A stretch of 64,000 nt of DNA from an uncultured Bacillota bacterium (GTDB lineage Bacteria > Bacillota > Clostridia > Christensenellales > UBA1242): positions 16,232 through 80,231 of the forward strand of contig CAMRTM010000003.1 in the NCBI GenBank assembly GCA_947053645.1. Reading direction: 5' to 3'. This document shows positions 1 to 64,000 of this stretch, piece by piece. Each line of letters begins with the position of its first letter. The stretch's first letter is position 1. The position numbers were made by a program, and so were the translations under genes. The notes below the pieces were generated by a model. The model worked only from the letters and a program-made list of their open reading frames with translations. It was not told the origin of the DNA and ran no database searches.

Positions 1-260
1 TAGTTTTTAGGTAAATTGTCTTTTCTTACAATCTCTCTTATTCGGCGCTTTAGTTTATTTCTAACATTTGCCTTGCCAATCTTCTTGTTTACAGATATAC
101 CGATTTTAAAAACTCTGTATCTACTAGGCACGATAAATAATGTTAAATTTTTTGTACTTTTGCGTTTCCCCTTTCTATAGATGTAACTGAAATGTTTATT
201 CTTTTTTAGTCTGTGATCCTGCTTTTCCTTAGTTTTAAGCAGCGAGTTTTTTTCTTCCAC
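1..260 (-). CDS. rnpA: Ribonuclease P protein component (3' end cut by window edge)
   Basis: Minus-strand frame reads ..[62 protein letters not shown].., the conserved RnpA core. Candidate GTG start at 260 overlaps the rpmH 3' end. Directly downstream of rpmH, as is usual. Confidence 0.8.
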
Positions 261-369
261 GATTTCTTCTTCTCTTAATAACATTTCTTCCGCCAGTAGT
301 TCTCATTCTTTCTCTAAAGCCGTGAACTTTACTTCTCTGTCTCTTTTTTGGTTGATATGTTCGCTTCAT
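235..369 (-). CDS. rpmH: 50S ribosomal protein L34
   Basis: 44-codon ORF, too short for the ORF track: [50 protein letters not shown] lies 6 nt upstream of the ATG. Confidence 0.95.
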
Positions 370-498
370 GTCATGCCTCCTTTAATTTAGTAACTAACTT
401 ATTATAATTGAAAGTTCAGCCTTTGTCAATAAAATATTCTCCATGTTTTTCCATTTGACTGATTAAAAGTATTGTGATATAAATAAATAGAGGTTATT

Positions 499-1020
499 AT
501 GAAGAAAAATGTAATATGTTTTGCTAAAACTAATGATAAGGCAATAATCCCATCTAAACGCAAAGAAGATGTAGGATATGATTTGTACCCATGTTTTGAT
601 GAAGATTATCTTATAATAAAACCAAATGAGTTCATACCTGTCCCCACTGGCCTTGCTTGGGCTTGTGATAAAAAATACTATATGCAAATTGAAGAGCGTT
701 CTTCCACCGGCAGTAATGGCATAAAGAAAAACGCAGGAGTTATAGATAGCGGTTATAGGGGAGAAATCAAAGTATGCATTTATAACACAAGAAAAGAAAA
801 CCTTATTCTTTCCAACCTTGATGAAGAGTCTTTAAAAACTAAGTATCCTGTCCTTACAAAAGAAAAATATTTTTTCTATAGCACAGAGAAAGCAATAGCA
901 CAAGGCATTATACATAAAGTAACTCATTTTAAAGTTAAAGAACTTTCTTATGAAGACCTTTGCAAAATTTCTTCCTCACGCGGACAAAACGGCTTTGGCA
1001 GTACAAATAAAACAAAATAA
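499..1020 (+). CDS. dut: dUTP diphosphatase
   Basis: 173 aa with the dUTPase motifs ..EDVGYDL.. and GVIDSGYRGEI. Confidence 0.85.
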   Translation: MKKNVICFAKTNDKAIIPSKRKEDVGYDLYPCFDEDYLIIKPNEFIPVPTGLAWACDKKYYMQIEERSSTGSNGIKKNAGVIDSGYRGEIKVCIYNTRKENLILSNLDEESLKTKYPVLTKEKYFFYSTEKAIAQGIIHKVTHFKVKELSYEDLCKISSSRGQNGFGSTNKTK

Positions 1021-1041
1021 AACACGGAAATTCCGTGTTTT
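1021..1041. terminator. Bidirectional hairpin between convergent dut and dnaN
   Basis: aacacgga-aat-tccgtgtt followed by a T run. Confidence 0.6.
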
Positions 1042-1081
1042 CTATTTTTCTCTTTTCCTTTCAAGAAAGCGACTAAGTCGC

Positions 1082-2179
1082 CTACATAAAGCGTACTGGA
1101 AGGATTAAGTATAAGAATTCGTCATCCTCTGTTGGCACGATTACGCATGGATTTGAAGCCTCGTTAAAGCAAACTTTGACAAACTCATTCGTATTCACTC
1201 TTAAACTTTCAAGGAAATATCTTGGATTGAAGGAAATTAGTAAATCTTTTCCTGCAACAGTTGCTGGAATATTTTCCTTCACATTACCAAGTTCAGAGTT
1301 ACTTGTAAGGCAGATATTATTTTCCTTAATATCAAGTTTTACAAAGTTGTTTTGTGCCGATCTAAGAAGGAGGGTGGCACGCTCCAAAGCCTCTACAAAT
1401 TGATCTCTATTAAGTATTACAAAGGTTTCATAATTTACAGGAATGATTTGTTTATAATTCATGTAATCACCTTCAAGTAATCTTGAAGTTACCTTTGTAT
1501 CGCCAAGATCAAGCATGATAGTGTACTCATCAATGTAAACATTAATCACATCATCATTTTCGTCAATAAGTCTAGAGATTTCGTTCAAACTTCTTGCTGG
1601 TACAACAATTGATTTTTTAATATTTGATTGAATGGATTTTTTAATTCTTGCAAGGCGGTATCCATCCAAAGCAACAGCATTAAGTTCTCTGTTATCAATA
1701 TCGAATAACACACCTTTTAGGATTGGTCTTGAATCATCTGTTGCGACAGCAAATATACATTTGTTTACTACTGTTTTAAAGTCTTTCTTCGTGATACCAA
1801 AGTATTCATTAGTTCCAATTTTTTTAAAGCCAGGATATTCTACTGGGTTGTAACACTGAATAACACTTTCGCTGTCTTCATAGCGGATTATAAGTTGGTT
1901 TCTTTCATTAAGTTCAAGTTCAATTAAAGAATTGGTAAGTTTCTTTACAAACTCAGTAATAAAACGCCCAGGAACAACTGTTTCACCTTCAATCTTAATA
2001 TCAGCCTTAATTTTCTTTTCAATGGAAAGTTCGGTATCTGTTGCGCTCATAGTAAGAGTGCCATCCTCTGCAACAAGTTTAATTCCCTCTAATATCGGAT
2101 TTGTAATCTTATTTGAAATCGCCTTACTCACTCTTAAAAAAGCGTCACTTAGCTCTAATCCTTGACAAACAACTAACAT
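1082..2179 (-). CDS. dnaN: DNA polymerase III beta sliding clamp
   Basis: Translation MLVVCQGLELSDAFLRVSKAISNKITNPILEGIKLVAEDGTLT.. matches the DnaN N-terminal pattern. Start moved to the ATG at 2179, which has AAGGAG upstream. Lies downstream of dnaA. Confidence 0.9.
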   Translation of the reverse strand: MLVVCQGLELSDAFLRVSKAISNKITNPILEGIKLVAEDGTLTMSATDTELSIEKKIKADIKIEGETVVPGRFITEFVKKLTNSLIELELNERNQLIIRYEDSESVIQCYNPVEYPGFKKIGTNEYFGITKKDFKTVVNKCIFAVATDDSRPILKGVLFDIDNRELNAVALDGYRLARIKKSIQSNIKKSIVVPARSLNEISRLIDENDDVINVYIDEYTIMLDLGDTKVTSRLLEGDYMNYKQIIPVNYETFVILNRDQFVEALERATLLLRSAQNNFVKLDIKENNICLTSNSELGNVKENIPATVAGKDLLISFNPRYFLESLRVNTNEFVKVCFNEASNPCVIVPTEDDEFLYLILPVRFM

Positions 2180-2239
2180 AAATTTTTCTCCTTTATCTTC
2201 ATGGTAATTATACCACATCTTCACAATTTTGACAATCAA

Positions 2240-2440
2240 AATTCACTCACTCGCGATGAAATATTATTGATTATTATTTGATTAATAATAGTAATATTAT
2301 TAGGTAATGTGAAATTGTGGATAACTTATTTTTTATGCGATATATAGATACACACAGAAAATATTTTACTATATATTGTGTAATTTTTAATCTCACTTAC
2401 TGTGGATAACAATGTGCACAACATCTTCTACTTATCCACC
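2240..2440. promoter_or_regulatory. Candidate oriC segment: DnaA boxes plus AT-rich unwinding stretch in the dnaA-dnaN spacer
   Basis: Perfect TGTGGATAA at 2316-2324 and 2401-2409. Near-boxes TGTGCACAA at 2413-2421 and TTATCCACC at 2432-2440. Almost pure A/T run at about 2269-2313. Confidence 0.7.
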
Positions 2441-3781
2441 TTTCAACATTTTTCTTATCTCACCAACAAGGGTTTGCATTTTGTGAGAAGTCTTAACACC
2501 GTCTGCAATTTTGTCACGAGAGTGCATGATTGTAGTATGATCTCGCCCTCCAAAAATTTTCCCAATAGATACAAGCGGTATTTCTAAGATGTCACTGATA
2601 AGGTAGATTGCAATCATTCTTGGCTCTACAACATCCTTACTCTTTTTCTTGCCTAAGATGTCTTCCTTAGTTACATCGAAATATTTGCATACTCCGTCAA
2701 TAATGGCGTCAGGGGTAAGCCCTTCATTTCGCTCTTCTTCTGCCTCGCCATTAAGGGCTTCCATGGCCTCTTCCATGCTGGCAGAGCGTTTTCCCATAAG
2801 GTTTGCAAGGAAATATACCTTTGAAAGCGTACCTTCAAGTTCACGGATGTTGGAGTCCACTCTCTCTGCAATGTAATCAATCACTTCGTCATCAATTACA
2901 TATTTTTCAATCTGGCATTTCTTTCTTAGAATCGCAATTCTTGTTTCAAGGTCTGGGGTTTGAATATCTTGAATAAGTCCCATAGAAAAACGAGAGCGCA
3001 GTCTGTCTGCCAGTGTTTTGATTTCCTTAGGTGGACGGTCTGATGTGATGATAATCTGCTTGTTTGCTTCATGAAGTTCGTTGAAAGTGTGGAAAAACTC
3101 TTCCTGTGTAGAAGGTTTTGTAGAGATAAATTGAATATCATCTATCATAAGCACATCAAGATTTCTGAATTTTGATCTAAATTCAAGGGTAGCCTTTGTT
3201 TTGGAAGGCGAGCCTAAACTTTCAATGTAGGCATTGGTAAATTGCTCACAAGTTACATACATTACTTTAAGGTTTGGATTAAATTCTCGTAAATAGTTTC
3301 CTACCGCGTGAAGAAGGTGGGTTTTACCAAGTCCAACACCGCCGTATATAAAGAGAGGATTGAATTTGTCCCCAGGATGCTCTGCCACCGCTCTTGCCGC
3401 AGCATAAACAAACTGGTTGCTTTTGCCTACGACAAAGTTGTCAAAGGTGTATTTTGCATTGAAAGGATTCTTGCTTACTTCCACTTCTTTTGCTCTTGCC
3501 TTCTTACCATTTTTTTCTACATAGGAGATTTCTTCATTTTGGTCAAGTACTTCCACTTCAATGTTTTCGCCCAGTATATCGTGTACCGCCTCTGTCAGTT
3601 TGTCCATATAGTTTCTTAAGATTTGATTTTTTGCTGAAGTAGAATTTGTACTGATTACAAGTTTGTTGTCCACAAGGTCAAGTACTTTTAAAGGTTTAAA
3701 CCACATAATAAATGATACATTTGATACCGTCAGTTGCAATTTCTCCAAAATTGTCTGCCATAAACTACTTAACTCTTGCAT
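2432..3781 (-). CDS. dnaA: Chromosomal replication initiator protein DnaA
   Basis: Walker A GGVGLGKTHL, sensor and box motifs, C-terminal DNA-binding ..FGGRDHTTIMHSRDKI... ATG at 3781 preferred because AGGTGG lies 5 nt upstream; the track start at 3790 is a GTG inside the RBS. Confidence 0.95.
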   Translation of the reverse strand: MQELSSLWQTILEKLQLTVSNVSFIMWFKPLKVLDLVDNKLVISTNSTSAKNQILRNYMDKLTEAVHDILGENIEVEVLDQNEEISYVEKNGKKARAKEVEVSKNPFNAKYTFDNFVVGKSNQFVYAAARAVAEHPGDKFNPLFIYGGVGLGKTHLLHAVGNYLREFNPNLKVMYVTCEQFTNAYIESLGSPSKTKATLEFRSKFRNLDVLMIDDIQFISTKPSTQEEFFHTFNELHEANKQIIITSDRPPKEIKTLADRLRSRFSMGLIQDIQTPDLETRIAILRKKCQIEKYVIDDEVIDYIAERVDSNIRELEGTLSKVYFLANLMGKRSASMEEAMEALNGEAEEERNEGLTPDAIIDGVCKYFDVTKEDILGKKKSKDVVEPRMIAIYLISDILEIPLVSIGKIFGGRDHTTIMHSRDKIADGVKTSHKMQTLVGEIRKMLKGG

Positions 3782-3899
3782 ATAAGCCACCTTTTAATAT
3801 TGATAGTAAAATCATAACATCCACGATTTTTTTTGTCAAGCATTCATGAACGATTGAATAGGGTTTGATTTTTCTTTATAGAAGTGATAATATAAGAGC

Positions 3900-4979
3900 G
3901 TGAAGATAAGCGAACTGACACTAAAAAATTACCGCTCCTATGAAAACGCAAATATAAAGTTTTCTGATGGACTTAATGTGCTTATAGGCAAGAACGCACA
4001 AGGAAAGACAAATCTCCTTGAAGCGATTTTTTTCACGGTTATTGGCAAAAGTTTTAAAACCAGTAAAGAAAAAGAGGTTATCTCTTGGGGAGAAGATAAT
4101 AGTTATGTCAAAGCGGTGTTTAATAAAAAATATCGTGATGAGGTAATTGAACTTATCTTTAATAGTCAAACAAAGAAAGTAATCAAGGTGGATGGAATTC
4201 CGCTTCATAGAATAGGCGAACTTATGGGTTGTGCGAATGCAGTTTTCTTTTCGCCGGACGAACTTAAACTTATCAAAGATAGCCCAGAAGAGAGAAGGCG
4301 TTTTATGAACATCGATATTTCCCAAACAGATAAAAGATATTTCTACCTGCTTGGAAGGTATGATAAAGTTCTTGCAAACAGAAATAAACTTTTAAAGACT
4401 TCGCAGGATATTAAAACTTTAAAGCAGACAATTGACATCTGGGACAGGGCGTTATGTGACATAGCAAAGAAGATTGCAAAGGCAAGATATAACTTTTTGC
4501 AGGAACTTGCGCCTTTTGCCTCCATGGCACACAACTATATTTCAGGCGGAGAGGAAAAACTTGAATTAAAGTATAGCGGACTGACTGATGATATAGATGG
4601 TTATGACGCGGTTATGCTTAAATCCCTTCAAAAGAATATTGATAAAGATTTTAAACTAGGCTATACAAGCGTGGGTGTACATCGAGATGATATTGACATT
4701 TATCTAAACGGGGTGGAAGTGAAAAACTTTGGATCGCAAGGCCAGCAAAGGACGGTTGCACTTTCTATGAAACTTGCCGAACTAGAGATTATCAAAAATA
4801 GAATAGGAGAATATCCTATCTTGCTTCTTGATGATGTGTTCAGTGAACTAGATAAATTTCGTAGAAACCGTCTTTTAAAGTTTACATCAAAAACGCAAAC
4901 AATACTAACAACCACAGATTTTGACGCTGAAAACCTTGATGCAAAAGTATTTAAAATAGAGAAAAATAAAATAAACTAG
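3900..4979 (+). CDS. recF: DNA replication/repair protein RecF
   Basis: GTG start. N-terminal Walker A GKNAQGKTNLLEA. C-terminal GSQGQQRT and LLLDDVFSELD, as in RecF/SMC-like ATPases. Confidence 0.9.
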   Translation: MKISELTLKNYRSYENANIKFSDGLNVLIGKNAQGKTNLLEAIFFTVIGKSFKTSKEKEVISWGEDNSYVKAVFNKKYRDEVIELIFNSQTKKVIKVDGIPLHRIGELMGCANAVFFSPDELKLIKDSPEERRRFMNIDISQTDKRYFYLLGRYDKVLANRNKLLKTSQDIKTLKQTIDIWDRALCDIAKKIAKARYNFLQELAPFASMAHNYISGGEEKLELKYSGLTDDIDGYDAVMLKSLQKNIDKDFKLGYTSVGVHRDDIDIYLNGVEVKNFGSQGQQRTVALSMKLAELEIIKNRIGEYPILLLDDVFSELDKFRRNRLLKFTSKTQTILTTTDFDAENLDAKVFKIEKNKIN

Positions 4980-5046
4980 CGAAGATTGTCGAAGACGAAT
5001 AATACTTTTTTATAGTCAAATTCTAACAATCGTAAAGGAGGAGATT

Positions 5047-5748
5047 ATGAAAAAGTTTTTTATTGCTGTAGTTTGCTTAATGCTTGTTGTAGTTGGTGCT
5101 GTAGGGGTCACAATGTCATCATCGGTCGATGCAGTAGCAAGTGCAGAAAGTGTAAGCAAAATCACAGTAAATGGGGTAGGAGAAATAAAACTCGCACCAG
5201 ATATGGCTGTAATCAGTTTAGGAGTAGAAACACTTAATGAAAGTTTAGCAGTCGCACAGAAGGAAAATTCGGAAGGAATAACCAACTTGATAGATGCTAT
5301 CAAAGGGTTTGGTGTTAAAGAAGAAGATATCAAGACCAAGAATTTCTATGTTTATCAAAGATATGATTATTCACAAGGAGAGAAATTTTTAGGTTATCAG
5401 GTTTCCAACTATATTGATTTTAAAACAAAGGATGTAGATAATGTAAGCAGTATAGTAAATAAACTTCTTGAGAGCGGTGCAAATAAATTTAGCGGTATTA
5501 GTTTTACTATAGAAGACTATGAATCCGCATATAAACTGGCACTTGAAAAAGCACTAGAGAACGCTAAAAGTAAAGCAAGTGCAATAGCGGATAGAGAGAT
5601 ATCTACTTTTGAAGTTTGTGAAGAGTCTAGTTACAGCATTATCACACGCGATTCTTATTCTCTTTCAAGCTTAAACAGCGAGGCTTCTACAATGATGAAA
5701 GGAGAAATCACCGTAAGGGCAAATATAAGAGTAATATTTGAATATTAA
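5047..5748 (+). CDS. SIMPL/DUF541-family secreted protein
   Basis: Signal-peptide-like N-terminus, then ITVNGVGEIKLAPDMAVISLGVET.. and a C-terminal ..GEITVRANIRVIFE pattern typical of SIMPL proteins. Confidence 0.6.
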   Translation: MKKFFIAVVCLMLVVVGAVGVTMSSSVDAVASAESVSKITVNGVGEIKLAPDMAVISLGVETLNESLAVAQKENSEGITNLIDAIKGFGVKEEDIKTKNFYVYQRYDYSQGEKFLGYQVSNYIDFKTKDVDNVSSIVNKLLESGANKFSGISFTIEDYESAYKLALEKALENAKSKASAIADREISTFEVCEESSYSIITRDSYSLSSLNSEASTMMKGEITVRANIRVIFEY

Positions 5749-5778
5749 AGTGCATGTTTTATGCACTTTTTTGTATCC

Positions 5779-5807
5779 TTGACAATGCAAATTATTAATG
5801 ATATAAT
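5779..5807 (+). promoter_or_regulatory. Sigma-A type promoter
   Basis: TTGACA, 17 nt, TATAAT, about 25 nt upstream of the 5833 ORF and just after a hairpin (agtgcat..atgcact + T run). Confidence 0.6.
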
Positions 5808-5832
5808 TTTGCATAGATTGTAGGAGAAAAAC

Positions 5833-6402
5833 ATGTTTTATCATGGCACAAATGTTGGCGGAATAAAAGAACTAAAACCTAGCCTTAGCAACCAAGGAAA
5901 TTATGTTTATTTTAGCGACGAAAGACTTAGAATAATTCCTTATCTAGTAAATCCTGTTCAAAAATTTGTTGATGATAAATATGGAAAAGGTAAGTATAAA
6001 ACTTCGCTTAGATGGGCTAGATTTACTTTTATTAACAACAAACTAGTGCTTATAGAAGCGTATCCTAATTATATTGAAGATACCTTTAAAGGACAGATTG
6101 GATATATATACTATTTCGAAAATATCGAAGGATTAAAAGCGTTGAACAACCCTCATACTTTCGGATTGGATAAAGCAGTTAAAGTTGAAAAAGTTGAAGT
6201 TATTCCAGATGTTTATGATGAAATCTTGCGATTAGAAAAAGATGGAAAACTTGTAATTAAGAAATATGAAGAAAATACAGAAAAGGAAAATAGAGATTTT
6301 GAAGAGTTTGTTAAAGGCGAAATGCTGAAGAAAAACAAATACTATAATGAATTTTATAGAGAGTTTTTAAGAGAAAAGTTTCCTCAGGTCTTTGAGAAAT
6401 AA
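5833..6402 (+). CDS. Hypothetical protein
   Basis: 189-aa ORF with RBS (taggagaaaaacATG). No motif I recognise. Confidence 0.5.
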   Translation: MFYHGTNVGGIKELKPSLSNQGNYVYFSDERLRIIPYLVNPVQKFVDDKYGKGKYKTSLRWARFTFINNKLVLIEAYPNYIEDTFKGQIGYIYYFENIEGLKALNNPHTFGLDKAVKVEKVEVIPDVYDEILRLEKDGKLVIKKYEENTEKENRDFEEFVKGEMLKKNKYYNEFYREFLREKFPQVFEK

Positions 6403-6416
6403 TAAAAAAGAAGAGG

Positions 6417-8249
6417 TTAATTCTCCTCTTCAAATTGACTGTTGTATAGGTCGGCGTAAAAGCCACCTTTTGCAAGTAAGTCGTTGTGATTTCCTTGCTC
6501 TATAATATCGCCGTCTTTCATTACTAAAATGAGGTCGGCATTTTTTATTGTAGAAAGTCTGTGTGCGATTACAAATGAAGTGCGTCCCTCAGTGAGTTTA
6601 TCCATCGCCTTTTGTATAAGCACTTCTGTACGGGTATCGACACTGCTTGTTGCTTCATCTAGTATTAGCATAGGACTATTTTGTATCATCGCTCTTGCAA
6701 TGGTCATAAGTTGTCGTTGTCCTGCTGAAATGGAAGTGTTATCATCTAGTATTGAATCATATCCATGTGGCAGACTTTTAATGAAGTGATGTACTCCGCA
6801 TGCTTTGCAGGCAGTCTTCACATCCTCGTCAGTTACGCCTTCCTTGCTGTAGACAATGTTGTCGCGTACACTGCCTTCAAAAAGCCAAGTGTCTTGAAGC
6901 ACCATAGAGAAAAGGTCGTGTACATTTTCTCGTGTCAAGGTACTGATTGGTACGCCATCAATTAATATCTCTCCGTCATCCACTTCATAGAATCTCATAA
7001 GCAGGTTTACAAGTGTGGTTTTTCCAGCCCCAGTTGGGCCAACAATAGCAACCTTTTGTCCGGCTTTCACTTTTGCTGAGAAGTCTTTAATAATTGTTTT
7101 ATCTGGGTTATAGCCAAACCTAACATTTTTAAATTCTACATTACCTTTTATATCTATTAAGATATCTTTTTTGTGACTTTCATCCATAAGTTCTTTTTCA
7201 TCAAGGAATTCAAAGACACGCTCACTTGCGGCGGCGGTGGATTGAAGATTGTTGAATGCCTGCGCAAGTTGTGCAAGAGGTTGATTAAAAAGTCTTACAT
7301 AAAGCATGAAAGCGATAATTACGCCAAAGGAAATTTGACCACTCATAGTAAGCACCGCACCTACGACGCAAACGGCAACATAGCCGAAATCTCCAATAAA
7401 GTTCATGATAGGCATCATAAGGCCAGAGATAAACTGAGATTTCCAACCGCTGTTATATAGACGATTATTAATTTCTTCAAATTTTGCTTTAGTTTCGCGT
7501 TTGCCGTTGTAGACATTGACAATATCATGACCAGAGTAAACCTCTTCAATATGACCGTTAATATTGCCAAGTTCTTCTTGTTGTGCCTTGAAGTGTTTCT
7601 GAGAAAATTTCATAACAAGTGCAATAAATACAAAACCAATCAAACTTGCACCAATGGCGGTTAGTGCCATAATCCAGTTTGTGATAAACATCATTACTAC
7701 ACTTCCTACAAGCAAGGTAATAGAACTTACGAGGGTAGTAATCGAGTTACTGAGTGTCTGACCAATGGTATCGACATCGTTTGTTACACGACTAAGCACA
7801 TCACCGTAAGGTGTGCTATCCATATATTTAAGTGGAAGTTTATTAATTTTTGAGGAAATATCCTTTCTCATGCGTTTTGAAAGACGCTGAGTAATAGTAG
7901 TCATTATGAAGCCTTGAACATAACTGAATACCGCACTTAAAGAATAGATGATAACTAGAAAGATGCCAATTTCAATTATCTTTTGCATTTCCACAGGAGT
8001 GCCAAGACTAATGAGAGTTTTGTTAATTTCATCAAATACAGGAAGTGAGTTCCTAATCAAGTCGGTCAGGTCACTTATTTTATTAGGGCCTATAAGAGTA
8101 AGTACGGTACCTGCCACCGCGAAAAGGATTGCGATTATAATCCCCCATAAGTGTCTTTTAGAGTACTTGATAAGTTTACCAAAAGAGGCTTTAAAATTTT
8201 TAGGTTTTTCAATTGCGGCCATCGGTCCGCTCATAGGTTTCTTAGCCAT
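6417..8249 (-). CDS. ABC transporter permease/ATP-binding protein (exporter half, heterodimer partner 2)
   Basis: Six-TM N-terminal domain. Walker A GPTGAGKTT, signature SAGQRQ, Walker B LILDEATSSVD. Confidence 0.85.
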   Translation of the reverse strand: MAKKPMSGPMAAIEKPKNFKASFGKLIKYSKRHLWGIIIAILFAVAGTVLTLIGPNKISDLTDLIRNSLPVFDEINKTLISLGTPVEMQKIIEIGIFLVIIYSLSAVFSYVQGFIMTTITQRLSKRMRKDISSKINKLPLKYMDSTPYGDVLSRVTNDVDTIGQTLSNSITTLVSSITLLVGSVVMMFITNWIMALTAIGASLIGFVFIALVMKFSQKHFKAQQEELGNINGHIEEVYSGHDIVNVYNGKRETKAKFEEINNRLYNSGWKSQFISGLMMPIMNFIGDFGYVAVCVVGAVLTMSGQISFGVIIAFMLYVRLFNQPLAQLAQAFNNLQSTAAASERVFEFLDEKELMDESHKKDILIDIKGNVEFKNVRFGYNPDKTIIKDFSAKVKAGQKVAIVGPTGAGKTTLVNLLMRFYEVDDGEILIDGVPISTLTRENVHDLFSMVLQDTWLFEGSVRDNIVYSKEGVTDEDVKTACKACGVHHFIKSLPHGYDSILDDNTSISAGQRQLMTIARAMIQNSPMLILDEATSSVDTRTEVLIQKAMDKLTEGRTSFVIAHRLSTIKNADLILVMKDGDIIEQGNHNDLLAKGGFYADLYNSQFEEEN

Positions 8250-10018
8250 TATAGTTCCTCCTTTGATAATTGCGATAATGCAATTTCTTTGTAAACTTCG
8301 CAGGTATTCAGAAGTTCGTCATGGGTACCCATACCCACCATTTCACCTTCGTTCAGCACAATAATTTTATCTGCATGTTTGATTGTTCCAATTCGCTGAG
8401 CAACAATAAGACAAGTCGCGTGCGAAAGGTATTTATTAAGCGCTTTACGAAGTTTCTTATCTGTTTTGTAGTCAAGAGCGGAAAAAGAATCGTCAAATAT
8501 GAAAATCTCTGGGTTGCGTGCAATGGCTCTAGCAATAGAAAGCCTTTGCTTTTGACCTCCAGAAACATTACTTCCGCCTTGTGTTATTTCGCTGTCATAT
8601 CCCTCTGGCATTTTTTCCACAAAATCCTTTGCTTGTGCAATTTTTATCGCATTTTTAATTTCTTCCTCGGTAGGTTTCGCATCAATATCATCGCCGAAAG
8701 AAATATTACTTGAAACACTTCCGCTGAAAAGAAAGGCTTTTTGTGCAACATATCCAAGTTTGTTGTGAAGGTCTTGAATTTTATAATCCTTAACATTCAC
8801 TCCGTCAACAATAACTTCGCCTTCAGTGGCGTCGTAGAAACGAGGGACAAGGTCAATAAGAGTACTTTTCCCACTTCCAGTCGAGCCTATGAATGCCACT
8901 GTTTCTCCTTTTTTTACAGTAAAATTGATATCGCGCAGAACATATTCGTCTGCATCTGGATATTTAAAGGAAACATGCTTAAATTCAATTTCGCCTTTAA
9001 CTGGAGAATGTATGTCATATTCGCCGTGTCCGTCTTGTACGCTTGGTACTGTATCTAGAATTTCATTGATTCTTTTAGCAGATACCGTTGCTCTTGGAAG
9101 CATGATAAAAATCATAGTCAGCATTACAAATGACATGACAATCTGCATCGCATAGGAGGAGAATACCACCATATCACTGAAAAGTGTAAGTTTAGTAAAA
9201 GGCTCTGTCATTGCTGTATTATTGATAAGCGCTGCACCAATCCAATATATAGCAAGAGAAAGACCAGACATACTTATACTCATTACAGGTCCCAAAAGAC
9301 TCATCATACGGTTTGAAAATAAACTAGTCTTTGTAAGTTCACTGTTTGCCTTTTCAAACTTTTCCGCTTCATAGTTTTCAGCATTATAGGCACGCACAAC
9401 TCGTAGACCGGTAAGATTTTCGCGAGTAACGCGGTTTATGTTGTCAGTCAAAGTTTGCATTTTTTTAAACTTAGGAAGTACAATGATAATCAGCATTATA
9501 ATTACTGCAAGTATGATTGCGATACAAACAACAGTAGCCACCGACCATTGCCAACTTTTGCCTACAATTTTAAATATAGCCCAAGTTGCAAGTATTGGTG
9601 CTTTGATAAGTACTTGAAGCCCCATAGCAACAAAGCGTTGGATTTGGGTTACATCATTCGTCGAGCGTGTAATTAAACTTGCGGTAGAAAAACTTTTCAT
9701 TTCTTTTTTGGAAAAGGTTTGCACCTTGTTAAAGATGTCGCTACGCACCAATTTTGCCATACCAGAAGAAATTTGTGAGGCGAAAAAGCCCACTCCCACC
9801 GAAAGAAAAGCGCTGGCAAGTGCACAAGCAAGCATATATCCGCCATTTATCCACACTTCTGTCATTGAATTACCTTCAGTTGTTACAAGCAAGGTAATTT
9901 TGCTCATATATTCTGGCACTTTAAGGTCAAGCCAAACCTGAAGCACGATAAAAGCAATGCTGGCAACAATCATAAGCCAGTGTTTAAGTTTCAAATTTTT
10001 ACCTAATATTTTTAACAT
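8249..10018 (-). CDS. ABC transporter permease/ATP-binding protein (exporter half, heterodimer partner 1)
   Basis: TM domain plus GSTGSGKST, VSGGQKQR, IFIFDDSFSALD. Stop overlaps the start of the downstream half-transporter gene. Confidence 0.85.
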   Translation of the reverse strand: MLKILGKNLKLKHWLMIVASIAFIVLQVWLDLKVPEYMSKITLLVTTEGNSMTEVWINGGYMLACALASAFLSVGVGFFASQISSGMAKLVRSDIFNKVQTFSKKEMKSFSTASLITRSTNDVTQIQRFVAMGLQVLIKAPILATWAIFKIVGKSWQWSVATVVCIAIILAVIIMLIIIVLPKFKKMQTLTDNINRVTRENLTGLRVVRAYNAENYEAEKFEKANSELTKTSLFSNRMMSLLGPVMSISMSGLSLAIYWIGAALINNTAMTEPFTKLTLFSDMVVFSSYAMQIVMSFVMLTMIFIMLPRATVSAKRINEILDTVPSVQDGHGEYDIHSPVKGEIEFKHVSFKYPDADEYVLRDINFTVKKGETVAFIGSTGSGKSTLIDLVPRFYDATEGEVIVDGVNVKDYKIQDLHNKLGYVAQKAFLFSGSVSSNISFGDDIDAKPTEEEIKNAIKIAQAKDFVEKMPEGYDSEITQGGSNVSGGQKQRLSIARAIARNPEIFIFDDSFSALDYKTDKKLRKALNKYLSHATCLIVAQRIGTIKHADKIIVLNEGEMVGMGTHDELLNTCEVYKEIALSQLSKEEL

Positions 10019-10170
10019 CGTTTGCCTCCAAAAGTAAATATTACGCTAACTATTTTATGCTACGACAAAATAAGTGTCAATCAATTAAAAAAAGTTTTTG
10101 AAATATTTTGTCACATTGGAATAGAGTGATATAATATAAATAGAATAAAAGTGAAAAAGGAGGAAGATAG

Positions 10171-10404
10171 ATGCAACAATTCGTATCCGCAATGGACAAA
10201 TTGCCAAAACTCGTGAAGGTAATATTGGCTATACCATTTCTTGATATTATTTGGGTTATTTACAGACTCTGCCGCAGTATCGCTAAAAATAGTATCGTAG
10301 GTATTGTTCTTGCAGTAGTGCTTATCATAATAGGGATTCCATTCTTATGGCTTATTGATATGATAACTCTTGCTGTTACAGACAAAGTACTCTGGATAGA
10401 TTAA
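10171..10404 (+). CDS. Small two-TM membrane protein
   Basis: 77 aa with two hydrophobic segments. GGAGG RBS upstream. Followed by the hairpin aatgcc-ataa-ggcatt + T run. Confidence 0.5.
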   Translation: MQQFVSAMDKLPKLVKVILAIPFLDIIWVIYRLCRSIAKNSIVGIVLAVVLIIIGIPFLWLIDMITLAVTDKVLWID

Positions 10405-10500
10405 AAGAATGCCATAAGGCATTTTTTTATTGTTTTCATAAAATATATTTTGTAATTTGGAAACGAATGTGTATAATTTCTATGGACAAAAGGAGAAATT

Positions 10501-11373
10501 ATGAAAACAGCAATAGTAACAGACAGTAATTCAGGCATAACTCAGGCCGAGGCAAAAAAGTTTGGTGCATTTGTAATTCCAATGCCATTTATTATAGGGG
10601 AGGATGAGTTTTTTGAAGATATAAATCTCACACAGGAAGAGTTTTATCAAAAACTCTTGACAGGGGAAGATATATCCACCTCTCAGCCAGCAATAGGGCA
10701 GGTTACAGAGTTTTGGGATAAATTATTAAAGGAGTATGATGAGATTGTTCACATTCCGATGTCAAGTGGGTTAAGTGAGTCTTGCAATACCGCTCTTCGT
10801 CTTGCTGAGGATTATAGTGGCAAAGTACAAGTGGTAGATAATCACAGAATTTCGGTTACCCAAAAGCAGGCGACTATTGATGCTGTTAATATGGCTAAGG
10901 ATGGATTCAGTGCTAAAGAGATAAAATCATATCTAGAGCGTACAGCAAAAGATTCCAGTATTTACATTATGGTTGACACATTAAAGTACTTAAAAAAAGG
11001 TGGAAGATTAACTCCAGCGGTGGCGGCGATAGGTACCCTTCTTAAAATAAAACCAGTACTTCAAATTCAAGGCGGAAAACTTGATACCTATGCCAAGGTC
11101 ATGAGCAGTCAAGTGGGTAAGGTAAAAATGATTGAAGCAATGAAAAAAGACTTGGCGGAAAGATTTAAAGAATTTGCCGCAAATGAAGAAATGAAAATTT
11201 TTGTTGCATACACTAATTGTTTGGAAAGGGCAGAATTATTCAAACAAGAAATTGCAAAAGCAATACCAAATGTAGAAGTTGCTTTCGTTGACCCATTGTC
11301 TTTAAGCGTTGCGTGTCATATTGGCAGTGGAGCATTGGCGGTTGCTTGTGCAAGAAAATATGTAAAAAAATAG
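10501..11373 (+). CDS. DegV family fatty-acid-binding protein
   Basis: MKTAIVTDSNSG.. start, ..TSQP.., ..LKYLKKGGRL.. motifs characteristic of DegV. Confidence 0.85.
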   Translation: MKTAIVTDSNSGITQAEAKKFGAFVIPMPFIIGEDEFFEDINLTQEEFYQKLLTGEDISTSQPAIGQVTEFWDKLLKEYDEIVHIPMSSGLSESCNTALRLAEDYSGKVQVVDNHRISVTQKQATIDAVNMAKDGFSAKEIKSYLERTAKDSSIYIMVDTLKYLKKGGRLTPAVAAIGTLLKIKPVLQIQGGKLDTYAKVMSSQVGKVKMIEAMKKDLAERFKEFAANEEMKIFVAYTNCLERAELFKQEIAKAIPNVEVAFVDPLSLSVACHIGSGALAVACARKYVKK

Positions 11374-11605
11374 AAAATTTTAAAAAATCGCTATAAGCAC
11401 TAAAAATAAAGGAAAGTAGACTAATTTTAAGGCCTACTTTTTTTGAAGAATAAATGTATAAAAAATCGCCTCTTTCCCTTTAAAATAAAGGGATTTAGCA
11501 GATATAAACAAGTGTTTAAATTTTTTTTGATTTATTTAAAAATCGTTTTGCGATTTGATTTTTATTATGTATAATCGGTTTTGTAAATTGCTTAAGGAGA
11601 ACAAA

Positions 11606-12379
11606 ATGAAAAAGATTGTGATTATCACTGGTGCAAACAGTGGCATTGGACTTGCTACTGCGAAAAGATTTATTTCCAAAGGTTATACCGTGTATGGAAT
11701 TTCAAAAGGAGAATATGAGGGTAACGACTTTGTAAACTATAATGCTGATGTAAATGATGATGCAAGGATGCAAGAAATAATTCAAGAAGTTTTTGAAAAA
11801 GAAGGTAAGATTAATGTCTTTGTAAACAACGCAGGTTTTGGTTTAGGTGGTGAACTTGTAGAAACAAAGGCGGAAGATATTCAGAGGCTATTTTCTACAA
11901 ATCTTACGGCTGTGGCGGTAAATACTGCACTAGTTGGAAAGATTATGAAGAGTCAGCGTCACGGCAAGATTATAAATACATGTTCTCTTTCAGCGCTCTT
12001 TCCACTTCCTTATCAGAGTGCATACAGTGCAAGCAAAGCAGGCATTGAAGTGCTTTCAAGGACAACACGAGGGGAACTTAAACCTTATGGCGTATATGTC
12101 AGCACAGTACTTCCAGGGGATGTAAAAACAGGCTTCACTGATGCGAGGGTGAAGGGAAAGATTGATGACAAGAAAGTGGATAAATCCATGCAAAAATTTG
12201 AAAAGTATGAGCGTCAAGGCATGAGTCCTGATAAGGTAGCAAAAAAGATTGTTTCACTTGCTGGAAAGAAAAGACCTGCGCCAAGAGTGAGTGTAGGCTC
12301 TTTAAAACTGCTAATCATTTTACAAAAGACATTGCCTATAAGATTTCTTGATTGGTTAATTAGAAAAATCTATTGTTAG
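11606..12379 (+). CDS. Short-chain dehydrogenase/reductase (SDR)
   Basis: TGANSGIG cofactor motif, NNAG, catalytic YSASK. Start moved to the ATG at 11606, which has AAGGAG upstream. Confidence 0.85.
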   Translation: MKKIVIITGANSGIGLATAKRFISKGYTVYGISKGEYEGNDFVNYNADVNDDARMQEIIQEVFEKEGKINVFVNNAGFGLGGELVETKAEDIQRLFSTNLTAVAVNTALVGKIMKSQRHGKIINTCSLSALFPLPYQSAYSASKAGIEVLSRTTRGELKPYGVYVSTVLPGDVKTGFTDARVKGKIDDKKVDKSMQKFEKYERQGMSPDKVAKKIVSLAGKKRPAPRVSVGSLKLLIILQKTLPIRFLDWLIRKIYC

Positions 12380-12394
12380 AGGAGATATGAAGAA

Positions 12395-13576
12395 ATGGAT
12401 ATATTTAAAAAAATGCAAACAAGACAACTTTTTGATGAGGTAAAGGATGCGGGTGTCTACCCATATTTTCACGAACTTACATCTGGACAGGACACTGTAG
12501 TTGAAATGGAGGGGCATGAAACAATCATGATAGGTTCAAACAACTATCTAGGACTTACCTCTCATCCAGAAGTAATTGAAGCGGGAGTTAAGGCGATTGA
12601 AAATTATGGATCAGGCTGCTCAGGCTCACGCTTTTTAAACGGTACACTTGATATGCATGTCGAACTTGAAAGAGAACTTGCCAAATTTTTACATAAAGAG
12701 GCAGTGGTTACTTTCAGTACAGGCTTTCAATCCAATCTTGGCATAATTAGTGCTGTTGTAGGACGAAATGACTATATCGTTTGCGATAAAGAAAATCATG
12801 CAAGTATATATGATGCGGCAAGACTTAGTTTTGGGAAAATGGTAAGATTTGAACATGCTGACATGGCGGACCTAGAAAGAAAACTGAAAGAAATTCCACA
12901 GGACAAGGGTATTTTAATCGTCACTGATGGCGTATTCAGTATGGGCGGAGATATATGTAAACTTCCTGAAATTGTAACTCTGGCAAAGAAGTACGGTGCA
13001 AGAGTAATGGTCGATGATGCCCATGGGCTTGGTGTACTTGGCAAGCATGGAAGAGGTACCGCTGAGCATTTTGGTCTTGAAGACGAGGTTGATATCATAA
13101 TGGGAACCTTTTCAAAATCTCTTGCTTCTTTAGGTGGGTTTATGGCTGCCTCTCAGAGAGTGGTAGAATATGTAAAACACACATCAAGACCATATATTTT
13201 TAGTGCAAGTATAACGCCAGCATGCGTGGCAAGTGCGCTCACTGCACTTAAGATTCTTGAAAGGGAGCCAGAAAGGGTACAAGCACTTCGCGATATCAGT
13301 AATTATATGAGAGAGGGATTAAAAAGACTTGGTGTTCAAATTATAGATAGTGAAACACCTATCATTCCAATTTACACCTATGATGACTATAAAGCCTTTA
13401 TTGCTTGTAAAATGCTGCTCGAACGCGGAGTGTATGTCAATCCAGTAGTTACTCCAGCAACTCCTCAAGGGAAGGCGCTATTAAGAACAAGTTACACAGC
13501 CACCCATACCAAAGAGCAGATGGACAAAGCGATGAAAGCGATACATGATGTTCTATGTGAGTTAGAAATAATATAA
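12395..13576 (+). CDS. PLP-dependent alpha-oxoamine synthase, serine palmitoyltransferase-like
   Basis: GSNNYLGL, GSGCSGSRFLNGTLDMHVELE, DGVFSMGGD, DDAHGLG and the PLP lysine motif GTFSKSLASLGGF. From memory it sits closer to Bacteroidetes/Sphingomonas SPT-type sequences than to Kbl/BioF. Starts 15 nt after the SDR gene. Confidence 0.7.
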   Translation: MDIFKKMQTRQLFDEVKDAGVYPYFHELTSGQDTVVEMEGHETIMIGSNNYLGLTSHPEVIEAGVKAIENYGSGCSGSRFLNGTLDMHVELERELAKFLHKEAVVTFSTGFQSNLGIISAVVGRNDYIVCDKENHASIYDAARLSFGKMVRFEHADMADLERKLKEIPQDKGILIVTDGVFSMGGDICKLPEIVTLAKKYGARVMVDDAHGLGVLGKHGRGTAEHFGLEDEVDIIMGTFSKSLASLGGFMAASQRVVEYVKHTSRPYIFSASITPACVASALTALKILEREPERVQALRDISNYMREGLKRLGVQIIDSETPIIPIYTYDDYKAFIACKMLLERGVYVNPVVTPATPQGKALLRTSYTATHTKEQMDKAMKAIHDVLCELEII

Positions 13577-13652
13577 ATCTCCACTAGGAGATTTTATTTT
13601 GAAGTAGTGACAAAACTCTGCTACAATATATATCATAAATATTAGAGGACTT

Positions 13653-15587
13653 ATGAACAAATTTTGGAAATACTTTTTTGGTACATTCAAACAGGGCAAG
13701 TTTTTGCTTGCCACTTTTCTGACAAATGCCGGACTTATGTGTGTAGTCACCGTGCTTGCAAACTTATTAGATACACCTCAACTTACCTACTTGAATGCTT
13801 TTTTAGCGATTAACTATTTTGGCACCATGATTTCCTTTGGAGTATCGCAGTCGACAAATATATTTGTAAATCAAAGTATATCTTCTAAGTACAAAGTAAG
13901 GCAGTACACAAGCGCAGGTTTTTATATCGCAATTGCGGCATTAAGTATTTTTGAATGTATTCTTATTGCTTTCCCAGAGTTTATAATGGAGACCCTTGGC
14001 GACTTTGTTCCAAATGATTACACTTTTTATTACATTATGTGTGGTTATCTATTTTTAACAGGTATATCAAACTATATGCAAGATATGTTGCAGGCACTTC
14101 AAAAGTACAAGATAGAGTTCTTTTGTGAGATAATGCCAATTATAGTCACAATTATTGGCTTTATGGTGCTGTATTTTGCAGGTTTTTATTATTTGAATTA
14201 CATTGCTATAGTATATATCATAAGCGGAATAGTTAGTGTTGCAATAGCCGCTACTGCACTATTTAAAGATAAAAAATTTAAAATTAATCTTTTTAATAAA
14301 CTTACAATAAGATTCACGAGACACCAATGGATGATAATGCTAACAAATTTTTTTACAGAGGTAATATGGCAGGTAGGGTATTTTGCCACAAGCATGTTTC
14401 TCCTAAGGTTAAATGACGGAATATTCAATACCTATTCATATCTTGAAAATGTACTCGATATATTCAATGGTTTCCTCTTTGCCTACATTGGCATTACCTG
14501 CATAAGAATTACAAGATGTCTAGGCAGAGAACAATTTGAAAAGGCTAAACAGCATGCAAAGTATTCCATTATTGGCACGGTTATTATTTGGGCAGCCTAT
14601 TTTGTTGTAAGTTTGGTGCTAATTTACCCTCTTGCAATAGGTGCAAATAATGAGTATTTTTCACTTATGTTTTATGCCATACCTTGTTATGCGTTTATTC
14701 ATCTTGCAAGATTTCTTGCATGGAATTTCTCTTCCTATATGCTTAGGCTAGGTGGAAAATGCAAAGGGCTTTTGGTACTTGAAATTATAAACGTCGTGTA
14801 CCTCTTTGTGATGTGTGCAATTGTAAAATATCTTCCAGTAGATGTTTTCTTTGCATATTTCATTATCTTAGTGCCAGAACTCATCAAACTTGTAGTTTGC
14901 TTTATAATTTATAAGCGTGGCAAGTGGATTGCTAATATTAATGAAGATAACAATAGTTTAAAGAGTAAGGTAAAATGTGTAATATTTGCGTTTTACGATA
15001 CTATTTATTATGGTATAAATTGGTCTTTTTGGTATAGAATGGTTGGCGAGTGGTTTGATACACATTTTAAAGACATGTCTTTTGAAGAAAAGAAAAATTT
15101 GCTAAAAAAATATGGAGTGAGATATAGAAAACAAAATTTCAAATTGTCAGACAATGTGCTATGCAAAGTGTTAATTGAAATAGAGGGCAGTGCAAAACCA
15201 TGGCTTGAATATCGTGATCAATTAGAAATGCACACAGAGGAAAAGAAAGGTAAAGCAATCTCAAAAAAAGAACTTAAGCGTTTTGCAAAACTAGGAAAAC
15301 TTTACATTGTTTCAAACTCACATTTGTCAAATATAAAGCAAATCGCAGAATTTTACAACATAGATTTATCTTTATTTGAAAAAATTTATGTGAATGATTA
15401 CGAAACTAAAAATACAAGTAAAGATAAATATTTTAAAGAGATTATGGAAGAAAATAATCTTAAACCAGAGAATGTGTTAGTAATAGGCGATAGCAAACAG
15501 CAGGACATTTTGCCGGCTAAAAGATTAAAAATGCAATATTATAGATGTAAAAACGGGTTTAAGTATCTTGATGTAATTGAAAAATAA
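13653..15587 (+). CDS. Polytopic membrane protein (MATE/MOP flippase-like) fused to a C-terminal HAD-like domain
   Basis: About 430 aa with roughly 12 hydrophobic segments, then HAD motifs LYIVSNSH and VLVIGDSKQQD. Motif I reads VIFAFYDT instead of DxDxT. Confidence 0.6.
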   Translation: MNKFWKYFFGTFKQGKFLLATFLTNAGLMCVVTVLANLLDTPQLTYLNAFLAINYFGTMISFGVSQSTNIFVNQSISSKYKVRQYTSAGFYIAIAALSIFECILIAFPEFIMETLGDFVPNDYTFYYIMCGYLFLTGISNYMQDMLQALQKYKIEFFCEIMPIIVTIIGFMVLYFAGFYYLNYIAIVYIISGIVSVAIAATALFKDKKFKINLFNKLTIRFTRHQWMIMLTNFFTEVIWQVGYFATSMFLLRLNDGIFNTYSYLENVLDIFNGFLFAYIGITCIRITRCLGREQFEKAKQHAKYSIIGTVIIWAAYFVVSLVLIYPLAIGANNEYFSLMFYAIPCYAFIHLARFLAWNFSSYMLRLGGKCKGLLVLEIINVVYLFVMCAIVKYLPVDVFFAYFIILVPELIKLVVCFIIYKRGKWIANINEDNNSLKSKVKCVIFAFYDTIYYGINWSFWYRMVGEWFDTHFKDMSFEEKKNLLKKYGVRYRKQNFKLSDNVLCKVLIEIEGSAKPWLEYRDQLEMHTEEKKGKAISKKELKRFAKLGKLYIVSNSHLSNIKQIAEFYNIDLSLFEKIYVNDYETKNTSKDKYFKEIMEENNLKPENVLVIGDSKQQDILPAKRLKMQYYRCKNGFKYLDVIEK

Positions 15588-15612
15588 ATGCACCCATATT
15601 CGGGTGCATTTT
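15588..15612. terminator. Bidirectional hairpin terminator
   Basis: atgcaccc-atattc-gggtgcat flanked by A and T runs, between convergent genes. Confidence 0.7.
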
Positions 15613-16723
15613 AAAATGTTAAAATGTTTTTCTTACCAAAGCGATGTAAAGTTTTTGTGTATCTTGCTTTAGCCTTTACAGAAGAAATGGCTGTTTTCTT
15701 CTGCCAGCCGAAAGGCAGAAATTTAAATTTTCTTTTTCTAAATAATTTCTTTTTAGTGAAGTTAAATTTAGATTTGCGTATGCAGCGTACCTTATATTTT
15801 AGGGTTGGATTCGCATTTCTAATTTTATCCTTTCGTACAGAGGCTTCTCTTAGGAAGAAACTCTCTCCAAGTGTCTCTCGCACTGTGGTTGAGTAAACAA
15901 AACTATTTGGATCCGCTTGTTTAATGATGCTTTTCATTGCAGGCGCCTGCTCATTAGTAACAAGACATACAAGCAACTTCTTTTCTTTATGTGAAAACAT
16001 TCCTTCAGCGGGAAGTTTTGTCACCCCTCGATTAAATGTTTCAAGGATTTTCTCTGCCACCTCTTCATCCTTGTCGCAGATGATATAGAATGCTCGTACA
16101 GCTTTCGAGCCGTCAAGAACGATATCCACCATTTTTCCAGATATAAAAATTGCAATTATGGTGTATAGTCCGCTTGTTATATCGCCGCTTAATAGAATAC
16201 TGCTCACTACAACTATTGCATTAATTACCATAAGGCATTGACCGGTTTTAATTTTTGGGAATGTTTTAGTAACAAGTGCTGCCACTATATCACTTCCCCC
16301 GGTCGAGCCACCAACCCTAAATACAATTCCCGACCCAAGCCCAAGAAGGGATGCCCCAATGACGGCTGCGAGTACAATATCGTTTTGAATTATTAGAGCG
16401 TCGATGACAACAAATTCACTTGCAACAGTAAAGATACCCATACCTATTAAAGTGAGAAGTCCAAACCTCCAGCCAAAAGATTTTAGAGCAATAAGAAATA
16501 AAACAAAACTTATACTAAAATATAAGATTGAAGGAGAGATGATGATATCTGCTCTAGCAAGTAGACTGGTGATAACAGTACATAGCCCCATAAATCCGCT
16601 AGGAGTTACATTGTTTGGTGTATAAAAACAGTTATAGGCGATACCCATAAAAAAACATCCAAGAATGATACCTAAAACTTGAATAGCGAATTGCCAATAT
16701 TTATTATGTAATATGTTTTTCAT
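15611..16723 (-). CDS. YitT family membrane protein (DUF2179) with a basic C-terminal tail
   Basis: GGSTGGSDIVA motif and five TM segments typical of YitT. The last ~85 aa are very K/R-rich. Confidence 0.7.
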   Translation of the reverse strand: MKNILHNKYWQFAIQVLGIILGCFFMGIAYNCFYTPNNVTPSGFMGLCTVITSLLARADIIISPSILYFSISFVLFLIALKSFGWRFGLLTLIGMGIFTVASEFVVIDALIIQNDIVLAAVIGASLLGLGSGIVFRVGGSTGGSDIVAALVTKTFPKIKTGQCLMVINAIVVVSSILLSGDITSGLYTIIAIFISGKMVDIVLDGSKAVRAFYIICDKDEEVAEKILETFNRGVTKLPAEGMFSHKEKKLLVCLVTNEQAPAMKSIIKQADPNSFVYSTTVRETLGESFFLREASVRKDKIRNANPTLKYKVRCIRKSKFNFTKKKLFRKRKFKFLPFGWQKKTAISSVKAKARYTKTLHRFGKKNILTF

Positions 16724-16842
16724 ATACCTTCCTCAAGTCAAATATACTCGAATTGAAAATAAAACACAAATATTTTATCGTTATTTAGGAATTATTGTTA
16801 ATTTTTTTTGCAACAATAAATAAAAAGGCGTATATTAAAAAT

Positions 16843-17718
16843 ATGAAGTGTGCTTTTATATACAACCCAAACAGTGGGAAGGTAAAACAAGAAAAGTATA
16901 AAGATTATATTGTAAACAAACTGCTATCCAAATATGAAGTGGTCGATGTCTTTCCTTCCCAAAAACCAAGGCATGCGACCTTACTTGCTAAAGAGGCGTG
17001 CGGCAGATATGACACTCTTGTAGTGATGGGCGGGGATGGAACACTTAGCGAAGTTATAAATGGTATTGCAGAGGAAGAAAATAAACCGGTAATAGGGTAC
17101 ATACCCCATGGCACTGTCAATGATGTTGGGCACAGCCTAAAACTTCCTAGAAATGTAAAAAAATGTATAGATGTAATTCTTAAAGGCAAAACTCTCAGCC
17201 ATGATATTTTTAAGGCAAACGATAAATATGGAATATATGTATGTTGTGCAGGACTGTTTACTGAAACAAGTTATTCTACTCGTCAGAAAGATAAGAAGAG
17301 AATAGGAAAACTTGCCTACTTTTTTCATGGTTGTAAAAAACTATTAAAAACAAATAGCGTAGACTTAAAGATAAGTTTTGACGGCGGGGAGATTGAAGGT
17401 AGATTTGCCTTTGTACTTGTTTTAAATTCCCGTTCGGTGGCAGGATTTAAAATAAACGGCAAAGCAAAACTAAATGACGGAAAAATGGATATCCTGCTTG
17501 TAAAAGACAAGGGCAAAAAGGTATCAATGAAGGGTATTTTTAAAGTCTTTTCGCTTTTTGTGTGCGGATTGCAAAGACAGGGAATTAGGTTAAGATTAGA
17601 TAGATTTACAGTGGAAACAAGGGATGACGAAGTGATAAATATAGATGGAGAAAATGCTTTTACTGGCGGTTTTGATTTTCAAGTTTTAAAAAATGGAATA
17701 GAAATAATCGTACCTTAG
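16843..17718 (+). CDS. Diacylglycerol/lipid kinase family protein (YegS/DagK-like)
   Basis: NPNSGK.., VVMGGDGTLSEVINGI, GTVNDV motifs. ATG at 16843 preferred over the upstream TTG. Confidence 0.8.
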   Translation: MKCAFIYNPNSGKVKQEKYKDYIVNKLLSKYEVVDVFPSQKPRHATLLAKEACGRYDTLVVMGGDGTLSEVINGIAEEENKPVIGYIPHGTVNDVGHSLKLPRNVKKCIDVILKGKTLSHDIFKANDKYGIYVCCAGLFTETSYSTRQKDKKRIGKLAYFFHGCKKLLKTNSVDLKISFDGGEIEGRFAFVLVLNSRSVAGFKINGKAKLNDGKMDILLVKDKGKKVSMKGIFKVFSLFVCGLQRQGIRLRLDRFTVETRDDEVINIDGENAFTGGFDFQVLKNGIEIIVP

Positions 17719-17765
17719 TGTATAAATAATTCTTCTTTTAGAAAGAATACTAAAAGGAGGAATTT

Positions 17766-19013
17766 ATGAACTATAATCCATTTTTGGAAAAGCCAAAGAA
17801 ACTCGAAAGTCTAATTATGAGTTGGAAAGACCTTGCACCTAAATCATATAATAAAGATGAAGTAGACCCATATACAAGGGTGCGATGTATATTAATGAAT
17901 GGTACTGAATACGAAGCAGTATGGTCAAAGCACCATTTCAATAGACATTGTGACAATAATGATGTAAGACGAAGTGTCGCTCTTATTAGAGATATGGAAC
18001 AGCAACAGCAAAAACTTATTTCTGGGCTGAAACCACTTGATGAAAACCTGCTTGAAACCACGATTGGTTATGAACAACTTGCGGTAGACCTGACTGCAAT
18101 TTTGGCAGCGAGGGCAAAAGATAAACATGTGAAGGATGCACTTGACTTTGCACTTCTTGAAGACTTTGACCACCTTTATAGATATGCCAATTTGCTTGAA
18201 ACTGATATGGGGGCTCATGCCGAAAAGTATGTTGGCGATTATACTGAAATTATGCCGGCAAGACCGACTATCTCTCATCATCGTCACCCTTATGATAATA
18301 TCAAAGAGGCGATTTGCAATAAGACGGCAGACCCAATTACAAAACTTGATGTATCTATAATTACGGCGGCGGAACAGCAAACCATGAATTACTATATGAA
18401 CCTAGGACAGTTCTATAAAAACAAAATGGGGCGGGAACTGTATACTGAAATTGCTATGGTTGAAGAAGAGCATGTTTCGCAGTATGGCAGTTTGATAGAC
18501 CCAAATTGCTCCATGTGTGAAGAAATGCTTATGCACGAATACATCGAAAGTTATCTATATTTTTCAATGCTTAATGACGAAACCGACCCTTATATAAAAA
18601 AGATATGGGAAAAACTATTTGAACAGGAACTTGCCCATCTTCATGAAGCACTTAAAATGTTAAGAAAGTTTGAAAAAAAAGACTGGAGTGATGTCATACC
18701 AAATGGAGTATACCCAGACCTTATCAGTTTTCATTCAAATAAAGATTATATTAGGGGAATTTTAGGAAAGACAGTAACCCTGACTGGTGACCGTGAAAAA
18801 TATATTAAAGTTAATAAACTGCCAGATAAAGCCAACTTCTTTAAATATCAAAATAAGGTAAATGCAAAGCCAGAAGAGGAGGCAGGACATCAAGTTATCA
18901 CCCAGCATATTGAAAGATTTGGACAGGACTACCGCGTAGAAGATAAAGACAATCCAGTCAAGGAACTGCGTAATCGTAAGAAAGACAATTTCACACTCGG
19001 AAGAACAAAATAA
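17766..19013 (+). CDS. Ferritin-like diiron-carboxylate domain protein
   Basis: Repeated ExxH-type motifs (LLEDFDH, MVEEEHVSQY, EQELAHLHE) spaced as in four-helix-bundle diiron proteins. Confidence 0.45.
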   Translation: MNYNPFLEKPKKLESLIMSWKDLAPKSYNKDEVDPYTRVRCILMNGTEYEAVWSKHHFNRHCDNNDVRRSVALIRDMEQQQQKLISGLKPLDENLLETTIGYEQLAVDLTAILAARAKDKHVKDALDFALLEDFDHLYRYANLLETDMGAHAEKYVGDYTEIMPARPTISHHRHPYDNIKEAICNKTADPITKLDVSIITAAEQQTMNYYMNLGQFYKNKMGRELYTEIAMVEEEHVSQYGSLIDPNCSMCEEMLMHEYIESYLYFSMLNDETDPYIKKIWEKLFEQELAHLHEALKMLRKFEKKDWSDVIPNGVYPDLISFHSNKDYIRGILGKTVTLTGDREKYIKVNKLPDKANFFKYQNKVNAKPEEEAGHQVITQHIERFGQDYRVEDKDNPVKELRNRKKDNFTLGRTK

Positions 19014-19046
19014 AAAAAGAGGACTAAGTCCCTTTTTTTTTATTTG

Positions 19047-20963
19047 TTATCTGCCGTGGCAACCACCGCCGCCACCGCCACCGCCAGAAGAACCACCATG
19101 TCCACCGCCGCCAGTCGAGCGTCCTCCAGAAGAGGATCGTCCAGAGGCACGACTCATAGAGTGGCCAAGCGCGAATCCAATATAAGAGTAAGATACGCTG
19201 CTATCAAGATATTCAGGTTTTTCCACATTAAGATTTTTAAATCGCTTTTCCATTTTTTTAGTTATGCCAAACACATAGCAGTATGGAAGGATTTTGTAAA
19301 AGTATTCAGGGTCTTCTTCAAGTTGCATTTCAAGTTTGGATAACTCTGCTTTCACAAGGAAGTTTTTAAAACCCTTGATTTGTCCTCGTATCACTCTTTC
19401 CTCTTTCGGATAGAATTTAACAATTCGCCCAAACATTGTGCCAATCACAAGAATAAGGGCGGCGACTAAACCTAGGCTATAGATATCGTAGCTATAAGAG
19501 TAGGTGGTAACCAACAGCCAAAGAGGGACACCTCCAAAGCCAGCACACCAAATTATCTTAAACCACAATGGAATAGGGGTATAAACGAAGACATTAATAG
19601 CAATAAGTGGAAAAAGTAATAAAAATAAGAGAACAAATTCAAAGCCACCAATTGTACCCTGCCAAACAATGTAAAATACAAGAGGAAGGATTGCGATAAG
19701 TGAGATTAACAATCTAAAAATGTTACGCTTTTTCTTTACTACATCGTTTTCTTTATAGAGTTTATCTGTTGCATCTCTTAACTTAGCATTCACTTTTCGC
19801 TTAGCCACTTTTGTGTCAAATACATTACTTGAAGCAAATAGTGCATCAAAGTAGGCTTTTTCTTTCTGCTTTGAAGAAAAAGGTATCGAAGCATTGAAGG
19901 AAGGGAAGTCTTGCAGTTTTGTTAAAATAATGTGATACTTACTTTTAAATTCGAGTTTAATAAGTCCTTTTCCCGCCCATTCAATGACGAGCGACGCGAA
20001 ATCTTTAGGTAGTACATTCCCACGGTAAATTCTTCCCACATCTATCGGATTAAGTCCCTCCGGTGGATAGAATTCTACTGTTTCCACTTCGTTCTTGTGA
20101 ATCCTGCTTCCAAAAGATAAAATTAGAATTAAAAAGACAGTTGTAATGCAAACTACAAGTAAAGCCCAATAGGAAGAGTTTGGAGTGAAAGAAGTGTCAA
20201 AGTATTTTTGTGGCAATATTAGTTGCATAGTCACGCAAGTAGTTTTGCTTACATTATCTCTACTAAATGAAAGGGTATTTGTTTCGCTGTCATAATTTGT
20301 GTGAAAGGATCTTAAGTCTAAGTTAGGTCGATTCAAATGCGTTCTTAAAGTTAAAACTTCGGCAAGGTCTTTACCGTTTAAAATATCTTTGCCTTCAGGG
20401 AAGGTAACCGAGCAGTTAAAAAGCGCGATATCAAAACCAAAATCCTCGTCCTTGATATCAAAAGTGAAATCGTCAAATTCTGAAATCATATCTTCGCCAA
20501 AGTCTAAGGAGTAGATAAGTTCATACTCATGCCTACCTACTTTATAATCGCCGTCACGACCCACATTTATATAATAGAAGCCAGAGCCTTCTTCCACAAA
20601 CTTGTATTCGTTATGCCCGTCCATGGCAAGAGAAAGAAGTTTAAACTTTGAAAGAGTTTTAGTGCGATATTCTTTCCCGTCAACTTTGCGTGTTATTTCG
20701 TTTGCCTTAGATACACTTCTTACGAAGCCAACATTGATATAGTTTTCTTTATAGTTAAAAACAAGTTTTTCAGTAATAAGACAAACCTTATTTTCGTTTA
20801 TTACAATATCTTTTGAAAACTCTAAACATTCAATATTTGTATCTCTATAATCCTCAGCACTTGTAGGGGAAGGGGTTGAAAAATCTATAAAACAAAGCGG
20901 TGCCAATAAAATTAGCACTACTACAGTTATTAAACCTAAAATTTTTTTGTTAACTTTTTTCAT
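19047..20963 (-). CDS. DUF2207-like membrane protein with glycine-rich C-terminal tail
   Basis: Signal anchor MKKVNKKILGLITVVVLILL, large extracytoplasmic domain, central and C-terminal TM clusters. Tail is ..GGGGHGGSSGGGGGGGGCHGR. Confidence 0.6.
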   Translation of the reverse strand: MKKVNKKILGLITVVVLILLAPLCFIDFSTPSPTSAEDYRDTNIECLEFSKDIVINENKVCLITEKLVFNYKENYINVGFVRSVSKANEITRKVDGKEYRTKTLSKFKLLSLAMDGHNEYKFVEEGSGFYYINVGRDGDYKVGRHEYELIYSLDFGEDMISEFDDFTFDIKDEDFGFDIALFNCSVTFPEGKDILNGKDLAEVLTLRTHLNRPNLDLRSFHTNYDSETNTLSFSRDNVSKTTCVTMQLILPQKYFDTSFTPNSSYWALLVVCITTVFLILILSFGSRIHKNEVETVEFYPPEGLNPIDVGRIYRGNVLPKDFASLVIEWAGKGLIKLEFKSKYHIILTKLQDFPSFNASIPFSSKQKEKAYFDALFASSNVFDTKVAKRKVNAKLRDATDKLYKENDVVKKKRNIFRLLISLIAILPLVFYIVWQGTIGGFEFVLLFLLLFPLIAINVFVYTPIPLWFKIIWCAGFGGVPLWLLVTTYSYSYDIYSLGLVAALILVIGTMFGRIVKFYPKEERVIRGQIKGFKNFLVKAELSKLEMQLEEDPEYFYKILPYCYVFGITKKMEKRFKNLNVEKPEYLDSSVSYSYIGFALGHSMSRASGRSSSGGRSTGGGGHGGSSGGGGGGGGCHGR

Positions 20964-20990
20964 ATAAAAATATATTATCACTTTTTTAGT

Positions 20991-21614
20991 CTAATGTAAA
21001 GATTTCACATAAATAGTGAAAGAGAAATTTGTCTGTTCGTGAAAAAAAGTAATATTGCCTTCATCTCCGTATTTCAAATAATAAAACTTTATCTCTTGTT
21101 TCAAACTGGTGCAAGAAGATGCGAATTTTAAGTTGTCTAAATTTTGCAGTTCTCCCTTGCTATCAAAAATAACGAGTTCAAATCCAATATCGCCAGTTAA
21201 AAAGATTGTGTTGTCAGTAAAGTATCCACCAGATTTTACGATAATATCAAATTGATAATTTTCCATTGGCGTGTCAAGGACTGTGATTGTGGCGCCGCAG
21301 TAAGATACCTGTTTTCCCAAAGTTGCCGACCCGCGAATTGAAGTAACGCCCGCTTTTAACGCAACAATTTTGTTGTCTTGAATTGCAGCAATACTGCTAT
21401 CAGCAACCGAAAAAAATACTTCAGCATTTGCATAATTAACATCATATTTTATATAATCACTTTCTCCCACAGTTAAGACAATGTCATATATTTCAAAAGA
21501 TAATTGTTCTTCCAAAGGTGTGGAAAATATTAAAAAGAAAAGCACAGAAAAAACGCTTACAAAAAAACAAATAAGCGTTGAAAGCAACATATTAAAGTTT
21601 CGGGTGAAACACAT
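20991..21614 (-). CDS. Membrane-anchored protein with bacterial Ig-like (Big_2-type) domain
   Basis: N-terminal TM, then ..SVADSSIAAIQDNKIVALKAGVTSIRGSA.., typical of Big_2. Start uncertain (an internal Met 8 codons further in is possible). Confidence 0.5.
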   Translation of the reverse strand: MCFTRNFNMLLSTLICFFVSVFSVLFFLIFSTPLEEQLSFEIYDIVLTVGESDYIKYDVNYANAEVFFSVADSSIAAIQDNKIVALKAGVTSIRGSATLGKQVSYCGATITVLDTPMENYQFDIIVKSGGYFTDNTIFLTGDIGFELVIFDSKGELQNLDNLKFASSCTSLKQEIKFYYLKYGDEGNITFFHEQTNFSFTIYVKSLH

Positions 21615-21720
21615 GTGTCTATTTTAGTCGAAAAATGTCTATTTGTAAATCATAAAACTGCCATAAACGGCAATTTTGGCAAGATAAATCTTTAAAAATT
21701 GAAAATTTTTCAAATTTTTA

Positions 21721-21749
21721 TTGACTTATTAACTTAAATTATTTATACT
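21721..21749 (+). promoter_or_regulatory. Sigma-A type promoter for tRNA gene
   Basis: TTGACT, 17 nt, TATACT, ending 10 nt before the tRNA 5' end. Confidence 0.65.
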
Positions 21750-21759
21750 TTTAAAGCAT

Positions 21760-21836
21760 GGCAGCTTAGCTCAGCTGGCTAGAGCGCATGATTCATACTC
21801 ATGAGGTCACTGGTTCGATCCCAGTAGCTGCTACCA
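21760..21836 (+). tRNA. tRNA with CAT anticodon (Met, or Ile2 if lysidine-modified), CCA encoded
   Basis: The 77-nt sequence folds by hand as a cloverleaf: acceptor GGCAGCT/AGCTGCT, D arm GCTC..GAGC, anticodon stem CATGA/TCATG with loop TTCATAC, T arm ACTGG-TTCGATC-CCAGT. Confidence 0.85.
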
Positions 21837-21840
21837 ATAG

Positions 21841-21863
21841 AAAAGACGCAAGTCTTTTTTTTT
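21841..21863 (+). terminator. Intrinsic terminator after tRNA
   Basis: aaaagac-gcaa-gtctttt followed by a T run. Confidence 0.75.
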
Positions 21864-21943
21864 ATTTAAAAATAAAAGTACCGATTTGGTACTCGTGAAA
21901 AATATTTTTAAATTTTGTGATATTTTGGTTGCGAGGAGGTAAT

Positions 21944-22204
21944 ATGGAAAACAATTTCGCATCGCGACTAAAATTATTATTAGAGGAAAACAATTTGTCG
22001 CCAAAGGAACTGTCAATTAAAATAAAGCTTGATGTAAGACAGATTAAAAAATATTTAACTGACAAAGTAGATGTGCGAGGGGACACATTAATAAAACTAG
22101 TAAAGTATTTTAATGTGAGTTTAGATTTTCTGCTTGGACTATCTGATGACAGAAGTAGAAAGCATAAAAATAATGATAAAGTCTTTCACAAAATCGAAAA
22201 ATAA
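21944..22204 (+). CDS. XRE-family helix-turn-helix protein
   Basis: MENNFASRLKLLLEENNLSPKELS.. HTH_3-like pattern. ATG at 21944 has GAGGAGG upstream. Confidence 0.7.
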   Translation: MENNFASRLKLLLEENNLSPKELSIKIKLDVRQIKKYLTDKVDVRGDTLIKLVKYFNVSLDFLLGLSDDRSRKHKNNDKVFHKIEK

Positions 22205-22219
22205 TTCTTATAATTTACT

Positions 22220-23212
22220 ATGAATTATTTTAATAAGCGTATCATTTCGTCTGAAAAGATTTTAGAGAATTTAAGCATTTTTAAATCAAAAAAAATTTGT
22301 GCAATGGTAAAAGGTAATGCATATGGTTTTGATGTGGGGGAGATAGTTAGATTGATATCTCCACATGTCGACTTTTTTGGTGTTGCCAATGTGGAAGAGG
22401 CACTTGAAGTAAGGGAGATTGACTCTAAAAAAAAGATACTTGTTGTTGGTAAAAATTATGACCCATATATTTGTAAGGATTACAATATTTCTTATGCAGT
22501 GACAAATGTAACAGATGCTCTCTATGCACCAAAAGGCGGAAATGTGCATCTTAAAATTGATAGTGGCATGCATAGACTTGGGTTTGATAGTACCGATGAC
22601 TTTTTAAATGCAATTTCAATCCTGCGTGATAAAGAAGTCAATATTGAAGGGGTGTATACACATTTTTGCACACTTGATTGTGACGATGATTATTTTCAGC
22701 ATCAATATACTGTGTTTAAAAATTATCTAAAATTAATTCCTCAAGATTTAAACCCTATCATTCATATTGGTGGGAGTTGGGCGCTAGCAAAAGAAGTGCC
22801 AGAGGCCAGCATGATAAGAATCGGCAAGGGCATTTATCATGGAGCCATGAGAATTGAAAGTAGGATCATAAGGGTAATGAATATAGAAAAAGGCGACCGC
22901 GTGGGCTACGCTAATGGCTTTATTGCAGATAGGAAGATGAAGGTGGCGATTGTGCCAGTGGGTTATGCAGATGGGCTTAAACGCATGCTTGCAAACAACT
23001 ATGATGTTATAATTTCAGATAAGAAGTGTCGAATCCTTGGCAACATTTGCATGGATATGTTTGCTGTAGATATTTCTAAAGTGAATGCAAAGGAAGGAAG
23101 TGTAGTTACCGTGCTTTATGATGAAGCATCGCTTGCACAAAAGTTGCAATCTTCTTCATACGAGGTTACAACAAATTTCAATCATTTGCGAGGGAAAACC
23201 ATAATAATATAG
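22220..23212 (+). CDS. alr: Alanine racemase (short form)
   Basis: PLP-lysine context AMVKGNAYGFD, ..HLKIDSGMHRLG.., ..VGYADG.. motifs. Confidence 0.8.
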   Translation: MNYFNKRIISSEKILENLSIFKSKKICAMVKGNAYGFDVGEIVRLISPHVDFFGVANVEEALEVREIDSKKKILVVGKNYDPYICKDYNISYAVTNVTDALYAPKGGNVHLKIDSGMHRLGFDSTDDFLNAISILRDKEVNIEGVYTHFCTLDCDDDYFQHQYTVFKNYLKLIPQDLNPIIHIGGSWALAKEVPEASMIRIGKGIYHGAMRIESRIIRVMNIEKGDRVGYANGFIADRKMKVAIVPVGYADGLKRMLANNYDVIISDKKCRILGNICMDMFAVDISKVNAKEGSVVTVLYDEASLAQKLQSSSYEVTTNFNHLRGKTIII

Positions 23213-23281
23213 GACAGACACCTTATTATTTTATTTTGCAAAATCAAGGTTTTGTTGTATACTCTTGTAAAGGAGATTGTT

Positions 23282-23704
23282 ATGTTATACGAAGAAATCA
23301 AAAAAGCAAATGTACAAGCCATGAAAGATAAAGACGCGGTAGCACGCAGTATTTACAGTGTTGTCCTCAACAAACTCATGCTTGAAAATATCAAGAAAAG
23401 AGAGAAGGGTGAGGAACTTTCAGACGCTGATGTTTCAAACATCTTGCAAAAAACAATTAAGGAACTCGCAGAAGAAGCAGAGAATTATACCAAAGCGGGC
23501 AACGCTGAAGAAAGCGATAAAATAAAAATCCAAATCAAGATAGTAGAAAAATATCTTCCTAAAATGCTTTCCAAGGAAGAAATCAAAGATATTATACTTG
23601 CTCTACCAGACAAAACTATACCATTTGTTATGAAGCATTTTAAAACCAATTACAATGGCAAATGTGATATGCGTCTTGTTCAAGAAGTGTTAAGGACAAT
23701 CTAA
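23282..23704 (+). CDS. GatB/YqeY domain protein
   Basis: MLYEEIKKANVQAMKDKD..RS.. and ..YLPKMLSKEEI.. typical of YqeY. AAGGAG RBS before the 23282 ATG. Confidence 0.8.
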   Translation: MLYEEIKKANVQAMKDKDAVARSIYSVVLNKLMLENIKKREKGEELSDADVSNILQKTIKELAEEAENYTKAGNAEESDKIKIQIKIVEKYLPKMLSKEEIKDIILALPDKTIPFVMKHFKTNYNGKCDMRLVQEVLRTI

Positions 23705-24394
23705 ATGAAGGTTTTCGCAATTAGTGATCTTCATCTTTCAATAAACAACCCAAAACCTATGGACATTTTTGGTCCTGCTTGGGACAACTATGTAGAGAAT
23801 ATTATTGAAGATTGGAAAAGTAAGGTAAGTGAAGATGACCTCGTACTTATGGCGGGGGATTTTTCATGGGCTATGATGCTTAATGATACCCGAAAAGACT
23901 TCGACCTTTTAAAAGATTTGAAAGGTAAAAAGATAATCATAAGAGGGAATCATGATTACTGGTGGAAAAGTATTTCTGCTGTTCGTCAGTTTTTACCAGA
24001 GGGATTTTATGCAATTCAAAACGACGCAATAAAATTTGGCAATATCATTGTGTGCGGAACTCGAGGGTGGACATTTCCAAATGGCGATGCTAGTGAAGAG
24101 AAGGTGTTTAATCGCGAGGTAATAAGGCTGGAACTTACCCTAAAACAGGCTCTTGCCATGAAGGAAGAAGGCGATAAAATTATTTGCATGATGCACTACC
24201 CACCAGTAAACACTAAACGCGAGGACAGTGAGTTTTCAAAACTTCTAAAAGGTTATGGTGTGGATGCGGTAGTCTTTGGACATCTGCATGGTTACAAAAC
24301 CGTACAATTAAAATTTTTCAAAGATGACATTCCATACTACCTCACTTCATGTGACCTTGTAGGGAATAAACTTATTAATATAAGTGAGGTTTAG
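23705..24394 (+). CDS. Metallophosphoesterase
   Basis: ISDLHLS, GDFSW, GNHDYW, HYPP, GHLH motifs of calcineurin-like phosphoesterases. Confidence 0.8.
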   Translation: MKVFAISDLHLSINNPKPMDIFGPAWDNYVENIIEDWKSKVSEDDLVLMAGDFSWAMMLNDTRKDFDLLKDLKGKKIIIRGNHDYWWKSISAVRQFLPEGFYAIQNDAIKFGNIIVCGTRGWTFPNGDASEEKVFNREVIRLELTLKQALAMKEEGDKIICMMHYPPVNTKREDSEFSKLLKGYGVDAVVFGHLHGYKTVQLKFFKDDIPYYLTSCDLVGNKLINISEV

Positions 24395-24487
24395 TCCTTT
24401 TTATAAAGGGTAATAATACTTTAAACTAATTGACAAATCAACTTTATTATAGTAAACTTAGTAAATCTAAAATTTAGCGGAGAGAAT

Positions 24488-25843
24488 ATGCGAAAAAAAT
24501 TACTTAAAATGCTTAGTTTCGTGTTTGTGGTAGCAGTCTTGCTCACAGGTTGTGCGACAGTAAGCAATATAAAAAATAATGAAACAGACTTGATTTTTAA
24601 TGGTGGAAATGTAGTCAAGGTAGGTGACTATGTTTATTTTGCAAATGGCTATACCGAAGTGGGAGATAAAAGCAAGGATTTTGATTATGACGAAAATGTG
24701 AAAATTTCTTACATGAATAGAGTGAATTTAAATGGTGGATTTAGCACTTCAAGTGAAAGTCCAAAAGACACTGAAAAAGTAAACTCCCGTGTTGTAGGCT
24801 TTGAAAGCGAATATATGTTTGTCCTTGGAGATTATATTTACTTTTCCACTGTAAACACTCATAAGAATAAGCAAGTTGAAAATGAATATACTCTTGTTTC
24901 TTATTTCCGTTCCCGTCTTAATGGCGACGAACTTACTGAAATCTATACAACACCTTCATACAATTCTTCCACTGCAATAACAAGAGTGCTTAAAGGCAGT
25001 GATGATAATTACCATTTAGTTATCTTTGATGGCACTAATCTTAATTCCTTCTCGATAGGCAATAGAATAGGAAAGCGTCAGGAACTTGCAAAGAATGTTA
25101 CAAGCATTGCTATGCCAAGAGAAAAAGATGAATTTGAATACAAGAAAATTCTGTATACAGTAAAAAAAGAGGGAAGTTCTTCTGACACAGAGGTTTATAG
25201 TGTAGACTATGCTACAAATCAAAAGGAAAAAGCAACTTCAATTTCAGCAAGTACAAAATTTATTGATAGACAAGGCGATATGGTGCTTTACACAAACGGC
25301 GATGCCGCAGCACAAGCATATTATAAATATCTTCGAAACGATATAAGTATAGTTTTGGACGGAAGCGAGGCGTTTTATAGACTACCTGATATCACAAAAA
25401 TCCAAAAAGTATGCGATAAGGACGCTGATAAAGAAGGGTATGTTTTCCTTGGCAAAAGCGGCTCAATTATGTATAAAAATATGGTAAGGGTGGGAGAGCA
25501 AGCGACAATCCTTCTTGACAAAAGTGAAACCGATTTTTCAAATATGCTGTTTGTAGAAGGCGATTGGGTTTACTATTCTACTACTAAAGGCATTTATAGA
25601 ATAAGTGCAAGAGATAAATCAAAACAAACTATTGTTGAAATGCAAAATGAAATACAACCAAGCACATGTTCTTATGTTGACAACTATATTTACTACTACG
25701 CAAAACTTGAACCGGTAGATAGTGAAGTTGACGACAAAGAATATGAAGAAGACAACAATTACTATGCCTATAGAGTGGATTTAAGCGGACAAGGCAATTA
25801 CCAAATACTATCAAACTTCAAAAGAGTAGAGAAAAAGGCGTAA
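24488..25843 (+). CDS. Lipoprotein with repeated DUF5050-like beta-propeller motifs
   Basis: Lipobox LLTGC. Recurrent GDYVYF / GDYIYF / GDWVYY / DNYIYYY repeats. Confidence 0.55.
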   Translation: MRKKLLKMLSFVFVVAVLLTGCATVSNIKNNETDLIFNGGNVVKVGDYVYFANGYTEVGDKSKDFDYDENVKISYMNRVNLNGGFSTSSESPKDTEKVNSRVVGFESEYMFVLGDYIYFSTVNTHKNKQVENEYTLVSYFRSRLNGDELTEIYTTPSYNSSTAITRVLKGSDDNYHLVIFDGTNLNSFSIGNRIGKRQELAKNVTSIAMPREKDEFEYKKILYTVKKEGSSSDTEVYSVDYATNQKEKATSISASTKFIDRQGDMVLYTNGDAAAQAYYKYLRNDISIVLDGSEAFYRLPDITKIQKVCDKDADKEGYVFLGKSGSIMYKNMVRVGEQATILLDKSETDFSNMLFVEGDWVYYSTTKGIYRISARDKSKQTIVEMQNEIQPSTCSYVDNYIYYYAKLEPVDSEVDDKEYEEDNNYYAYRVDLSGQGNYQILSNFKRVEKKA

Positions 25844-26018
25844 TTAAACAAAAAAATTTAATAATCCGACGGCATTATTGTAATGCTACAAGAGGTGACA
25901 AAAACTATCATAATTCGCGGTTTAACGACTGCCATTATGATTTTTTTTGATATAATTTTGTGTTATCTTTGTATTGTTTCAATTTTTAAGTTGAAAGATG
26001 ATATATAAAGGAGCAGTT

Positions 26019-26762
26019 ATGGAACAGTCAAAATTAAAAATCTATTTAGCAGATACCGAAGATAATGCACTTTCAGATTATTTTAAAAATAGCGAAAAGT
26101 TTTCAGTAGTAGGCAAAAGCACAGACGGCGTTGAAGTTGCACGCGATGTAAAACTTTTAAAACCGGACTTTCTTATCATGGAAGTAATGCTTTCTGGTAT
26201 GGACGGTTTTATGGTAATGGAAAACCTTAAAAAAGAAATGAAAGAAAAAATGCCAAAGATTATATTTATTTCCAATCTTTCTCACAGTGGTTTCGTTTCA
26301 AAGGCTATTAAAGAAGGTGCTAGTTATTTCATGGTAAAACCAGTTCTTCCTGAAAACCTTGAACAAAGACTTAAAGACCTTATGCATTCAAAAGGCAATA
26401 GCCAAGATAGAGGAGAAAGAGGGCTGGATGAAAAAATTTCAAACATCTTTATAAGTATTGGAATACCAGCGCACATCAAGGGCTATCAATTTTTAAGAGA
26501 AGCGGTAAAACTTGCGGTGGAAGAGCCTGAAATAATTGGTTCAATTACAAAGAAACTCTACCCAACGATTGCCGAAAGATTTGATACAAGTTCCTCCAAA
26601 GTTGAAAGGGGTATGCGCCATGCAATAGAGGTTGCTTGGAATAGGGGTAAGATAGAAAATATAAATTCACTTTTTGGACTTAAAATTTATAATAGTAATG
26701 AAAAACCTACCAATGGTGAACTCATTGCCCTTATTGCTGATAAAATGATTATGGAAGGTTAA
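26019..26762 (+). CDS. spo0A: Sporulation transcription factor Spo0A (atypical receiver: Glu at phospho-acceptor position)
   Basis: C-terminal IGIPAHIKGYQFLREA..SITKKLYPTIAERF..SKVERGMRHAIEVAWNRG is the Spo0A effector signature. In the receiver, KPDFLIMEVMLSGMDG aligns gap-free with B. subtilis DPDVLVLDIIMPHLDG. Confidence 0.9.
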   Translation: MEQSKLKIYLADTEDNALSDYFKNSEKFSVVGKSTDGVEVARDVKLLKPDFLIMEVMLSGMDGFMVMENLKKEMKEKMPKIIFISNLSHSGFVSKAIKEGASYFMVKPVLPENLEQRLKDLMHSKGNSQDRGERGLDEKISNIFISIGIPAHIKGYQFLREAVKLAVEEPEIIGSITKKLYPTIAERFDTSSSKVERGMRHAIEVAWNRGKIENINSLFGLKIYNSNEKPTNGELIALIADKMIMEG

Positions 26763-26801
26763 ACTCTTGCTTTTTCTCTAACTTTTTATTATTATATACC
26801 T

Positions 26802-27140
26802 ATGTTAAAATTTATAAATTTAAAGGAGTGTAGTCCTACTGTTGACTATGCACTTGCGGTGGTAGAGATAGAAATTGAAAATGCTAAGGCGGAGGGCGTA
26901 ACTTGTATAAAGGTTCTCCACGGCTATGGCTCCCATGGTAAGGGCGGAATAATACTAGTGGAACTTAGAAAGAGATTAAGAAATCTACTTAAACAAAATA
27001 AGATAAGTGATTATTTTGGCGGCGATGAGTGGAATATCTTTTCACCCCGCACCATGGCGATACTTAATGCCGATAAATCAATCGCAGGAGATGAGGATTT
27101 AAATAGGGCAAACTCAGGAATTACCATAATAAAAATATAA
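26802..27140 (+). CDS. Smr domain protein
   Basis: ..IKVLHGYGSHGKGG.. Smr/MutS2 C-terminal-like motif. Confidence 0.6.
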   Translation: MLKFINLKECSPTVDYALAVVEIEIENAKAEGVTCIKVLHGYGSHGKGGIILVELRKRLRNLLKQNKISDYFGGDEWNIFSPRTMAILNADKSIAGDEDLNRANSGITIIKI

Positions 27141-27197
27141 CAAGGTCGATGCCTTGTTTTTATTTGCAATAAAAATAAAATACGATATAATAAAACT

Positions 27198-28034
27198 ATG
27201 ATATGTACGCAGTGTCCTCGCCTTTGCCAAATTGATAGAAAGGTAAGCAAAGGTTATTGCTTGGAAAAAGATAAAATAAGAGTGGCGAAAGTAATAGAAA
27301 ATTTTATGTGGGAAGAGCCTTGCATCAGTGGAAAGAATGGGGCGCTTGCCATCTTCTTTTCTGGATGCAATTTAAGATGTGAGTTTTGTCAAAATTATGA
27401 GATATCTCATATTGGAAAGGGGAAAGAATATAGCCCAGACGAATTTAGAAATTTTATTTTAAGTTTTGATTTAAATAAATTTGACTCTATCGACCTTATA
27501 ACACCTTCGCAATTTTCTCTTCAAATAATCGATGCATTAAAAGGAATAAAGTTTCCAATTCCTATCGTTTGGAATAGTAATTGTTATGAAAGAGTAGAGG
27601 TTATACAAAAACTTTGCAAAGTAATTGATGTGTTTTTAGTTGACTTCAAATTTTATGACAGCAGTCTATCGCAAGAACTATGCGGTGCTAAGGACTATTT
27701 TGAAGTTGCCTCTAAAGCACTCGAAGTCATGTCAAAAAATAAAACAAGAGTAATGGAAAACGGTATCATGAAGCAGGGAGTGTTAATCAGACATTTGATT
27801 TTGCCAGACCATGTGAAAGACAGCATTGAAGTTTTAAAATATATAAAAGAAAAGATTGAAAATCCTTTTGTAAGTATAATGAGCCAGTTCACACCTTGCA
27901 AAGGAAGGCTTAAAAGAAAACTCACACCTTTAGAGATTAAGACAGTTCTTAGTTTTGCACAGAGGATAGGTTTAAGTGAGGGTTACTATCAAGATGACGC
28001 AAGCGCAAACGACTCTTTTATTCCAAAATTTTAG
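27198..28034 (+). CDS. Radical SAM protein (PflA-like activase family)
   Basis: CNLRCEFCQN CxxxCxxC cluster motif, ~280 aa. Confidence 0.75.
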   Translation: MICTQCPRLCQIDRKVSKGYCLEKDKIRVAKVIENFMWEEPCISGKNGALAIFFSGCNLRCEFCQNYEISHIGKGKEYSPDEFRNFILSFDLNKFDSIDLITPSQFSLQIIDALKGIKFPIPIVWNSNCYERVEVIQKLCKVIDVFLVDFKFYDSSLSQELCGAKDYFEVASKALEVMSKNKTRVMENGIMKQGVLIRHLILPDHVKDSIEVLKYIKEKIENPFVSIMSQFTPCKGRLKRKLTPLEIKTVLSFAQRIGLSEGYYQDDASANDSFIPKF

Positions 28035-28089
28035 CGAATAATTTGACATTATAAATTTAACCTAGTAAAATAAAGATGAGGATAAAGCA

Positions 28090-28392
28090 ATGGATATTTA
28101 TAGTAGAAAACTTAAAAAGACGGTTGTAAAGACAAGGCTGGTGGGGCTTCTTAGTGCTATACTTGGTGTTGCTTGTATATTTTTTTACTATTTTAAAATT
28201 TTAGATCCATGGATATGCATAATTACCTTAAGTTATGCCATGGCAGTTTGCTTTACTTTAAATGCCACCTATCAGGAAATTTTTAATGGCAAAAAAATAA
28301 GCAAAATAAATTTAGCCTTTGCAATAATATTTTTCATATTGACAATAGGGATTATAATATTTGCTTTTGTTTCAGGAAATATTAGATTTTAA
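28090..28392 (+). CDS. Small three-TM membrane protein
   Basis: 100 aa, three hydrophobic segments, GAGGA RBS. Confidence 0.45.
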   Translation: MDIYSRKLKKTVVKTRLVGLLSAILGVACIFFYYFKILDPWICIITLSYAMAVCFTLNATYQEIFNGKKISKINLAFAIIFFILTIGIIIFAFVSGNIRF

Positions 28393-28393
28393 T

Positions 28394-28418
28394 AAAAAAC
28401 GGGAATTCCCCGTTTTTT
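28394..28418. terminator. Bidirectional hairpin terminator
   Basis: aaaaaacggg-aattc-cccgtttttt palindrome between convergent genes. Confidence 0.7.
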
Positions 28419-29628
28419 ATTTTTCTCCCTCAATTCTGTATACAAAGTGGGAAGTATTTCCTTTGTCTCTTGTAAAGGAAATCGCACCTGTTGTCAAGTT
28501 TGCTTCAAACCATCCCAGTTGATTGACAACAAATCTATTTTTTGCAGGAGTTATGTTTACCTTCATATTAATTATTCTATTCGATCCAACAGACACCGCC
28601 ATAAGATTGCCTTCCGCGTACCTACGCTTATCAAGATGAATAACCGTATAGGCATCATTCTTGTTAAGCCCAGCATATACATGTACTTTTTTGTAAGAGG
28701 TAAAATCAAAATCGAAGGAATTTCCTCCCACCATACCATTGGTAAAACCACGATTTATAGCGGCATCGGTGCTTGTGTTATCATATATTAAATCCAACTG
28801 CACAGCGCTTCCACCTTGCCCACCGCTGTTTTGTAGATTAGATATTGCGTTGTCTACACTTGTTTTCCATGTATTGAAAATTTGTTTATGTTCATTAAAT
28901 CCATTTTCAAGCGTGCTTACCCTTGTGGAGAGGGAAGAAATTTGACTTGTATGCTCATTAATAGAGGTTTTATTAGAAGAGGCAGTGGTAAGCACTGCTT
29001 GCAACGAGGAAGATAAATCTCCAACAAGAACTATTGTGTCATTAAGTGCATTAGTAATAGTACCTATGTTAGAACTTAGAGTTTGAAGATTATCTTCGCA
29101 ATCCGAAATTTTGCCTTCATGCGCTTGAAGTTGCTCTGTTTGTTGTTGAAGAGTAGGCTTAATATCAGAAAGTTCTTTCTTGCAGTTGTTGATATCAAAT
29201 TCGCAGGCAATAACCCTGTCGTCCATAGCATTGACGCTTTTAAGACAAGCATTGACGGCGGTGTTATTGGCATTTGCCAAATTTTGACAATTTTTAATTT
29301 TTTCTTCATGTGTATCAACTGTTGTACTGATTGCATTTAAGGTTGTTCCGTATTCTGAAATACTAGTCTCTATTGTAGTGAATTTATCCTCATGTTGGTT
29401 TAGTTTTTCATATATGGCACCTAAAGTACTTGTCTGTCCTGTGACGCTATTTTCTAGAGAAGATATCCTGTCGCTATTAGATTTTATATCTGCCTTTATT
29501 CCGTCTAGGTTAGGTGCAACAAGACCACCAAGTGCTTTAAGAATATCTGGTATCGACACCTTGGCTATGTACCATACCTCTTTTTTTAACTGCTCGATAG
29601 CATTGTTAATTTGTTTAATTTCGTTCAT
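28417..29628 (-). CDS. Coiled-coil fiber-like protein with C-terminal globular domain
   Basis: Long heptad-rich stalk with serial S/T/N-rich segments (..ISSLENSV..ISSLSTRVSTLEN..), GGQGG hinge, then a ~130-aa beta-rich C-terminus. ATG at 29628 has AAGGAG upstream. Confidence 0.5.
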   Translation of the reverse strand: MNEIKQINNAIEQLKKEVWYIAKVSIPDILKALGGLVAPNLDGIKADIKSNSDRISSLENSVTGQTSTLGAIYEKLNQHEDKFTTIETSISEYGTTLNAISTTVDTHEEKIKNCQNLANANNTAVNACLKSVNAMDDRVIACEFDINNCKKELSDIKPTLQQQTEQLQAHEGKISDCEDNLQTLSSNIGTITNALNDTIVLVGDLSSSLQAVLTTASSNKTSINEHTSQISSLSTRVSTLENGFNEHKQIFNTWKTSVDNAISNLQNSGGQGGSAVQLDLIYDNTSTDAAINRGFTNGMVGGNSFDFDFTSYKKVHVYAGLNKNDAYTVIHLDKRRYAEGNLMAVSVGSNRIINMKVNITPAKNRFVVNQLGWFEANLTTGAISFTRDKGNTSHFVYRIEGEK

Positions 29629-29680
29629 AATATACTCCTTTTTAAAGGAGTGTAACATGAGATTTTGCAATATGCAATAG

Positions 29681-30268
29681 TTAGTGTCGCTTCTTTTTCT
29701 TCATAAAAAGAAGTAGGAAAATAATTGTCAGGCAAGTTGCAATTACAACAAGACCGGTAATTAGCCCTCCGCTCACGCCGTTTGGAGCAATCTCTTTGGT
29801 GTCCATAAATCCATAGTATAGCGTGCCATCCTCTAGCACGATAGCCACTGCATTCATGCTTTCTTTGCCTGAGAACCCTGCATAAAGATATATTCCCTGT
29901 CCGTTCTTTCCGCGATAGGTGGTAGGCTCTTTGTTCAAATCATAAATAACAGCATTGTCCTTTGTGACCCTACCATTAAAAACAGGATAAACCTCTTGTG
30001 AAGGGGAGTTGTATGTCACATAGTAGCGATATACATAACCTTCAATATTTTTATCTTCCACTTTTACTTTTATAAATTCGGTGCTACCGTCATCTTCTAT
30101 CACACTAAGCGTATCAGTATGCTCAAGTTTTAAAGGGGAGCCTTCAAATTCTATCACCTCTTCAAAACTAGGCGAGGAGTATAGATAACAAAAGTCTGCC
30201 ACAACACTCACTTGCGACCCGCCCAAAGCACTTGTAAATAACATCATCATGCACATTAAAATTTTCAT
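29681..30268 (-). CDS. Secreted protein with C-terminal TM anchor (SH3-like repeats)
   Basis: Signal peptide MKILMCMMMLFTSALG, two ..YVYRY../..YLYAG.. beta-rich modules, C-terminal TM plus KKKKRH. TTGACA-17-GATAAT promoter upstream on the minus strand. Confidence 0.45.
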   Translation of the reverse strand: MKILMCMMMLFTSALGGSQVSVVADFCYLYSSPSFEEVIEFEGSPLKLEHTDTLSVIEDDGSTEFIKVKVEDKNIEGYVYRYYVTYNSPSQEVYPVFNGRVTKDNAVIYDLNKEPTTYRGKNGQGIYLYAGFSGKESMNAVAIVLEDGTLYYGFMDTKEIAPNGVSGGLITGLVVIATCLTIIFLLLFMKKKKRH

Positions 30269-30367
30269 ATTTTAATTATCTTTAAAAACCGAAACTTTGT
30301 CAAGAAAAATCACCGCAACAAAAAAGCATATCAATTGATATGCTTTTTATTTATTGGTTGGTTTTCA

Positions 30368-30823
30368 TTAAGTTTCCTGTAAAAAGTCTGTATTTGTTAC
30401 ATTTTCCCAAATATCGTTTAACAAAATCCCATTTAATTTTGCATTACTAACAAAATCATCTATATCGCTGTAAAGTTGTTTTTCGCCAGTTTGTATGTTT
30501 AGCAAGGCGATTTTATTCTCTATATCATCAAATAAAAGCCCATATCTTGTGTGGTCAAGAGTAAATTCAACTTCTCCATAGTTTCTATAAGCATTGGCAA
30601 AATCATTAAAATTTGCTAAAGTCGCTGATCCGCCATTATTATATTGTTTTATAGCATTGTTTAGAGCCGGAATATTTCTTATTCCCGCGACATTAGGATG
30701 TCGAAACGACTCTTCCGATTGCCTCCATCCACAATTTTCACATTCTCCATTCCCGCTTTTATCTATATCAATCATCATTTTACAAACATCGCATTTAACC
30801 ATTCTCTTAAATTGTTTATTCAT
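30368..30823 (-). CDS. Zn-ribbon protein, possible immunity/antitoxin partner
   Basis: CDVC..14..CENC zinc-ribbon at the N-terminus. Last gene of a 4-gene operon, followed by the hairpin aaaaagcatatc-aatt-gatatgcttttt. Confidence 0.35.
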   Translation of the reverse strand: MNKQFKRMVKCDVCKMMIDIDKSGNGECENCGWRQSEESFRHPNVAGIRNIPALNNAIKQYNNGGSATLANFNDFANAYRNYGEVEFTLDHTRYGLLFDDIENKIALLNIQTGEKQLYSDIDDFVSNAKLNGILLNDIWENVTNTDFLQET

Positions 30824-30833
30824 AATACCTCCT

Positions 30834-31109
30834 TTAACAAAAAGAATTGTCTACATCACAATGGTCTTTACCTCTTAAAAGACCTTTTATATCATCCCAA
30901 GACCAATAATGGTCATGTGGGCGTGGATATCCATGATTATAATCTCTATTATGAATCACCCAACCATCTGGACCAAACCATCTTTGCTGTATGAGTTCTC
31001 CTTTATCATTGTATAAATCTATTCGAGTATTAGGTGTGCTTTTACGAGGAAGACTTCCTAATCTCCCTACAGATTTTTCAATTCCTCCACTTGGTTTACA
31101 CATTCCCAT
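30834..31109 (-). CDS. Small protein resembling a polymorphic-toxin C-terminal domain
   Basis: 91 aa: ..RIDLYNDKGELIQQRWFGPDGWVIHNRDYNHGYPRPHDHYW... The R-x-D..G..H..PH-x-H pattern recalls toxin tips seen on MuF/RHS proteins. Assignment is from memory only. Confidence 0.3.
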   Translation of the reverse strand: MGMCKPSGGIEKSVGRLGSLPRKSTPNTRIDLYNDKGELIQQRWFGPDGWVIHNRDYNHGYPRPHDHYWSWDDIKGLLRGKDHCDVDNSFC

Positions 31110-31933
31110 TATAGCACCTCCTGTGGTATAAGCTCAAATGTTTTTGAAATTGTTTCGCCACCTTTACCAATAACTTTGAAAAATAGGCGTTTCCCAAATA
31201 AGTTTTTTACTTTTATATTAATAGTAAAAAGTCCTACTACATTATATTTGGTTTTTACTTTTTTTTCATCTAAATACCATTCAATTTTATTTGCATTTTC
31301 ACAAATGACAGTTATTATTCCCTGATAATTATCAATGTTTAATGATAGAATAGACGGCTCGGAACAATATAGATTTATACTATTTATATTAAATAAACTT
31401 TTATATTTGTGTTTAATAAAATCGTAATCATCCCAATCAATATTTTCATAAGGATTTTTAATCAAAGGAATATTGTTTTGTTTTATTTCAATTCCACTCC
31501 CGCCAAATTTTTCTAAATCTGAAATTATCTTCCATCTAAAAATTTTGTTTCTTTCTTCGTATTCAATTAAAGCCTTGTTGAAATGATTTGCAAATTGCAT
31601 TTCTGAGCAGTTGTTTACTTTTAAAAAATGCTCTTGTGCTTCTTCACCATAGCCAAGTCTTACTGAGTTTTTAAAATGTTTTACTCCATGACAACGAGAA
31701 CAAATTGCGAGGATATCTGTTAAAGTTTGTGTTTTCTTTTTTACATTAAATTGCCATTCTTCATGGACATCAAGGTCATCGGTTTCATAGCCGCAAATCT
31801 CACATTTGCCGTTTGCTCTTTTTAGTGCAAATACGCGTAGTCTTTCCCAATCTTTTTTAGATAGGGTTTTACTAAAATCATTGTTCCACGCTCCTTTTGG
31901 AAGCATGTTTATTGTCAATTTTAAACCTTCCAT
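31109..31933 (-). CDS. HNH-motif nuclease-like protein with C-terminal beta-rich domain
   Basis: CEICGY..DVHEEW..CSRCHGVKH (CxxC...H...CxxCH HNH zinc-finger arrangement). Confidence 0.6.
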   Translation of the reverse strand: MEGLKLTINMLPKGAWNNDFSKTLSKKDWERLRVFALKRANGKCEICGYETDDLDVHEEWQFNVKKKTQTLTDILAICSRCHGVKHFKNSVRLGYGEEAQEHFLKVNNCSEMQFANHFNKALIEYEERNKIFRWKIISDLEKFGGSGIEIKQNNIPLIKNPYENIDWDDYDFIKHKYKSLFNINSINLYCSEPSILSLNIDNYQGIITVICENANKIEWYLDEKKVKTKYNVVGLFTINIKVKNLFGKRLFFKVIGKGGETISKTFELIPQEVL

Positions 31934-31942
31934 ATTTCGCTC

Positions 31943-32680
31943 CTAAATTTCCGGGTATAACTCTCCGGCGAGTTTCTTTTTCATAAATTCAGCAAAACCG
32001 ATTTTCTTGATAAGTTCTTCACTATTGAATGGGTCAATGGCTTTGATATTTCCTTTCATTTCTTCAAAAGGTGTGCCATAACAAATGATTGCACTAGGTT
32101 TAATTTTCTCCATCATGATTTCATAGCCTTCCATAAAACCTTTTTTGTTGTCTTCTCTCGTGTATGTGGACACCGCTACAACGGAGCCTTCTTCCACACC
32201 ATCACAAAAGAAATCAAAACAGCCGTAAGAACCCCAAGAAATCGTTGGAATTACAAGCATTCCTTGCTTTTGCCAAAATGCTCCACACCAGCGATTTTTA
32301 AAAACGCTATCAATTTGTCTTGCAAGAGGCATATCTTTGTAAGTACTAAATTCAGGGGTAAGCAAAGCATAATATTGATCTAGTTTTTCTAATGAAGTTT
32401 CTGGCTTTTCATATACATTTTCAAAATTCCAGTCATAAGTAAAAAAGTGTATTGTTTTGTTTTTATTTTCTTCATCGTTTGCTTTTGTTTTTAGACAACT
32501 TAAAAATTCAATTTTATCTAAATCAATATTTTGTTTTTTGATAAGTGGCATTCCATATTTGCCACATTTTTCAAACTCATTCCGTACGAGTTTTTGTTTT
32601 TTTCTTCGCTTTTCTTCTTCATAATCGCTTTCTTGTTCATTATGAGAAAAAAGCGAACTTAATTGTTCGTTTTTTATCAT
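31943..32680 (-). CDS. DUF4417-like protein
   Basis: ..IHFFTYDWNFE.., ..LLTPEFSTYKDMP..Q..NRWCGAFWQ..G..VIPTISWGS.. matches my recollection of the DUF4417 family pattern. Confidence 0.5.
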   Translation of the reverse strand: MIKNEQLSSLFSHNEQESDYEEEKRRKKQKLVRNEFEKCGKYGMPLIKKQNIDLDKIEFLSCLKTKANDEENKNKTIHFFTYDWNFENVYEKPETSLEKLDQYYALLTPEFSTYKDMPLARQIDSVFKNRWCGAFWQKQGMLVIPTISWGSYGCFDFFCDGVEEGSVVAVSTYTREDNKKGFMEGYEIMMEKIKPSAIICYGTPFEEMKGNIKAIDPFNSEELIKKIGFAEFMKKKLAGELYPEI

Positions 32681-32892
32681 GTGATTTCTCTCCTTTTATT
32701 ATTTAGATTTTGAACAAAAGAGCCAAATATATATTTCTTTTTAGGTTATTCATTTCGTTTATATTTGCAAGTTATCCTAAAAATTTAGGGCATGCAATCA
32801 ATATGTAAAAGTTTACGGCATACTTTTTATAATTGCAATATTTAATGCCAAAAATTTGCATTTATTTTTAATGTTGATAATAAGATATTTTG

Positions 32893-33588
32893 ATGAAACT
32901 TAAATTTTTAACAATAAAAAGAAAAACAGTTCTTGCTGTTATATTAACAATGCTTATCATAGTTGGTGGATTTACCACATTTTTTACAGTGCGTGCAAAT
33001 GCTTCGCCTAAGCCACTCCACACCATTGTGATTGATGCAGGGCATGGTGGAATTGACGGAGGAGCGGTGGGAAAAACATCTGGAATAGATGAAAGCCATT
33101 TGAATCTTCAATATGCAATGGCACTGAAAAGTCTATGTGAAAAGTTTGGGCTTGGTGTCGTTATGACTCGAAGTGACATGAATGGGCTTTACGACATTTC
33201 TGCACCAAACAAGAAGAAAAGCGAGATGGCTAAGCGAAAGCAGATAATTGAAAGCAGTAATGCCGACATAGTTGTAAGTCTGCACATGAACAGTTTTCCA
33301 CTGTCGTCTGCAAGAGGGGCGCAGGTATATTATGCCATTGGGAATGATAGTGGTAAAGCACTTGCAGAAAGCGTAGGGGCGTCATTAAATCAAAGCATAG
33401 ACTATGCTAAGAAGACTGCAAAGGTGGGGGATTATTATGTATTAAACTGCACGAATAAAGCAGGGATATTGGTAGAATGCGGATTTTTGTCTAACGCTGA
33501 GGAAGAAAAATTGCTCATTTCTGAAGATTACAAAATCAAGTTTTGTTACAACTTGCTTTGTGGCATACTGAAATTTTATGAAATGTAA
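32893..33588 (+). CDS. cwlD: N-acetylmuramoyl-L-alanine amidase CwlD (germination-specific)
   Basis: N-terminal TM, IDAGHGGIDGGA, ..DIVVSLHMNSF.., ..LVECGFLSN..E amidase_3 motifs. Size is typical of CwlD. Confidence 0.8.
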   Translation: MKLKFLTIKRKTVLAVILTMLIIVGGFTTFFTVRANASPKPLHTIVIDAGHGGIDGGAVGKTSGIDESHLNLQYAMALKSLCEKFGLGVVMTRSDMNGLYDISAPNKKKSEMAKRKQIIESSNADIVVSLHMNSFPLSSARGAQVYYAIGNDSGKALAESVGASLNQSIDYAKKTAKVGDYYVLNCTNKAGILVECGFLSNAEEEKLLISEDYKIKFCYNLLCGILKFYEM

Positions 33589-33646
33589 TGCAAACGCTTT
33601 GAAATCAATAAAAAGTTTGATATCATATTTACCCTAAGAGGTAAGT

Positions 33647-34189
33647 ATGTTGATAATAGTTTCCGGAGTTTCTGGAGTTGGTAAAAATACAATTATAAAA
33701 AAACTAATTGAAAGACGGGATAATCTTAAATACTTCAAGTCGGCCACAACAAGGGCGAGAAGAGAGGGGGAGAATAATTATCTGTATCTTTCAAAGGATG
33801 AGTTTTTAAAAAGAAAAGCGAACAACGAGTTTTTCGAAACTGAAGATGTTCATGGCGACCATTATGGCACACTAAATAAAGATCTTGATATGATAATCTC
33901 TGACAATAAAAATGATTATATTAAAGACATTGATGTCAATGGTAATGCAAAGATAAGAAAGCATTTTGATGGCAAAGCAAAAGCTGTTTCTATATTTTTG
34001 GAAGCGCCAGACGAAGTGTTATATAACAGACTTATTGACAGAGGTGAAAGTATAGAACGCGCAAAGATAAGACTATCTCGCGGCGGGATGGAAAGAGCAC
34101 GAAAAAATGACTATGATATCGTGATAGAAAATATTGATATGAACAAGACAATTGAAATAATTGAAAAGTTTTTAAAGGAAAGTCGCTAG
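33647..34189 (+). CDS. Guanylate kinase-like protein
   Basis: P-loop GVSGVGKNT, ..SATTRARREGE..NYLYLSKDEF.., ..HYGT.. pattern of the GMP kinase family. Confidence 0.65.
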   Translation: MLIIVSGVSGVGKNTIIKKLIERRDNLKYFKSATTRARREGENNYLYLSKDEFLKRKANNEFFETEDVHGDHYGTLNKDLDMIISDNKNDYIKDIDVNGNAKIRKHFDGKAKAVSIFLEAPDEVLYNRLIDRGESIERAKIRLSRGGMERARKNDYDIVIENIDMNKTIEIIEKFLKESR

Positions 34190-34283
34190 GCGACTTTTTT
34201 AGTTGGCAATTTTTGACAATAAAGCCCAAAAACAAACAGATTTTTGTAATGAGAGGAAAAGGACGAAAAGTTATAATTAAACC

Positions 34284-36584
34284 ATGGAAAACATTTTCAA
34301 ATCGAATAAAAAACTTCAATATGCACTTTTCTTTCTTCTTTTTGTAGGACTGTTTTTTGTCCTACAGTTTGCAAGCATAAAAGGGGCGGTGTTTCCTTTT
34401 GCTTTTGGAATGATGTTTGCTTTAGTTTGGGCAAACCAAAAAGTGTGGCTTGTATGTCCCGCATATTTTATAGCAAGTATCGCATATAGTCAAACCTTTG
34501 AACATATCATAGCATCGCTTGTTGCAGTTTTTGTGTGCGCGCTGCCCTACTATATTCATGTGCTTTGCAAAAGAAACATGTTTAAGTGGGAAGTCTACAT
34601 ATATGCACTATTAAGCCAAACAGCCACTATAGTTTTCCAGTCGATAGGTGGTGTACATTGGATTTTGATATTGGTCCATGTAATAGTTGGACTCGCGTTC
34701 ATGGCGGGATGTGTACATATCTTTGAACCACTTATCATTCGTGGATTTGCTTATAAACTTACAAGCAGTGAACTTATATGTGGCGCACTTATCTTTGCTA
34801 TTTTCAGTGATGGACTTGCCGGGTTCACATTGGTCGGATTTTCATTTTTAAAATTAATTATTCCTTTTCTTCTGCTTTGCGTATCATATACTACTAAAGG
34901 TTATAACGCATGCTTACTTGCTGGAGTATTAGGGCTTGGGACAATGCTTGGAACAAATAATGCTGTATATGTTGCACCAATGGTGATTTGGGCACTTGCA
35001 ATAACGGCGCTTCGCTCACGAAATAGATTGCTTCCAGCACTTGCTCTACTTTTAAGTGAACTACTTTGTGGCTACTATTTTAATCTTTATTATAGTTATA
35101 CATGGCTTGAAATTTTGCCAGTGGCACTTGGCTCATTAATTTTTGTAGCCTTTCCTACCAAGTGGTATGACCAGATTGCAGTATTGTTGTCTTCCAATAC
35201 AGAGCGGCTTGCAATGAAAAATATTGTCAATAGAAATAGAGAGGTGCTTTCAAGACGACTTACAAACTTAAGCGAAGTTTTTTGCGATATGGATAATGTA
35301 TTCAGAAAACTTATCAAACAATCATTAAGCGAAGAAGAAGTCAAGACAATGCTTTTTGAAGAAGTAAGAGGTCAGATTTGTAAAGGATGTCCTGAATACA
35401 AGCATTGCCATAGAACTTTTAGTGCAGATACAAAAAATATGTTTGAAGAACTTATTCAGATATCCCTAGAAAAGGGTAGAATAACTCTTTTAGATATTCC
35501 AAGTTATCTTACTTCAAGGTGTGGCAAGACGAATGCGCTAATTGGAGAAATCAATACTTTAACAAGTCAGTATAAAAACTATTCATCGCTTGTAGGAAAT
35601 GTTGATACAAGTAAAATGCTTATTGCTGAACAACTTGGTGGAATTTCAAGCATAATGAAAGGACTTGCAAAAGAGGTAGACTTGCTTGTTTCCTTTGACA
35701 GTGTAAGAGAGAATAAAATTATAGACGAACTTGCGTATAACAACATAATCTGTACCGATGCGGTCGTTTATGAAAAGGATGCAAGGACAATGATGGCATC
35801 ATTGATAGTTCGTGATGAAGATGTTGACAGAATGAAACTTCAGCAGGTTGTAAGTAAAGTTTGTGGAAATAAAATGATGCCTTATGAAGTATATCCATCT
35901 TCCAAAGCAGGGCTTAAAACTATAAACTTAAAAACGGCATCAAGATATGATTGCGTTTTTGGACTTGCTAATCAAAATAAATCGGGAAATACCGTGTCAG
36001 GTGATTGTCATACGGTATTGCGTCTTGATGGCGATAAGTTTATGTTTGCAGTATGTGACGGCATGGGCTCTGGCGATAAGGCAAGCGAAAAAAGTGAAAC
36101 TGCGATTGGGCTTATCGAAAACTTCTATAAAGCGGGATTTGATAATGAAATAATATTGTCAAGCGTAAATAAATTGTTAAATCTAGAGAAGGATGAGATT
36201 TTCTCTACCCTTGATATATGCGTCGTAGATTTAAGAAGTGGGATTGCTGATTTTGTAAAAATGGGATCGCCATCTTCATACATACGAAGTGATGCGGAAT
36301 GTAAGATAATTGAAGGTGGCGCTTTGCCGGTAGGCGTACTTCAAAATGCAAATGCGCTTACAAAGAAAGTCGTTGTCGGTGAAAAAGATTTTATAGTGAT
36401 ATGCAGCGACGGTGTCAGTGACGCCTTTGGCAGTGACGGGGAGTTGCAGGACTACATCATGACGATAAAAAATGCAAACCCGCAAGAGTTTGCAAATGCA
36501 CTTTTAGAAAAAGCACTTGCCAATAATAACGGCTATGCTGTCGATGATATGACAATCCTTGTCGTTAAAATTTTTCAGCAATAA
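34284..36584 (+). CDS. spoIIE: Stage II sporulation protein E (membrane PP2C phosphatase)
   Basis: ~10 TM N-terminal region, central regulatory region, C-terminal PP2C ..GDCHTVLRL..FAVCDGMGSGDKA..DDMTILVVK. Confidence 0.9.
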   Translation: MENIFKSNKKLQYALFFLLFVGLFFVLQFASIKGAVFPFAFGMMFALVWANQKVWLVCPAYFIASIAYSQTFEHIIASLVAVFVCALPYYIHVLCKRNMFKWEVYIYALLSQTATIVFQSIGGVHWILILVHVIVGLAFMAGCVHIFEPLIIRGFAYKLTSSELICGALIFAIFSDGLAGFTLVGFSFLKLIIPFLLLCVSYTTKGYNACLLAGVLGLGTMLGTNNAVYVAPMVIWALAITALRSRNRLLPALALLLSELLCGYYFNLYYSYTWLEILPVALGSLIFVAFPTKWYDQIAVLLSSNTERLAMKNIVNRNREVLSRRLTNLSEVFCDMDNVFRKLIKQSLSEEEVKTMLFEEVRGQICKGCPEYKHCHRTFSADTKNMFEELIQISLEKGRITLLDIPSYLTSRCGKTNALIGEINTLTSQYKNYSSLVGNVDTSKMLIAEQLGGISSIMKGLAKEVDLLVSFDSVRENKIIDELAYNNIICTDAVVYEKDARTMMASLIVRDEDVDRMKLQQVVSKVCGNKMMPYEVYPSSKAGLKTINLKTASRYDCVFGLANQNKSGNTVSGDCHTVLRLDGDKFMFAVCDGMGSGDKASEKSETAIGLIENFYKAGFDNEIILSSVNKLLNLEKDEIFSTLDICVVDLRSGIADFVKMGSPSSYIRSDAECKIIEGGALPVGVLQNANALTKKVVVGEKDFIVICSDGVSDAFGSDGELQDYIMTIKNANPQEFANALLEKALANNNGYAVDDMTILVVKIFQQ

Positions 36585-36663
36585 AATTATTTTTTGTGCA
36601 CATTAAATTCATCGCTATACGGGGTATACGGGCATAGGAAGTTTTCTTTTTTAGGAAAAAATA

Positions 36664-36697
36664 AAAGAAAGAATAGGCAAAGGCCTATTCTTTCTTT
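36664..36697. terminator. Bidirectional hairpin terminator
   Basis: aaagaaagaataggc-aaag-gcctattctttcttt between convergent spoIIE and the hydrolase gene. Confidence 0.7.
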
Positions 36698-37584
36698 AAA
36701 AAATATATTATGTCATTGAAGACTTTTTGATATTCTTTTTCGTTTATTATTTCGTGTCGCATATCAGGGTAGGCGATGGATTGAATATTTACAAAACCTG
36801 CCTGTGCTAGTACTGTATAAGAGTCTAGCGCACCGTCATTACCACCAACACAAGGGTCTTCAAGCCCGCGCAAAAGAAGAAGTGGCATTTTGGTATTGAC
36901 ATTTTGATATCTGCTTGGCTTATGCATTAGTTTTACTAGGTGAAATAAATCATTGAAAGCAGATATAGTAAAACCGTGACCGCAATAAGGGTCCTTAAAA
37001 TACGCTTTAACATCTTCCTCATTTTTGCATACCCAATCTATAGGTGTTTTAGGATTTTTAATTGCTTTGTTGAAAACACCGACGCTCATGTTTTCGATAA
37101 ATTTAGACTTGTACTTTGCGCCACGGAAAGTTTTAATAATATTTGTAAGAATTATGCCAAATCCAGCACCCCCTTGATATCTTGGGTAGCCAGAAAGTAT
37201 AACCTTTGTATAGTCATGCGATGAACTTTGTAAAAGCACTCTTGTAATTATAGTCCCCATAGAGTGAGCAAAAATATAGATTGGAAGTTCAGGATAAATT
37301 TCTTTAATATATTTGGTAATTAACCTTTGGTCTTGTATAAGTTCTTTGTATCCCTTTTTGTCTTTGAAAAAGCCCAAGCAAGGCGCGTCGTCGCCATGCC
37401 CTCTCATGTTAGAGGTGACAACGCTGTAACCGTTTTTATTTAAAAATTTTGCAAGATGTTCATATCTTTCTTGATGCTCCTCCATGCCATGGATTACTTG
37501 CACTACAGCCTTCGCCTCTTTTACTTCAAAAACATGAATGTTTAGTTTATATCCATCTTTTGCTTCAAGAATTTCCTTTCTCAT
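36685..37584 (-). CDS. Alpha/beta hydrolase (lysophospholipase/monoacylglycerol lipase-like)
   Basis: HGMEEH oxyanion region, nucleophile elbow AHSMG, C-terminal ..DMRHE.. His. Confidence 0.8.
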   Translation of the reverse strand: MRKEILEAKDGYKLNIHVFEVKEAKAVVQVIHGMEEHQERYEHLAKFLNKNGYSVVTSNMRGHGDDAPCLGFFKDKKGYKELIQDQRLITKYIKEIYPELPIYIFAHSMGTIITRVLLQSSSHDYTKVILSGYPRYQGGAGFGIILTNIIKTFRGAKYKSKFIENMSVGVFNKAIKNPKTPIDWVCKNEEDVKAYFKDPYCGHGFTISAFNDLFHLVKLMHKPSRYQNVNTKMPLLLLRGLEDPCVGGNDGALDSYTVLAQAGFVNIQSIAYPDMRHEIINEKEYQKVFNDIIYFLKKE

Positions 37585-37669
37585 AACACCTCCGTTAAAT
37601 CAATTATAATATTTGGGGAAATCTTCGTCAAATAATTGATAGATACTTCCTTATTTTAATTTAAAAGAC

Positions 37670-37698
37670 TTGCAAAATCCAGAAAACTTTTGTATACT
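37670..37698 (+). promoter_or_regulatory. Sigma-A type promoter driving the tRNA-Leu fragment and the intact tRNA-Leu
   Basis: TTGCAA, 17 nt, TATACT. The -10 ends 14 nt before position 37713. Confidence 0.7.
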
Positions 37699-37712
37699 TA
37701 ACTTACACTTGT

Positions 37713-37795
37713 GCGGATATGGCGTGGCGGGGTTCCACGAAAACATAAATGTTTTTGGGGTGCATAGTGGCAGACGCGTTGGATTTAAATCCAGC
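37713..37795 (+). pseudogene. tRNA-Leu(UAA)-like 5' half with a 42-nt hairpin insertion; no T arm or 3' acceptor
   Basis: First 12 nt GCGGATATGGCG are identical to the downstream tRNA-Leu. A 42-nt insert follows (37725-37766, self-complementary CCACGAAAACAT/ATGTTTTTGGGG). Then GTGGCAGACGCG and an anticodon arm TTGGA-TTTAAAT-CCAGC. The downstream sequence has no T arm. Confidence 0.6.
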
Positions 37796-37841
37796 GCTAG
37801 AAAAGACAATCAACTAAAGAAAAAATGATTTAAACAAATAT

Positions 37842-37923
37842 GCGGATATGGCGGAATGGCAGACGCGCTGGATTTAGGTTCCAGTCCGAAAGGGTGCAGG
37901 TTCAAGTCCTGTTATCCGCACCA
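37842..37923 (+). tRNA. tRNA-Leu (anticodon TAG), CCA encoded
   Basis: GCGGATA acceptor / TATCCGC-A-CCA, anticodon arm CTGGA-TTTAGGT-TCCAG, long variable arm, T arm GCAGG-TTCAAGT-CCTGT. Confidence 0.9.
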
Positions 37924-37928
37924 TATAT

Positions 37929-37957
37929 CCTTTCTAAAAAGTCTTATTTTAGAAAGG
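37929..37957 (+). terminator. 11-bp perfect hairpin right after tRNA-Leu
   Basis: cctttctaaaa-agtctta-ttttagaaagg. There is no clear T run after it, so terminator function is uncertain. Confidence 0.4.
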
Positions 37958-38112
37958 AATAATAGAAATCGTTATAATGCCGATAAATAGGGCAATGTAG
38001 CGATTTTTAATTTATGTAGAATTGTTAAAAAGTTAGAATTAATAGCGAAAAAGTCTTATTTAGATATCAATGAATTTTTGATTTTCATTGATATTTTTTG
38101 TTTTTCAAGAAA

Positions 38113-38189
38113 AATCAAAACTTTCGCAAAATCAAAATAAAAAAATCAAAAGTAGCTGATTTTACCATTAAAAAAATCAAAAATCAAAA
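38113..38189 (+). repeat. Cluster of five direct AATCAAAA octamers (left island end)
   Basis: AATCAAAA at 38113, 38130, 38144, 38175 and 38182, plus an inverted copy near 38077-38084. Confidence 0.7.
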
Positions 38190-38191
38190 AC

Positions 38192-38253
38192 ATTAGCACC
38201 AATTAGCACAGATTAGCAAAAGTTAGAATGCACGAGAATTTCTGGGAATTATA
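38192..38253 (+). promoter_or_regulatory. 62-bp leader with four phased 10-bp repeats (copy A, upstream of the fiber operon)
   Basis: ATTAGCAcc aATTAGCAca gATTAGCAaa aGTTAGAAtg + cacgagaatttctgggaattata. 58/62 identical to the reverse complement of 55172-55233. Confidence 0.75.
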
Positions 38254-38314
38254 CTTGAAAGTGAGGAGGTAAAATTATTAAGAAAAACAAAAGTCGAGTA
38301 TAAAGGAGAAAGTT

Positions 38315-38956
38315 ATGGATAGCGAGTTTGTGCTAAGTTTAAAGGAGATTTCTTTAGAAATTGTTGTAATTGCTTTATTGGTGTTTGGACTCACAATGCT
38401 AATCAAATGGCCAATTAAAAAACTGACAGCAAAGTATGATGAGAACAAAAGAAAAGCTATAAACACAGTGATAGTATTTATCCCAATGTTCCTTTCATTG
38501 TTATTTAATGCATTATATTTCGGAATCTTTAAATCCCAATGGTTTTCAACACAGGCTTTTGATAGTATGGTAAGTTCATATGTTCTTGCAGTTGCAATTT
38601 ATGCTGTGTATACAAGAATTGTAATACTTATCAAGGGTGCAAAAGGACAAAGTGTAGAATCAGACCTAAGCAAAGAGACAATTTCATACATAAAGAAAAA
38701 TGTCAAAACATTATCTAAGACACTAAAATTAGATGAACAAGAACTTAACAAAATAGTTTCAAAAGTTGAGAGTCTAGTTAAACTTAGAGATGAAATTACA
38801 AGCAATGTTATATTGCAAGATATTCCAGAGACAGAAAACCTGGAAAGACAAATCAAAGAGTTGAACACTCAAAAAAATGATATCTTGGACAAGATATCCA
38901 AAAATCAATCTGAATTAGAAAAATTACAAAAATCAATTAAAAAGGAGAAAAATTAA
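38315..38956 (+). CDS. Three-TM membrane protein with long charged coiled-coil tail (holin-like architecture)
   Basis: TM segments at about aa 14-31, 49-72 and 85-106, then ~100 aa of K/E-rich coiled coil. First gene after leader copy A. AAGGAG RBS. Confidence 0.45.
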   Translation: MDSEFVLSLKEISLEIVVIALLVFGLTMLIKWPIKKLTAKYDENKRKAINTVIVFIPMFLSLLFNALYFGIFKSQWFSTQAFDSMVSSYVLAVAIYAVYTRIVILIKGAKGQSVESDLSKETISYIKKNVKTLSKTLKLDEQELNKIVSKVESLVKLRDEITSNVILQDIPETENLERQIKELNTQKNDILDKISKNQSELEKLQKSIKKEKN

Positions 38957-38958
38957 CT

Positions 38959-39402
38959 ATGTATCAGAGACAAGAATTTAAGGATAGAGAAGCAAAAAAT
39001 CCAAACAAAAGGAGAATTATAGTACTTGAACAAAATGCTAATGAAATCATTGCAAACATTGAACCAGTGGCAGAAGAGATTACTGAAGAAGGCACACCAT
39101 TTAATGCTGACCTTATGGAGAAATTTCAAGAATCAATTATTCAAAGTGAAACCGACTCGTCAGAAGCTCTTAGAATCGCAAGAGAGGCTAAATCACAATC
39201 ACAAGAATCATACGACCACGTGGTTTCAGTTCAAGGAACAAAAGTTACAAAAAATGGAGCTTTCGTTGCGAATTTTAATGCAGATGAAAAAGTCGACCAA
39301 ACTGATTTTGAAGCAATTGTGCGAAGAGTAGCCGCTTTGGAAAATAGTCCTATTATGACAAAAATAAAGTATGATTCAGAATCAGATACTTTTACTATTT
39401 AA
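38959..39402 (+). CDS. XkdV-like tail-fiber N-terminal domain protein (stub)
   Basis: MYQRQEFKDREAKNPNKRRI..EEITEEGTPFNADLMEKFQESI follows the Y-x-R..F-x-D..P-N-R..GTP..A..M pattern of Firmicute prophage tail-fiber N-termini. Only 147 aa. Confidence 0.5.
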   Translation: MYQRQEFKDREAKNPNKRRIIVLEQNANEIIANIEPVAEEITEEGTPFNADLMEKFQESIIQSETDSSEALRIAREAKSQSQESYDHVVSVQGTKVTKNGAFVANFNADEKVDQTDFEAIVRRVAALENSPIMTKIKYDSESDTFTI

Positions 39403-39434
39403 GTTGTTGCTTACATTGACAAAAAGGAGGAATT

Positions 39435-39965
39435 ATGCCAGATATTAGTTGTGAAGGAAAAATTGAAGCAAGAAGTTTGTTTGTCGATGGCTCAGAAATA
39501 TTTCCAGCAGGCATTGTTTTAGCATTTGGCGGAACTAGTATTCCAGCAGGGTATTTGCTTTGTGATGGAAGGGCAGTGTCAAGAACTCAATATGCTAGAT
39601 TGTTTAATGCAATTGGAACAAGTTATGGAGAAGGAGATGGACTCACATCCTTTAATCTACCAAACCTAATGGATAGGTTTATTCAGGGAAAAAATGAGAT
39701 TGTAAAGGATATTGAAGCAAAGTTACCAAACATTAAAGGTGGTAAGAAGTCGGGAAGCATTTTATATGGTGCAAATACTGAAATGCAGGGAGCGTTTCAG
39801 GGAAAATCTAATACAACAGTATATTCAAGTGTTGGCTCAGGCAGTGGTAAGATTTATTATAGTCCATTAGATTTTGATGCATCAAAGTCTAACCCAATTT
39901 ACAGCGACAATTGTAATACAGTTCAACCCCCAGCAGTTGGTATGAAATATATTATCAAATATTAG
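39435..39965 (+). CDS. Phage tail collar domain protein (fiber-tip-like 1)
   Basis: IVLAFGGTSIPAGYLLCDGRAVSRTQYARLFNAIGTSYGEGDGLTSFNLPNLMDRFIQG is a clear tail-collar motif. N-terminal adaptor motif MPDISCEGKIEA. LPNIKG motif. Confidence 0.75.
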   Translation: MPDISCEGKIEARSLFVDGSEIFPAGIVLAFGGTSIPAGYLLCDGRAVSRTQYARLFNAIGTSYGEGDGLTSFNLPNLMDRFIQGKNEIVKDIEAKLPNIKGGKKSGSILYGANTEMQGAFQGKSNTTVYSSVGSGSGKIYYSPLDFDASKSNPIYSDNCNTVQPPAVGMKYIIKY

Positions 39966-39978
39966 TTGGGAGATTCGT

Positions 39979-40453
39979 ATGAGAATTTTTAATGAAAATA
40001 AAACAAAAGAAATAAAAAAAAGAAGAAGTTGACTCTATAACAGAAAGATTAGTAGAAGATAAACTCTTTATACAACATCACGAAGTCATCCAGGAAATTC
40101 CAAAGCAATCTCATCTTAAGGTAGTTAAGGAATACGATAATGGCGGAAAAGATGTAATAGAAGTGGTTGATGTTGAATATGTGAAACCACAAGAAGCTTA
40201 TGATGAATATGAAGATATCTTAAGAGTAAAAACCTTAACAAAAGAAGAAATATTAAACAATCTTCGAATACTTAGGGAAGAACAGTGTTTTTCTATTGTC
40301 AACAGAGGATTAGTTTGGTATGCACAAATTGATAACAGCCAAAATTTAGAACTTACGCGATGGTATAAAGAATGGTTAGATATTACCGACTAATACACTG
40401 AAGGCGTGGATGTATTGACTATCATTCCAAATAAGCCAGAGTGGTTGAAGTAA
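39979..40453 (+). pseudogene. XkdW-like fiber accessory/chaperone-like gene with an A8 frameshift and an in-frame TAA
   Basis: ATG at 39979 (MRIFNENKTKEIKK) runs into an A8 tract (40014-40021), and the homologous frame continues in +1 (EEVDSITERLVEDKLFIQHHE..). TAA at 40391-40393 is followed in frame by YTEGVDVLTIIPNKPEWLK, which matches the C-terminus (VIPNKPTWLK) of the paralog at 42454-42804. Confidence 0.65.
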
Positions 40454-40462
40454 GGAGGTAAT

Positions 40463-40906
40463 ATGGGGAAATTTAATTGTGAAGGAGAAATCCAACTCTT
40501 TGGTATAAACATATTAGATAAAATCTATCCAATAGGTTCAGTTTATTTATCAGTAAGTCAAACAAGTCCTGCAAGTCTGTTTGGGGGGGGTACGTGGTCT
40601 CAGTTACCAGAGGGACACGCTGTATGGACAGCTTCAAGTGGTGCTGGCGAAACGATTTCAGCAGGTTTGCCAAATATAATCGGTAAAACAACTGATGTAA
40701 TTTTTTATAAAGATGTAATTAGAGGCGAAGGAGCCTTCGTTACTGGAGACACTGCTGCCTATTGGGATAGTAACAAAGGTGGAGATTATGTGGGAAGAAG
40801 AGTGTCGCTTTGGTTTGATGCTTCTTGCTATAACTCGATATATGGGGCATCATCAACAGTTCAACCACAAGCAATAAAAATTTATGCGTGGAAAAGAATT
40901 TCATAA
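40463..40906 (+). CDS. Fiber-tip-like protein 2
   Basis: N-terminal MGKFNCEGEIQ adaptor motif. IYPIGSVYLSVSQTSPASLFGGGTWSQL and LPNIIG motifs common in phage fiber tips. Contains a G8 tract at 40583-40590. Confidence 0.6.
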   Translation: MGKFNCEGEIQLFGINILDKIYPIGSVYLSVSQTSPASLFGGGTWSQLPEGHAVWTASSGAGETISAGLPNIIGKTTDVIFYKDVIRGEGAFVTGDTAAYWDSNKGGDYVGRRVSLWFDASCYNSIYGASSTVQPQAIKIYAWKRIS

Positions 40907-40919
40907 ATAGGAGGAAATT

Positions 40920-41456
40920 ATGGGCAATGCAAATATTGAAGGAAAATTAAAAGTCGATGGAAAATTAGAGGCTTTTGGTGTAATACCAATTGGTGGAGTT
41001 ATTCCATATTTTGGAACAAACACACCAAAAGGTTGGTTATTCTGTGATGGGAGTGTGTTTGATACTACTTTTTATCCAGAACTTTATTCCGTGTTAGGAA
41101 GTAATACCTTGCCAAAGATATCCGATAATAGATATTTGGAGGGGGCATCAATACCTAATGTACCACAAGATGCATCTATTCCTAACATTAAAGGGGAAGT
41201 TACTATTAAGGGAATTGATTCAAGTAGATTGTATATTGATCATACTGAAAACCAAATTGTTCAAGGAGCTAATAACGCACTTAGTGGTGGTAATAGTGCA
41301 TGTTGTATGCGTGTGGCAAGTTACAAAGAAAATACTGCATATAAGCAACATAAAACATTAGTCTTTGATGCAAACAAATACAACAATGTTTATAACGATA
41401 CTAATATTTTAAGACCTAAGTCAGTAACGGTTAGATATTTGATAAGGGCAAAGTAG
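40920..41456 (+). CDS. Phage tail collar domain protein (fiber-tip-like 3)
   Basis: MGNANIEGKLK adaptor motif. IPIGGVIPYFGTNTPKGWLFCDGSVFDTTFYPELYSVLG collar motif. IPNIKG. Confidence 0.7.
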   Translation: MGNANIEGKLKVDGKLEAFGVIPIGGVIPYFGTNTPKGWLFCDGSVFDTTFYPELYSVLGSNTLPKISDNRYLEGASIPNVPQDASIPNIKGEVTIKGIDSSRLYIDHTENQIVQGANNALSGGNSACCMRVASYKENTAYKQHKTLVFDANKYNNVYNDTNILRPKSVTVRYLIRAK

Positions 41457-41465
41457 GAGGAATTT

Positions 41466-41786
41466 ATGGTAAGTGAGAATGAACTTGTATCTCTTATTGA
41501 TAAGGATAATGTAATTTACAATGTTTTAAAAGCAGAAAGATTAAATTATCCAGATAGAGAAGCAACACTTGAAGAAATTGAGTGTAGAAAACAAGAGGAA
41601 CAAAAGGAAAAACAAATTGGAATACTTAAACAAAGGCTAAGAGACTATAGTGATGATATAGTTCAAGATATGGCAGGAGAAATCGTTCCAGATATTGAAA
41701 AAAGAAAACTTGAATTTATGAGAACCCACGATTTGTTAAGAGCCTTATTAAATATGCCTATTAGGGATAAGAAAGGAGAAATATAA
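41466..41786 (+). CDS. Small acidic accessory protein (chaperone-like)
   Basis: 106 aa, charged and coiled. Sits directly after a fiber-tip gene, in the same position as the XkdW-like genes. Confidence 0.35.
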   Translation: MVSENELVSLIDKDNVIYNVLKAERLNYPDREATLEEIECRKQEEQKEKQIGILKQRLRDYSDDIVQDMAGEIVPDIEKRKLEFMRTHDLLRALLNMPIRDKKGEI

Positions 41787-42457
41787 TGGCAAAAGCAAAT
41801 ATAGAAGGAAATGTTAAAGCTGAAAGTTTGGAAGTCTCAGGTAAAATTCAAGCGAAGACTTTGGATTTGGAGGGTGCGTTTACCGCACTTAAGAGTATTG
41901 GTGGGGGATTTTCAATATCCGACCCAGTAAATGTGGGATTAGAGTTGGGTAGAAGAGATGGAACACCAGGCACTCCATATATTGACTTCCATACAGATGG
42001 ACAAGCAAATACAGATTATAATGCAAGAATTATTGCACATAGCAATTATTTAGATATAGCATCTGCTGGAGGTTTAAAGATTAATGGAAATTCCGTAGAT
42101 GCTCTAATGATGGCTATGATGGGAAATAATTGGTCTGCATTTTCGACCTATGGAAAAGTTACTAAACTTGTAGACGGGAATATTGCATCTGGTAATATAG
42201 GAATTGGTGCGCCACTTTTGAACTATGATATTATTTTCGTTTGCGGAACAGAGGATAATAACAATGGAACTACTTGGACTTGTATACCTGTTTGGCAACT
42301 TAGTGAGGCTTTAACACAAAATCCAAATGGCAATACAGCTTTGTGGTTTAATTCTCAGGCTTTTTGGTATGTAAAAAACTCATCATTTAATACAACAACA
42401 CTAACAGTCTTTTCAGAATGTGCAAAAATATATAAAATAATAGGAGTGAAACTATGA
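41786..42457 (+). CDS. Fiber-tip-like protein 4 (paralog of 42814-43452)
   Basis: MAKANIEGNVKAESLEVSG..GTPGTPYIDFHTDG..TDYN.R. The first ~85 aa are nearly the same as the paralog; the C-terminal ~135 aa are unrelated. Confidence 0.6.
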   Translation: MAKANIEGNVKAESLEVSGKIQAKTLDLEGAFTALKSIGGGFSISDPVNVGLELGRRDGTPGTPYIDFHTDGQANTDYNARIIAHSNYLDIASAGGLKINGNSVDALMMAMMGNNWSAFSTYGKVTKLVDGNIASGNIGIGAPLLNYDIIFVCGTEDNNNGTTWTCIPVWQLSEALTQNPNGNTALWFNSQAFWYVKNSSFNTTTLTVFSECAKIYKIIGVKL

Positions 42458-42804
42458 TTAAGTACGAATTAGATGAAAACAATTTCTTAACTGGGAATTT
42501 TGCTTATGTTGGACAATTTGAAAGATTTGTGGAATTAGATAAAGAACTTAACGAAGTAAATAAAAATTTGCAATGGAATGGCACAAACTTCATTTTGTCG
42601 ACAAATCCAAAAGAAGTAGAAAGAGAACTTCGTGTGTTAAGAGAAGAAAGAGAGAAAGAATGTTTTTCTTTCATAAACAGAGGACAAATGTGGTATGAAA
42701 CGCTAAGTTATGAACAAAAACAAGAACTAAGAAATTGGTATATTCAATGGCTTGATGTAACAGAAACAAAAGTAATTCCAAATAAACCAACATGGTTAAA
42801 ATAG
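42454..42804 (+). CDS. XkdW-like fiber accessory/chaperone-like protein (intact)
   Basis: ..LRVLREEREKECFSFINRGQMWYETLSYEQKQELRNWYIQWLDVTETKVIPNKPTWLK. Paralog of the disrupted gene at 39979-40453. Confidence 0.5.
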   Translation: MIKYELDENNFLTGNFAYVGQFERFVELDKELNEVNKNLQWNGTNFILSTNPKEVERELRVLREEREKECFSFINRGQMWYETLSYEQKQELRNWYIQWLDVTETKVIPNKPTWLK

Positions 42805-42813
42805 GGGGAGTAC

Positions 42814-43452
42814 ATGGCAAAAGCGAATATAGAAGGAAATGTTAAAGCTGAAAGTTTAGAAGTTTCAGGTAACATTAAAGGCAATACGTTAGATTTAGAA
42901 GGCTCTTTTACAGCTCTTAAAAATAAAGGTGGTGGTTTTTCTATCTCAGATCCAGTAAATGTTGGTATAGAACTTGGGAGAAAAGATGGAACACCAGGTA
43001 CTCCATATATTGATTTTCATACAGACGGAAAGCCAGAAACAGATTATAACTCAAGATTAATTGCTGTTGGAGATATGTTAAGCTTAAATTCTTCTGAACT
43101 TCGTCTTAATGGGCCAACAGCAAGATTTAGTATAAATGGTGTTCGTCTTGGAGATTATGGGATTGAAATATTATCTAAAGCAGAAAGGGATTTACCAGTA
43201 GGCACTAATATAAGTTTAACACAACCGATTACGAATTTTAGTGCATTGGCAATAGCAATTGAACGCGATAATGTTATTAATGATATAAAATACTATCCAG
43301 TTTCACTTATAAAAGCATATATGAATAATTATGCTTTTACATGTCAAGGTTATGGTAATACATCATGTAAGTTCAGATTTACTGATATACAGCATATAAA
43401 CTTTCAAGCACATTATTATACTGGCTGGTTTCGTATATTTGGAATTGTGTAA
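42814..43452 (+). CDS. Fiber-tip-like protein 5 (paralog of 41786-42457)
   Basis: Same N-terminal module MAKANIEGNVKAESLEVSG..GTPGTPYIDFHTDG.., with a different C-terminal domain. Confidence 0.6.
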   Translation: MAKANIEGNVKAESLEVSGNIKGNTLDLEGSFTALKNKGGGFSISDPVNVGIELGRKDGTPGTPYIDFHTDGKPETDYNSRLIAVGDMLSLNSSELRLNGPTARFSINGVRLGDYGIEILSKAERDLPVGTNISLTQPITNFSALAIAIERDNVINDIKYYPVSLIKAYMNNYAFTCQGYGNTSCKFRFTDIQHINFQAHYYTGWFRIFGIV

Positions 43453-43473
43453 GTAAAAAAAAGATTAATTAGT

Positions 43474-43506
43474 AAAAAAAGATACTCATTTCTGAGTATC
43501 TTTTTT
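43474..43506. terminator. Bidirectional terminator at the convergence point of the two island operons
   Basis: aaaaaaa-gatactca-tttc-tgagtatc-tttttt. Confidence 0.75.
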
Positions 43507-44097
43507 ATGTTTCTCTTTTTTTGGAGGGTTGTAAGCATACCAAGATTTCATTATTTCGTTAACATCTAATGAGTTTTTGCATTTCGACTCTACCATATTA
43601 AAGCTAATAAATGTTAGTAATTTTCGAACTTGATTTTTTGTATAATGATTAATACACATTCTTTCTTTTTTGTTATTAACCAATGTGAATTCCAAATACT
43701 TTTTAGGCATAGAGGATGAAACCCACTTCAATTGTATTTTTTTATTTTTAGAGTTTTTTTCGCTCGCAATAATTGATATATTTTGAATATCAATATATTT
43801 AATTTTGCATTTATACTGAATTTTTTCAAATTTTGGAAGCATATCGCCAAAAGTATATATATCTTCTTTCCTTAGATGAATTTTAAAGCATAGTAAAAAC
43901 CTTATAGAAGTATAAAGGAGAAAAATTATTGCCAACACAAATATTACGTGTTCGTGTGGTTGCAAGTGTAATGAGGGGATTTCGACTCCACAAAGAGGTA
44001 AGATGGAGATTGTCAAGTACAGTATTGACAACCCCCAAAAGAAACAATTTAACAGTATAAAGCCAATAGAATGAGGGACAAAAACTCTTTTTTTCAT
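43486..44097 (-). CDS. Membrane protein, candidate immunity for orphan toxin 3
   Basis: Three N-terminal TM segments plus a PH-like soluble domain. Lies immediately downstream of orphan rhs-CT 3. Confidence 0.45.
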   Translation of the reverse strand: MKKRVFVPHSIGFILLNCFFWGLSILYLTISILPLCGVEIPSLHLQPHEHVIFVLAIIFLLYTSIRFLLCFKIHLRKEDIYTFGDMLPKFEKIQYKCKIKYIDIQNISIIASEKNSKNKKIQLKWVSSSMPKKYLEFTLVNNKKERMCINHYTKNQVRKLLTFISFNMVESKCKNSLDVNEIMKSWYAYNPPKKEKHKKDTQK

Positions 44098-44108
44098 TTA
44101 TACTCCTT

Positions 44109-45056
44109 TTATGTTAAAGCGGTTTTGAATATGTCAATGACTGATCCGTATAATGCCAAACCAAACATCTTTCCAAAGGTTTTCCAAGAGATATGCCTAA
44201 TTAAATCTCTTCTAAATTTTGTGTAAATCTGATCAGTTATTGCACTCCAACTTCCTCTACCATAGGTAATACCTTTAACTGAATATTTCGTATTTATTAT
44301 ACCAACGAATGCCATAGAAACAAAACCATTAATTGCGCCGTTTACTAAAGAACCAACGAGATTAAATTCCGTACCATAAATAGCATGATTAAAGGCATCA
44401 CTTAGGACGGTAGATACTAAGCCAGTTACGAAAGCAGAAATATAAGTACCTACTCCAGGGATGATGGAGAAAGCTCCACCTATAAATCCGCCAATAGTAC
44501 TGCCCAGGAAATCTCCCCAAGACCATTCCCATTTGCCAGTTACAATACCTTTAACTACAACTGATGCTGTATATGAGACTGCTCCTACAGCGGCACCAAT
44601 GGCGGCTGCAATTAGCAATCCAATAAGGAAGCTTAAGAAATAGCCGTTTTCATCAACACCATTTACAGGATTGTTTAAACAATATGCATAAAGGTTTAGT
44701 CCATTAATGGTAATTTTTGTTATGTCAAGTGTAGTAATATCATCTGCATTAATAAATCTGCCAAGTTCAGGATCGTAATACCTACTATTTAAGTAATAAA
44801 GATTAGTTTCAAAATCATAGTAGTAACTGCGATATCTAAATGGATTTTTAAAAGTAATAAACGCATTTATATTACTAATATCATTATACTTAAAATCATC
44901 ATCAATTGCAACAAAATCATAAGTTATCTTACCATCATTTGTGATTTTTTCACCCCAAAATTCCAGTTTCTGATTTCCCCAAGCATCATATGTATAACGA
45001 GATATTTGTTTACCAGTTGAATCATATATGCCAATTATATCATTTTGAGCATTTTC
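44109..45056 (-). CDS. Orphan rhs C-terminal cassette 3 (core-end fragment + Gly-zipper/hydrophobic toxin domain)
   Basis: I traced a continuous frame from 45056, directly after a TAA. It reads ..NDIIGIYDSTGKQISRYTYDAWGN..FKNPFRYRSYYYDFETNLYYLNSRYYDPELGRFINADD..LYAYCLNNPVNGVDENG, then a G/A/I-rich hydrophobic domain. There is no start codon until a TTG at 44618. Confidence 0.75.
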   Translation of the reverse strand, partial: ENAQNDIIGIYDSTGKQISRYTYDAWGNQKLEFWGEKITNDGKITYDFVAIDDDFKYNDISNINAFITFKNPFRYRSYYYDFETNLYYLNSRYYDPELGRFINADDITTLDITKITINGLNLYAYCLNNPVNGVDENGYFLSFLIGLLIAAAIGAAVGAVSYTASVVVKGIVTGKWEWSWGDFLGSTIGGFIGGAFSIIPGVGTYISAFVTGLVSTVLSDAFNHAIYGTEFNLVGSLVNGAINGFVSMAFVGIINTKYSVKGITYGRGSWSAITDQIYTKFRRDLIRHISWKTFGKMFGLALYGSVIDIFKTALT

Positions 45057-45167
45057 TTATACTAATCTTATGAACAGAAATAAAAATTAAAAGGATTAAT
45101 CATTTTTAGTTAGATGTATCAGAAATAAAAGTGATTTGCACAAAACTAATTTGTTTAATATAGATAT

Positions 45168-45201
45168 AAAAAAGATAGACTTATTTTAGCCTATCTTTTT
45201 T
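45168..45201. terminator. Hairpin terminator closing orphan cassette 2
   Basis: aaaaaagatag-acttattttagc-ctatctttttt. Confidence 0.6.
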
Positions 45202-45223
45202 ATACTCAATTTTATATTATTTG

Positions 45224-45658
45224 TTATGATAATTTTTTAATAACAGAGTATTCATCATAAATTGTTTTATCAAAGATAATCCCGCAATCAGTAAAACTAT
45301 TTTCAAAATAGATGAGAGCATTATATTTTTCAATGTCTTTGTTTGAATTTAGAATTATATTCTGATCAAAAATGTAAAATGATAAGTTTACAATATTATT
45401 GTAGAATTCATTTGATAGGATTAATTCCACATCATTTATACTTTTAAGAAGATAGAAATTTTCAAAATTTAAAAGGCTCTTATAGTTTCCAGGAATACAT
45501 TCACGAAAAAAGCCTGTGAATACAACTTTAGCACCTTTATTTGCAAAAGAGTATAAAATCTTCTTTGCTTCTTGTAATGAAAAATCTTCACCATCCGATA
45601 GCTTAATGAAATATTGTTTTTTTCTTCCGAGATAAAAATAGTTTTTCTTGATTTTCAT
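45224..45658 (-). CDS. Hypothetical cytoplasmic protein, candidate immunity (cassette 2, second gene)
   Basis: ATG at 45658 has AAGGAG upstream. No TM segments. Position within the cassette. Confidence 0.4.
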   Translation of the reverse strand: MKIKKNYFYLGRKKQYFIKLSDGEDFSLQEAKKILYSFANKGAKVVFTGFFRECIPGNYKSLLNFENFYLLKSINDVELILSNEFYNNIVNLSFYIFDQNIILNSNKDIEKYNALIYFENSFTDCGIIFDKTIYDEYSVIKKLS

Positions 45659-45751
45659 AATATCTCCTTTTATCTTGTACCTCCTATGAGTCCACCTATA
45701 ATAGCCCCAAGTTGTTAATAAGATAAATTTGAGCAAACTTTTTATTCTTGA

Positions 45752-46045
45752 TTAATTTTTATTTTCTTTTTCTATAATTACAAATGAAGAGTCTTTTGAA
45801 AGATGTCCAAAAGTATTAGGGGTTAATGGATCTAAATGAATAGAAAAATCGTTATCTAGTTTATTTTCTGAAATCGTTATCAGTAATTTTGCTAAAGATA
45901 ATAAATCTTTTTGTTCTCCATTTATAATAATATATTTTGATTTACTATCAAATTTAATCGATAGACCAGATAAGTCTATGTCTTTTAAGACAGATGATTT
46001 ATTAATTTCTTTGTCATCAAGTATATTGATTTCAATTTTTTTCAT
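45752..46045 (-). CDS. Small protein, candidate immunity for orphan toxin 2
   Basis: 97 aa. Starts 10 nt after the orphan 2 stop, with GGAGGA RBS. Confidence 0.45.
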   Translation of the reverse strand: MKKIEINILDDKEINKSSVLKDIDLSGLSIKFDSKSKYIIINGEQKDLLSLAKLLITISENKLDNDFSIHLDPLTPNTFGHLSKDSSFVIIEKENKN

Positions 46046-46054
46046 ATTATCCTC

Positions 46055-46957
46055 CTATTTAATTACTGACCACCATTTAAATAGTTTGTAAAACAAATGA
46101 TTATTTCCACCTGGCAATATATAGTTCCCCTTTGAACCTATTGGGAAAGCCCAGCTTTCTAGATTAAAGTGAGGTCCATATTTTCCATGACCTTTATAAT
46201 CCCATCTTAACTGTCGCATACCATCTTTAGAAATCCATCTCTTATTTCCAACTTTGTTATATCCTTTTCCTAAAAACTTTTGCCCCTGCTTTGCTGCCTT
46301 AAATTGACCTGTGGAGTGGTAAACTCCTAAAATCATACTTCCAACAGCAGCAACACCTTCGGTAATTCCACTAAACCAATTGTAAGCAGTTTCGTTGCCT
46401 TGGAATATGCCATCGCGTATAAAGTTATAGTTTGTACCTGCTTCGATTAATGTCGCGATTCCATCAACTGCAGTTAAAACGCCTGCCACCAATGTTACCC
46501 CAGCGACAATCCCCATTAATAACGGAATTCCTGCTCCAAATGTTGTGACAGCTAATACGATAGCAGTTACTGCTGTGAAGATTTTTCCAATTGCCTTCCA
46601 GAACTTTTTCCAGCTCCAATTTCCAGTAGTGTCTGAATCATTTACAGGGTTATTAAAACAGTAAGCATAAAGATTTAATCCATTAAGTTCATCCATTGTT
46701 TCTGTTAAAATAGAAACATCATCTGCATTAATGAATCTACCAATTTCAGGATCGTAATATCTACTATTTAAGTAATATAAATTGGTTTCAAAGTCATAAT
46801 AGTAACTACGATATCTGAATGGATTTTTGAAAGCAATGAAAGCATTGATTTCACTAATATCATTATACTTAAAAGCATCATGGAATACAACATATTCTTC
46901 GATAATTTCTCCATTTTCTTTGATGTTTTTGCCCAAATATTCAGTTTTTACATTTCC
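46055..46957 (-). CDS. Orphan rhs C-terminal cassette 2 (core-end fragment + TM segment + C-terminal toxin-like domain)
   Basis: Frame opens at 46957, right after a TAG. GNVKTEYLGKNIKENGEIIEEYVVFHDAFKYNDISEINAFIAFKNPFRYRSYYYDFETNLYYLNSRYYDPEIGRFINADD..NNPVNDSDTTG, then hydrophobic helices and ..RWDYKGHGKYGPHFNLE... The track start is a TTG at 46936. Confidence 0.75.
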   Translation of the reverse strand, partial: GNVKTEYLGKNIKENGEIIEEYVVFHDAFKYNDISEINAFIAFKNPFRYRSYYYDFETNLYYLNSRYYDPEIGRFINADDVSILTETMDELNGLNLYAYCFNNPVNDSDTTGNWSWKKFWKAIGKIFTAVTAIVLAVTTFGAGIPLLMGIVAGVTLVAGVLTAVDGIATLIEAGTNYNFIRDGIFQGNETAYNWFSGITEGVAAVGSMILGVYHSTGQFKAAKQGQKFLGKGYNKVGNKRWISKDGMRQLRWDYKGHGKYGPHFNLESWAFPIGSKGNYILPGGNNHLFYKLFKWWSVIK

Positions 46958-46958
46958 C
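46821..46958 (-). repeat. Recombination-grade homology block shared with the main rhs gene
   Basis: Hand alignment: 137 of 138 nt identical to 49914-50051. Homology continues with more mismatches down to about 46700. Confidence 0.85.
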
Positions 46959-47010
46959 TAATTTAATATAATTTGGATTAAAAGGAAAAGATTGAAAAGT
47001 TTTTAGGTAA

Positions 47011-47043
47011 TAAAAAACATTGGCATAACCACCAATGTTTTTT
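47011..47043. terminator. Hairpin terminator closing orphan cassette 1
   Basis: aaaaaacattgg-cataacca-ccaatgtttttt. Confidence 0.75.
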
Positions 47044-47100
47044 ACGACATTAAAATAGGAGTAAGTTGTAAACTCAAGTTTATTATTGAAATCTGATTTT

Positions 47101-47490
47101 TTAGAATGTGTCAATTATTGTTTTTTTAGATGTAAAAACCTTTACATTAGGTTTACCTTCCCACTTATCTTTATTAAAAGATTTCTTATCAACAAATTTG
47201 AAAGGTCTTTTAAGGGGAGTTATTCTCTTGTATTGAATGACAATCATATTTCTTAATGTCTCTATTATAAAATTAAGAATATCTTGATCTTCTATTCCAT
47301 AGTAAAAGATTGAATTTATATATACATTAAAGAGCCCATTATTTTTATCAAAACAAATTTCCATTCTAAAATCTTCATGGAATATTATTTTAATTATGTT
47401 GTGAATAATTGAAACTTTTGACTTTAATTCATTTTCGGTTGATAATTGATTGTACAAATCAGTTATTGTCTCTACAAATCCATTTTTCAT
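47101..47490 (-). CDS. Hypothetical cytoplasmic protein, candidate immunity for orphan toxin 1
   Basis: 129 aa, immediately downstream of orphan 1. No recognisable motif. Confidence 0.4.
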   Translation of the reverse strand: MKNGFVETITDLYNQLSTENELKSKVSIIHNIIKIIFHEDFRMEICFDKNNGLFNVYINSIFYYGIEDQDILNFIIETLRNMIVIQYKRITPLKRPFKFVDKKSFNKDKWEGKPNVKVFTSKKTIIDTF

Positions 47491-47534
47491 AGCATTTTCT
47501 CCTATAATTTGTTTTATTTATTTTTAATCAAGCT

Positions 47535-48566
47535 TTATTTATTTCTAATAAAATATGATCCTAAAACTGCACTGGTGTTCCAAAGTCCTGTTAGGAAACC
47601 GGTTCTAGCAATTGTGATAGCGGCACGTGTTAGCCCCATATGTATGTGAAGTCCATGTGCCAAACTAGCCTCAAGTCTAAAGAACCCATTTCCACTGCCA
47701 AATCGAGCAAAAGTGAAACTGCCAGATTTTGAACCAAACATAAAGGCGGCTTTACTATTTTTAAGATTTGGAATGACTCTTTGTGCCCAGTTGGTTTTTC
47801 CAAGCAAGCCCAAGGCCTTCCCAGCTGCACCAAAGATGGCTCCAGAAATTGCTCCAGTGGCAGCACCAATCAATGCCTCAGTCCCAACTTTCTTCCAGTC
47901 AATGTTTTCATAACCAACAGTAAGACCTTGAGAGATTATGTTGACACCTGCACCTATTACAAGTCCCGTTAACGCACCTGTTACAGCACCTCCAACAGCT
48001 CCACCAAATATAGTCGCCGCAATGCCTCCGCCTAGTGCACCTCCAATTGCTGATGCTATACCAGCCGTAGCAACTGTTATTGCAACTACGGCGACAATAG
48101 TTACGACCGCTACTACAACTGTTATTAGCCACTTTAGCCATTTTGGTAGATCTCCATTATCATCAGATGTGTTAATTGGATTATTGAAGCAGTAACAGTA
48201 AAGGTTAAGCCCATTTATTACATCTTTTGTGGTATCAAGATTGCTAATATCATCTGCATTAATGAATCTGCAAATTTCAGGGTCGTAATATCTACTATTT
48301 AAGTAATATAAATTGGTTTCAAAGTCATAATAGTAACTACGATATCTAAATGGATTTTTAAAAGTAATAAATGCATTTAGATTACTAATATCATTATACT
48401 TAAAATCATCATCGATTGCAACAAAATCATAAATTGTTTTACCATCATTTGTGGTTTTTTCGCCCCAATATTCCAGTTTCTGATTTCCCCATGCATCATA
48501 TGTATAACGAGATATTTGTTTACCAGTTGAATCATATATGCCAATTATATCATTTTGAGCATTTTT
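47535..48566 (-). CDS. Orphan rhs C-terminal cassette 1 (core-end fragment + Gly/Ala-rich hydrophobic toxin domain)
   Basis: I traced the frame codon by codon. It is open from 48566 (after a TAA) to 47535 and has no ATG/GTG/TTG until the TTG at 47873. Reads ..NDIIGIYDSTGKQISRYTYDAWGN..RYYDPEICRFINADD..NNPINTSDDNGDLPKW, then a TM and Gly-zipper region. Confidence 0.75.
   Translation of the reverse strand, partial: KNAQNDIIGIYDSTGKQISRYTYDAWGNQKLEYWGEKTTNDGKTIYDFVAIDDDFKYNDISNLNAFITFKNPFRYRSYYYDFETNLYYLNSRYYDPEICRFINADDISNLDTTKDVINGLNLYCYCFNNPINTSDDNGDLPKWLKWLITVVVAVVTIVAVVAITVATAGIASAIGGALGGGIAATIFGGAVGGAVTGALTGLVIGAGVNIISQGLTVGYENIDWKKVGTEALIGAATGAISGAIFGAAGKALGLLGKTNWAQRVIPNLKNSKAAFMFGSKSGSFTFARFGSGNGFFRLEASLAHGLHIHMGLTRAAITIARTGFLTGLWNTSAVLGSYFIRNK
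48331..48566 (-). repeat. Homology block shared by orphan cassettes 1 and 3
   Basis: Aligned by hand with 44821-45056 (offset 3510): 12 mismatches in 236 nt. Weaker similarity continues for ~70 more nt. Confidence 0.8.
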
Positions 48567-48621
48567 TTATAACAATCTGCTGTAGGTGGTTTTTATATAT
48601 TTTGTAAATATAATTAATATT

Positions 48622-48650
48622 AAAAAGCAAGGGGGATACCCTTGCTTTTT
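48622..48650. terminator. Hairpin terminator after the main rhs-immunity pair
   Basis: aaaaagcaaggg-ggata-cccttgcttttt. Confidence 0.8.
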
Positions 48651-48674
48651 AGGTTCGCTGTGAAGTGAATTGTT

Positions 48675-49049
48675 TTATTGATGGCTTATTTTAATTAATA
48701 TTAACTGAGTGATTACAACATAGAGAATTTCTAATCCTAGAATTGAAAGAGTCACAATAAATGCAATTTCTAAGGAGTTTTGTAATAAACAAAGTAATAA
48801 AATATCAGTGATTAAAGTTAACAAGGAAAGTAAATATCCCATTATTTGCATAATGTATAGCGGTATTGCCAAGCCTTCTGAAACGGGTATACCGTCAGGT
48901 GCTCTGAATAAGAACCTGAATTTTTTAATTTTTTTGCACCTAAAAGCGCCGTTATTAACTCCTGACTTAAATTGAGAGAATACTGGTAAAGCTGCTATAA
49001 AGAATATAAACAACGTTATACATATTCCCATTATTATTTTATCACCCAT
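48675..49049 (-). CDS. Multi-TM small membrane protein, candidate cognate immunity of the main RHS toxin
   Basis: 124 aa with 3-4 TM segments. Starts 14 nt after the rhs stop, with GGAGG RBS. Confidence 0.55.
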   Translation of the reverse strand: MGDKIIMGICITLFIFFIAALPVFSQFKSGVNNGAFRCKKIKKFRFLFRAPDGIPVSEGLAIPLYIMQIMGYLLSLLTLITDILLLCLLQNSLEIAFIVTLSILGLEILYVVITQLILIKISHQ

Positions 49050-49063
49050 ATGTTACCTCCTAT

Positions 49064-52000
49064 CTATTTAATATTAAATTTATTTAATGCCCAATTTATA
49101 ATATTGTTAAGAAAAGTAAAACTGCCATATGTTATCATTGCCCCAGTAAACATTTTAAACATTTGTTGTCCCACAGCCGCTGTCATTTTATTGGTAACTT
49201 GCGTTAGTGCTGATTTCATCCCTTGTGCTGTGGCGTAATAAGTTCCTGAGGCTATTCTATTCTGAACAGCTTTTAAGCTCATTGCGGCCTTTTGGACATT
49301 ATGTGCAGAACCAACAGCTTTTGCGTTTTGTGTTCCTGCACCAGCAATCAGACCTGAGACTCCGCCAACAACCACACTAATTCCGAAACTTATCCAATTT
49401 ATTTCGCTTAGTGACGCTCCACCTATTAATTGTGAGGCAAAGTTAGAAATACCACCAATACCTGCACCAATTAGCATTGAACCTATTTTGGAAATCCCAG
49501 ATACACCAAGTAATCCAGTTATTGCTCCGACTCCAATATCTAAAGCAAATTGTCCCCAGTTTAATTCTCCGTTAAAGATGGCTTGTGAGCCTAATGATAC
49601 TCCTGCACCAATCGCTGCCCCTACAAATGCCGCTCCAACTAGGCCACCAGTAAATATAGAGCCAACGACTAGCCCTACGACAATAAATCCTGCCAGTAAC
49701 CATTCCCACCATTTTGTTGTTCCAAATGGGTCAGTAAAATATATTGGATTATTCCCACAGTATGCATAAAGATTTAAACCGTTGAGTGACTCGGCATCAA
49801 GATTACTAATGTCGTCAGCATTAATGAATCTGCAAATTTCAGGGTCGTAATATCTACTATTTAAGTAGTAAAGATTGGTTTCAAAGTCATAATAATAACC
49901 ACGATACCTGAAAGGATTTTTGAAAGCAATGAAAGCATTGATTTCACTAATATCATTATACTTAAAAGCATCATGGAATACAACATATTCTTCGATAATT
50001 TCTCCATTTTCTTTGATGTTTTTGGCCAAATATTCAGTTTTTACATTTCCCCAGGCGTCATAGGTGTAGCGAACAATTTGTTTTCCATTAGAATCGTAAA
50101 TCCCAATAATATCATTTTGCAAATTCTTCTTATAGAAGAAATCAGCATCTACAATATTGTTTTTCAAATGGAAACCAGTTATGTCATCAGCTCCGTAGTA
50201 GAATGTAAGGTCATTACAGCAGTCGTGTTGTTTAATAATTTTTTCACCATTAAGGAAGAATTGAGTAGTAAAAGGTTTTTCACAAAGACAATCTTCTGTG
50301 CATTCACAATTAGCACCATTAAACTTGAATCGAGGATGGTCAGTATAAATGGTTTTACTTGTTCTAATTCCGTTTGCATTGTATTTGTAGTCAACTAATT
50401 GACCAATAATTTTATTGTTTTCATCTTTAAGTACATCAAATGCATCAAGTTGTCTGCCATTAGACCAATCGAGTTTCAAGTCTTTATATCTTGTTGGATT
50501 TCCAAGTTCATCATACTCAAACTTTCTACCATTTAACATGATAAGTTGATCTCGCCAGCCAGAAGTAGGGTATGAGTAAACAAAAGGAGTGGATTCAATT
50601 GTATCTAAATTGCCTGTTAATGTAAAAGGATATTCCAATCGTTGAGTGATATTATCGCCAGCATCATATGAGTAAACAGAAGTTTTTCCTATTTTCTTAT
50701 TATCTTCACGAATGATGCGGGATAGTCCATCATATTGATAACGTGCGATCAATTCATTATTTATTCTGACCTCAGTGATATTACCTTTACTATCATATGA
50801 ATAATGCATATTTTCGTTGGCTTCGCTTTTACTTGAAAACTTGATATTAGAAATAAGATTTGATGAGTGGTCGCCAGATTTCAAATAATTATATTCTTTA
50901 TTTATATTACCACTTTCAATTTGTTTCACTCTGCCAAGCTTATCATATTTGATAATTTGTTCAATTTCATTAGGAAGCAGAACTCCTTTAAGTTTGGGTT
51001 TAACTTCGTTTGAATAATTGTAGTTATAGAAAAGCTCCTCATCTTCAATAGTTATAGTGCTGTTTTCTACATTTGAATGTTCATCATCATAACAATTTTC
51101 AACTAGAACCTTTTTACCGTGCTGTTTTGTTTCTTCTTTGTAAGTATTACCAAATTTATCAATAAAAATTTTACTGATTTTTTCTTCAGCAGTTCCATCT
51201 TGGTTATAGATAAGTTCTTTTACAAACACTAAGTTTCCATAAGTATCGTAAATGTTTTGAGAAACTAGCCTTTCAGCAGGGCTTGGATCCTCATCAGTTG
51301 GTTTAGGAGTAAAATATGTTTCAACAACATTCCCATCATCATTGAGTGTTTGTCTAAATGTTTCTTGATTTGCAAATTTTGTGATTTCATTTTTGATAGT
51401 TTTATTACTAGATGTTGTATCATCTTCAATTGGTTCATCAATATACTCTTTGACAAGATATTCATTGTTTGCGATTGAGATTCTGGAAATATCTCCATCA
51501 GAATTATAGTCATAATCAACTGAGAAATCATTGTGTTTAAGGCTAGTTAATGTATCAAGATAATAGCCATACGTATTTGTATTTTCAATTCCATTAATTG
51601 TTGATGAAATCTCAAGTAGATTGTTGTCTGGGGTATAGCCGTAACTAATTTTAGTGCCATCTTCATATGTCTTTGACGTTATTATACCAGTACCTTCAAT
51701 GTACTCAAGCTTTGCTCCATCAAAGCCTAACTCGTTAAGCTCTTTTGTAGATTTACCTTTTTCATCTAGGCAACTTTCTTGATAGAATTTAGAAGAAGGC
51801 TCATCCTTGTTATAGGTTATAGATTTTACAACTAATCCTTGTTCATTATAAGTATTTTCATTGACAATACCATCGCAATTTGTTGTTCTAATTAAGCTGC
51901 CTTGTTTATTGTATTCATAAACTATCTCAAGTGGTTCTGCTCCCGACTTGTTAATTTCCGATTTCTTGTAAATCAATTCCTTCGAGATTCTTGTAGAGTC

Positions 52001-55000
52001 ATCTTCGTATTCAAATTTGGTTACCCATTGGGAATGTGCATTTGATTTTTCTACAAGACGGGTTTGTTCATCATAGATAGATTCCTCAAAATCGGCTTCT
52101 TTAAATTCCAAATCAGTAAATTCAATTTTTCCAGTATTGTTTGAATAATCAATTATGCATTTAACTTCTGAGACAATTTTATCTGAATTGATGTAAATAG
52201 GGACAGAACAGAATTGCCAATCAGTGTTGCGCCAATCAAATGATTTCTTTTCAATCTGAGGTTCATTATCATTGAGATAGGTGACTTCAATCCTCAATTC
52301 AAATTTTCTTTTTTCAAGATAGGTTGTAGGTGTTTTATCTTCTATATTTTCTTTTTCAGCAATATAAGCAGAATTTGCTTTTGCCCAACCAGACAACATA
52401 TAGGCTTTATGGTTGCAGTCCTTATATGAAAGATTTATCTTGTTTTTCATTTTTTTGCTCATATACACTTGCTCAAATTTGTTGATAGAATTGTCATCTA
52501 GAGAGTGGAATTTTTCACAAATTTTATATGAATATGGTATTGTATCAGCTCCACAATAAGTATTACCAAGATATAGTGCATGCTTAATGGTCCGAGGCTC
52601 TTTAAAACATTCATCACTCAATAAATTCTCAGAATAAGGGAGTTGACTAATTTTGGCAGAAGTTTTGTTGTTGTGATAGTTAAACTCTGTTGCTCTGGAG
52701 CAGTTATCCTCCGAATTTTGTTTAAAGTTATTTTCATACATTGTACGAACTTTTCCAAGATTATCAAAGATATAAGTAATACTTTTATTGTTAGATGTAA
52801 TTGTGGTTGACCTAAGATTGTTTTTTCGAATGTAGGTGGTTTTACCCGTATTTTTCTTTTCTGCAAGAATAACATTCTCATCTGCAAAATCATCAAAAGT
52901 AAGAGAGTTTTGATATTCAATGTCTCCGTTTTTGATTTCAGTAATAATGGAGAAATTCTCTATATTCAAGTCTACAACATTTCCAGATTCACTAGGAATA
53001 AGAGATTTGTTTATAATTACACCAAATCCAGATTGGTCTACCACTAATTGCTTGTCTTTATTGGTAAGAAAATAGTTGCTTTTAGAATCATTAGTATGTG
53101 TAATTTGGAACAATTTGTCGTTAGGGGTAGCGAACTTTACAATTCTATCTTTGCTATCAATAATTGACTCCAAAACAGAGTAATCATTATTATAATTAAA
53201 AAGAATTGTTTTATCTGCAGAATCGGTAATTGATTCGATTGTATTTGAATCAAAGTCTTTATATTTGATAAATATTGTGTTCTCATAAGGGTCTGCAATT
53301 AAAATTAGACGGAACAGATTATTGTTGTCTATTTTTGCTTTGCCAAAACCATAAATAACATTTTCATCGTTATATAAATAATGAATAGGGGATTGAATTT
53401 CAAGAAGGTTTAGTTGATTTTGATACTTTTCAAGTTGTTCGTTGCATTCAGTTAAGAGTTTGTTATTTTTATTAATAGATTTTGCCAAACTTTCAAGTTG
53501 TAGATCAATAGAGATGATATCTTTAAGAGAAAGGATAAATGCATTTTTAATCTCATTTTCGTTATTAGAGAATGTCTCTGGATATTTGAAGCTCTTATAA
53601 ATAGAACCAAGATCTGATATTTCTATTCCAAGGCGAGATAATTCTTTACCAATTGTTTCCTTAAAAGTTTGTTCTTCTATATCTGTATAGTAAAGATTTT
53701 TATTTAAAAGATAAGCTTCTTCTTGAGAATCTAAAGTGCTCTTAAATGGATCTGGATTTTCGCTATCCCAAAAACCAAGGGAATATATAAATGAAGATTC
53801 ATTAGAAATAATGCTTCCAAGGATGACTTGATCTTCAGAGATTGTGTATGATCCAGCGGCTCTTCCACCGACGCCACCACCACCGCCACCACCGCCAGAG
53901 CTTCCACCGAAGCCACCGCCACCAGGAGCTGAGCTACCATGTTTCAAACAATTATCATAGACTTTTAATATTTGAGAATAGGTGAGGGGATTCTTTCCTA
54001 CAAGATCCTTTGCTGTACTATTATCGCTTCCAGTTTGAAGTCGATATAGTCTATTATTTTCAGAACAAATCTTTCTAATGATTTCAATTTTTCTTTGAAA
54101 AGCGAGCATATTACTTTCATTTTGAACTGATTCTTTTTGACTATTAAATTGTTGTTGAAGAGCATTTTTAGTTAGTACATAAAGACAGAATTGCTTTTTA
54201 CTACTTTTTAAGCTGTTTTCAATATCTTCTTTATTTCTATCTAATTGTTTGATTTGTTGTCTTACGTTAATCACTTCTTCAGGTTCATAGTCTACTAACT
54301 TAGATCCGTCAATATCTTTTATAGAAGCTACGAGTTTAAGACCAGATGGGGCTTCAAGTATGGTGTGTACTTTTTTGTTTTCATACATCAAATCTCCATT
54401 AGGGCTTACGCTTAATTGTCCATATTCCAGAAAATGTTTCTCTTTATTTTCAATGTAATAATATTTTTCTTCAATTAACTGATTTTTTCCATTTCCATCA
54501 ATATATGTAAATCTGAGCCTGTTTGTAGAGTCGTCTTTTATGAGGAATTGTTGAACATTAAGTCCCCAATTGTCAGGTAAACCAGTGGTTGGCATTAACT
54601 CATTTTTTACTGAATTATAATGTGCAGCGATAGAGAGTGGCAACACATTATTATCTGAAGAAACAAGTGGAACAGACAAAGCAACCTGTTGCGTGGCTAA
54701 GTCTATTGATGCTGAACCTGCTTTGCCTAAATCAATGTTGTGTGAACTTCCATTGGCTTGAAACTCAGAAAGTGAAATATAATCAATGTTGAGCTCGCTA
54801 TCTTCAAGTTGAAGATGTTCTCCAGTTAATGTTTTAAAGAGAAGTGTTATTTGACTATAATTATTGTCCAAACAATATTGAACTTCATCACTTAGGTTTA
54901 GTGTGAGAATATCAACATCATTTGAGGCTTCAATGGAGTCAACATTCCACCTATCTGATTCATTTGGCTTGAAGTCTATATCAAACCTTGTAGGGAGAGA

Positions 55001-55132
55001 TTCAGTTTGAACTATTTTAAGGTTCAAATAAGCATCTACAACTTTGATGTTCTTAGTAAGATCTTCTAGTGGAATACTAAGAGTGTTTTCGCTGAAAACA
55101 AATTTCTGCGAATTAATTGTAACATTTTTCAT
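49064..55132 (-). CDS. RHS/YD-repeat polymorphic toxin (2022 aa) with Gly-zipper/hydrophobic C-terminal toxin domain
   Basis: Dozens of YD-type repeats (..YxYDxxGN..), e.g. YEYNKQGSLIRT, YSYDSKGNITEV, YQYDGLSRIIRE, YSYDAGDNITQR. Core end FKNPFRYRGYYYDFETNLYYLNSRYYDPEICRFINADD..LYAYCGNNPIYFTDPFGT. The ~240-aa C-terminal domain is rich in G/A/I/V. No signal peptide. Confidence 0.9.
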   Translation of the reverse strand: MKNVTINSQKFVFSENTLSIPLEDLTKNIKVVDAYLNLKIVQTESLPTRFDIDFKPNESDRWNVDSIEASNDVDILTLNLSDEVQYCLDNNYSQITLLFKTLTGEHLQLEDSELNIDYISLSEFQANGSSHNIDLGKAGSASIDLATQQVALSVPLVSSDNNVLPLSIAAHYNSVKNELMPTTGLPDNWGLNVQQFLIKDDSTNRLRFTYIDGNGKNQLIEEKYYYIENKEKHFLEYGQLSVSPNGDLMYENKKVHTILEAPSGLKLVASIKDIDGSKLVDYEPEEVINVRQQIKQLDRNKEDIENSLKSSKKQFCLYVLTKNALQQQFNSQKESVQNESNMLAFQRKIEIIRKICSENNRLYRLQTGSDNSTAKDLVGKNPLTYSQILKVYDNCLKHGSSAPGGGGFGGSSGGGGGGGGVGGRAAGSYTISEDQVILGSIISNESSFIYSLGFWDSENPDPFKSTLDSQEEAYLLNKNLYYTDIEEQTFKETIGKELSRLGIEISDLGSIYKSFKYPETFSNNENEIKNAFILSLKDIISIDLQLESLAKSINKNNKLLTECNEQLEKYQNQLNLLEIQSPIHYLYNDENVIYGFGKAKIDNNNLFRLILIADPYENTIFIKYKDFDSNTIESITDSADKTILFNYNNDYSVLESIIDSKDRIVKFATPNDKLFQITHTNDSKSNYFLTNKDKQLVVDQSGFGVIINKSLIPSESGNVVDLNIENFSIITEIKNGDIEYQNSLTFDDFADENVILAEKKNTGKTTYIRKNNLRSTTITSNNKSITYIFDNLGKVRTMYENNFKQNSEDNCSRATEFNYHNNKTSAKISQLPYSENLLSDECFKEPRTIKHALYLGNTYCGADTIPYSYKICEKFHSLDDNSINKFEQVYMSKKMKNKINLSYKDCNHKAYMLSGWAKANSAYIAEKENIEDKTPTTYLEKRKFELRIEVTYLNDNEPQIEKKSFDWRNTDWQFCSVPIYINSDKIVSEVKCIIDYSNNTGKIEFTDLEFKEADFEESIYDEQTRLVEKSNAHSQWVTKFEYEDDSTRISKELIYKKSEINKSGAEPLEIVYEYNKQGSLIRTTNCDGIVNENTYNEQGLVVKSITYNKDEPSSKFYQESCLDEKGKSTKELNELGFDGAKLEYIEGTGIITSKTYEDGTKISYGYTPDNNLLEISSTINGIENTNTYGYYLDTLTSLKHNDFSVDYDYNSDGDISRISIANNEYLVKEYIDEPIEDDTTSSNKTIKNEITKFANQETFRQTLNDDGNVVETYFTPKPTDEDPSPAERLVSQNIYDTYGNLVFVKELIYNQDGTAEEKISKIFIDKFGNTYKEETKQHGKKVLVENCYDDEHSNVENSTITIEDEELFYNYNYSNEVKPKLKGVLLPNEIEQIIKYDKLGRVKQIESGNINKEYNYLKSGDHSSNLISNIKFSSKSEANENMHYSYDSKGNITEVRINNELIARYQYDGLSRIIREDNKKIGKTSVYSYDAGDNITQRLEYPFTLTGNLDTIESTPFVYSYPTSGWRDQLIMLNGRKFEYDELGNPTRYKDLKLDWSNGRQLDAFDVLKDENNKIIGQLVDYKYNANGIRTSKTIYTDHPRFKFNGANCECTEDCLCEKPFTTQFFLNGEKIIKQHDCCNDLTFYYGADDITGFHLKNNIVDADFFYKKNLQNDIIGIYDSNGKQIVRYTYDAWGNVKTEYLAKNIKENGEIIEEYVVFHDAFKYNDISEINAFIAFKNPFRYRGYYYDFETNLYYLNSRYYDPEICRFINADDISNLDAESLNGLNLYAYCGNNPIYFTDPFGTTKWWEWLLAGFIVVGLVVGSIFTGGLVGAAFVGAAIGAGVSLGSQAIFNGELNWGQFALDIGVGAITGLLGVSGISKIGSMLIGAGIGGISNFASQLIGGASLSEINWISFGISVVVGGVSGLIAGAGTQNAKAVGSAHNVQKAAMSLKAVQNRIASGTYYATAQGMKSALTQVTNKMTAAVGQQMFKMFTGAMITYGSFTFLNNIINWALNKFNIK

Positions 55133-55171
55133 TTTCTTATTCTCCTTTTAATTTTTTAGTTACAATTCAAT

Positions 55172-55233
55172 TATAATTCCCAGAAATTCTCATGCATTCT
55201 AACTTTTGCTAATCCTTGCTAATTCGTGCTAAT
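55172..55233 (-). promoter_or_regulatory. 62-bp leader with four phased 10-bp repeats (copy B, upstream of the rhs gene)
   Basis: Reverse complement reads attagcacgaattagcaaggattagcaaaagttagaatgcatgagaatttctgggaattata. Ends 39 nt before the rhs ATG and overlaps the last codons of the sigma-like gene. Confidence 0.75.
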
Positions 55234-55605
55234 ATTGGGTTGCATTTTAGATGTTATCAATATTAGTTGGTTTAATGCATCGCTATGTAACTGATAAATT
55301 CGCTTTGTTGAGAAGTGAATTTTATCAGCGATTTGGTCAAATGTAAAAAAGCTTATATATCTCATATATAGAATAGTTCTATAAGGTTGTTGAAGTTTTT
55401 GTATTAAACTTTCAATATATTTCTTCCTTTCTAGAATTTTCTTAATTTCTAATTTTTCAGTTTCTTTTGTATCAATTAAAAATGCAGAATCGTGTTGATT
55501 CATAGTGAGTTTATTGAATAATTCAACCTCTTTAAACTTTTCGGTTAAGTATTGATTATCAAACCAGTAACTCTCAAAGAGTTCTTTCAACTTTTCCCTT
55601 GTCAT
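55219..55605 (-). CDS. Small sigma-70 region-4-like protein / phage late-activator-like regulator
   Basis: C-terminal ..YRTILYMRYISFFTFDQIADKIHFSTKRIYQLHSDALNQL is a region-4-type HTH, as in small phage sigma/RinA/ArpU-like activators. ATG at 55605 has GGAGGTGG upstream. Confidence 0.55.
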   Translation of the reverse strand: MTREKLKELFESYWFDNQYLTEKFKEVELFNKLTMNQHDSAFLIDTKETEKLEIKKILERKKYIESLIQKLQQPYRTILYMRYISFFTFDQIADKIHFSTKRIYQLHSDALNQLILITSKMQPNISTN

Positions 55606-55719
55606 TTCCACCTCCAAAAGTTTTACTATATGTAAACATAATATCAAATGTGTAAACAAAAAATCAAGCAAAAAGTTGTTTTTTTTGTATAAATGTCGAT
55701 TTATGTCTAAAAATTTTTG

Positions 55720-55729
55720 TTAACAACTA
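55720..55729. promoter_or_regulatory. Perfect palindrome TTGTTAACAA in the divergent promoter region (candidate XRE operator)
   Basis: Lies between the sigma-like gene and the XRE gene, about 18 nt upstream of an extended -10 (TGGTATAAT at 55747-55755). Confidence 0.35.
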
Positions 55730-55780
55730 GTAAAATTTTTATTATTGTGGTATAATACAAATAATAGGAGATGAAAATTT

Positions 55781-56125
55781 ATGTTTAAACATAAACTAAG
55801 AGACCTTAGGAGAGAAAGAAAACTTACTCAAGATGCTCTAGCAAAGCTTTTGAATGTTGGCAAAACAACAATATGCTTTCTAGAAACGGGAGTTCGTGAA
55901 CCAAGTGTTGAAATGTTATTTAAAGTAGCGAAAGTGTTTGGAGTTACTACTGATTGGCTTATGGAAGATGACTCCATAACAATAAAAGAAAGACCACAAG
56001 TAAATACGGTTACTATAATTGGTAGGGGTGGAACATACACAACAATTCAATTGAAAGATGATGAAATTAACGAATTGAAGAAAATTGCGCAAGAAATGTA
56101 TGACAATGATAAAAAAGACAAATAA
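55781..56125 (+). CDS. XRE-family repressor-like HTH protein
   Basis: LRDLRRERKLTQDALAKLLNVGKTTICFLETGVREPSVEMLFKVAKVFGVTTDWL is a canonical HTH_3 domain. Confidence 0.8.
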   Translation: MFKHKLRDLRRERKLTQDALAKLLNVGKTTICFLETGVREPSVEMLFKVAKVFGVTTDWLMEDDSITIKERPQVNTVTIIGRGGTYTTIQLKDDEINELKKIAQEMYDNDKKDK

Positions 56126-56558
56126 CGAAATAAAACTTATTGGGCGAACAAAGAATAATAATAATTTATTGAGAGTTGACCATAAGCGTTCAAATAATGA
56201 AAGTATAATTGAAGAAATTGCCGACAGCTTTATTCTAAAAAACAATGTTTATAGGTTGCCTGTTGATGTTGTTGAGATAGTGAAGAATAATGGATGGTTT
56301 TTACTTCCTTTCACGAAAGCTCCTAGTTTTATTTATAATAAATACTCAGATTTGTTGTATACAGATTGGGGATTTACACTTCAGTTAGATAATCAATATT
56401 ACATTTTTTATGACGACAAGATTAAACTGGAGATTCAGAGATTTACAATAGCACACGAAATTGGACATATTGTACTAAAACATTTTAAGGATGAGAATTT
56501 TTGTATTATAATATATGTGTATAAGGAAGAAAAAATAGATGAAATACATTTTGCTTGA
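56085..56558 (+). CDS. ImmA/IrrE-family metallopeptidase-like protein (probably C-terminally truncated)
   Basis: HEXXH motif in FTIAHEIGHIVLKH. The ORF stops about 30 aa later, right after ..EIHFA, where family members normally continue. Start uncertain (56085 or 56100). Confidence 0.55.
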   Translation: MRKKCMTMIKKTNNEIKLIGRTKNNNNLLRVDHKRSNNESIIEEIADSFILKNNVYRLPVDVVEIVKNNGWFLLPFTKAPSFIYNKYSDLLYTDWGFTLQLDNQYYIFYDDKIKLEIQRFTIAHEIGHIVLKHFKDENFCIIIYVYKEEKIDEIHFA

Positions 56559-56565
56559 CACATGA

Positions 56566-57606
56566 ATTTATGAGAACGAAGGTTTTAACTTTAACCAAGG
56601 ATATTTAAAGATAATAGAGACTCTGTGTAAAAATGGAGACTTGAAATTATTTAGCCACGCAATAATAGAGGGAGAGGTAAAGGCTCATATAATTGAAAAG
56701 GTTAATGAATTTAGGATAGGTGTAAAATCATTAAAAAAACTCTCATATATTTTCTATAATCAAGCAAGTTATAAAATACTAAAAAAGTTTAATGAAGAAT
56801 GGTACGATGAAAATTCTTTACTTGCGTACAAAAACTTTTTAGAATCTTCTAAGCCAATTATGTTGGGGAATAATGAAATAAGCCTTGATAAACTGGTAAA
56901 TGACTATTTAAAACGAGAACCACCATTTGGAATTGGGAAAAAGAAAAATGAATTTCCTGATGCGATTATCCTAAATGCATTATTAAAGTTTGAAAAAAAA
57001 GATCGGGATGAAATTTATATAATTTCTTCAGATAATGACTGGATTCATTTTTCAGAGAAATACAAAATTCCTTGTTATAACACCATATATGGTTTTATGA
57101 GTGAAGTAATGTCTGAAGCAGAACAAAATATGATATACACAGATGCTATAAAAACTTGGATAGCTAATGATAAAAATAAAAACCTCATCGAAGCAAGGCT
57201 TATGACGGAACTTGACACAATGATGGAGAAGCGTCATGATGATTATGATGAAATTGAACACGATTCTTTAATAAAAAATTTAGATGACTTTGAGTGCATT
57301 TGTTTCAATTTAGAAACCAAAGAGCTTAGTTTTCAAATGACTTTTGATTGCGACATAAAATATCTTTTATCATATGAAGATTACGACAATGCAATTTATG
57401 AACGTGAGTATGGTAAGTGGTATAACTTGGAGTATGTGACTGACAAGTATGAAGATTCGACTATTGGTGTGGCGGTTATTGGCTTAAAATTTGACATTAA
57501 AGGAGAACGTGTTATCATTAAAGACTTTGATGCAGTTGAAGTTCTTCAGTTGGAAGATGATGAATTTAAACATACGAGGATAAAGCCTAATTATTATTAT
57601 GATTGA
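56566..57606 (+). pseudogene. PIN-like (DUF4935-type) protein gene with damaged 5' end
   Basis: ..KNEFPDAIILNALLKF..IYIISSDNDW.. fits my recollection of DUF4935. The frame is open from 56566, but the only nearby ATG (56562) is out of frame by one nt at a T run. The track start is a TTG at 56641. Confidence 0.4.
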
Positions 57607-57610
57607 TAGA

Positions 57611-57700
57611 TTTCGCGAAATCAAATTTGATTTATTTTGATTTTTGTGAGAAATTATAAATAATCAAAAGTGTCGCATAATCAAAAAGAAGAAATCGAAA
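57611..57700 (+). repeat. Cluster of (A)ATCAAA(A)-type repeats (right island end)
   Basis: gAAATCAAAt, inverted tttGATTt / ttttGATTttt, tAATCAAAAg, tAATCAAAAAg, aAATCgAAAAA within 90 nt. Confidence 0.6.
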
Positions 57701-57810
57701 AAAGACTGCTTGTAATGTTGACACATAACATTAACTTATGCCTAACTTCGGTTCGGCTCAATTTTTACTTGTCGCACCAAATGGCAATGGCATGGCAGAA
57801 AATAAAAATA

Positions 57811-57840
57811 AAAGGAAGTGATGTTACTTCCTTTTATTTT
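57811..57840 (+). terminator. Intrinsic terminator at the right edge of the island
   Basis: aaaggaagt-gatgtt-acttccttt followed by tatttttg. Confidence 0.6.
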
Positions 57841-57873
57841 TGTTTTATGTTAAAATGAATGTAGGAGAAAATT

Positions 57874-58617
57874 ATGAACGGAATTTTATATTTCAGTTCC
57901 ACTGGAAACAGTTTGTATATTGCAAAGAAAGTGCAAGAGCGTTTTGACGGAAAAATAGTATATATTCCAAAATATGAAGGGGAAGGGAGTGAGTTTGAAA
58001 AACTTTTTATTGTTACGCCAATTTATTCCTATGGAATGCCTGCTCATGTCTATGACCTTTTGCCTAGACTTGATAAAAGCAAAGAGGTTATAATAATCCA
58101 AAACTATGGTGGGATGTCGGCTGGTGCGGATTATTTGATTTATCAATATGCAAAGAAACAGGGGCTTAATATTATAAGCGTATATAAATTGAAAATGCCA
58201 GAAAATTTCACTCTTACATTTACAGTGCCTAAATTTTATTTAAATAAAGCATTGAAAAGTGCAGACGCTCGTATAGACAAAATCCTTAATATGATTGAAG
58301 AAAAGAGATGTCTAATCCCTAAGAAACAAAAAACTAGAGAACAAAAATATTTAACAAATAAAAGCAACTGGCATTTAATAGGAAGGGATTTTAAAGCCAA
58401 TGAAAATTGCGTTAGATGTCAAAAGTGTATTTCCGTATGTCCGGTGGGAAACATATCACTTGTTGACGGAAAGATTGTTTTTGGTGACAAATGTGTGGCT
58501 TGTCTTGGCTGTTATCATAGATGTCCACAAAAAGCAATACAATACAAAAACAAAAAGAAGAAGTTTAGATATTTTAATCCAAACATTGATGAGAATGATA
58601 TTGGAAAAGATATCTAA
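57874..58617 (+). CDS. EFR1-family flavodoxin-like / 4Fe-4S ferredoxin protein
   Basis: N-terminal ILYFSSTGNSLYIAKKV. Two CxxCxxCxxxCP clusters (CVRCQKCISVCP, CVACLGCYHRCP). Confidence 0.7.
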   Translation: MNGILYFSSTGNSLYIAKKVQERFDGKIVYIPKYEGEGSEFEKLFIVTPIYSYGMPAHVYDLLPRLDKSKEVIIIQNYGGMSAGADYLIYQYAKKQGLNIISVYKLKMPENFTLTFTVPKFYLNKALKSADARIDKILNMIEEKRCLIPKKQKTREQKYLTNKSNWHLIGRDFKANENCVRCQKCISVCPVGNISLVDGKIVFGDKCVACLGCYHRCPQKAIQYKNKKKKFRYFNPNIDENDIGKDI

Positions 58618-58632
58618 ATCTAAGGAGGAAAA

Positions 58633-59364
58633 ATGAGTCTTCTTTGGAGTCCATGGCATGGTTGCCATAAATGTAGTGAGGGTTGTGCAAACTGTTATGT
58701 TTATTATCTAGATAAACAACGAGATAAAGACGCAAGCATTGTCACAAAGTCAAAGACTGGTTTCAACCTGCCACTTAAAAAAGATAGACAGGGAAATTAT
58801 AAACTACTCTCTGGTAGTGAGGTTGCCACCTGCTTTACCTCTGATTTCTTTTTGGAAGAAGCGGATGACTGGCGTGATGAGGCTTGGAGCATTATTAAAG
58901 CCAGACCCGATGTAAAGTTTTTAATTTGTACCAAGCGAGTAGAGCGAATAGAAAAGTGCTTGCCAAAAGACTGGGGCGAGGGGTATAGAAATGTGGCTAT
59001 TGCTGTGACATGCGAAAACCAAAAGCGTGCAGACGAGCGACTGCCTATATTTGCCAAAATTCCGGTAATTAAAAAATTTATTTTTGTAGCACCTATTTTA
59101 GAAAGGGTAAACTTGGAAGAATACCTAAAAAGCGGAAAGTATGATAGAGTGTGTGTTGGCGGAGAATCTTACTCCTATGCAAGAGAATGTAACTTTGACT
59201 GGGTAAAAGATATATATGGACAATGTAAAAAGTTTAATGTGGAATTTGATTTCCACCAAACAGGCTCCAACTTCGTGAAAGATGGAAAAAAGTATAGAAT
59301 AAAACATAAAGAAGAGTATTCACAAGCAAAAAAAGCAACGGAATTTTTAGAAAAAGCAAGATAA
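58633..59364 (+). CDS. DUF5131 (phage Gp37/Gp68-like) family protein
   Basis: WSPWHGCHKCSEGCANCY N-terminal motif typical of the family. Confidence 0.65.
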   Translation: MSLLWSPWHGCHKCSEGCANCYVYYLDKQRDKDASIVTKSKTGFNLPLKKDRQGNYKLLSGSEVATCFTSDFFLEEADDWRDEAWSIIKARPDVKFLICTKRVERIEKCLPKDWGEGYRNVAIAVTCENQKRADERLPIFAKIPVIKKFIFVAPILERVNLEEYLKSGKYDRVCVGGESYSYARECNFDWVKDIYGQCKKFNVEFDFHQTGSNFVKDGKKYRIKHKEEYSQAKKATEFLEKAR

Positions 59365-59566
59365 AAGCCTTCCAAATGGAGGTTTTTATTTTGATATTTA
59401 TTATTTTGTCATGATAAAAGTTTGCTTTGATACAAAATTTTGATATACTTAAGATATAATTTTATAGTTTAATATCAACTATAGGGGCAAAGAATAATTA
59501 ACCAGTGATATTTAGTATAAGTTATAAATCACAAACCAAGAAAATAAATTAGTTTATGGAGGAAAA

Positions 59567-60391
59567 ATGTTAAAAATATTTGTTGATTCTGGAAGTAGCA
59601 TTAAACAAGATGAAAAGGAAAAGTACCAAGTAGAATTGATACCTCTTATAGTAAATATAAGGGATGAAGAATATCTTGATGGCATCAATTTAGATTTGAA
59701 TGACTTTTATAAATTTCTGATAGAAGAAAAAGGCTTTCCAAAAACCTCACTACCAAACCTTGTAGAACTTGAAGAGCGTGTTAATAAATGTGTGGAGAAT
59801 GGAGATGATGTCATAATCCTTACTATTTCTTCTGGAATTTCTAGCACAAACTCTTCGATTAAGATTTTGTTTGAAGGCAATCCTAAAGTAAAAGTGATTG
59901 ATAGTAAAATGGCGGTAGGCGGAATGAGACTTATCGTAGACGAAATAAATAGGCATAGGGAAGAAAGCCTTGATGAAATAGAACAAAAGGTAAACAAACT
60001 AATTCCTCGAATAAAAATACTGGCCATTCCAGAAACTCTTGACTACTTACTTCGAGGTGGACGCCTTTCTAAAATGGAATGGATTCTTGGAAGCATTTTA
60101 AAAATAAAACCTATAATTGGCTTTAAGGACGGTAAAGTTTCGGTACACAGCAAAAAGATAGGCCTTGCAAATGGTATGAAATTTTTGGCTAATGCTCTAA
60201 GTGAATTAAATTACGATGATAGTTATAATATTGTAGCGTCATACACCTATAATAGGGCAAATCTTGATAAACTTATTTCAATGACTGATGAAAAATACAG
60301 AGATAATATGGTTTTTGATAACCTCGACCCAGCAATTGCAAGTCACTGGGGGCCAAACGCTTTTGGGTATGTTTTTGTAAGTAAAGAATAA
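59567..60391 (+). CDS. DegV family protein (second paralog)
   Basis: MLKIFVDSGSS.., ..TSLP.., ..LDYLLRGGRLS.. DegV motifs. Confidence 0.85.
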   Translation: MLKIFVDSGSSIKQDEKEKYQVELIPLIVNIRDEEYLDGINLDLNDFYKFLIEEKGFPKTSLPNLVELEERVNKCVENGDDVIILTISSGISSTNSSIKILFEGNPKVKVIDSKMAVGGMRLIVDEINRHREESLDEIEQKVNKLIPRIKILAIPETLDYLLRGGRLSKMEWILGSILKIKPIIGFKDGKVSVHSKKIGLANGMKFLANALSELNYDDSYNIVASYTYNRANLDKLISMTDEKYRDNMVFDNLDPAIASHWGPNAFGYVFVSKE

Positions 60392-60427
60392 AGGTATATA
60401 ATAAAGATAACTGGGGAAAATACCAGT

Positions 60428-60808
60428 ATGGCACTAGGTAGGGGGTTTAACTTATTTTGGCAAAGAGCCTTTGATTTTTCTGGAAGATCCTCTCGTAGGG
60501 AGTTTTGGTGGGGAGTTTTTGCCAATTCAATAATAATGGTTCTTCTACTAATACTCTTAGTGGTTAGTTTAACATGTTTACAAGAGGTGTTAAATCCATT
60601 TAGTATAACTATGATAATAGTCTTTTGCATTTTTTGTATTTTGGAACTTATTCCTTCAATTTCATTGATATTTAGAAGGATGCATGACATTGGAAAAAGC
60701 GGAGGATACATTTGGGTACTATTCATACCAGTTGTTGGTTTCATATGGTATTTGTATCTTGTTACCCGTCCAACCGATTATTATAAAAAGGATTATCATT
60801 TAAGATAA
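60428..60808 (+). CDS. DUF805 family membrane protein
   Basis: ..FSGRSSRREFWW.. and ..FRRMHDIGKSGGY.. signature motifs. Confidence 0.75.
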   Translation: MALGRGFNLFWQRAFDFSGRSSRREFWWGVFANSIIMVLLLILLVVSLTCLQEVLNPFSITMIIVFCIFCILELIPSISLIFRRMHDIGKSGGYIWVLFIPVVGFIWYLYLVTRPTDYYKKDYHLR

Positions 60809-62464
60809 TCCTTTTATCTTTCCATTTTTATCAATATCTATTTTTTCAGCAAGTGGCACTTGTGGAAGACCAGGCATAAGCATAATGTCGCCTGTGGTTG
60901 CTACAATAAAACCAGCACCGCCTTTTACCATGACATTTCTTACTTGAACTTTAAATCCTTGTGGACGCGCAAGAAGTGAAGGGTCGTCACTAAGTGAGTA
61001 TTGCGTTTTTGCAATGATGACAGGAAGTTTATCGAAGCCCTGTTTCTTAATATTCTTTATACTGGACAGTGATTCTTGTGAAAATTCAGCACATTTTCCA
61101 CCATATATATTTTTAACAATGTCGTTAATTTTTGTTTTGATGTCATCTTCAATGCTGTAAGAAAAACTTAACTTGCTTTTTTTCTTGCACTCGGAGATTA
61201 CAGCCTCAGCAAGAGCAATTGCGCCCTTGCCACCATTCGTATGCACGCTAGTTCGTACCACTGAAACATTAATTTCATTCAACATACTTTCAATCAATTT
61301 AATTTCATTTTCAGTATCGGTAGAAAATTTGTTAATTGCTACTACGACCGGCTTTTTATATACATTTTGAATGTTTTCAATATGCTTAATTAAATTTGGC
61401 ATACCATTAAATAGTGCCGTTACATCTTCAGTCGAAAGTTTAGATTTTTCTTTGCCACCATGGAATTTAAGCGCCTTAATAGTTGCAACAAGTACAATGC
61501 AGTCAGGTTCAATACCAGCAATTCGGCACTTTGTATCCAAAAATTTTTCACAGCCAAGGTCTGCACCAAAACCGGCCTCAGTTACAGTGTAATCAGCAAG
61601 CGTCATCGCAGTATAGGTGGCACGAATAGAGTTGCACCCATGTGCAATATTTGCAAAAGGCCCACCGTGTACGATAGCAGGGGTACCTTCCAAGGTTTGG
61701 ACAAGGTTTGGCTTTATTGCATCTTTAAGAAGCACAGTCATTGCGCCTTCTGCATTAAGTTCTCGTGCATAAATAAATTTACCCTTTTCATTTTCCCCAA
61801 TTATAATATTGCCAAGTCTTGTTTTAAGGTCTTGAAGGTCTTTTGATAGGCAAAGCACAGCCATAATTTCACTGCTTGCTGTAATGTTAAACTCCTCTTG
61901 TCTATTATAACTAACGCAGTTTTTCATACTTCCTGCCTCAGCGTTTAGAGTGATATCACGAAGAGCTCTGTCGTTCATGTCCAAACATCTATGGAATAAT
62001 ACATTTTTAATTTTTAGTTTGTTTCCACGGAAAATGTGGTTGTCAATCATCGCGCAAAGAAGGTTGTTGGCAGAGGTAATTGCATGTAAGTCGCCGGTAA
62101 AATGAAGGTTCATGTCAGCCATAGGCACCACCTGCGCATAACCACCGCCGGTGGCACCGCCTTTCACACCAAACACGGGGCCAAGAGAAGGCTCGCGCAA
62201 GGCAAGGCAGACTTTTTTGCCAAGCAGTGACATTGCATCGGCAAGGCCAATTGAAACTGTTGTTTTTCCCTCGCCAGCAGGGGTGGGGTTAATAGCGGTC
62301 ACCAAAATAAGTTTTGACTTTTTGGTATTAAATTTTTCAAGATTGATTTTGGCTTTGTAATTGCCATATAGTTCAAGATCAGCCTCTTTAAGGCCTATCT
62401 TTTCAGCGATTTTTCTAATATCTTTCAATTTGCACTTATCAGCAATTTCTATATCTGCCTGCAT
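60800..62464 (-). CDS. fhs: Formate--tetrahydrofolate ligase
   Basis: 554 aa. ..AINPTPAGEGKTT.., ..GGPFANIAHGCNS.. motifs. Confidence 0.95.
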   Translation of the reverse strand: MQADIEIADKCKLKDIRKIAEKIGLKEADLELYGNYKAKINLEKFNTKKSKLILVTAINPTPAGEGKTTVSIGLADAMSLLGKKVCLALREPSLGPVFGVKGGATGGGYAQVVPMADMNLHFTGDLHAITSANNLLCAMIDNHIFRGNKLKIKNVLFHRCLDMNDRALRDITLNAEAGSMKNCVSYNRQEEFNITASSEIMAVLCLSKDLQDLKTRLGNIIIGENEKGKFIYARELNAEGAMTVLLKDAIKPNLVQTLEGTPAIVHGGPFANIAHGCNSIRATYTAMTLADYTVTEAGFGADLGCEKFLDTKCRIAGIEPDCIVLVATIKALKFHGGKEKSKLSTEDVTALFNGMPNLIKHIENIQNVYKKPVVVAINKFSTDTENEIKLIESMLNEINVSVVRTSVHTNGGKGAIALAEAVISECKKKSKLSFSYSIEDDIKTKINDIVKNIYGGKCAEFSQESLSSIKNIKKQGFDKLPVIIAKTQYSLSDDPSLLARPQGFKVQVRNVMVKGGAGFIVATTGDIMLMPGLPQVPLAEKIDIDKNGKIKGLS

Positions 62465-62485
62465 ATCTTACCTCCAAGTATATTT

Positions 62486-63871
62486 TTAGCCTTGTATAGA
62501 TCCCACAGTTCTAGGGAAAAGTTGGACATCACGAATGTTAGAAATTCCAGTAAGATACATTACAAGTCTTTCAAAACCTAGGCCGTAGCCAGAATGAATG
62601 TTTGTGCCATAACGGCGGGTATCAAGATACCAAGAATAATCTTCTTCATTAAGTCCAAGTTCTTTCATACGGGAAAGAAGTTTGTCAAGACGCTCCTCTC
62701 TTTGACTTCCACCGCAAAGTTCGCCAATGCCCGGCACAAGCATATCTACTGCTGCTACAGTCTTTCCGTCATCGTTTTGCCTCATATAGAAGGCTTTAAT
62801 GTCTTTAGGATAGTTTTTAAGAAATACTGGTTTTTTATAAACTTCTTCAGTCAAATATCTTTCATGTTCACTTTGTAGGTCTGTGCCCCAAGATACTGGG
62901 AACACAAATCTGTCCTTTACCTTTTCAAGTTCTTTTATTGCGTCGGAATAGTCAAGACGAATAAAATTATTGCTAATAATATTGTTCAGTCTTTCAAGTA
63001 AACCAGCGTCTACAAACTTGTTTAAAAATTCAAGTTCAGAAGAGCACTCTTCCATTACATAACGAATTACATATTTTACCATTGCTTCTTCATTATCCAT
63101 CAGCCCTTCAAGGTCGCAGAAACACATCTCAGGCTCCATCATCCAAAACTCAGCGGCGTGGCGGGTAGTGTTGGAGTTTTCCGCACGGAAGGTTGGTCCA
63201 AAAGTATATGTCTTACCAAAAGCGTGTGTAATGGTTTCCTCGTGAAGTTGCCCTGACACGGTAAGGGACACCTTTCTTCCAAAGAAATCCTTGCTGTAAT
63301 CAACCTTTCCGTCTTTTGCAACACGGTCAAGGTCAAGAGTGGTCACCTCAAACATTTCTCCAGCACCTTCACAGTCGTTTGCTGTTATGATAGGTGTGTG
63401 AAGATATACAAAGTTTTGCTCATTAAAAAATTTGTGAATGGCAAAAGCGGCAACCGAGCGAATTCTAAACACTGCGTTAAAAAGATTTCCTCTCGCACGG
63501 ATTGTTGGAATACTGCGCAGAAACTCCACAGTGTGACGCTTCTTTTGTAGAGGGTAATCGCTGTCGCTTTCGCCAAGTATGGTTACAACGGTCGCGTTTA
63601 TTTCAAAAGGCTGTTGTGCAGAAGGGGTAAGAATAAGAGTGCCTTGCACCGCAAAGGAAGCCCCAACATTCTGTTTTACCACTTCGTCATAGTTTGCTAT
63701 CTTGTCTTTTTCCACAACAATTTGCACACTTTTAAAAGCCCCGTCGTTCAGTTCGATAAACGCGATGTTTTTGCTGTCACGCACTGTTCTTGCCCAGCCA
63801 CACACGGTAATTTCCTTGTCGGCATACTGCGTAAAGGTTTTGTGTAAATCTCTTATTTCTATTCTTTTCAT
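62486..63871 (-). CDS. asnS: Asparagine--tRNA ligase
   Basis: 461 aa class IIb aaRS: OB-fold N-terminus ..[22 protein letters not shown].., motif 2 [21 protein letters not shown], motif 3 [12 protein letters not shown]. Confidence 0.9.
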
Positions 63872-63883
63872 ATTTTACTCCTT

Positions 63884-64000
63884 TTATGGGTTCAGTCTGT
63901 CTGGGCCACGGAAGATATACATTGCCTCTTTCAAACTTGGAAGATTTAATAATAGCATTAAAAATCTGTCAAGTCCAAGTCCAAATCCACCATGTGGAGG
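63884..64000 (-). CDS. Class II aminoacyl-tRNA synthetase C-terminus (archaeal-type AspRS-like), 5' part outside the window
   Basis: Minus-strand frame reads PPHGGFGLGLDRFLMLLLNLPSLKEAMYIFRGPDRLNP*, i.e. motif 3 plus an Asp/Asn-type tail. Confidence 0.6.
   Translation of the reverse strand, partial: PPHGGFGLGLDRFLMLLLNLPSLKEAMYIFRGPDRLNP

Follow-up and report, generated by a model that had tools for sequence, protein, structure and literature searches.

An array of phage-type fibre tips shares an unusual promoter with a giant RHS toxin gene in gut Clostridia, suggesting a fibre-targeted toxin

Results

A fibre operon with five alternative tips

The window analysed here is the whole 64,000-nt stretch of DNA, in which an ORF check confirmed every reading frame of a forward-strand fibre operon encoding a membrane protein with three transmembrane (TM) helices (TM213), a 147-aa fibre shaft, five tips and interleaved small chaperone-like proteins, as an earlier note on this DNA had described. 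Outside the island the window carries housekeeping genes (dnaA, dnaN, recF, ABC transporters, Spo0A, alr, SpoIIE and FTHFS). A tRNA-Leu gene lies at the left edge of the island, and neither an integrase nor an att repeat was found at the locus. The operon comprises the following features:

38192-38255, forward: promoter-like element with three ATTAGCA repeats at 10-11 bp spacing, GTTAGAATGCACGAGAA and TATACT
38256-38314, forward: 5' leader kept across divergent loci, in which an extra GGAGG box and an AGTCGA box come before the true ribosome-binding site
38315-38956, forward: TM213 (213 aa), three TM helices predicted N-out/C-in, with a helical cytoplasmic C-terminus of about 100 aa
38959-39402, forward: fibre shaft, or "stub" (147 aa), with N-terminal anchor domain, coiled coil and C-terminal joint motif PIMTKIKYDSESDTFTI
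39435-39965, forward: tip 1 (176 aa), Phage Tail Collar domain (Pfam 1.1e-21; phrog_9116 1.1e-23)
39979-40450, forward: chaperone-like gene (157 aa if intact), interrupted by a frameshift (near 40015-40025) and prematurely stopped at 40391-40393
40463-40906, forward: tip 2 (147 aa), T4 Gp10 C-terminal-like domain (Pfam Gp10_C 1e-10)
40920-41456, forward: tip 3 (178 aa), Collar domain (Pfam 3.2e-10)
41466-41786, forward: small acidic protein (106 aa)
41786-42457, forward: tip 4 (223 aa), N-terminal ~90 aa in common with tip 5 and carrying GTPGTPYIDFHTDG, with its own C-terminal domain
42454-42804, forward: chaperone-like partner of tip 4 (116 aa), a member of the 157-aa family
42814-43452, forward: tip 5 (212 aa), N-terminal ~90 aa as in tip 4, with a different C-terminus
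43475-43506, unstranded: terminator-like hairpin between the convergent operons

TM213 is the most conserved component of the module and belongs to no Pfam, PHROG or NCBIfam family. The holin-like character proposed for it earlier is suggested by its membrane topology only; searches of Pfam, PHROG and NCBIfam, tblastn on phage records and Foldseek on viral models detected no relationship to holin families. The TM213 and shaft genes are adjacent in all loci, and the anchor motif is kept in every gene directly following TM213, with shaft lengths ranging from 82 to 631 aa. PHROG tail-fibre families are matched by homologues longer than the 147-aa shaft. No relatives of TM213 or the shaft emerged from IMG/VR, scanned with pattern seeds (A1 and the shaft alignment A3), or from 50,697 phage records searched by tblastn with TM213, the 147-aa shaft and a 307-aa shaft.

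Pfam supports the two Collar domains previously assigned (tips 1 and 3), and PHROG tail or tail-fibre families match four of the five tips. Orthologues of tip 2 occur in four related loci (L001, L002, L005 and L013), tip 3 is 68% identical to L001_4435, and residues 29-107 of tip 4 match a minor tail protein of a Gordonia phage (E 2e-4). The (L/I)PNI(K/I)G motif reported for three tips is present as LPNIKG, LPNIIG and IPNIKG at residues 97, 69 and 87, respectively. Likewise, the description of two tips sharing some 85 N-terminal residues before diverging holds for tips 4 and 5, which are identical at 71 of 90 N-terminal positions compared to 29 of 108 beyond; the DNA repeat underlying their N-termini (D2) spans 251 nt at 81% identity.

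The N-terminal motif common to all five tips, M-[AGS]-[NKT]-[IFLAV]-[KN]-[CIV]-x-G, starts 28 tip genes across 15 loci and is thus a family feature rather than a chance resemblance. Furthermore, the shafts have in common a C-terminal counterpart to this tip motif, and the joints between shaft end and tip start fall into three co-varying types. Tips are exchanged between loci, and their C-termini travel together with the downstream small gene; for instance, both the C-terminus of tip 4 and its 116-aa partner reappear in L036, there fused to a 571-aa fibre. These observations support the interchangeability of the tips that had been surmised.

Of the three small genes described earlier as XkdW-like or acidic, the chaperone-like interleaving with the tips was recovered, but the XkdW label is unsupported, since this protein family has no Pfam match (XkdW included) and no PDB match, and one of the genes proved to be a fragment. 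This 76-aa ORF (40163-40393) is part of the broken 157-aa gene, in which the frameshift falls in an A-run and residues 16-157 are 70-79% identical to intact genes in L001 and L002. The orthologue of the 106-aa acidic protein in L001 and L006 comes after a 208-aa tip; this partner is absent here, so the 106-aa protein is probably an orphaned chaperone.

A giant RHS toxin with spare C-terminal cassettes

Convergent with the fibre operon lies the largest ORF of the window, encoding a 2022-aa RHS protein; no other ORF exceeds 766 aa. Its location on the opposite strand led us to reject a single operon for RHS and fibre genes at this locus. The reverse-strand unit comprises the following features:

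49064-55132, reverse: RHS toxin (2022 aa), without evident signal peptide and with an N-terminal jelly-roll (residues 1-124)
48675-49049, reverse: membrane protein (124 aa) directly 3' of the RHS gene, presumed from its position to confer immunity
47101-48453, reverse: orphan cassette 1, with core homology (48154-48453), toxin fragment (47535-47873) and 129-aa gene (47101-47490)
45224-46936, reverse: orphan cassette 2, with 293-aa RHS C-terminal fragment (46055-46936), Imm32-like gene (45752-46045) and 170-aa gene (45224-45736)
43486-44943, reverse: orphan cassette 3, with RHS-core homology (44644-44943), Gly-zipper toxin fragment (44109-44618) and TM immunity-like gene (43486-44097)

In the RHS protein, residues 125-285 form the start of the shell behind the jelly-roll; a coiled-coil/poly-Gly insert (286-590) separates them from the RHS shell proper, and the core motif (1737-1804) and a C-terminal toxin of the Gly-zipper membrane type come last. 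A Pfam scan returned RHS_repeat only, with no SpvB domain match. Reading the sequences by eye, we found no signal-peptide-like hydrophobic stretch at the N-terminus of the shaft, tips or RHS protein, and no LXG/WXG-type helical region in the latter. The RHS N-terminus is instead modelled as a beta-sandwich (monomer model of moderate confidence, with pLDDT 70-87 for residues 1-120 and low beyond) matching only generic jelly-roll/CBM-like folds, a weak resemblance to carbohydrate-binding domains.

The immunity-like genes and the three orphan cassettes 3' of the RHS gene constitute a signature of interbacterial toxins, and the toxin/immunity pair of cassette 3 forms the end of the main RHS gene in L018 and L032. 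With three such cassettes following the RHS gene, tips and toxins both appear as libraries.

A shared promoter and a phage-type switch

A promoter-like element, in which three ATTAGCA repeats are followed by GTTAGAAnGCATTAGAA and TATAAT, stands before the fibre operon as well as the RHS gene. The second copy is embedded in a set of putative regulatory genes:

55170-55233, reverse: the promoter-like element again (second copy), some 40 nt before the RHS start codon
55219-55605, reverse: DUF1492/sigma-70 region 4 protein, ~128 aa if started at the ATG at 55605; phage late-activator (Ltr) type
55781-56125, forward: repressor-like protein with an XRE-type HTH, encoded divergently from the activator
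56085-56558, forward: ImmA/IrrE-type metallopeptidase (motif HEIGH), a presumed anti-repressor

The 30-nt core of the element has exactly two matches in the window (0.00 expected), one before TM213 and one before RHS, and the same pairing is seen in eight other loci (L001, L002, L009, L025, L031, L033, L035 and L039), which substantiates the proposed co-regulation of tips and RHS. The element is kept upstream of TM213 in more than 25 loci, and in L035 two additional copies precede two further fibre operons. The second copy overlaps the 3' end of the DUF1492/Sigma70_r4 gene, located immediately upstream of RHS; proteins of this family have been shown experimentally to activate phage late operons (PMC3753634). 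The position of the XRE gene is kept in L001, L002, L009, L025, L039 and L041, and an ImmA-like gene is also found in L001, L025, L039 and L041, the ORF in the window being shorter than its L001 counterpart.

The module is conserved as a constant chassis with variable ends

All relatives of the locus come from metagenome-assembled genomes of uncultured gut Clostridia. Among the 23 loci with enough flank, about 20 carry TM213 and a fibre gene within roughly 10 kb of a homologous RHS gene of ~2000 aa; co-occurrence of the array with rhs, the absence of which had been named as grounds for refutation, is thus the rule. A scan seeded with the RHS N-terminus also retrieved one long metagenome locus (L039) with the whole gene set. 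Chromosomal flanks vary, and the gene order takes at least three forms, with RHS convergent, upstream, or downstream within the same operon. RHS lies in one co-directional run with the fibre genes in L010 and L024, and in L010 and L011 the TM, stub, fibre, chaperone, RHS and immunity genes form such a run, with a LexA-like repressor gene divergent and upstream. TM213 occurs without a nearby RHS gene in L028, L030 and L034; L030 retains the fibre operon, with TM213 shortened to 181 aa.

Neither the window nor some 25 related loci hold virion genes: sheath, tube, tape-measure, baseplate and capsid genes are absent from both, as is a terminase from the window, and the related loci have no other phage structural genes. 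Within these loci the tips are detached from any particle, in agreement with the earlier description. Compared to the nearest loci, identity reaches 86-95% in the TM part of TM213 and 80-91% in its C-terminal half, 83-86% in the shaft anchor and 40-81% in its coil and C-terminal parts, and 75-83% in the RHS N-terminus and shell and 26% in the C-terminal toxin. The module pattern is hence one of a constant chassis with variable ends.

Discussion

Relationship to known systems

We found no published description of fibre tips and a giant RHS toxin behind one unusual promoter, and several known systems resemble the locus in part. R- and F-type tailocins and phages with multiple receptor-binding proteins are induced by stress through phage-type switches; their fibre tips can be exchanged and have cognate chaperones, their fibre segments meet at joints, and a T4 gp10-like domain serves to branch tailspikes. 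The locus shares the switch, exchangeable tips, chaperones, segment joints and gp10-like domain, but it has no sheath, tube, tape-measure, baseplate or capsid genes, and its killing agent would be the RHS toxin rather than a contractile or flexible tail.

Among RHS proteins of Bacillota, WapA is exported by the Sec route. T7SSb-associated Rhs toxins follow another known route (PMC10327511). As at this locus, both have a large RHS/YD shell with a polymorphic toxin at its C-terminus, accompanied by an immunity gene and orphan cassettes. In contrast, the RHS protein described here shows, on reading, neither an LXG/WXG-type N-terminus nor a signal-peptide-like start, its N-terminus being modelled as a beta-sandwich; no EssC-like gene is present in the window, and the linked genes are phage fibre genes.

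In Tc (ABC) complexes such as Yersinia entomophaga YenTc, an RHS cage (TcB-TcC) with a variable C-terminal toxin is likewise combined with receptor-binding domains on a separate component, and the proteins lack signal peptides; in part of the cell population, YenTc release relies on a holin/endolysin cassette of phage origin (T10SS) (PMC10847048). Unlike Tc, the locus encodes no TcA-like pentameric channel protein (RHS being the sole ORF above 766 aa), no SpvB domain match and no endolysin, and its targeting component is of the trimeric phage-fibre type (Collar, Gp10_C). Tc complexes target insects, whereas here the target is likely bacterial, because immunity genes are present.

The Clostridioides difficile PaLoc (TcdR, TcdE, TcdL and large toxins) likewise combines phage parts, but no complete phage, into a toxin locus on the chromosome, with a dedicated sigma/activator-type regulator and a phage-like holin required to release a very large toxin lacking a signal peptide (PMC12485765, PMC11344133). 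The parallel extends to the phage parts, regulator type and toxin, but PaLoc toxins are glucosylating, PaLoc has no fibre genes, and TM213 has no sequence relationship to known holin families. Finally, Streptomyces umbrella toxin particles (UmbA/B/C) are secreted antibacterial polymorphic toxins with several diversified, exchangeable receptor-binding proteins, in which lectin and toxin-domain variation has been described as two-tiered bet hedging (PMC11062931, PMC13274773). Five tips with four toxin ends are a comparable two-level variation by analogy only. There is no relationship between the proteins, which are ALF-repeat UmbC, UmbB and lectin/trypsin-like UmbA in the one case and RHS and phage fibres in the other.

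Alternative explanations

The fibres might be ordinary spares of a phage or tailocin whose own genes lie elsewhere in the genome. In that case the island would be the late-gene end of a degraded prophage with RHS as cargo, and adjacency and the shared promoter would reflect common "late" regulation rather than joint function. We consider this unlikely. All components are indeed of phage type (Collar and Gp10_C tips, XRE/ImmA switch, DUF1492 late activator), the shaft anchor is of a kind that normally fits a baseplate, and a tRNA-Leu gene marks the left edge. However, the minimal set recurs with RHS, and without other virion genes, in about 20 loci with varying flanks and gene orders; RHS is co-directional with the fibre genes in L010 and L024; TM213 and the shaft have no relatives in IMG/VR or the phage records at the sensitivity used; and integrase and att repeat are both absent. 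The evidence favours tips serving the RHS toxin over tips serving a particle encoded elsewhere.

It seems to us similarly improbable that fibre, TM213 and RHS are co-expressed yet act separately, TM213 in lysis or release, the fibres as free lectin-like adhesins, bacteriocins or producer-wall binders, and the RHS protein by targeting itself, for example through its jelly-roll domain. Co-regulation is evident from the promoters, while assembly of fibre and RHS is what we infer; the RHS N-terminal domain weakly resembles carbohydrate-binding jelly-rolls, the extra L035 fibre operons stand alone behind the same promoter, and L030 has a fibre operon without RHS. Against this, the shaft anchor is better conserved than the coil and C-terminal parts, which would be pointless if the fibre were free; TM213 and the shaft are encoded side by side throughout; and the truncation of TM213 in L030 suggests decay rather than an independent role.

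A decaying prophage remnant of no present function, to which the broken chaperone-like gene, the small gene that has seemingly lost its partner tip and the short ImmA-like ORF might point, is very improbable, since intact ORFs, promoter and 5' leader persist where TM213 is only 39-60% identical to that of the window, and constant parts at 75-95% identity with variable ends are a signature of selection.

A putative fibre-targeted RHS bacteriocin

On balance, we lean towards a domesticated phage module, conserved in gut Clostridia, that makes a fibre-targeted RHS bacteriocin released via TM213. Its switch would consist of the XRE repressor and the ImmA-like protease, with a LexA-like repressor in some loci, and the DUF1492 late-activator-like protein would govern two units bearing the same activator-type promoter: the ~2000-aa RHS polymorphic toxin with its immunity gene and spare toxin cassettes, and TM213 with the modular tail fibre (shaft, tips and chaperones). 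A stress signal would remove the repressor, allowing the activator to turn on both units. The shaft would then trimerise, its C-terminal motif joining one of the alternative tips through their common N-terminal motif, and its anchor, which normally fits a phage baseplate, would instead attach the fibre to the RHS protein, possibly at the N-terminal jelly-roll domain. TM213 might act like a holin, letting the signal-peptide-less proteins exit the cell, although no locus encodes an endolysin, which counts against TM213-mediated exit through a Gram-positive wall. Once outside, the tips would bind surface receptors of competitors, bringing the RHS cage and its toxin, although no TcA-like channel is encoded that would carry the toxin into a Gram-positive target; five tips combined with four toxin ends would provide a two-level repertoire. 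The promoter shared by the RHS toxin and the tips thus suggests a toxin aimed at rival bacteria by borrowed phage fibres.

Conservation of an RHS-linked fiber module

The five-tip array had been read in the earlier note, with caution, as a library of interchangeable receptor-binding tips co-regulated with an RHS toxin. Comparative analysis confirmed the observation and strengthened and sharpened that interpretation, identifying the array as an expanded instance of a conserved RHS-linked module, and showed what is predicted to be a single regulon that joins an RHS polymorphic toxin to a conserved membrane protein and to a modular phage-type fiber that has alternative tips. The main features of the window are as follows.

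Features of the fiber and toxin gene rows
37842-37923, tRNA-Leu(TAG), just left of the fiber operon
38315-43452, + strand, fiber gene row of tightly packed ORFs (the membrane protein TM213, 213 aa; the shaft, 147 aa; five tips, 147-223 aa; and small genes)
Starts at 44644, 46623, 48154 and 49716 (within 43486-50015), four copies of a 300-nt core-end repeat, marking where the RHS core ends and each of three orphan toxin/immunity cassettes
49064-55132, - strand, RHS gene (2022 aa), running convergent to the fiber row
Directly downstream of the RHS gene, - strand, small immunity-like membrane protein (putative immunity, from its position)
55219-55605, - strand, activator, DUF1492/sigma-70 region 4 (PF07374, 6.5e-07; PF04545, 1.5e-06)
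Divergent from the activator gene, XRE-type repressor and ImmA/IrrE-type metallopeptidase

To define the module, window proteins were mapped onto the loci encoding TM213, of which a scan of one genome per species returned 27. All derive from metagenome-assembled genomes of uncultured gut Clostridia, with carrier labels including Christensenella, Catabacter, Ca. Caccovivens and Ca. Onthoplasma, and hosts including human, mouse, chicken, rabbit and goat. Without exception, the gene that follows TM213 opens with the anchor motif F(K/Q)DR..PNRRKI.I..Q.A.EIIADIE..EGTP.NA, and a homologous RHS gene of ~2000 aa lies no more than ~10 kb away in about 20 of the 23 loci with enough flanking sequence. 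The N-terminal region of these linked RHS genes is likewise homologous, and they are usually adjoined by DUF1492 and XRE genes, while the flanking genes vary by locus (SpoIVA, tyrosyl-tRNA synthetase, CNNM, HD proteins and others). The layout is convergent in the window, has RHS upstream in two loci (L033 and L035), and in L010 and L011 forms a co-directional TM-stub-fiber-chaperone-RHS-immunity run preceded by a divergent gene for a LexA-like repressor; in L010 and L024, the RHS gene lies within the same gene run as the fiber genes. A reciprocal metagenome scan seeded with the RHS N-terminus recovered one long locus (L039), which holds ImmA, XRE, activator, RHS, shaft, chaperone and TM213 genes. 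The exceptions are L030, which lacks RHS and carries a truncated TM213, and L028 and L034, which have TM213 alone.

Conservation within the module is uneven, and tips have been gained, lost and swapped among loci. Such a pattern is that of a putative machine whose core is fixed and whose two ends diversify.

Sequence identity of module parts to the nearest loci
TM213, TM part (1-110): 86-95%
TM213, C-terminal half: 80-91%
Shaft, anchor: 83-86%
Shaft, C-terminal part: 45-50%
RHS, N-terminal domain and shell: 75-83%
RHS, coiled-coil/poly-Gly insert: 36% (one comparison)
RHS, C-terminal toxin: 26% (shell 77% in the same orthologues)

The absence of virion genes reported in the earlier note extends beyond the window, the rest of which is ordinary chromosome (dnaA, dnaN, recF, Spo0A, SpoIIE, alr, FTHFS). 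No capsid, terminase, tube, sheath, tape-measure, baseplate or endolysin gene was found in the examined related loci, so that neither in the window nor in these loci is the fiber encoded with a baseplate or with the tube, sheath or tape-measure, and baseplate genes of a tailocin. Relatives were also absent from viral collections: searches of 50,697 phage records with TM213, the shaft and a 307-aa shaft (tblastn) gave no matches, scans of IMG/VR with TM213 and shaft alignments returned no relatives, and the best match of the TM213 AF2 model among viral models had E = 0.25 (Foldseek). The shaft family itself is rare, with nine proteins in 5.8 billion. An array without virion genes might consist of spare fibers for a particle encoded elsewhere, but we consider this unlikely, as it leaves unexplained the constant pairing with RHS, the inclusion of RHS in the fiber gene runs of L010 and L024, and the lack of viral relatives.

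A shared promoter element and its putative switch

When the regions upstream of TM213 were aligned, a strongly conserved promoter-like element emerged, composed of two or three ATTAGCA repeats with 10-11 bp spacing, followed by (A)AAGTTAGAAnGCATTAGAA, about 10 nt and a TATAAT-like box, with no canonical -35 hexamer at the usual distance. An identical element is located ~40 nt upstream of the RHS start codon, within the 3' end of the activator gene, and its 30-nt core pattern has exactly 2 matches in the 64-kb window (TM213 and RHS), compared to 0.00 expected. The pairing of TM213 and RHS elements is also present in L001, L002, L009, L025, L031, L033, L035 and L039. Three copies of the element occur in L037 and four in L035, where the two extra copies drive two further fiber operons.

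The activator matches PF07374 with 29.9 bits against a cut-off of 21.5, which places it among DUF1492-domain proteins. Four families, DUF1492 among them, have been demonstrated by experiment to activate phage late operons through a cognate promoter (PMC3753634). Based on this precedent and on the shared promoter element, we infer that the neighboring DUF1492 protein drives both the fiber and the RHS promoters. Likewise, the XRE/ImmA pair would control the activator, with the LexA-like repressor acting directly in other loci.

The promoter data are compatible with two operons that are co-expressed and have independent functions. Such an arrangement, which gives the strongly conserved anchor nothing to bind, seems improbable. 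A dead prophage remnant is contradicted by the conservation of ORFs, promoter and leader across loci in which TM213 is only 39-60% identical to that of the window, and is highly improbable.

The fiber-operon leader (38256-38314) is conserved, with an equivalent region in more than 25 loci, and presents an extra GGAGG box, ~45 nt ahead of the real ribosome-binding site, and then an AGTCGA box; a role in mRNA stabilization or regulation is possible. The RHS leader is different (AATTGTAA..AAAAGGAG). Scans of the window for sigma-70 promoters and terminators gave counts not above those of shuffled sequences and a single useful hairpin. This hairpin (43475-43506), with a 14-bp stem flanked by A and T runs, lies exactly between the convergent fiber and toxin rows and looks like a two-way terminator; a similar sequence is found at 45169-45203.

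One genome, Christensenella sp. MGBC128010, contains three TM213 loci (L035, L031 and L034). The extra fiber operons of L035 encode a 199-aa shaft with 178- and 386-aa proteins, and 177- and 408-aa proteins, with glycine-rich ends, and L034 encodes a 280-aa TM213 variant that adjoins an ABC transporter and lacks the promoter element.

Modular organization of the fiber

The tips carry recognized phage fiber domains of the kind that defines tail fiber or receptor-binding proteins. Pfam identified Collar domains in two tips (1.1e-21 and 3.2e-10) and a T4 Gp10_C domain in one (1e-10), PHROG tail or tail-fiber families matched four of the five tips as well as long shaft homologues, and residues 29-107 of the remaining one (tip 4, 223 aa) matched a Gordonia phage minor tail protein. 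The sequence features noted earlier for these proteins were all recovered: the start motif is common to the five tips, three of them contain LPNIKG, LPNIIG or IPNIKG, and tips 4 and 5 share an N-terminus (71 of 90 residues identical, then 29 of 108) that is underlain by a DNA repeat of 251 nt.

Across loci, anchor-carrying proteins span 82 to 631 aa. The long ones are complete fibers; five of the six scanned proteins above 300 aa match tail-fiber or tail PHROGs, and four of these (in L014, L016, L021 and L036) have one gene of 110-125 aa next downstream. In short and medium shafts, including the 147-aa shaft of the window, the anchor is joined by a variable-length coiled coil, the box QGTKV..G..V..FDADTKADK and, at the C-terminus, the conserved motif P(I)ITKI.YD..T.TF.F. 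The tips downstream of such shafts open with M-[AGS]-[NKT]-[IFLAV]-[KN]-[CIV]-x-G (28 tips in 15 loci), while shafts ending in ..LLKANTIDLV pair with downstream N-termini of the MAVIFDNKY/MGTLKIKG type and those ending in ..GNIYLS with the MAVLDKFYIKV type. That shaft end and tip start vary together is the strongest evidence available for a predicted non-covalent joint between them.

Cassettes shift between fused and split fibers, as illustrated by tip 4, whose C-terminus and 116-aa partner recur at the end of a 571-aa fiber in L036. Orthologues of the 106-aa gene of the window follow, in L001 and L006, a 208-aa tip that is missing from the window, in which this gene is probably orphaned. A supposed 76-aa gene proved to be a fragment of a 157-aa chaperone-like gene (39979-40450), which is disrupted by a frameshift within an A-run (about 40015-40025) and by a premature stop codon at 40391-40393. 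This gene is intact in L001, L002 and L013, and the damage is taken to be recent or a sequencing error, since the last 19 codons past the premature stop are still conserved. With one chaperone gene broken and one probably orphaned, the array is therefore a mosaic in flux.

The XkdW identity proposed for the small proteins was not borne out by any Pfam or PDB match. Neither the three small proteins of the window (Pfam, E <= 0.1) nor 10 members of the 116/157-aa family (Pfam, E <= 1) matched a convincing family, XkdW included, and a profile of the small proteins retrieved nothing from PDB sequences at E <= 10.

The RHS toxin and its orphan cassettes

The RHS protein has the makeup of an RHS/YD polymorphic toxin, with RHS/YD repeats (PF05593, 8.6e-18), a core motif at residues 1737-1804 (TIGR03696, 6.7e-19) and a variable C-terminal toxin associated with an immunity-like gene and orphan cassettes. 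The toxin past the core motif is rich in glycine-zipper membrane helices. Each of the three orphan cassettes is preceded by ~300 nt of RHS core-end homology, an Imm32-like match is found in the cassette region (Pfam), and the toxin-immunity pair of the last cassette has homologues at the 3' end of the main RHS gene in L018 and L032. The putative immunity genes and the orphan cassettes point to a likely role in interbacterial antagonism.

The AF2 model of the RHS N-terminal region is confident only for residues 1-120, which Foldseek relates to generic jelly-rolls (pLDDT 70-87 over the predicted jelly-roll, residues 1-124). Comparison of the N-terminus with PDB sequences yielded only poly-Gly noise, and a homologue search returned four fragments. 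The N-termini of RHS proteins (MKNVTINS, MKKVTIDS, MNNFKLNA) loosely resemble the tip start motif, so that RHS might, speculatively, dock on the shaft end as tips would. Sequences read by eye revealed no signal-peptide-like N-terminus in RHS, shaft or tips.

The start of the RHS shell is interrupted by a coiled-coil and poly-glycine insert (window 53400-54270; residues about 286-590), in which CCACC-type repeats at 53865-53939 encode the GGGGFGGSSGGGGGGGGVGG stretch. Between the window and L001, identity is only 36% for the insert and about 80% for both of its flanks.

The membrane protein TM213

TM213 comprises three TM segments and a helical tail of roughly 100 aa, modeled by AF2 as helices at 14-38, 43-72 and 79-107, with further helices at 118-212. 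From its Lys-rich loop 1 and C-terminus, an N-out/C-in topology is predicted, as in class I holins, and TM213 shares with holin/T10SS proteins a small size, between 1 and 4 TM helices and a charged C-terminus predicted to be cytoplasmic. The holin identity suggested earlier found no confirmation in family searches, as Pfam, PHROG and NCBIfam returned only noise and no holin family. A known holin family or an adjacent endolysin gene is likewise wanting for TM213, and no examined locus contained an endolysin gene. TM213 has 146 relatives, and a full HMMER profile search raised these to 196, including shorter 3-TM proteins; ten of the 196 were checked and presented neither family nor phage matches, and distant relatives of 140-190 aa are likewise unannotated.

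Genomic setting

The window adjoins the chromosomal replication origin, as indicated by dnaN, dnaA and recF at 1082-4979. The 5' end of the tRNA-Leu gene is repeated 129 bp upstream (37705-37724), and a second, degenerate tRNA-Leu-like gene seems to occupy 37712-37800. The tRNA-Leu 3' end has no further copy in the window, and a mobile island was discarded on the lack of such a 3' repeat, of att-like repeats and of an integrase. A 321-aa PIN_12-domain protein (56641-57606) adjoins the XRE/ImmA pair; its counterpart was not seen beside XRE in the other examined loci (no tblastn match).

In L030 (1534-5383), TM213 is truncated to 181 aa and followed by the shaft, a 177-aa gene, a 389-aa gene, the activator and XRE. 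The gene after XRE is similar in start and length, in an unaligned comparison, to the flavodoxin/4Fe-4S gene of the window (57874-58617), a likeness that hints at a possible ancestral insertion site.

Discussion

As the most likely mechanism, we propose that stress derepression would release the activator, which would switch on both operons. Shaft trimers would then take one of the five tips, and the shaft anchor, lacking a baseplate, would dock on RHS, with the N-terminal jelly-roll (residues 1-124) as candidate site. Alternatively, TM213, always encoded next to the shaft, may be the first docking site of the anchor, through its cytoplasmic helical hairpin. TM213 would open the membrane for release, and the tips would select the target cell for the toxin. 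The product would be an antibacterial particle in which an RHS cage is mounted on a multi-tip phage fiber without tail, tube or capsid, with the former baseplate anchor on the RHS N-terminal region, export through TM213 and a domesticated phage late activator as its switch. We put this forward as a tentative reading, albeit a serious candidate. Beyond gene content, linkage and the shared promoter, it is drawn from sequence, and all relatives are metagenome-assembled genomes. The module belongs with polymorphic RHS toxin systems, and there is a substantial chance that it represents a new kind of toxin particle.

Among known systems, Tc toxins are the closest in their working, since in them an RHS cage works with receptor binding by a separate component, and a lysis cassette of phage origin brings about their release (PMC10847048). 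In contrast with Tc toxins, the window encodes no TcA (RHS is the only ORF above 766 aa), and its RHS lacks SpvB, with Pfam giving only RHS_repeat; hence, the module is not a Tc member. Umbrella toxins, in which a polymorphic toxin is equipped with several diversified binders (PMC11062931, PMC13274773), follow a similar logic with unrelated proteins and are a functional analogue only, as no UmbC/ALF repeats, UmbB or UmbA lectin domains appeared in Pfam scans of the island. Tailocins have induction logic and exchangeable fibers in common with the module, which has no tail, and the C. difficile PaLoc offers a parallel, as a toxin locus assembled from a holin and a phage regulator (PMC12485765). 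The N-terminal signals of the T7SSb and Sec routes of Bacillota RHS proteins are absent from the RHS of the window.

We found no description in the literature of an RHS-fiber-membrane-protein module or of a system combining RHS with tail fibers; Zhang et al. 2012 mention tail-fiber repeats only as internal stalks of toxins. The RHS-linked phage-derived module thus appears to be undescribed. Compared to T6SS, T7SSb, Sec/wall attachment and Tc complexes, an RHS route with phage-fiber targeting and a holin-like exit would be new, and the first for strictly anaerobic gut Clostridia. If true, it would give RHS toxins in Gram-positive bacteria a new route of delivery and targeting, with diversity arising from combinations of tip and toxin, and TM213 would define a new holin-like family. 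The locus would also exemplify a phage reduced to a switch, a late activator, a fiber and a membrane protein. The defined promoter and activator offer a handle for induction, and the conserved shaft-tip joint could serve to retarget a protein toxin. The module bears on competition among its carriers, which are uncultured relatives of Christensenella, Catabacter and similar taxa, and the paired libraries of five tips and four toxin ends predict that their targeting would operate at the strain level.

Follow-up and report, generated by a model that had tools for sequence, protein, structure and literature searches.

A probable Ltr-type phage late-gene switch placed in control of an RHS polymorphic-toxin island in uncultured gut Clostridia

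Introduction

The Ltr superfamily of phages of Gram-positive bacteria comprises RinA, ArpU, LtrA/Sigma70_r4, LtrB/DUF1492 and LtrC (Quiles-Puchalt et al., 2013, PMC3753634). Its members, LtrB/DUF1492 among them, bind 7-nt direct repeats located just past their own gene and thereby switch on the late promoter. The ltr genes of phages are under cI control, and the role as late activator has been shown experimentally (PMC3753634). Phage-derived functions also serve toxin release. In Yersinia entomophaga, a Tc toxin with an RHS-type cocoon is released in a lysis-dependent manner by a holin/endolysin/spanin cassette, the T10SS (PMC10847048).

Here we describe a locus in a 64-kb stretch of DNA (the whole stretch is referred to as the window) that probably carries a two-tier transcriptional switch of phage origin, co-opted for the control of an RHS polymorphic-toxin island. 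The locus shares features with several known systems. Like the C. difficile PaLoc with TcdR/TcdE and the C. perfringens UviA/UviB-bcn locus, it has a phage-related positive regulator beside a very large toxin without a signal sequence, and a small phage-like membrane protein of the kind proposed for toxin release. Like the T10SS of Y. entomophaga, it links a signal-less toxin with an RHS shell to phage-derived lysis-type genes, with regulated expression being a prediction for the window. The T10SS is found in a Gram-negative bacterium, is under a different regulator and includes recognizable genes for holin, endolysin and spanin; no peptidoglycan hydrolase is seen in the locus of the window.

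In SOS-induced colicins and pyocins and in Q-dependent Shiga toxin, the toxin is silenced by a damage-sensitive repressor and expressed from a late-type promoter, and its release is costly to the producer. The same overall logic is predicted for the window. However, the proteins are unrelated, and the window carries an RHS polymorphic toxin with orphan cassettes and belongs to Gram-positive hosts.

Results

Organization of the locus

The features of the locus are listed in Table 1. A preliminary description of this DNA had reported a 128-aa protein, with a helix-turn-helix (HTH) motif like that of sigma region 4, and a divergent pair of XRE repressor and HEXXH peptidase; all of these are present.

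Table 1. Features of the toxin island and its control region (window coordinates).
Feature	Position	Strand	Basis
tRNA-Leu(TAG), left island edge	37842..37923	+	ARAGORN, Rfam
P_hol, second repeat-promoter copy	38189..38259	+	71-nt inverted repeat with 55166-55236, 92% identical
3-TM protein with ~105-aa coiled-coil tail ("holin-like"), first gene of second operon	38315..38956	+	AF2
f1 (147 aa) and fibre-tip-like proteins (Collar x2, Gp10_C, two unknown)	38959..43452	+	Pfam, PHROGs
Orphan rhs C-terminal toxin and immunity cassettes	43486..48141	-	RHS core-end repeat, sequence
Putative immunity protein, 124 aa, membrane protein	48675..49049	-	directly after rhs, hydrophobic sequence
rhs, 2022 aa, no signal peptide, RHS core, glycine-zipper/TM-rich C-terminal toxin	49064..55132	-	Pfam, NCBIfam
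P_rhs, five 10-bp-phased TTAGCA/TTAGAA hexamers (55232-55187) and TATAAT box	55166..55236	-	sequence, promoter scan
Ltr-type late-gene activator (DUF1492/LtrB family, sigma region-4-like HTH), 128 aa	55219..55605	-	Pfam, AF2
Divergent control region (P_ltr, P_xre)	55606..55780	.	sequence and promoter scan
XRE-family repressor (ImmR/CapH-like), 114 aa	55781..56125	+	Pfam HTH_3 E 3e-16
Truncated M78 metallopeptidase (ImmA/CapP/IrrE-like), HEIGH retained	56100..56558	+	Pfam Peptidase_M78 E 2.8e-6

The rhs product matches RHS_repeat in Pfam (E 8.6e-18) and Rhs_assc_core in NCBIfam (E 6.7e-19). With repeats, the associated core, a C-terminal toxin, an adjacent immunity gene and orphan cassettes, it has the features of an RHS polymorphic toxin. 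A protein search with RHS residues 1-260 retrieved three fragments only, and a PHROGs search with residues 1-620 gave no match. Among the orphan cassettes, 46055-46936 duplicates the end of the RHS core (…YDPEIGRFINADD…), and 44109-44618 and 47535-47873 are rich in glycine-zipper sequence. Related loci also contain additional RHS C-terminal matches (tblastn), and a small gene follows the RHS gene in every one of them. We also considered an abortive-infection role. An immunity gene after every RHS gene, together with orphan toxin/immunity cassettes here and in several relatives, is typical of competition systems, and we therefore rejected it.

The second operon starts with the 3-TM gene. In the AF2 model of its product three long N-terminal helices (14-38, 43-72, 79-111) are followed by a charged coiled-coil tail, and the charge distribution suggests an N-out/C-in orientation. 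This fits the topology of holins (1–4 TM, charged cytoplasmic C-terminus), although at 213 aa the protein is about twice the usual size. None of its 146 homologues with at least 49% identity has a Pfam domain or a name, no holin family was matched in Pfam or PHROGs, and the best fold matches in BFVD have E-values of at least 0.23. This membrane protein thus differs from TcdE, which is in a recognized holin family. No endolysin is encoded nearby, and no peptidoglycan hydrolase domain was found in any locus read. The gene and the three-TM topology of the holin-like protein in the preliminary description are real, but no known holin family or fold and no neighboring endolysin go with them. The 3-TM gene lies near an RHS gene in all loci read except two (L022, L023). 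The fibre-like genes that follow are interleaved with small chaperone-like genes, and their products match Collar (E 1e-21 and 3e-10) and Gp10_C (E 1e-10) in Pfam as well as tail-fibre families in PHROGs.

The 128-aa protein resembles Ltr-type activators

The start codon of ltr, with GGAGG as its ribosome-binding site, is the ATG at 55605; in the mechanical ORF call the gene is extended to a TTG at 55671. The protein matches DUF1492 (PF07374; 30.1 bits, cut-off 21.5, E 5.8e-7) and Sigma70_r4 (28.5 bits, cut-off 24.1) in Pfam and phrog_36 (E 7.6e-13), and most of its homologues carry precomputed DUF1492 matches. Membership in the RinA/ArpU families, with which a comparison had been suggested, found no support: the ArpU model (TIGR01637) scores 19.6 bits, with a cut-off of 43.1, and no RinA model is among the NCBIfam profile matches listed.

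The structure prediction called for in the preliminary description gave an AF2 model (pLDDT 82.6) with helices at residues 3-33, 41-69, 75-84, 89-96 and 100-120, of which the first two form a hairpin and the last three an HTH. The predicted fold of the latter is that of sigma region 4, on which the three C-terminal helices superpose with an rmsd of 1.1–1.6 Å over 52–60 residues. The top fold matches in the PDB are all sigma region 4, with Foldseek E-values that are weak (0.02–0.3) because the domain has only ~55 residues. A sequence profile search of the PDB matches region 4 of SigF.

Could the protein be a genuine TcdR/UviA-type alternative sigma factor, taking the place of sigma-A at the promoters of rhs and the 3-TM gene? 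Sigma70_r4 and many sigma-factor profiles do match, the target promoters have no sigma-A -35 box, and toxin loci under the control of TcdR-family factors provide an analogy. However, every sigma profile aligns only by its own C-terminal part, about a third (for FliA, positions 125-219 of 224), with 20–31 bits against cut-offs of 43–457. Region 2, which serves core binding and -10 melting, is missing from this 128-aa protein, the AF2 model contains no region-2-like domain, and the -10 boxes of the target promoters (TATAAT/TATACT) are normal. Among families the best match is DUF1492/LtrB, which is described as comprising activators. We therefore find an alternative sigma factor unlikely. TcdR and UviA are complete group-5 sigma factors, whereas the regulator in the window has the sigma-4-like domain only, and the previously noted resemblance to these factors holds for the regulatory logic and not for the type of protein. 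From its sequence we classify the 128-aa protein as an Ltr-type phage late-gene activator and not as a full TcdR-type sigma factor.

Two copies of a repeat promoter

On the minus strand P_rhs contains TTAGCA at 55232, 55222 and 55212, TTAGAA at 55202 and TGAGAA at 55192. The final hexamer ends 11 bp upstream of the TATAAT box (55175-55170), and the ATG of rhs is at 55132. The first two repeats overlap the last codons and the stop of ltr, whose TAG (55221-55219) falls within the second of the five hexamers; the stop codon thus lies inside the repeat leader of rhs, as had been noted before. Written as 7-nt units, the element consists of three copies of ATTAGCA and two TTAGAA-type units in 10-bp register. 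In P_hol, TTAGCA is found at 38193, 38203 and 38213, TTAGAA at 38223, CGAGAA at 38233 and TATACT at 38250-38255. In the 64-kb window the pattern of two repeats has exact matches at P_rhs and P_hol only. A sigma-70 scan finds a good -10 box and no -35 box in both promoters. No LexA (Cheo) box was found near either of them, and the counts of such boxes are below chance.

The 71-nt element is conserved in about 30 related loci. In five of these it is entirely intergenic (L020, L021, L024, L026, L030). All 48 copies (43 in 37 sequences and 5 in independently found loci) lie 2–110 bp upstream of rhs, a 3-TM gene, an f1-like gene or ltr, in the same orientation. An exact 26-nt promoter pattern had no match in IMG/VR and a single match in the JGI metagenome collection, which likewise precedes a 3-TM gene.

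We also considered that the rhs leader could act as a riboswitch or attenuator. This was dropped since the leader has no stable fold, with shuffled sequence folding just as well (z = +0.96), and Rfam found only the tRNA in the window and no RNA family in the leader. The leader contains no terminator. As there is none between ltr and rhs, read-through from P_ltr may add to the transcription of rhs.

The arrangement is much like that of phage Ltr systems: a helical protein of ~130 aa with a sigma-4-like C-terminal HTH, a gene placed directly before the operon that it targets, 7-nt direct repeats that set in where the coding sequence ends, and an upstream promoter controlled by a CI-type repressor. 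It differs in its targets, which in phages are terS, morphogenesis and lysis genes and in the window would be an RHS toxin and a second, separate operon. The known Ltr proteins are encoded by phages, whereas the locus in the window is without packaging, capsid and tail-tube genes. The phage gene is the last of a long early operon; in the window ltr opens the derepressed transcript and is alone on it.

The divergent control region and the repressor-peptidase pair

P_ltr consists of TTGATT (55667-55662), an 18-nt spacer and TATTAT (55643-55638) with a TG, and P_xre is an extended -10 promoter (TGgTATAAT, 55748-55756). The perfect palindrome TTGTTAACAA and the duplicated GTTTACA of the preliminary description were both located in this region. 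The palindrome is at 55717-55726, and the two copies of GTTTACA (minus strand) are in the spacer of P_ltr (55657-55651) and directly past its -10 box (55637-55631). The second copy is included in an inverted repeat, TTTAC-N5-GTAAA, at 55622-55636. Related loci have analogous inverted repeats at the equivalent place that differ in sequence, and their XRE proteins differ too.

The XRE protein matches capH of PADLOC (E 4.6e-11) across nearly its whole length, and an XRE homologue is divergent from ltr in most related loci. The M78 gene realistically starts at the ATG at 56100 rather than at the TTG at 56085 and shares 26 nt with the XRE gene; overlaps are likewise seen in relatives. An HTH_3 repressor with a co-oriented M78 HExxH peptidase, divergent from the promoter under control, is found here and in about 20 related loci. 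The pair has this arrangement in common with ImmR/ImmA (ICEBs1, phage phi105), CapH/CapP (CBASS) and DdrO/IrrE (Deinococcus). Those pairs control their output operon directly, whereas the pair in the window would control an activator gene. In the CapH/CapP system the protease is CapP, which on binding ssDNA cuts CapH.

The ImmA-like gene had been suspected to be truncated, which proved correct. Its product can be aligned to full-length relatives (207–213 aa, e.g., 211 aa in L003 and 207 aa in L007, both complete) only to about residue 136 and terminates after …HEIGHIVLKHFKDENFC. A complete peptidase has HExxH and a downstream Glu ligand, an arrangement described for CapP, together with a C-terminal regulatory region; in the window protein the C-terminal ~75 aa, a third of the protein, are absent, including the E-x-(E/D)-A-N-x-F-A…LLMP segment with the third-ligand motif. 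A PIN_12 gene occupies the place of the missing end. Correspondingly, capP of PADLOC matches with E 5e-9, compared with 9e-19 for a full-length relative. The capP profile has 242 positions, compared with 200–213 aa in the peptidases of related loci and with truncation after the HEIGH helix in the window. Without its C-terminal third the M78 protein probably makes a defective trigger. The damage-sensing step is thus probably disabled in the window copy, which perhaps is not inducible in this way, while repressor and activator are intact, as are the toxin gene and the two promoters. M78 is altogether absent from L001, L022, L030 and L038, and together with the truncation in the window this suggests that the protease is dispensable or often lost.

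Loss or truncation of M78 in several loci would also make sense if the XRE/M78 pair were an independent damage-responsive or toxin-antitoxin-like defence module that merely neighbors an autonomous ltr-rhs unit, or if the TTAGCA repeats were XRE operators. Pairs of the CapH/CapP type regulate many unrelated operons, and there are weak NCBIfam matches to repressor/antitoxin families. Yet XRE is divergent from ltr in nearly every locus with visible upstream DNA, whatever lies beyond, and the inverted repeats sit on the core of the ltr promoter. The TTAGCA repeats stay constant while the XRE proteins diverge to 27% identity, and they are absent exactly where Ltr is absent (L040/L041). An independent module is accordingly improbable, and we favor a pair that controls ltr.

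Conservation among related loci

We compared 44 related loci from metagenome-assembled genomes of gut Clostridia, all belonging to one group of uncultured gut Clostridia, so that counts among them are not independent events. Close Ltr sequences fall into ~70 clusters. The order M78, XRE, divergent Ltr, RHS, immunity gene is kept from 83% to 36% Ltr identity and with different chromosomal flanks. An rhs gene is directly downstream of ltr in the window and about 30 loci, and the gap between the ltr stop and the rhs ATG is ~85 bp in most loci. The recognition helix of Ltr (YSTKRIYQLH) and the repeats are nearly invariant, whereas the XRE proteins (27–84% identity) and the inverted repeats of P_ltr vary. 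The conservation of the helix is biased by a genome scan that used the peptides TKRIYQLH and EDYWYDNQ; L038, which was obtained in another way, has YSKKRIYQLH.

Some loci deviate from this order. In L035 the XRE-M78 pair and the divergent Ltr are present, and the element and RHS are absent. L022 has the switch and the 3-TM/fibre operon and no RHS. In an Ltr-less variant (L040/L041) an HTH plus Peptidase_S24 (LexA/CI-like) repressor is divergent from a single operon of 3-TM gene, fibre gene and RHS, which lacks the repeats and is preceded by a canonical TTGACA-17-TAAAAT promoter.

The components are phage-type, a PIN_12 gene stands in place of the end of the truncated M78, and no integrase is present in the island. 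A repeat of the tRNA 3' end (attachment site) was sought at the right island edge, and nothing convincing was found. Phage replication and terminase genes abut one of the related loci (L013). The switch might therefore be debris of a decayed prophage, placed beside rhs incidentally and transcriptionally dead here. We give this little credence, since the order of Ltr and RHS and the ~85-bp spacer are conserved over ~25 distinct Ltr sequences and several flanks, and ltr, xre and the 2022-codon rhs are intact, as are the two promoter copies. A scan of IMG/VR with the Ltr alignment gave 123 pattern matches, none of which was confirmed, so that neither a close Ltr relative nor the exact 26-nt promoter core was found there. 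In INPHARED, tblastn with Ltr gave three weak matches to the HTH region only and no close relative. The phage genes at L013 and the Zot/Rep genes at L036 are contig-specific neighbors outside the conserved unit, and a prophage remnant was rejected on these grounds. What remains plausible of this reading is the loss of inducibility by the M78 route in the window copy.

Discussion

The phage-type switch wired to RHS and fibre-like genes, as the preliminary description had it, is supported at the level of sequence by the DUF1492 match, the shared repeat promoter and the conserved gene order. We propose that it works in two tiers. In the first tier, for which we rely on homology and the position of the sites, the XRE repressor would bind the inverted repeats that overlap P_ltr from its spacer through the -10 box to the start site, and silence ltr. 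Where relatives retain an intact partner, a DNA-damage or ssDNA signal would prompt the co-transcribed M78 peptidase (ImmA/CapP/IrrE type) to cut the repressor. We infer this coupling to DNA damage from the homology to pairs of the CapH/CapP and ImmR/ImmA types and from the variant with an S24 repressor, for whose carriers a RecA-dependent response is predicted.

In the second tier, suggested by family membership, repeat architecture and conservation, Ltr would bind the 10-bp-phased ATTAGCA/TTAGAA repeats that start in its own last codons and activate two -10-only promoters. P_rhs would drive rhs, the immunity gene and the orphan cassettes, and P_hol, 17 kb away and facing P_rhs, would drive the 3-TM protein and the fibre-like genes. 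The predicted transcription starts are ~7 nt past 55170 and 38255 for these two promoters and near 55631 for ltr. More speculatively, the signal-less RHS protein may exit with help of the 3-TM protein, with the fibre-like proteins providing targeting.

One may tentatively go further and envisage a bacteriocin-like system of gut Clostridia, so far undescribed, in which DNA damage leads a subpopulation to produce an RHS cocoon toxin together with a 3-TM releaser and fibre-tip targeting. In this joint reading, which we regard as possible and no more, the RHS toxin would be signal-less with membrane-active C-terminal domains, the 3-TM/coiled-coil protein, dedicated to release and highly conserved, would represent a new holin-like family without a recognizable endolysin, and exchangeable fibre-tip proteins would direct the toxin to target cells. 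If true, the release of colicins, pyocins or Tc toxins would have a Gram-positive counterpart, which arose by attaching a phage late activator and a late promoter to a polymorphic toxin.

The wiring of an Ltr switch to an RHS toxin and a partner operon in uncultured gut Clostridia seems to be undescribed, as the literature that we searched contains no description of such an arrangement. It would then be an apparently undescribed case of an Ltr-family phage late activator outside a phage. Together, the 71-nt promoter and the nearly invariant recognition helix make up a compact pair of activator and promoter with possible use as a genetic tool, and the locus offers a model that can be tested with reporters, leading from a repressor/peptidase pair via an Ltr activator to two repeat promoters.

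A defined regulon that comprises an RHS toxin, a 3-TM protein and fibre-like proteins recurs in many uncultured gut Clostridia, and the independent variant with an S24 repressor points to these three parts as a unit. The locus therefore bears on how Gram-positive bacteria express and export large RHS/YD toxins without secretion signals, and it suggests a possible tie between DNA damage and the production of interbacterial toxins in the gut.

The 128-aa protein is assigned to the Ltr-type activators

The 128-aa protein encoded just upstream of rhs scores above the curated Pfam cut-offs for DUF1492 (30.1 bits; cut-off 21.5) and Sigma70_r4 (28.5 bits; cut-off 24.1) and is matched by PHROG 36, annotated "transcriptional regulator" (E = 7.6e-13). 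It falls short of the cut-off of the NCBIfam ArpU model, and the NCBIfam sigma-factor models aligned to its C-terminal third only, with scores far under their cut-offs. The preliminary description had read the protein as sigma-like and proposed structure prediction against sigma region 4 as a check. An AlphaFold2 model (17 homologues, mean pLDDT 82.6) shows a long helical hairpin (residues 3–33 and 41–69) followed by three helices (75–84, 89–96 and 100–120), and the top PDB fold matches are all sigma region 4 (rmsd 1.1–1.6 Å over 52–60 residues), with weak E-values (0.02–0.3), as the small size of the domain would lead one to expect. SigF region 4 also came up when the PDB was searched with a sequence profile. 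The sigma-like reading holds for the region-4 fold but not for a full sigma factor. The absence of region 2 excludes a sigma factor of the TcdR/UviA type, and this candidate was rejected. DUF1492 has been described as LtrB, family III of the Ltr superfamily; in phages of Gram-positive bacteria, the members of this superfamily activate late genes, switching on the terS late promoter, and their own genes are under cI control (PMC3753634). By family match and predicted fold, the 128-aa protein belongs with the Ltr-type activators rather than with sigma factors. Its clade is small (70 clusters at an E-value of 1e-10 or better, among 928 related clusters), and neither a close relative of this Ltr nor an exact hit for the promoter core was found in IMG/VR or INPHARED.

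Features of the switch and the island in the window
Feature	Position	Strand	Remarks
Second copy of repeat element	38189–38259	+	92% identity over 71 nt, geometry alike
Five small fibre-tip-like proteins	39435–43452		common N-terminal motif (M-x-x-x-N/S-x-EG-x-h-x-h); C-terminal domains differ: Collar (two), Gp10_C, two unknown
ltr	55605–55219	-	128 aa; GGAGG ribosome-binding site; length agrees with all homologues
ltr promoter		-	TTGATT-18-TATTAT with TG motif
XRE-family repressor gene	55781–56125	+	114 aa; HTH_3, E = 3e-16
M78 peptidase gene	56100–56558	+	overlaps XRE 3′ end; realistic start ATG 56100; Peptidase_M78, E = 2.8e-6
PIN_12-domain gene	56641–57606		321 aa; E = 9.5e-16; fills the space of the lost M78 3′ end

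The rhs promoter and the divergent control region

On the minus strand, the rhs leader has ATTAGCAcgaATTAGCAaggATTAGCAaaagTTAGAAtgcaTGAGAA, followed after 11 nt by TATAAT. Five hexamers lie at exact 10-bp spacing (55232–55187) upstream of the −10 box (55175–55170), and a sigma-70 scan recognised no −35 in the leader. The stop codon of ltr (55221–55219), which had earlier been placed within the repeat leader, is in the second repeat. No terminator is present in the leader, its fold is no more stable than that of shuffled sequence (z = +0.96), and no Rfam family matches it; the repeats would therefore act as DNA, and read-through from ltr to rhs is possible. The second copy of the element sits 55 nt upstream of the gene for the 3-TM protein (38315). 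The two elements of the window point towards each other with two convergent operons between them, one running leftward with rhs, an immunity gene and orphan cassettes, the other rightward with the 3-TM gene, a 147-aa gene (f1) and fibre-like genes.

Both sequence features previously pointed out in the divergent region could be located. GTTTACA occurs twice at the ltr promoter, in the spacer (55657–55651) and directly after the −10 box (55637–55631), where it is part of an inverted repeat, TTTAC-N5-GTAAA. The perfect palindrome TTGTTAACAA (55717–55726) precedes the extended −10 promoter of xre and is kept only in the two closest relatives. A search for a LexA box found none. A repressor sitting on the GTTTACA or inverted-repeat sites would block RNA polymerase at the ltr promoter. 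Between the divergent promoters, at ~55685–55710 (minus strand TTTTTAGACATAAATCGACAT), there are also TTAGACAT-like direct repeats, conserved in the related loci L001 and L003. As these resemble the TTAGCA/TTAGAA units, they could be a site of Ltr autoregulation.

The peptidase gene is truncated

All genes of the proposed module, an XRE repressor and an ImmA-like peptidase divergent from the 128-aa gene, are present in the low-GC window (about 30–40% G+C), but this genome carries a broken version of the peptidase. Its suspected truncation is borne out by alignment to full-length relatives (207–213 aa): the M78 protein is colinear with these only to about residue 136 (…FTIAHEIGHIVLKHFKDENFC) and then diverges and stops. 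The ~75 C-terminal residues that are gone include the E-x-(E/D)-A-N-x-F-A…LLMP segment, from which the third zinc ligand in this peptidase class comes. The PIN_12 protein has no counterpart in those loci of relatives that were read, and PADLOC gave nothing for it. The CapH model matches XRE (E = 4.6e-11), and the CapP model matches both the truncated M78 (E = 5e-9) and an intact relative (E = 9e-19). CapP is an M78 peptidase that, on binding single-stranded DNA, cleaves the CapH repressor; the pair is grouped with ImmA/ImmR and IrrE/DdrO.

Conservation of the module

Ltr homologues, from 83% down to 36% identity, were found in uncultured gut Clostridia, including Candidatus Caccovivens. Every long contig read has the same order, M78 and XRE divergent from Ltr, RHS (1,800–2,090 aa) and a small gene; the outer neighbours vary and comprise a PAPS-reductase/UvrD/LexA block, a surface-protein gene, phage replication genes or, in the window, the PIN gene. 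In most loci about 85 bp separate the ltr stop from the rhs ATG. The repeat array is conserved as DNA and is wholly intergenic where Ltr is shorter (L020, L021, L024, L026, L030), so that the conserved "ISTN" at the C-terminus of other Ltr proteins is explained as a by-product of the repeats.

Scanning 37 sequences with the 26-nt core of the element (up to six substitutions) yielded 43 matches. Thirty are upstream of rhs, nine upstream of the 3-TM gene, one upstream of ltr itself, and two precede an f1-like gene (a single site seen in two overlapping loci); the remaining one is at a contig end in the rhs-equivalent position. Loci recovered independently via the 3-TM protein agree with this placement. 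Variation is almost absent from the recognition helix of Ltr (YSTKRIYQLH) and from the repeats, although the apparent conservation of the helix is inflated because the genome scan was baited with two conserved peptides, and in L038, a locus found by another route, the helix differs at one residue. The XRE proteins (27–84% identity) and the inverted repeats of the ltr promoter, in contrast, vary from locus to locus. This contrast is an argument for recognition of the TTAGCA array by Ltr and of the ltr promoter by XRE.

Toxin, 3-TM and fibre-like genes

The C-terminal toxin of RHS (residues ~1810–2022) and at least two orphan toxins (43486–49049) are glycine-zipper/TM-rich, and the immunity candidates beside them are membrane proteins, so the toxins probably act on membranes. 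Homologues of the 3-TM protein at 49% identity or more number 146, and not one of them carries a Pfam domain or a name. The description of the 3-TM protein as holin-like holds for the three-helix topology, which resembles that of a class I holin plus a long coiled-coil tail, and makes the protein a putative holin at most: Pfam, PHROGs and fold searches gave no holin family or fold match, and the protein is not linked to a peptidoglycan hydrolase. RHS lacks a signal peptide, and its N-terminus is neither of the LXG nor of the PAAR type. With a holin match and an RHS export signal both absent, we treat release of RHS by the 3-TM protein and its targeting by the Collar/Gp10_C fibre tips as hypothetical.

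The fibre-tip genes alternate with genes for proteins of 76, 106 and 116 aa, and the 76- and 116-aa proteins both carry the motif …RG-x-x-WY…EL-x-x-WY-x-x-WLD-V/I-T. The tips and their small partners resemble receptor-binding tips that can be exchanged, accompanied by chaperones. An AT-rich 30-nt inverted repeat (87% complementary) between the fibre cluster (41692–41721) and the inside of rhs (52291–52320) is probably due to chance.

A degenerate tRNA-Leu-like pseudo-copy (37715–37810), consisting of a 5′ part GCGGATATGGCG, an inserted stretch and then TGGCAGACGCGTTGGATTTAAATCCAG, is seen just upstream of the intact tRNA-Leu(TAG) (37842–37923). The ~19.7-kb island right of the tRNA has no integrase, and a search of its right edge gave no att-like repeat.

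Variant loci

Two related loci, L040 and L041 (9076–18575), have no Ltr and no repeats. Here, an HTH+Peptidase_S24 (LexA/CI-type) repressor is divergent from a single operon of a 3-TM gene, a 94-aa gene, a 416-aa glycine-rich (Gly_rich_2) fibre gene, a 149-aa gene, RHS and immunity, with a canonical promoter (TTGACA-17-TAAAAT) flanked by GTTGTAAAAT repeats. This variant shows that the 3-TM protein, fibre protein and RHS form one unit, and suggests that this unit was put under damage-type repressors more than once.

A pair of Ltr paralogues is found in one island of L036 (7888–16177) and L019, which are on the same contig (JAFQFI010000045.1). XRE-M78 is the partner of one paralogue; the other has the repeat promoter in front and heads the 3-TM gene, then RHS. 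This suggests a regulatory cascade, or positive feedback. The island is adjoined by an inovirus-like Zot/Rep pair. L022 has XRE divergent from Ltr and the 3-TM/fibre operon, has no RHS, and adjoins a homologue of the window's flavodoxin-like gene (57874). In L044 the 3-TM gene is present and fibre genes are absent, and L035 has XRE-M78 divergent from Ltr without element and RHS.

The XRE-M78 side of L013 (1–9500) abuts phage/satellite genes (SNF2 helicase, primase, Q-like/DUF722, HNH, small terminase), all co-oriented with XRE-M78; these may belong to a prophage next door or may point to where the module originated. A conserved block beyond M78 in several relatives (L003, L007, L008, L010–L012; ~200–8900) encodes a 957-aa unknown protein, a UvrD-type helicase, a PAPS_reductase (DndC-like), a class-V aminotransferase and LexA, and may be a DNA-modification or defence module.

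The presence of these genes in front of the toxin gene is confirmed, and their interpretation as a phage-type switch is supported by sequence evidence. Keyword searches in the literature that was covered gave no description of the Ltr/RHS arrangement. The locus resembles ImmR/ImmA-type switches in its repressor/peptidase pair and phage late-gene control in its Ltr-family activator, but in the window both would serve an RHS toxin island. As judged from its sequence, the locus is an ImmR/ImmA-type switch with a phage Ltr activator, redeployed to run this island.
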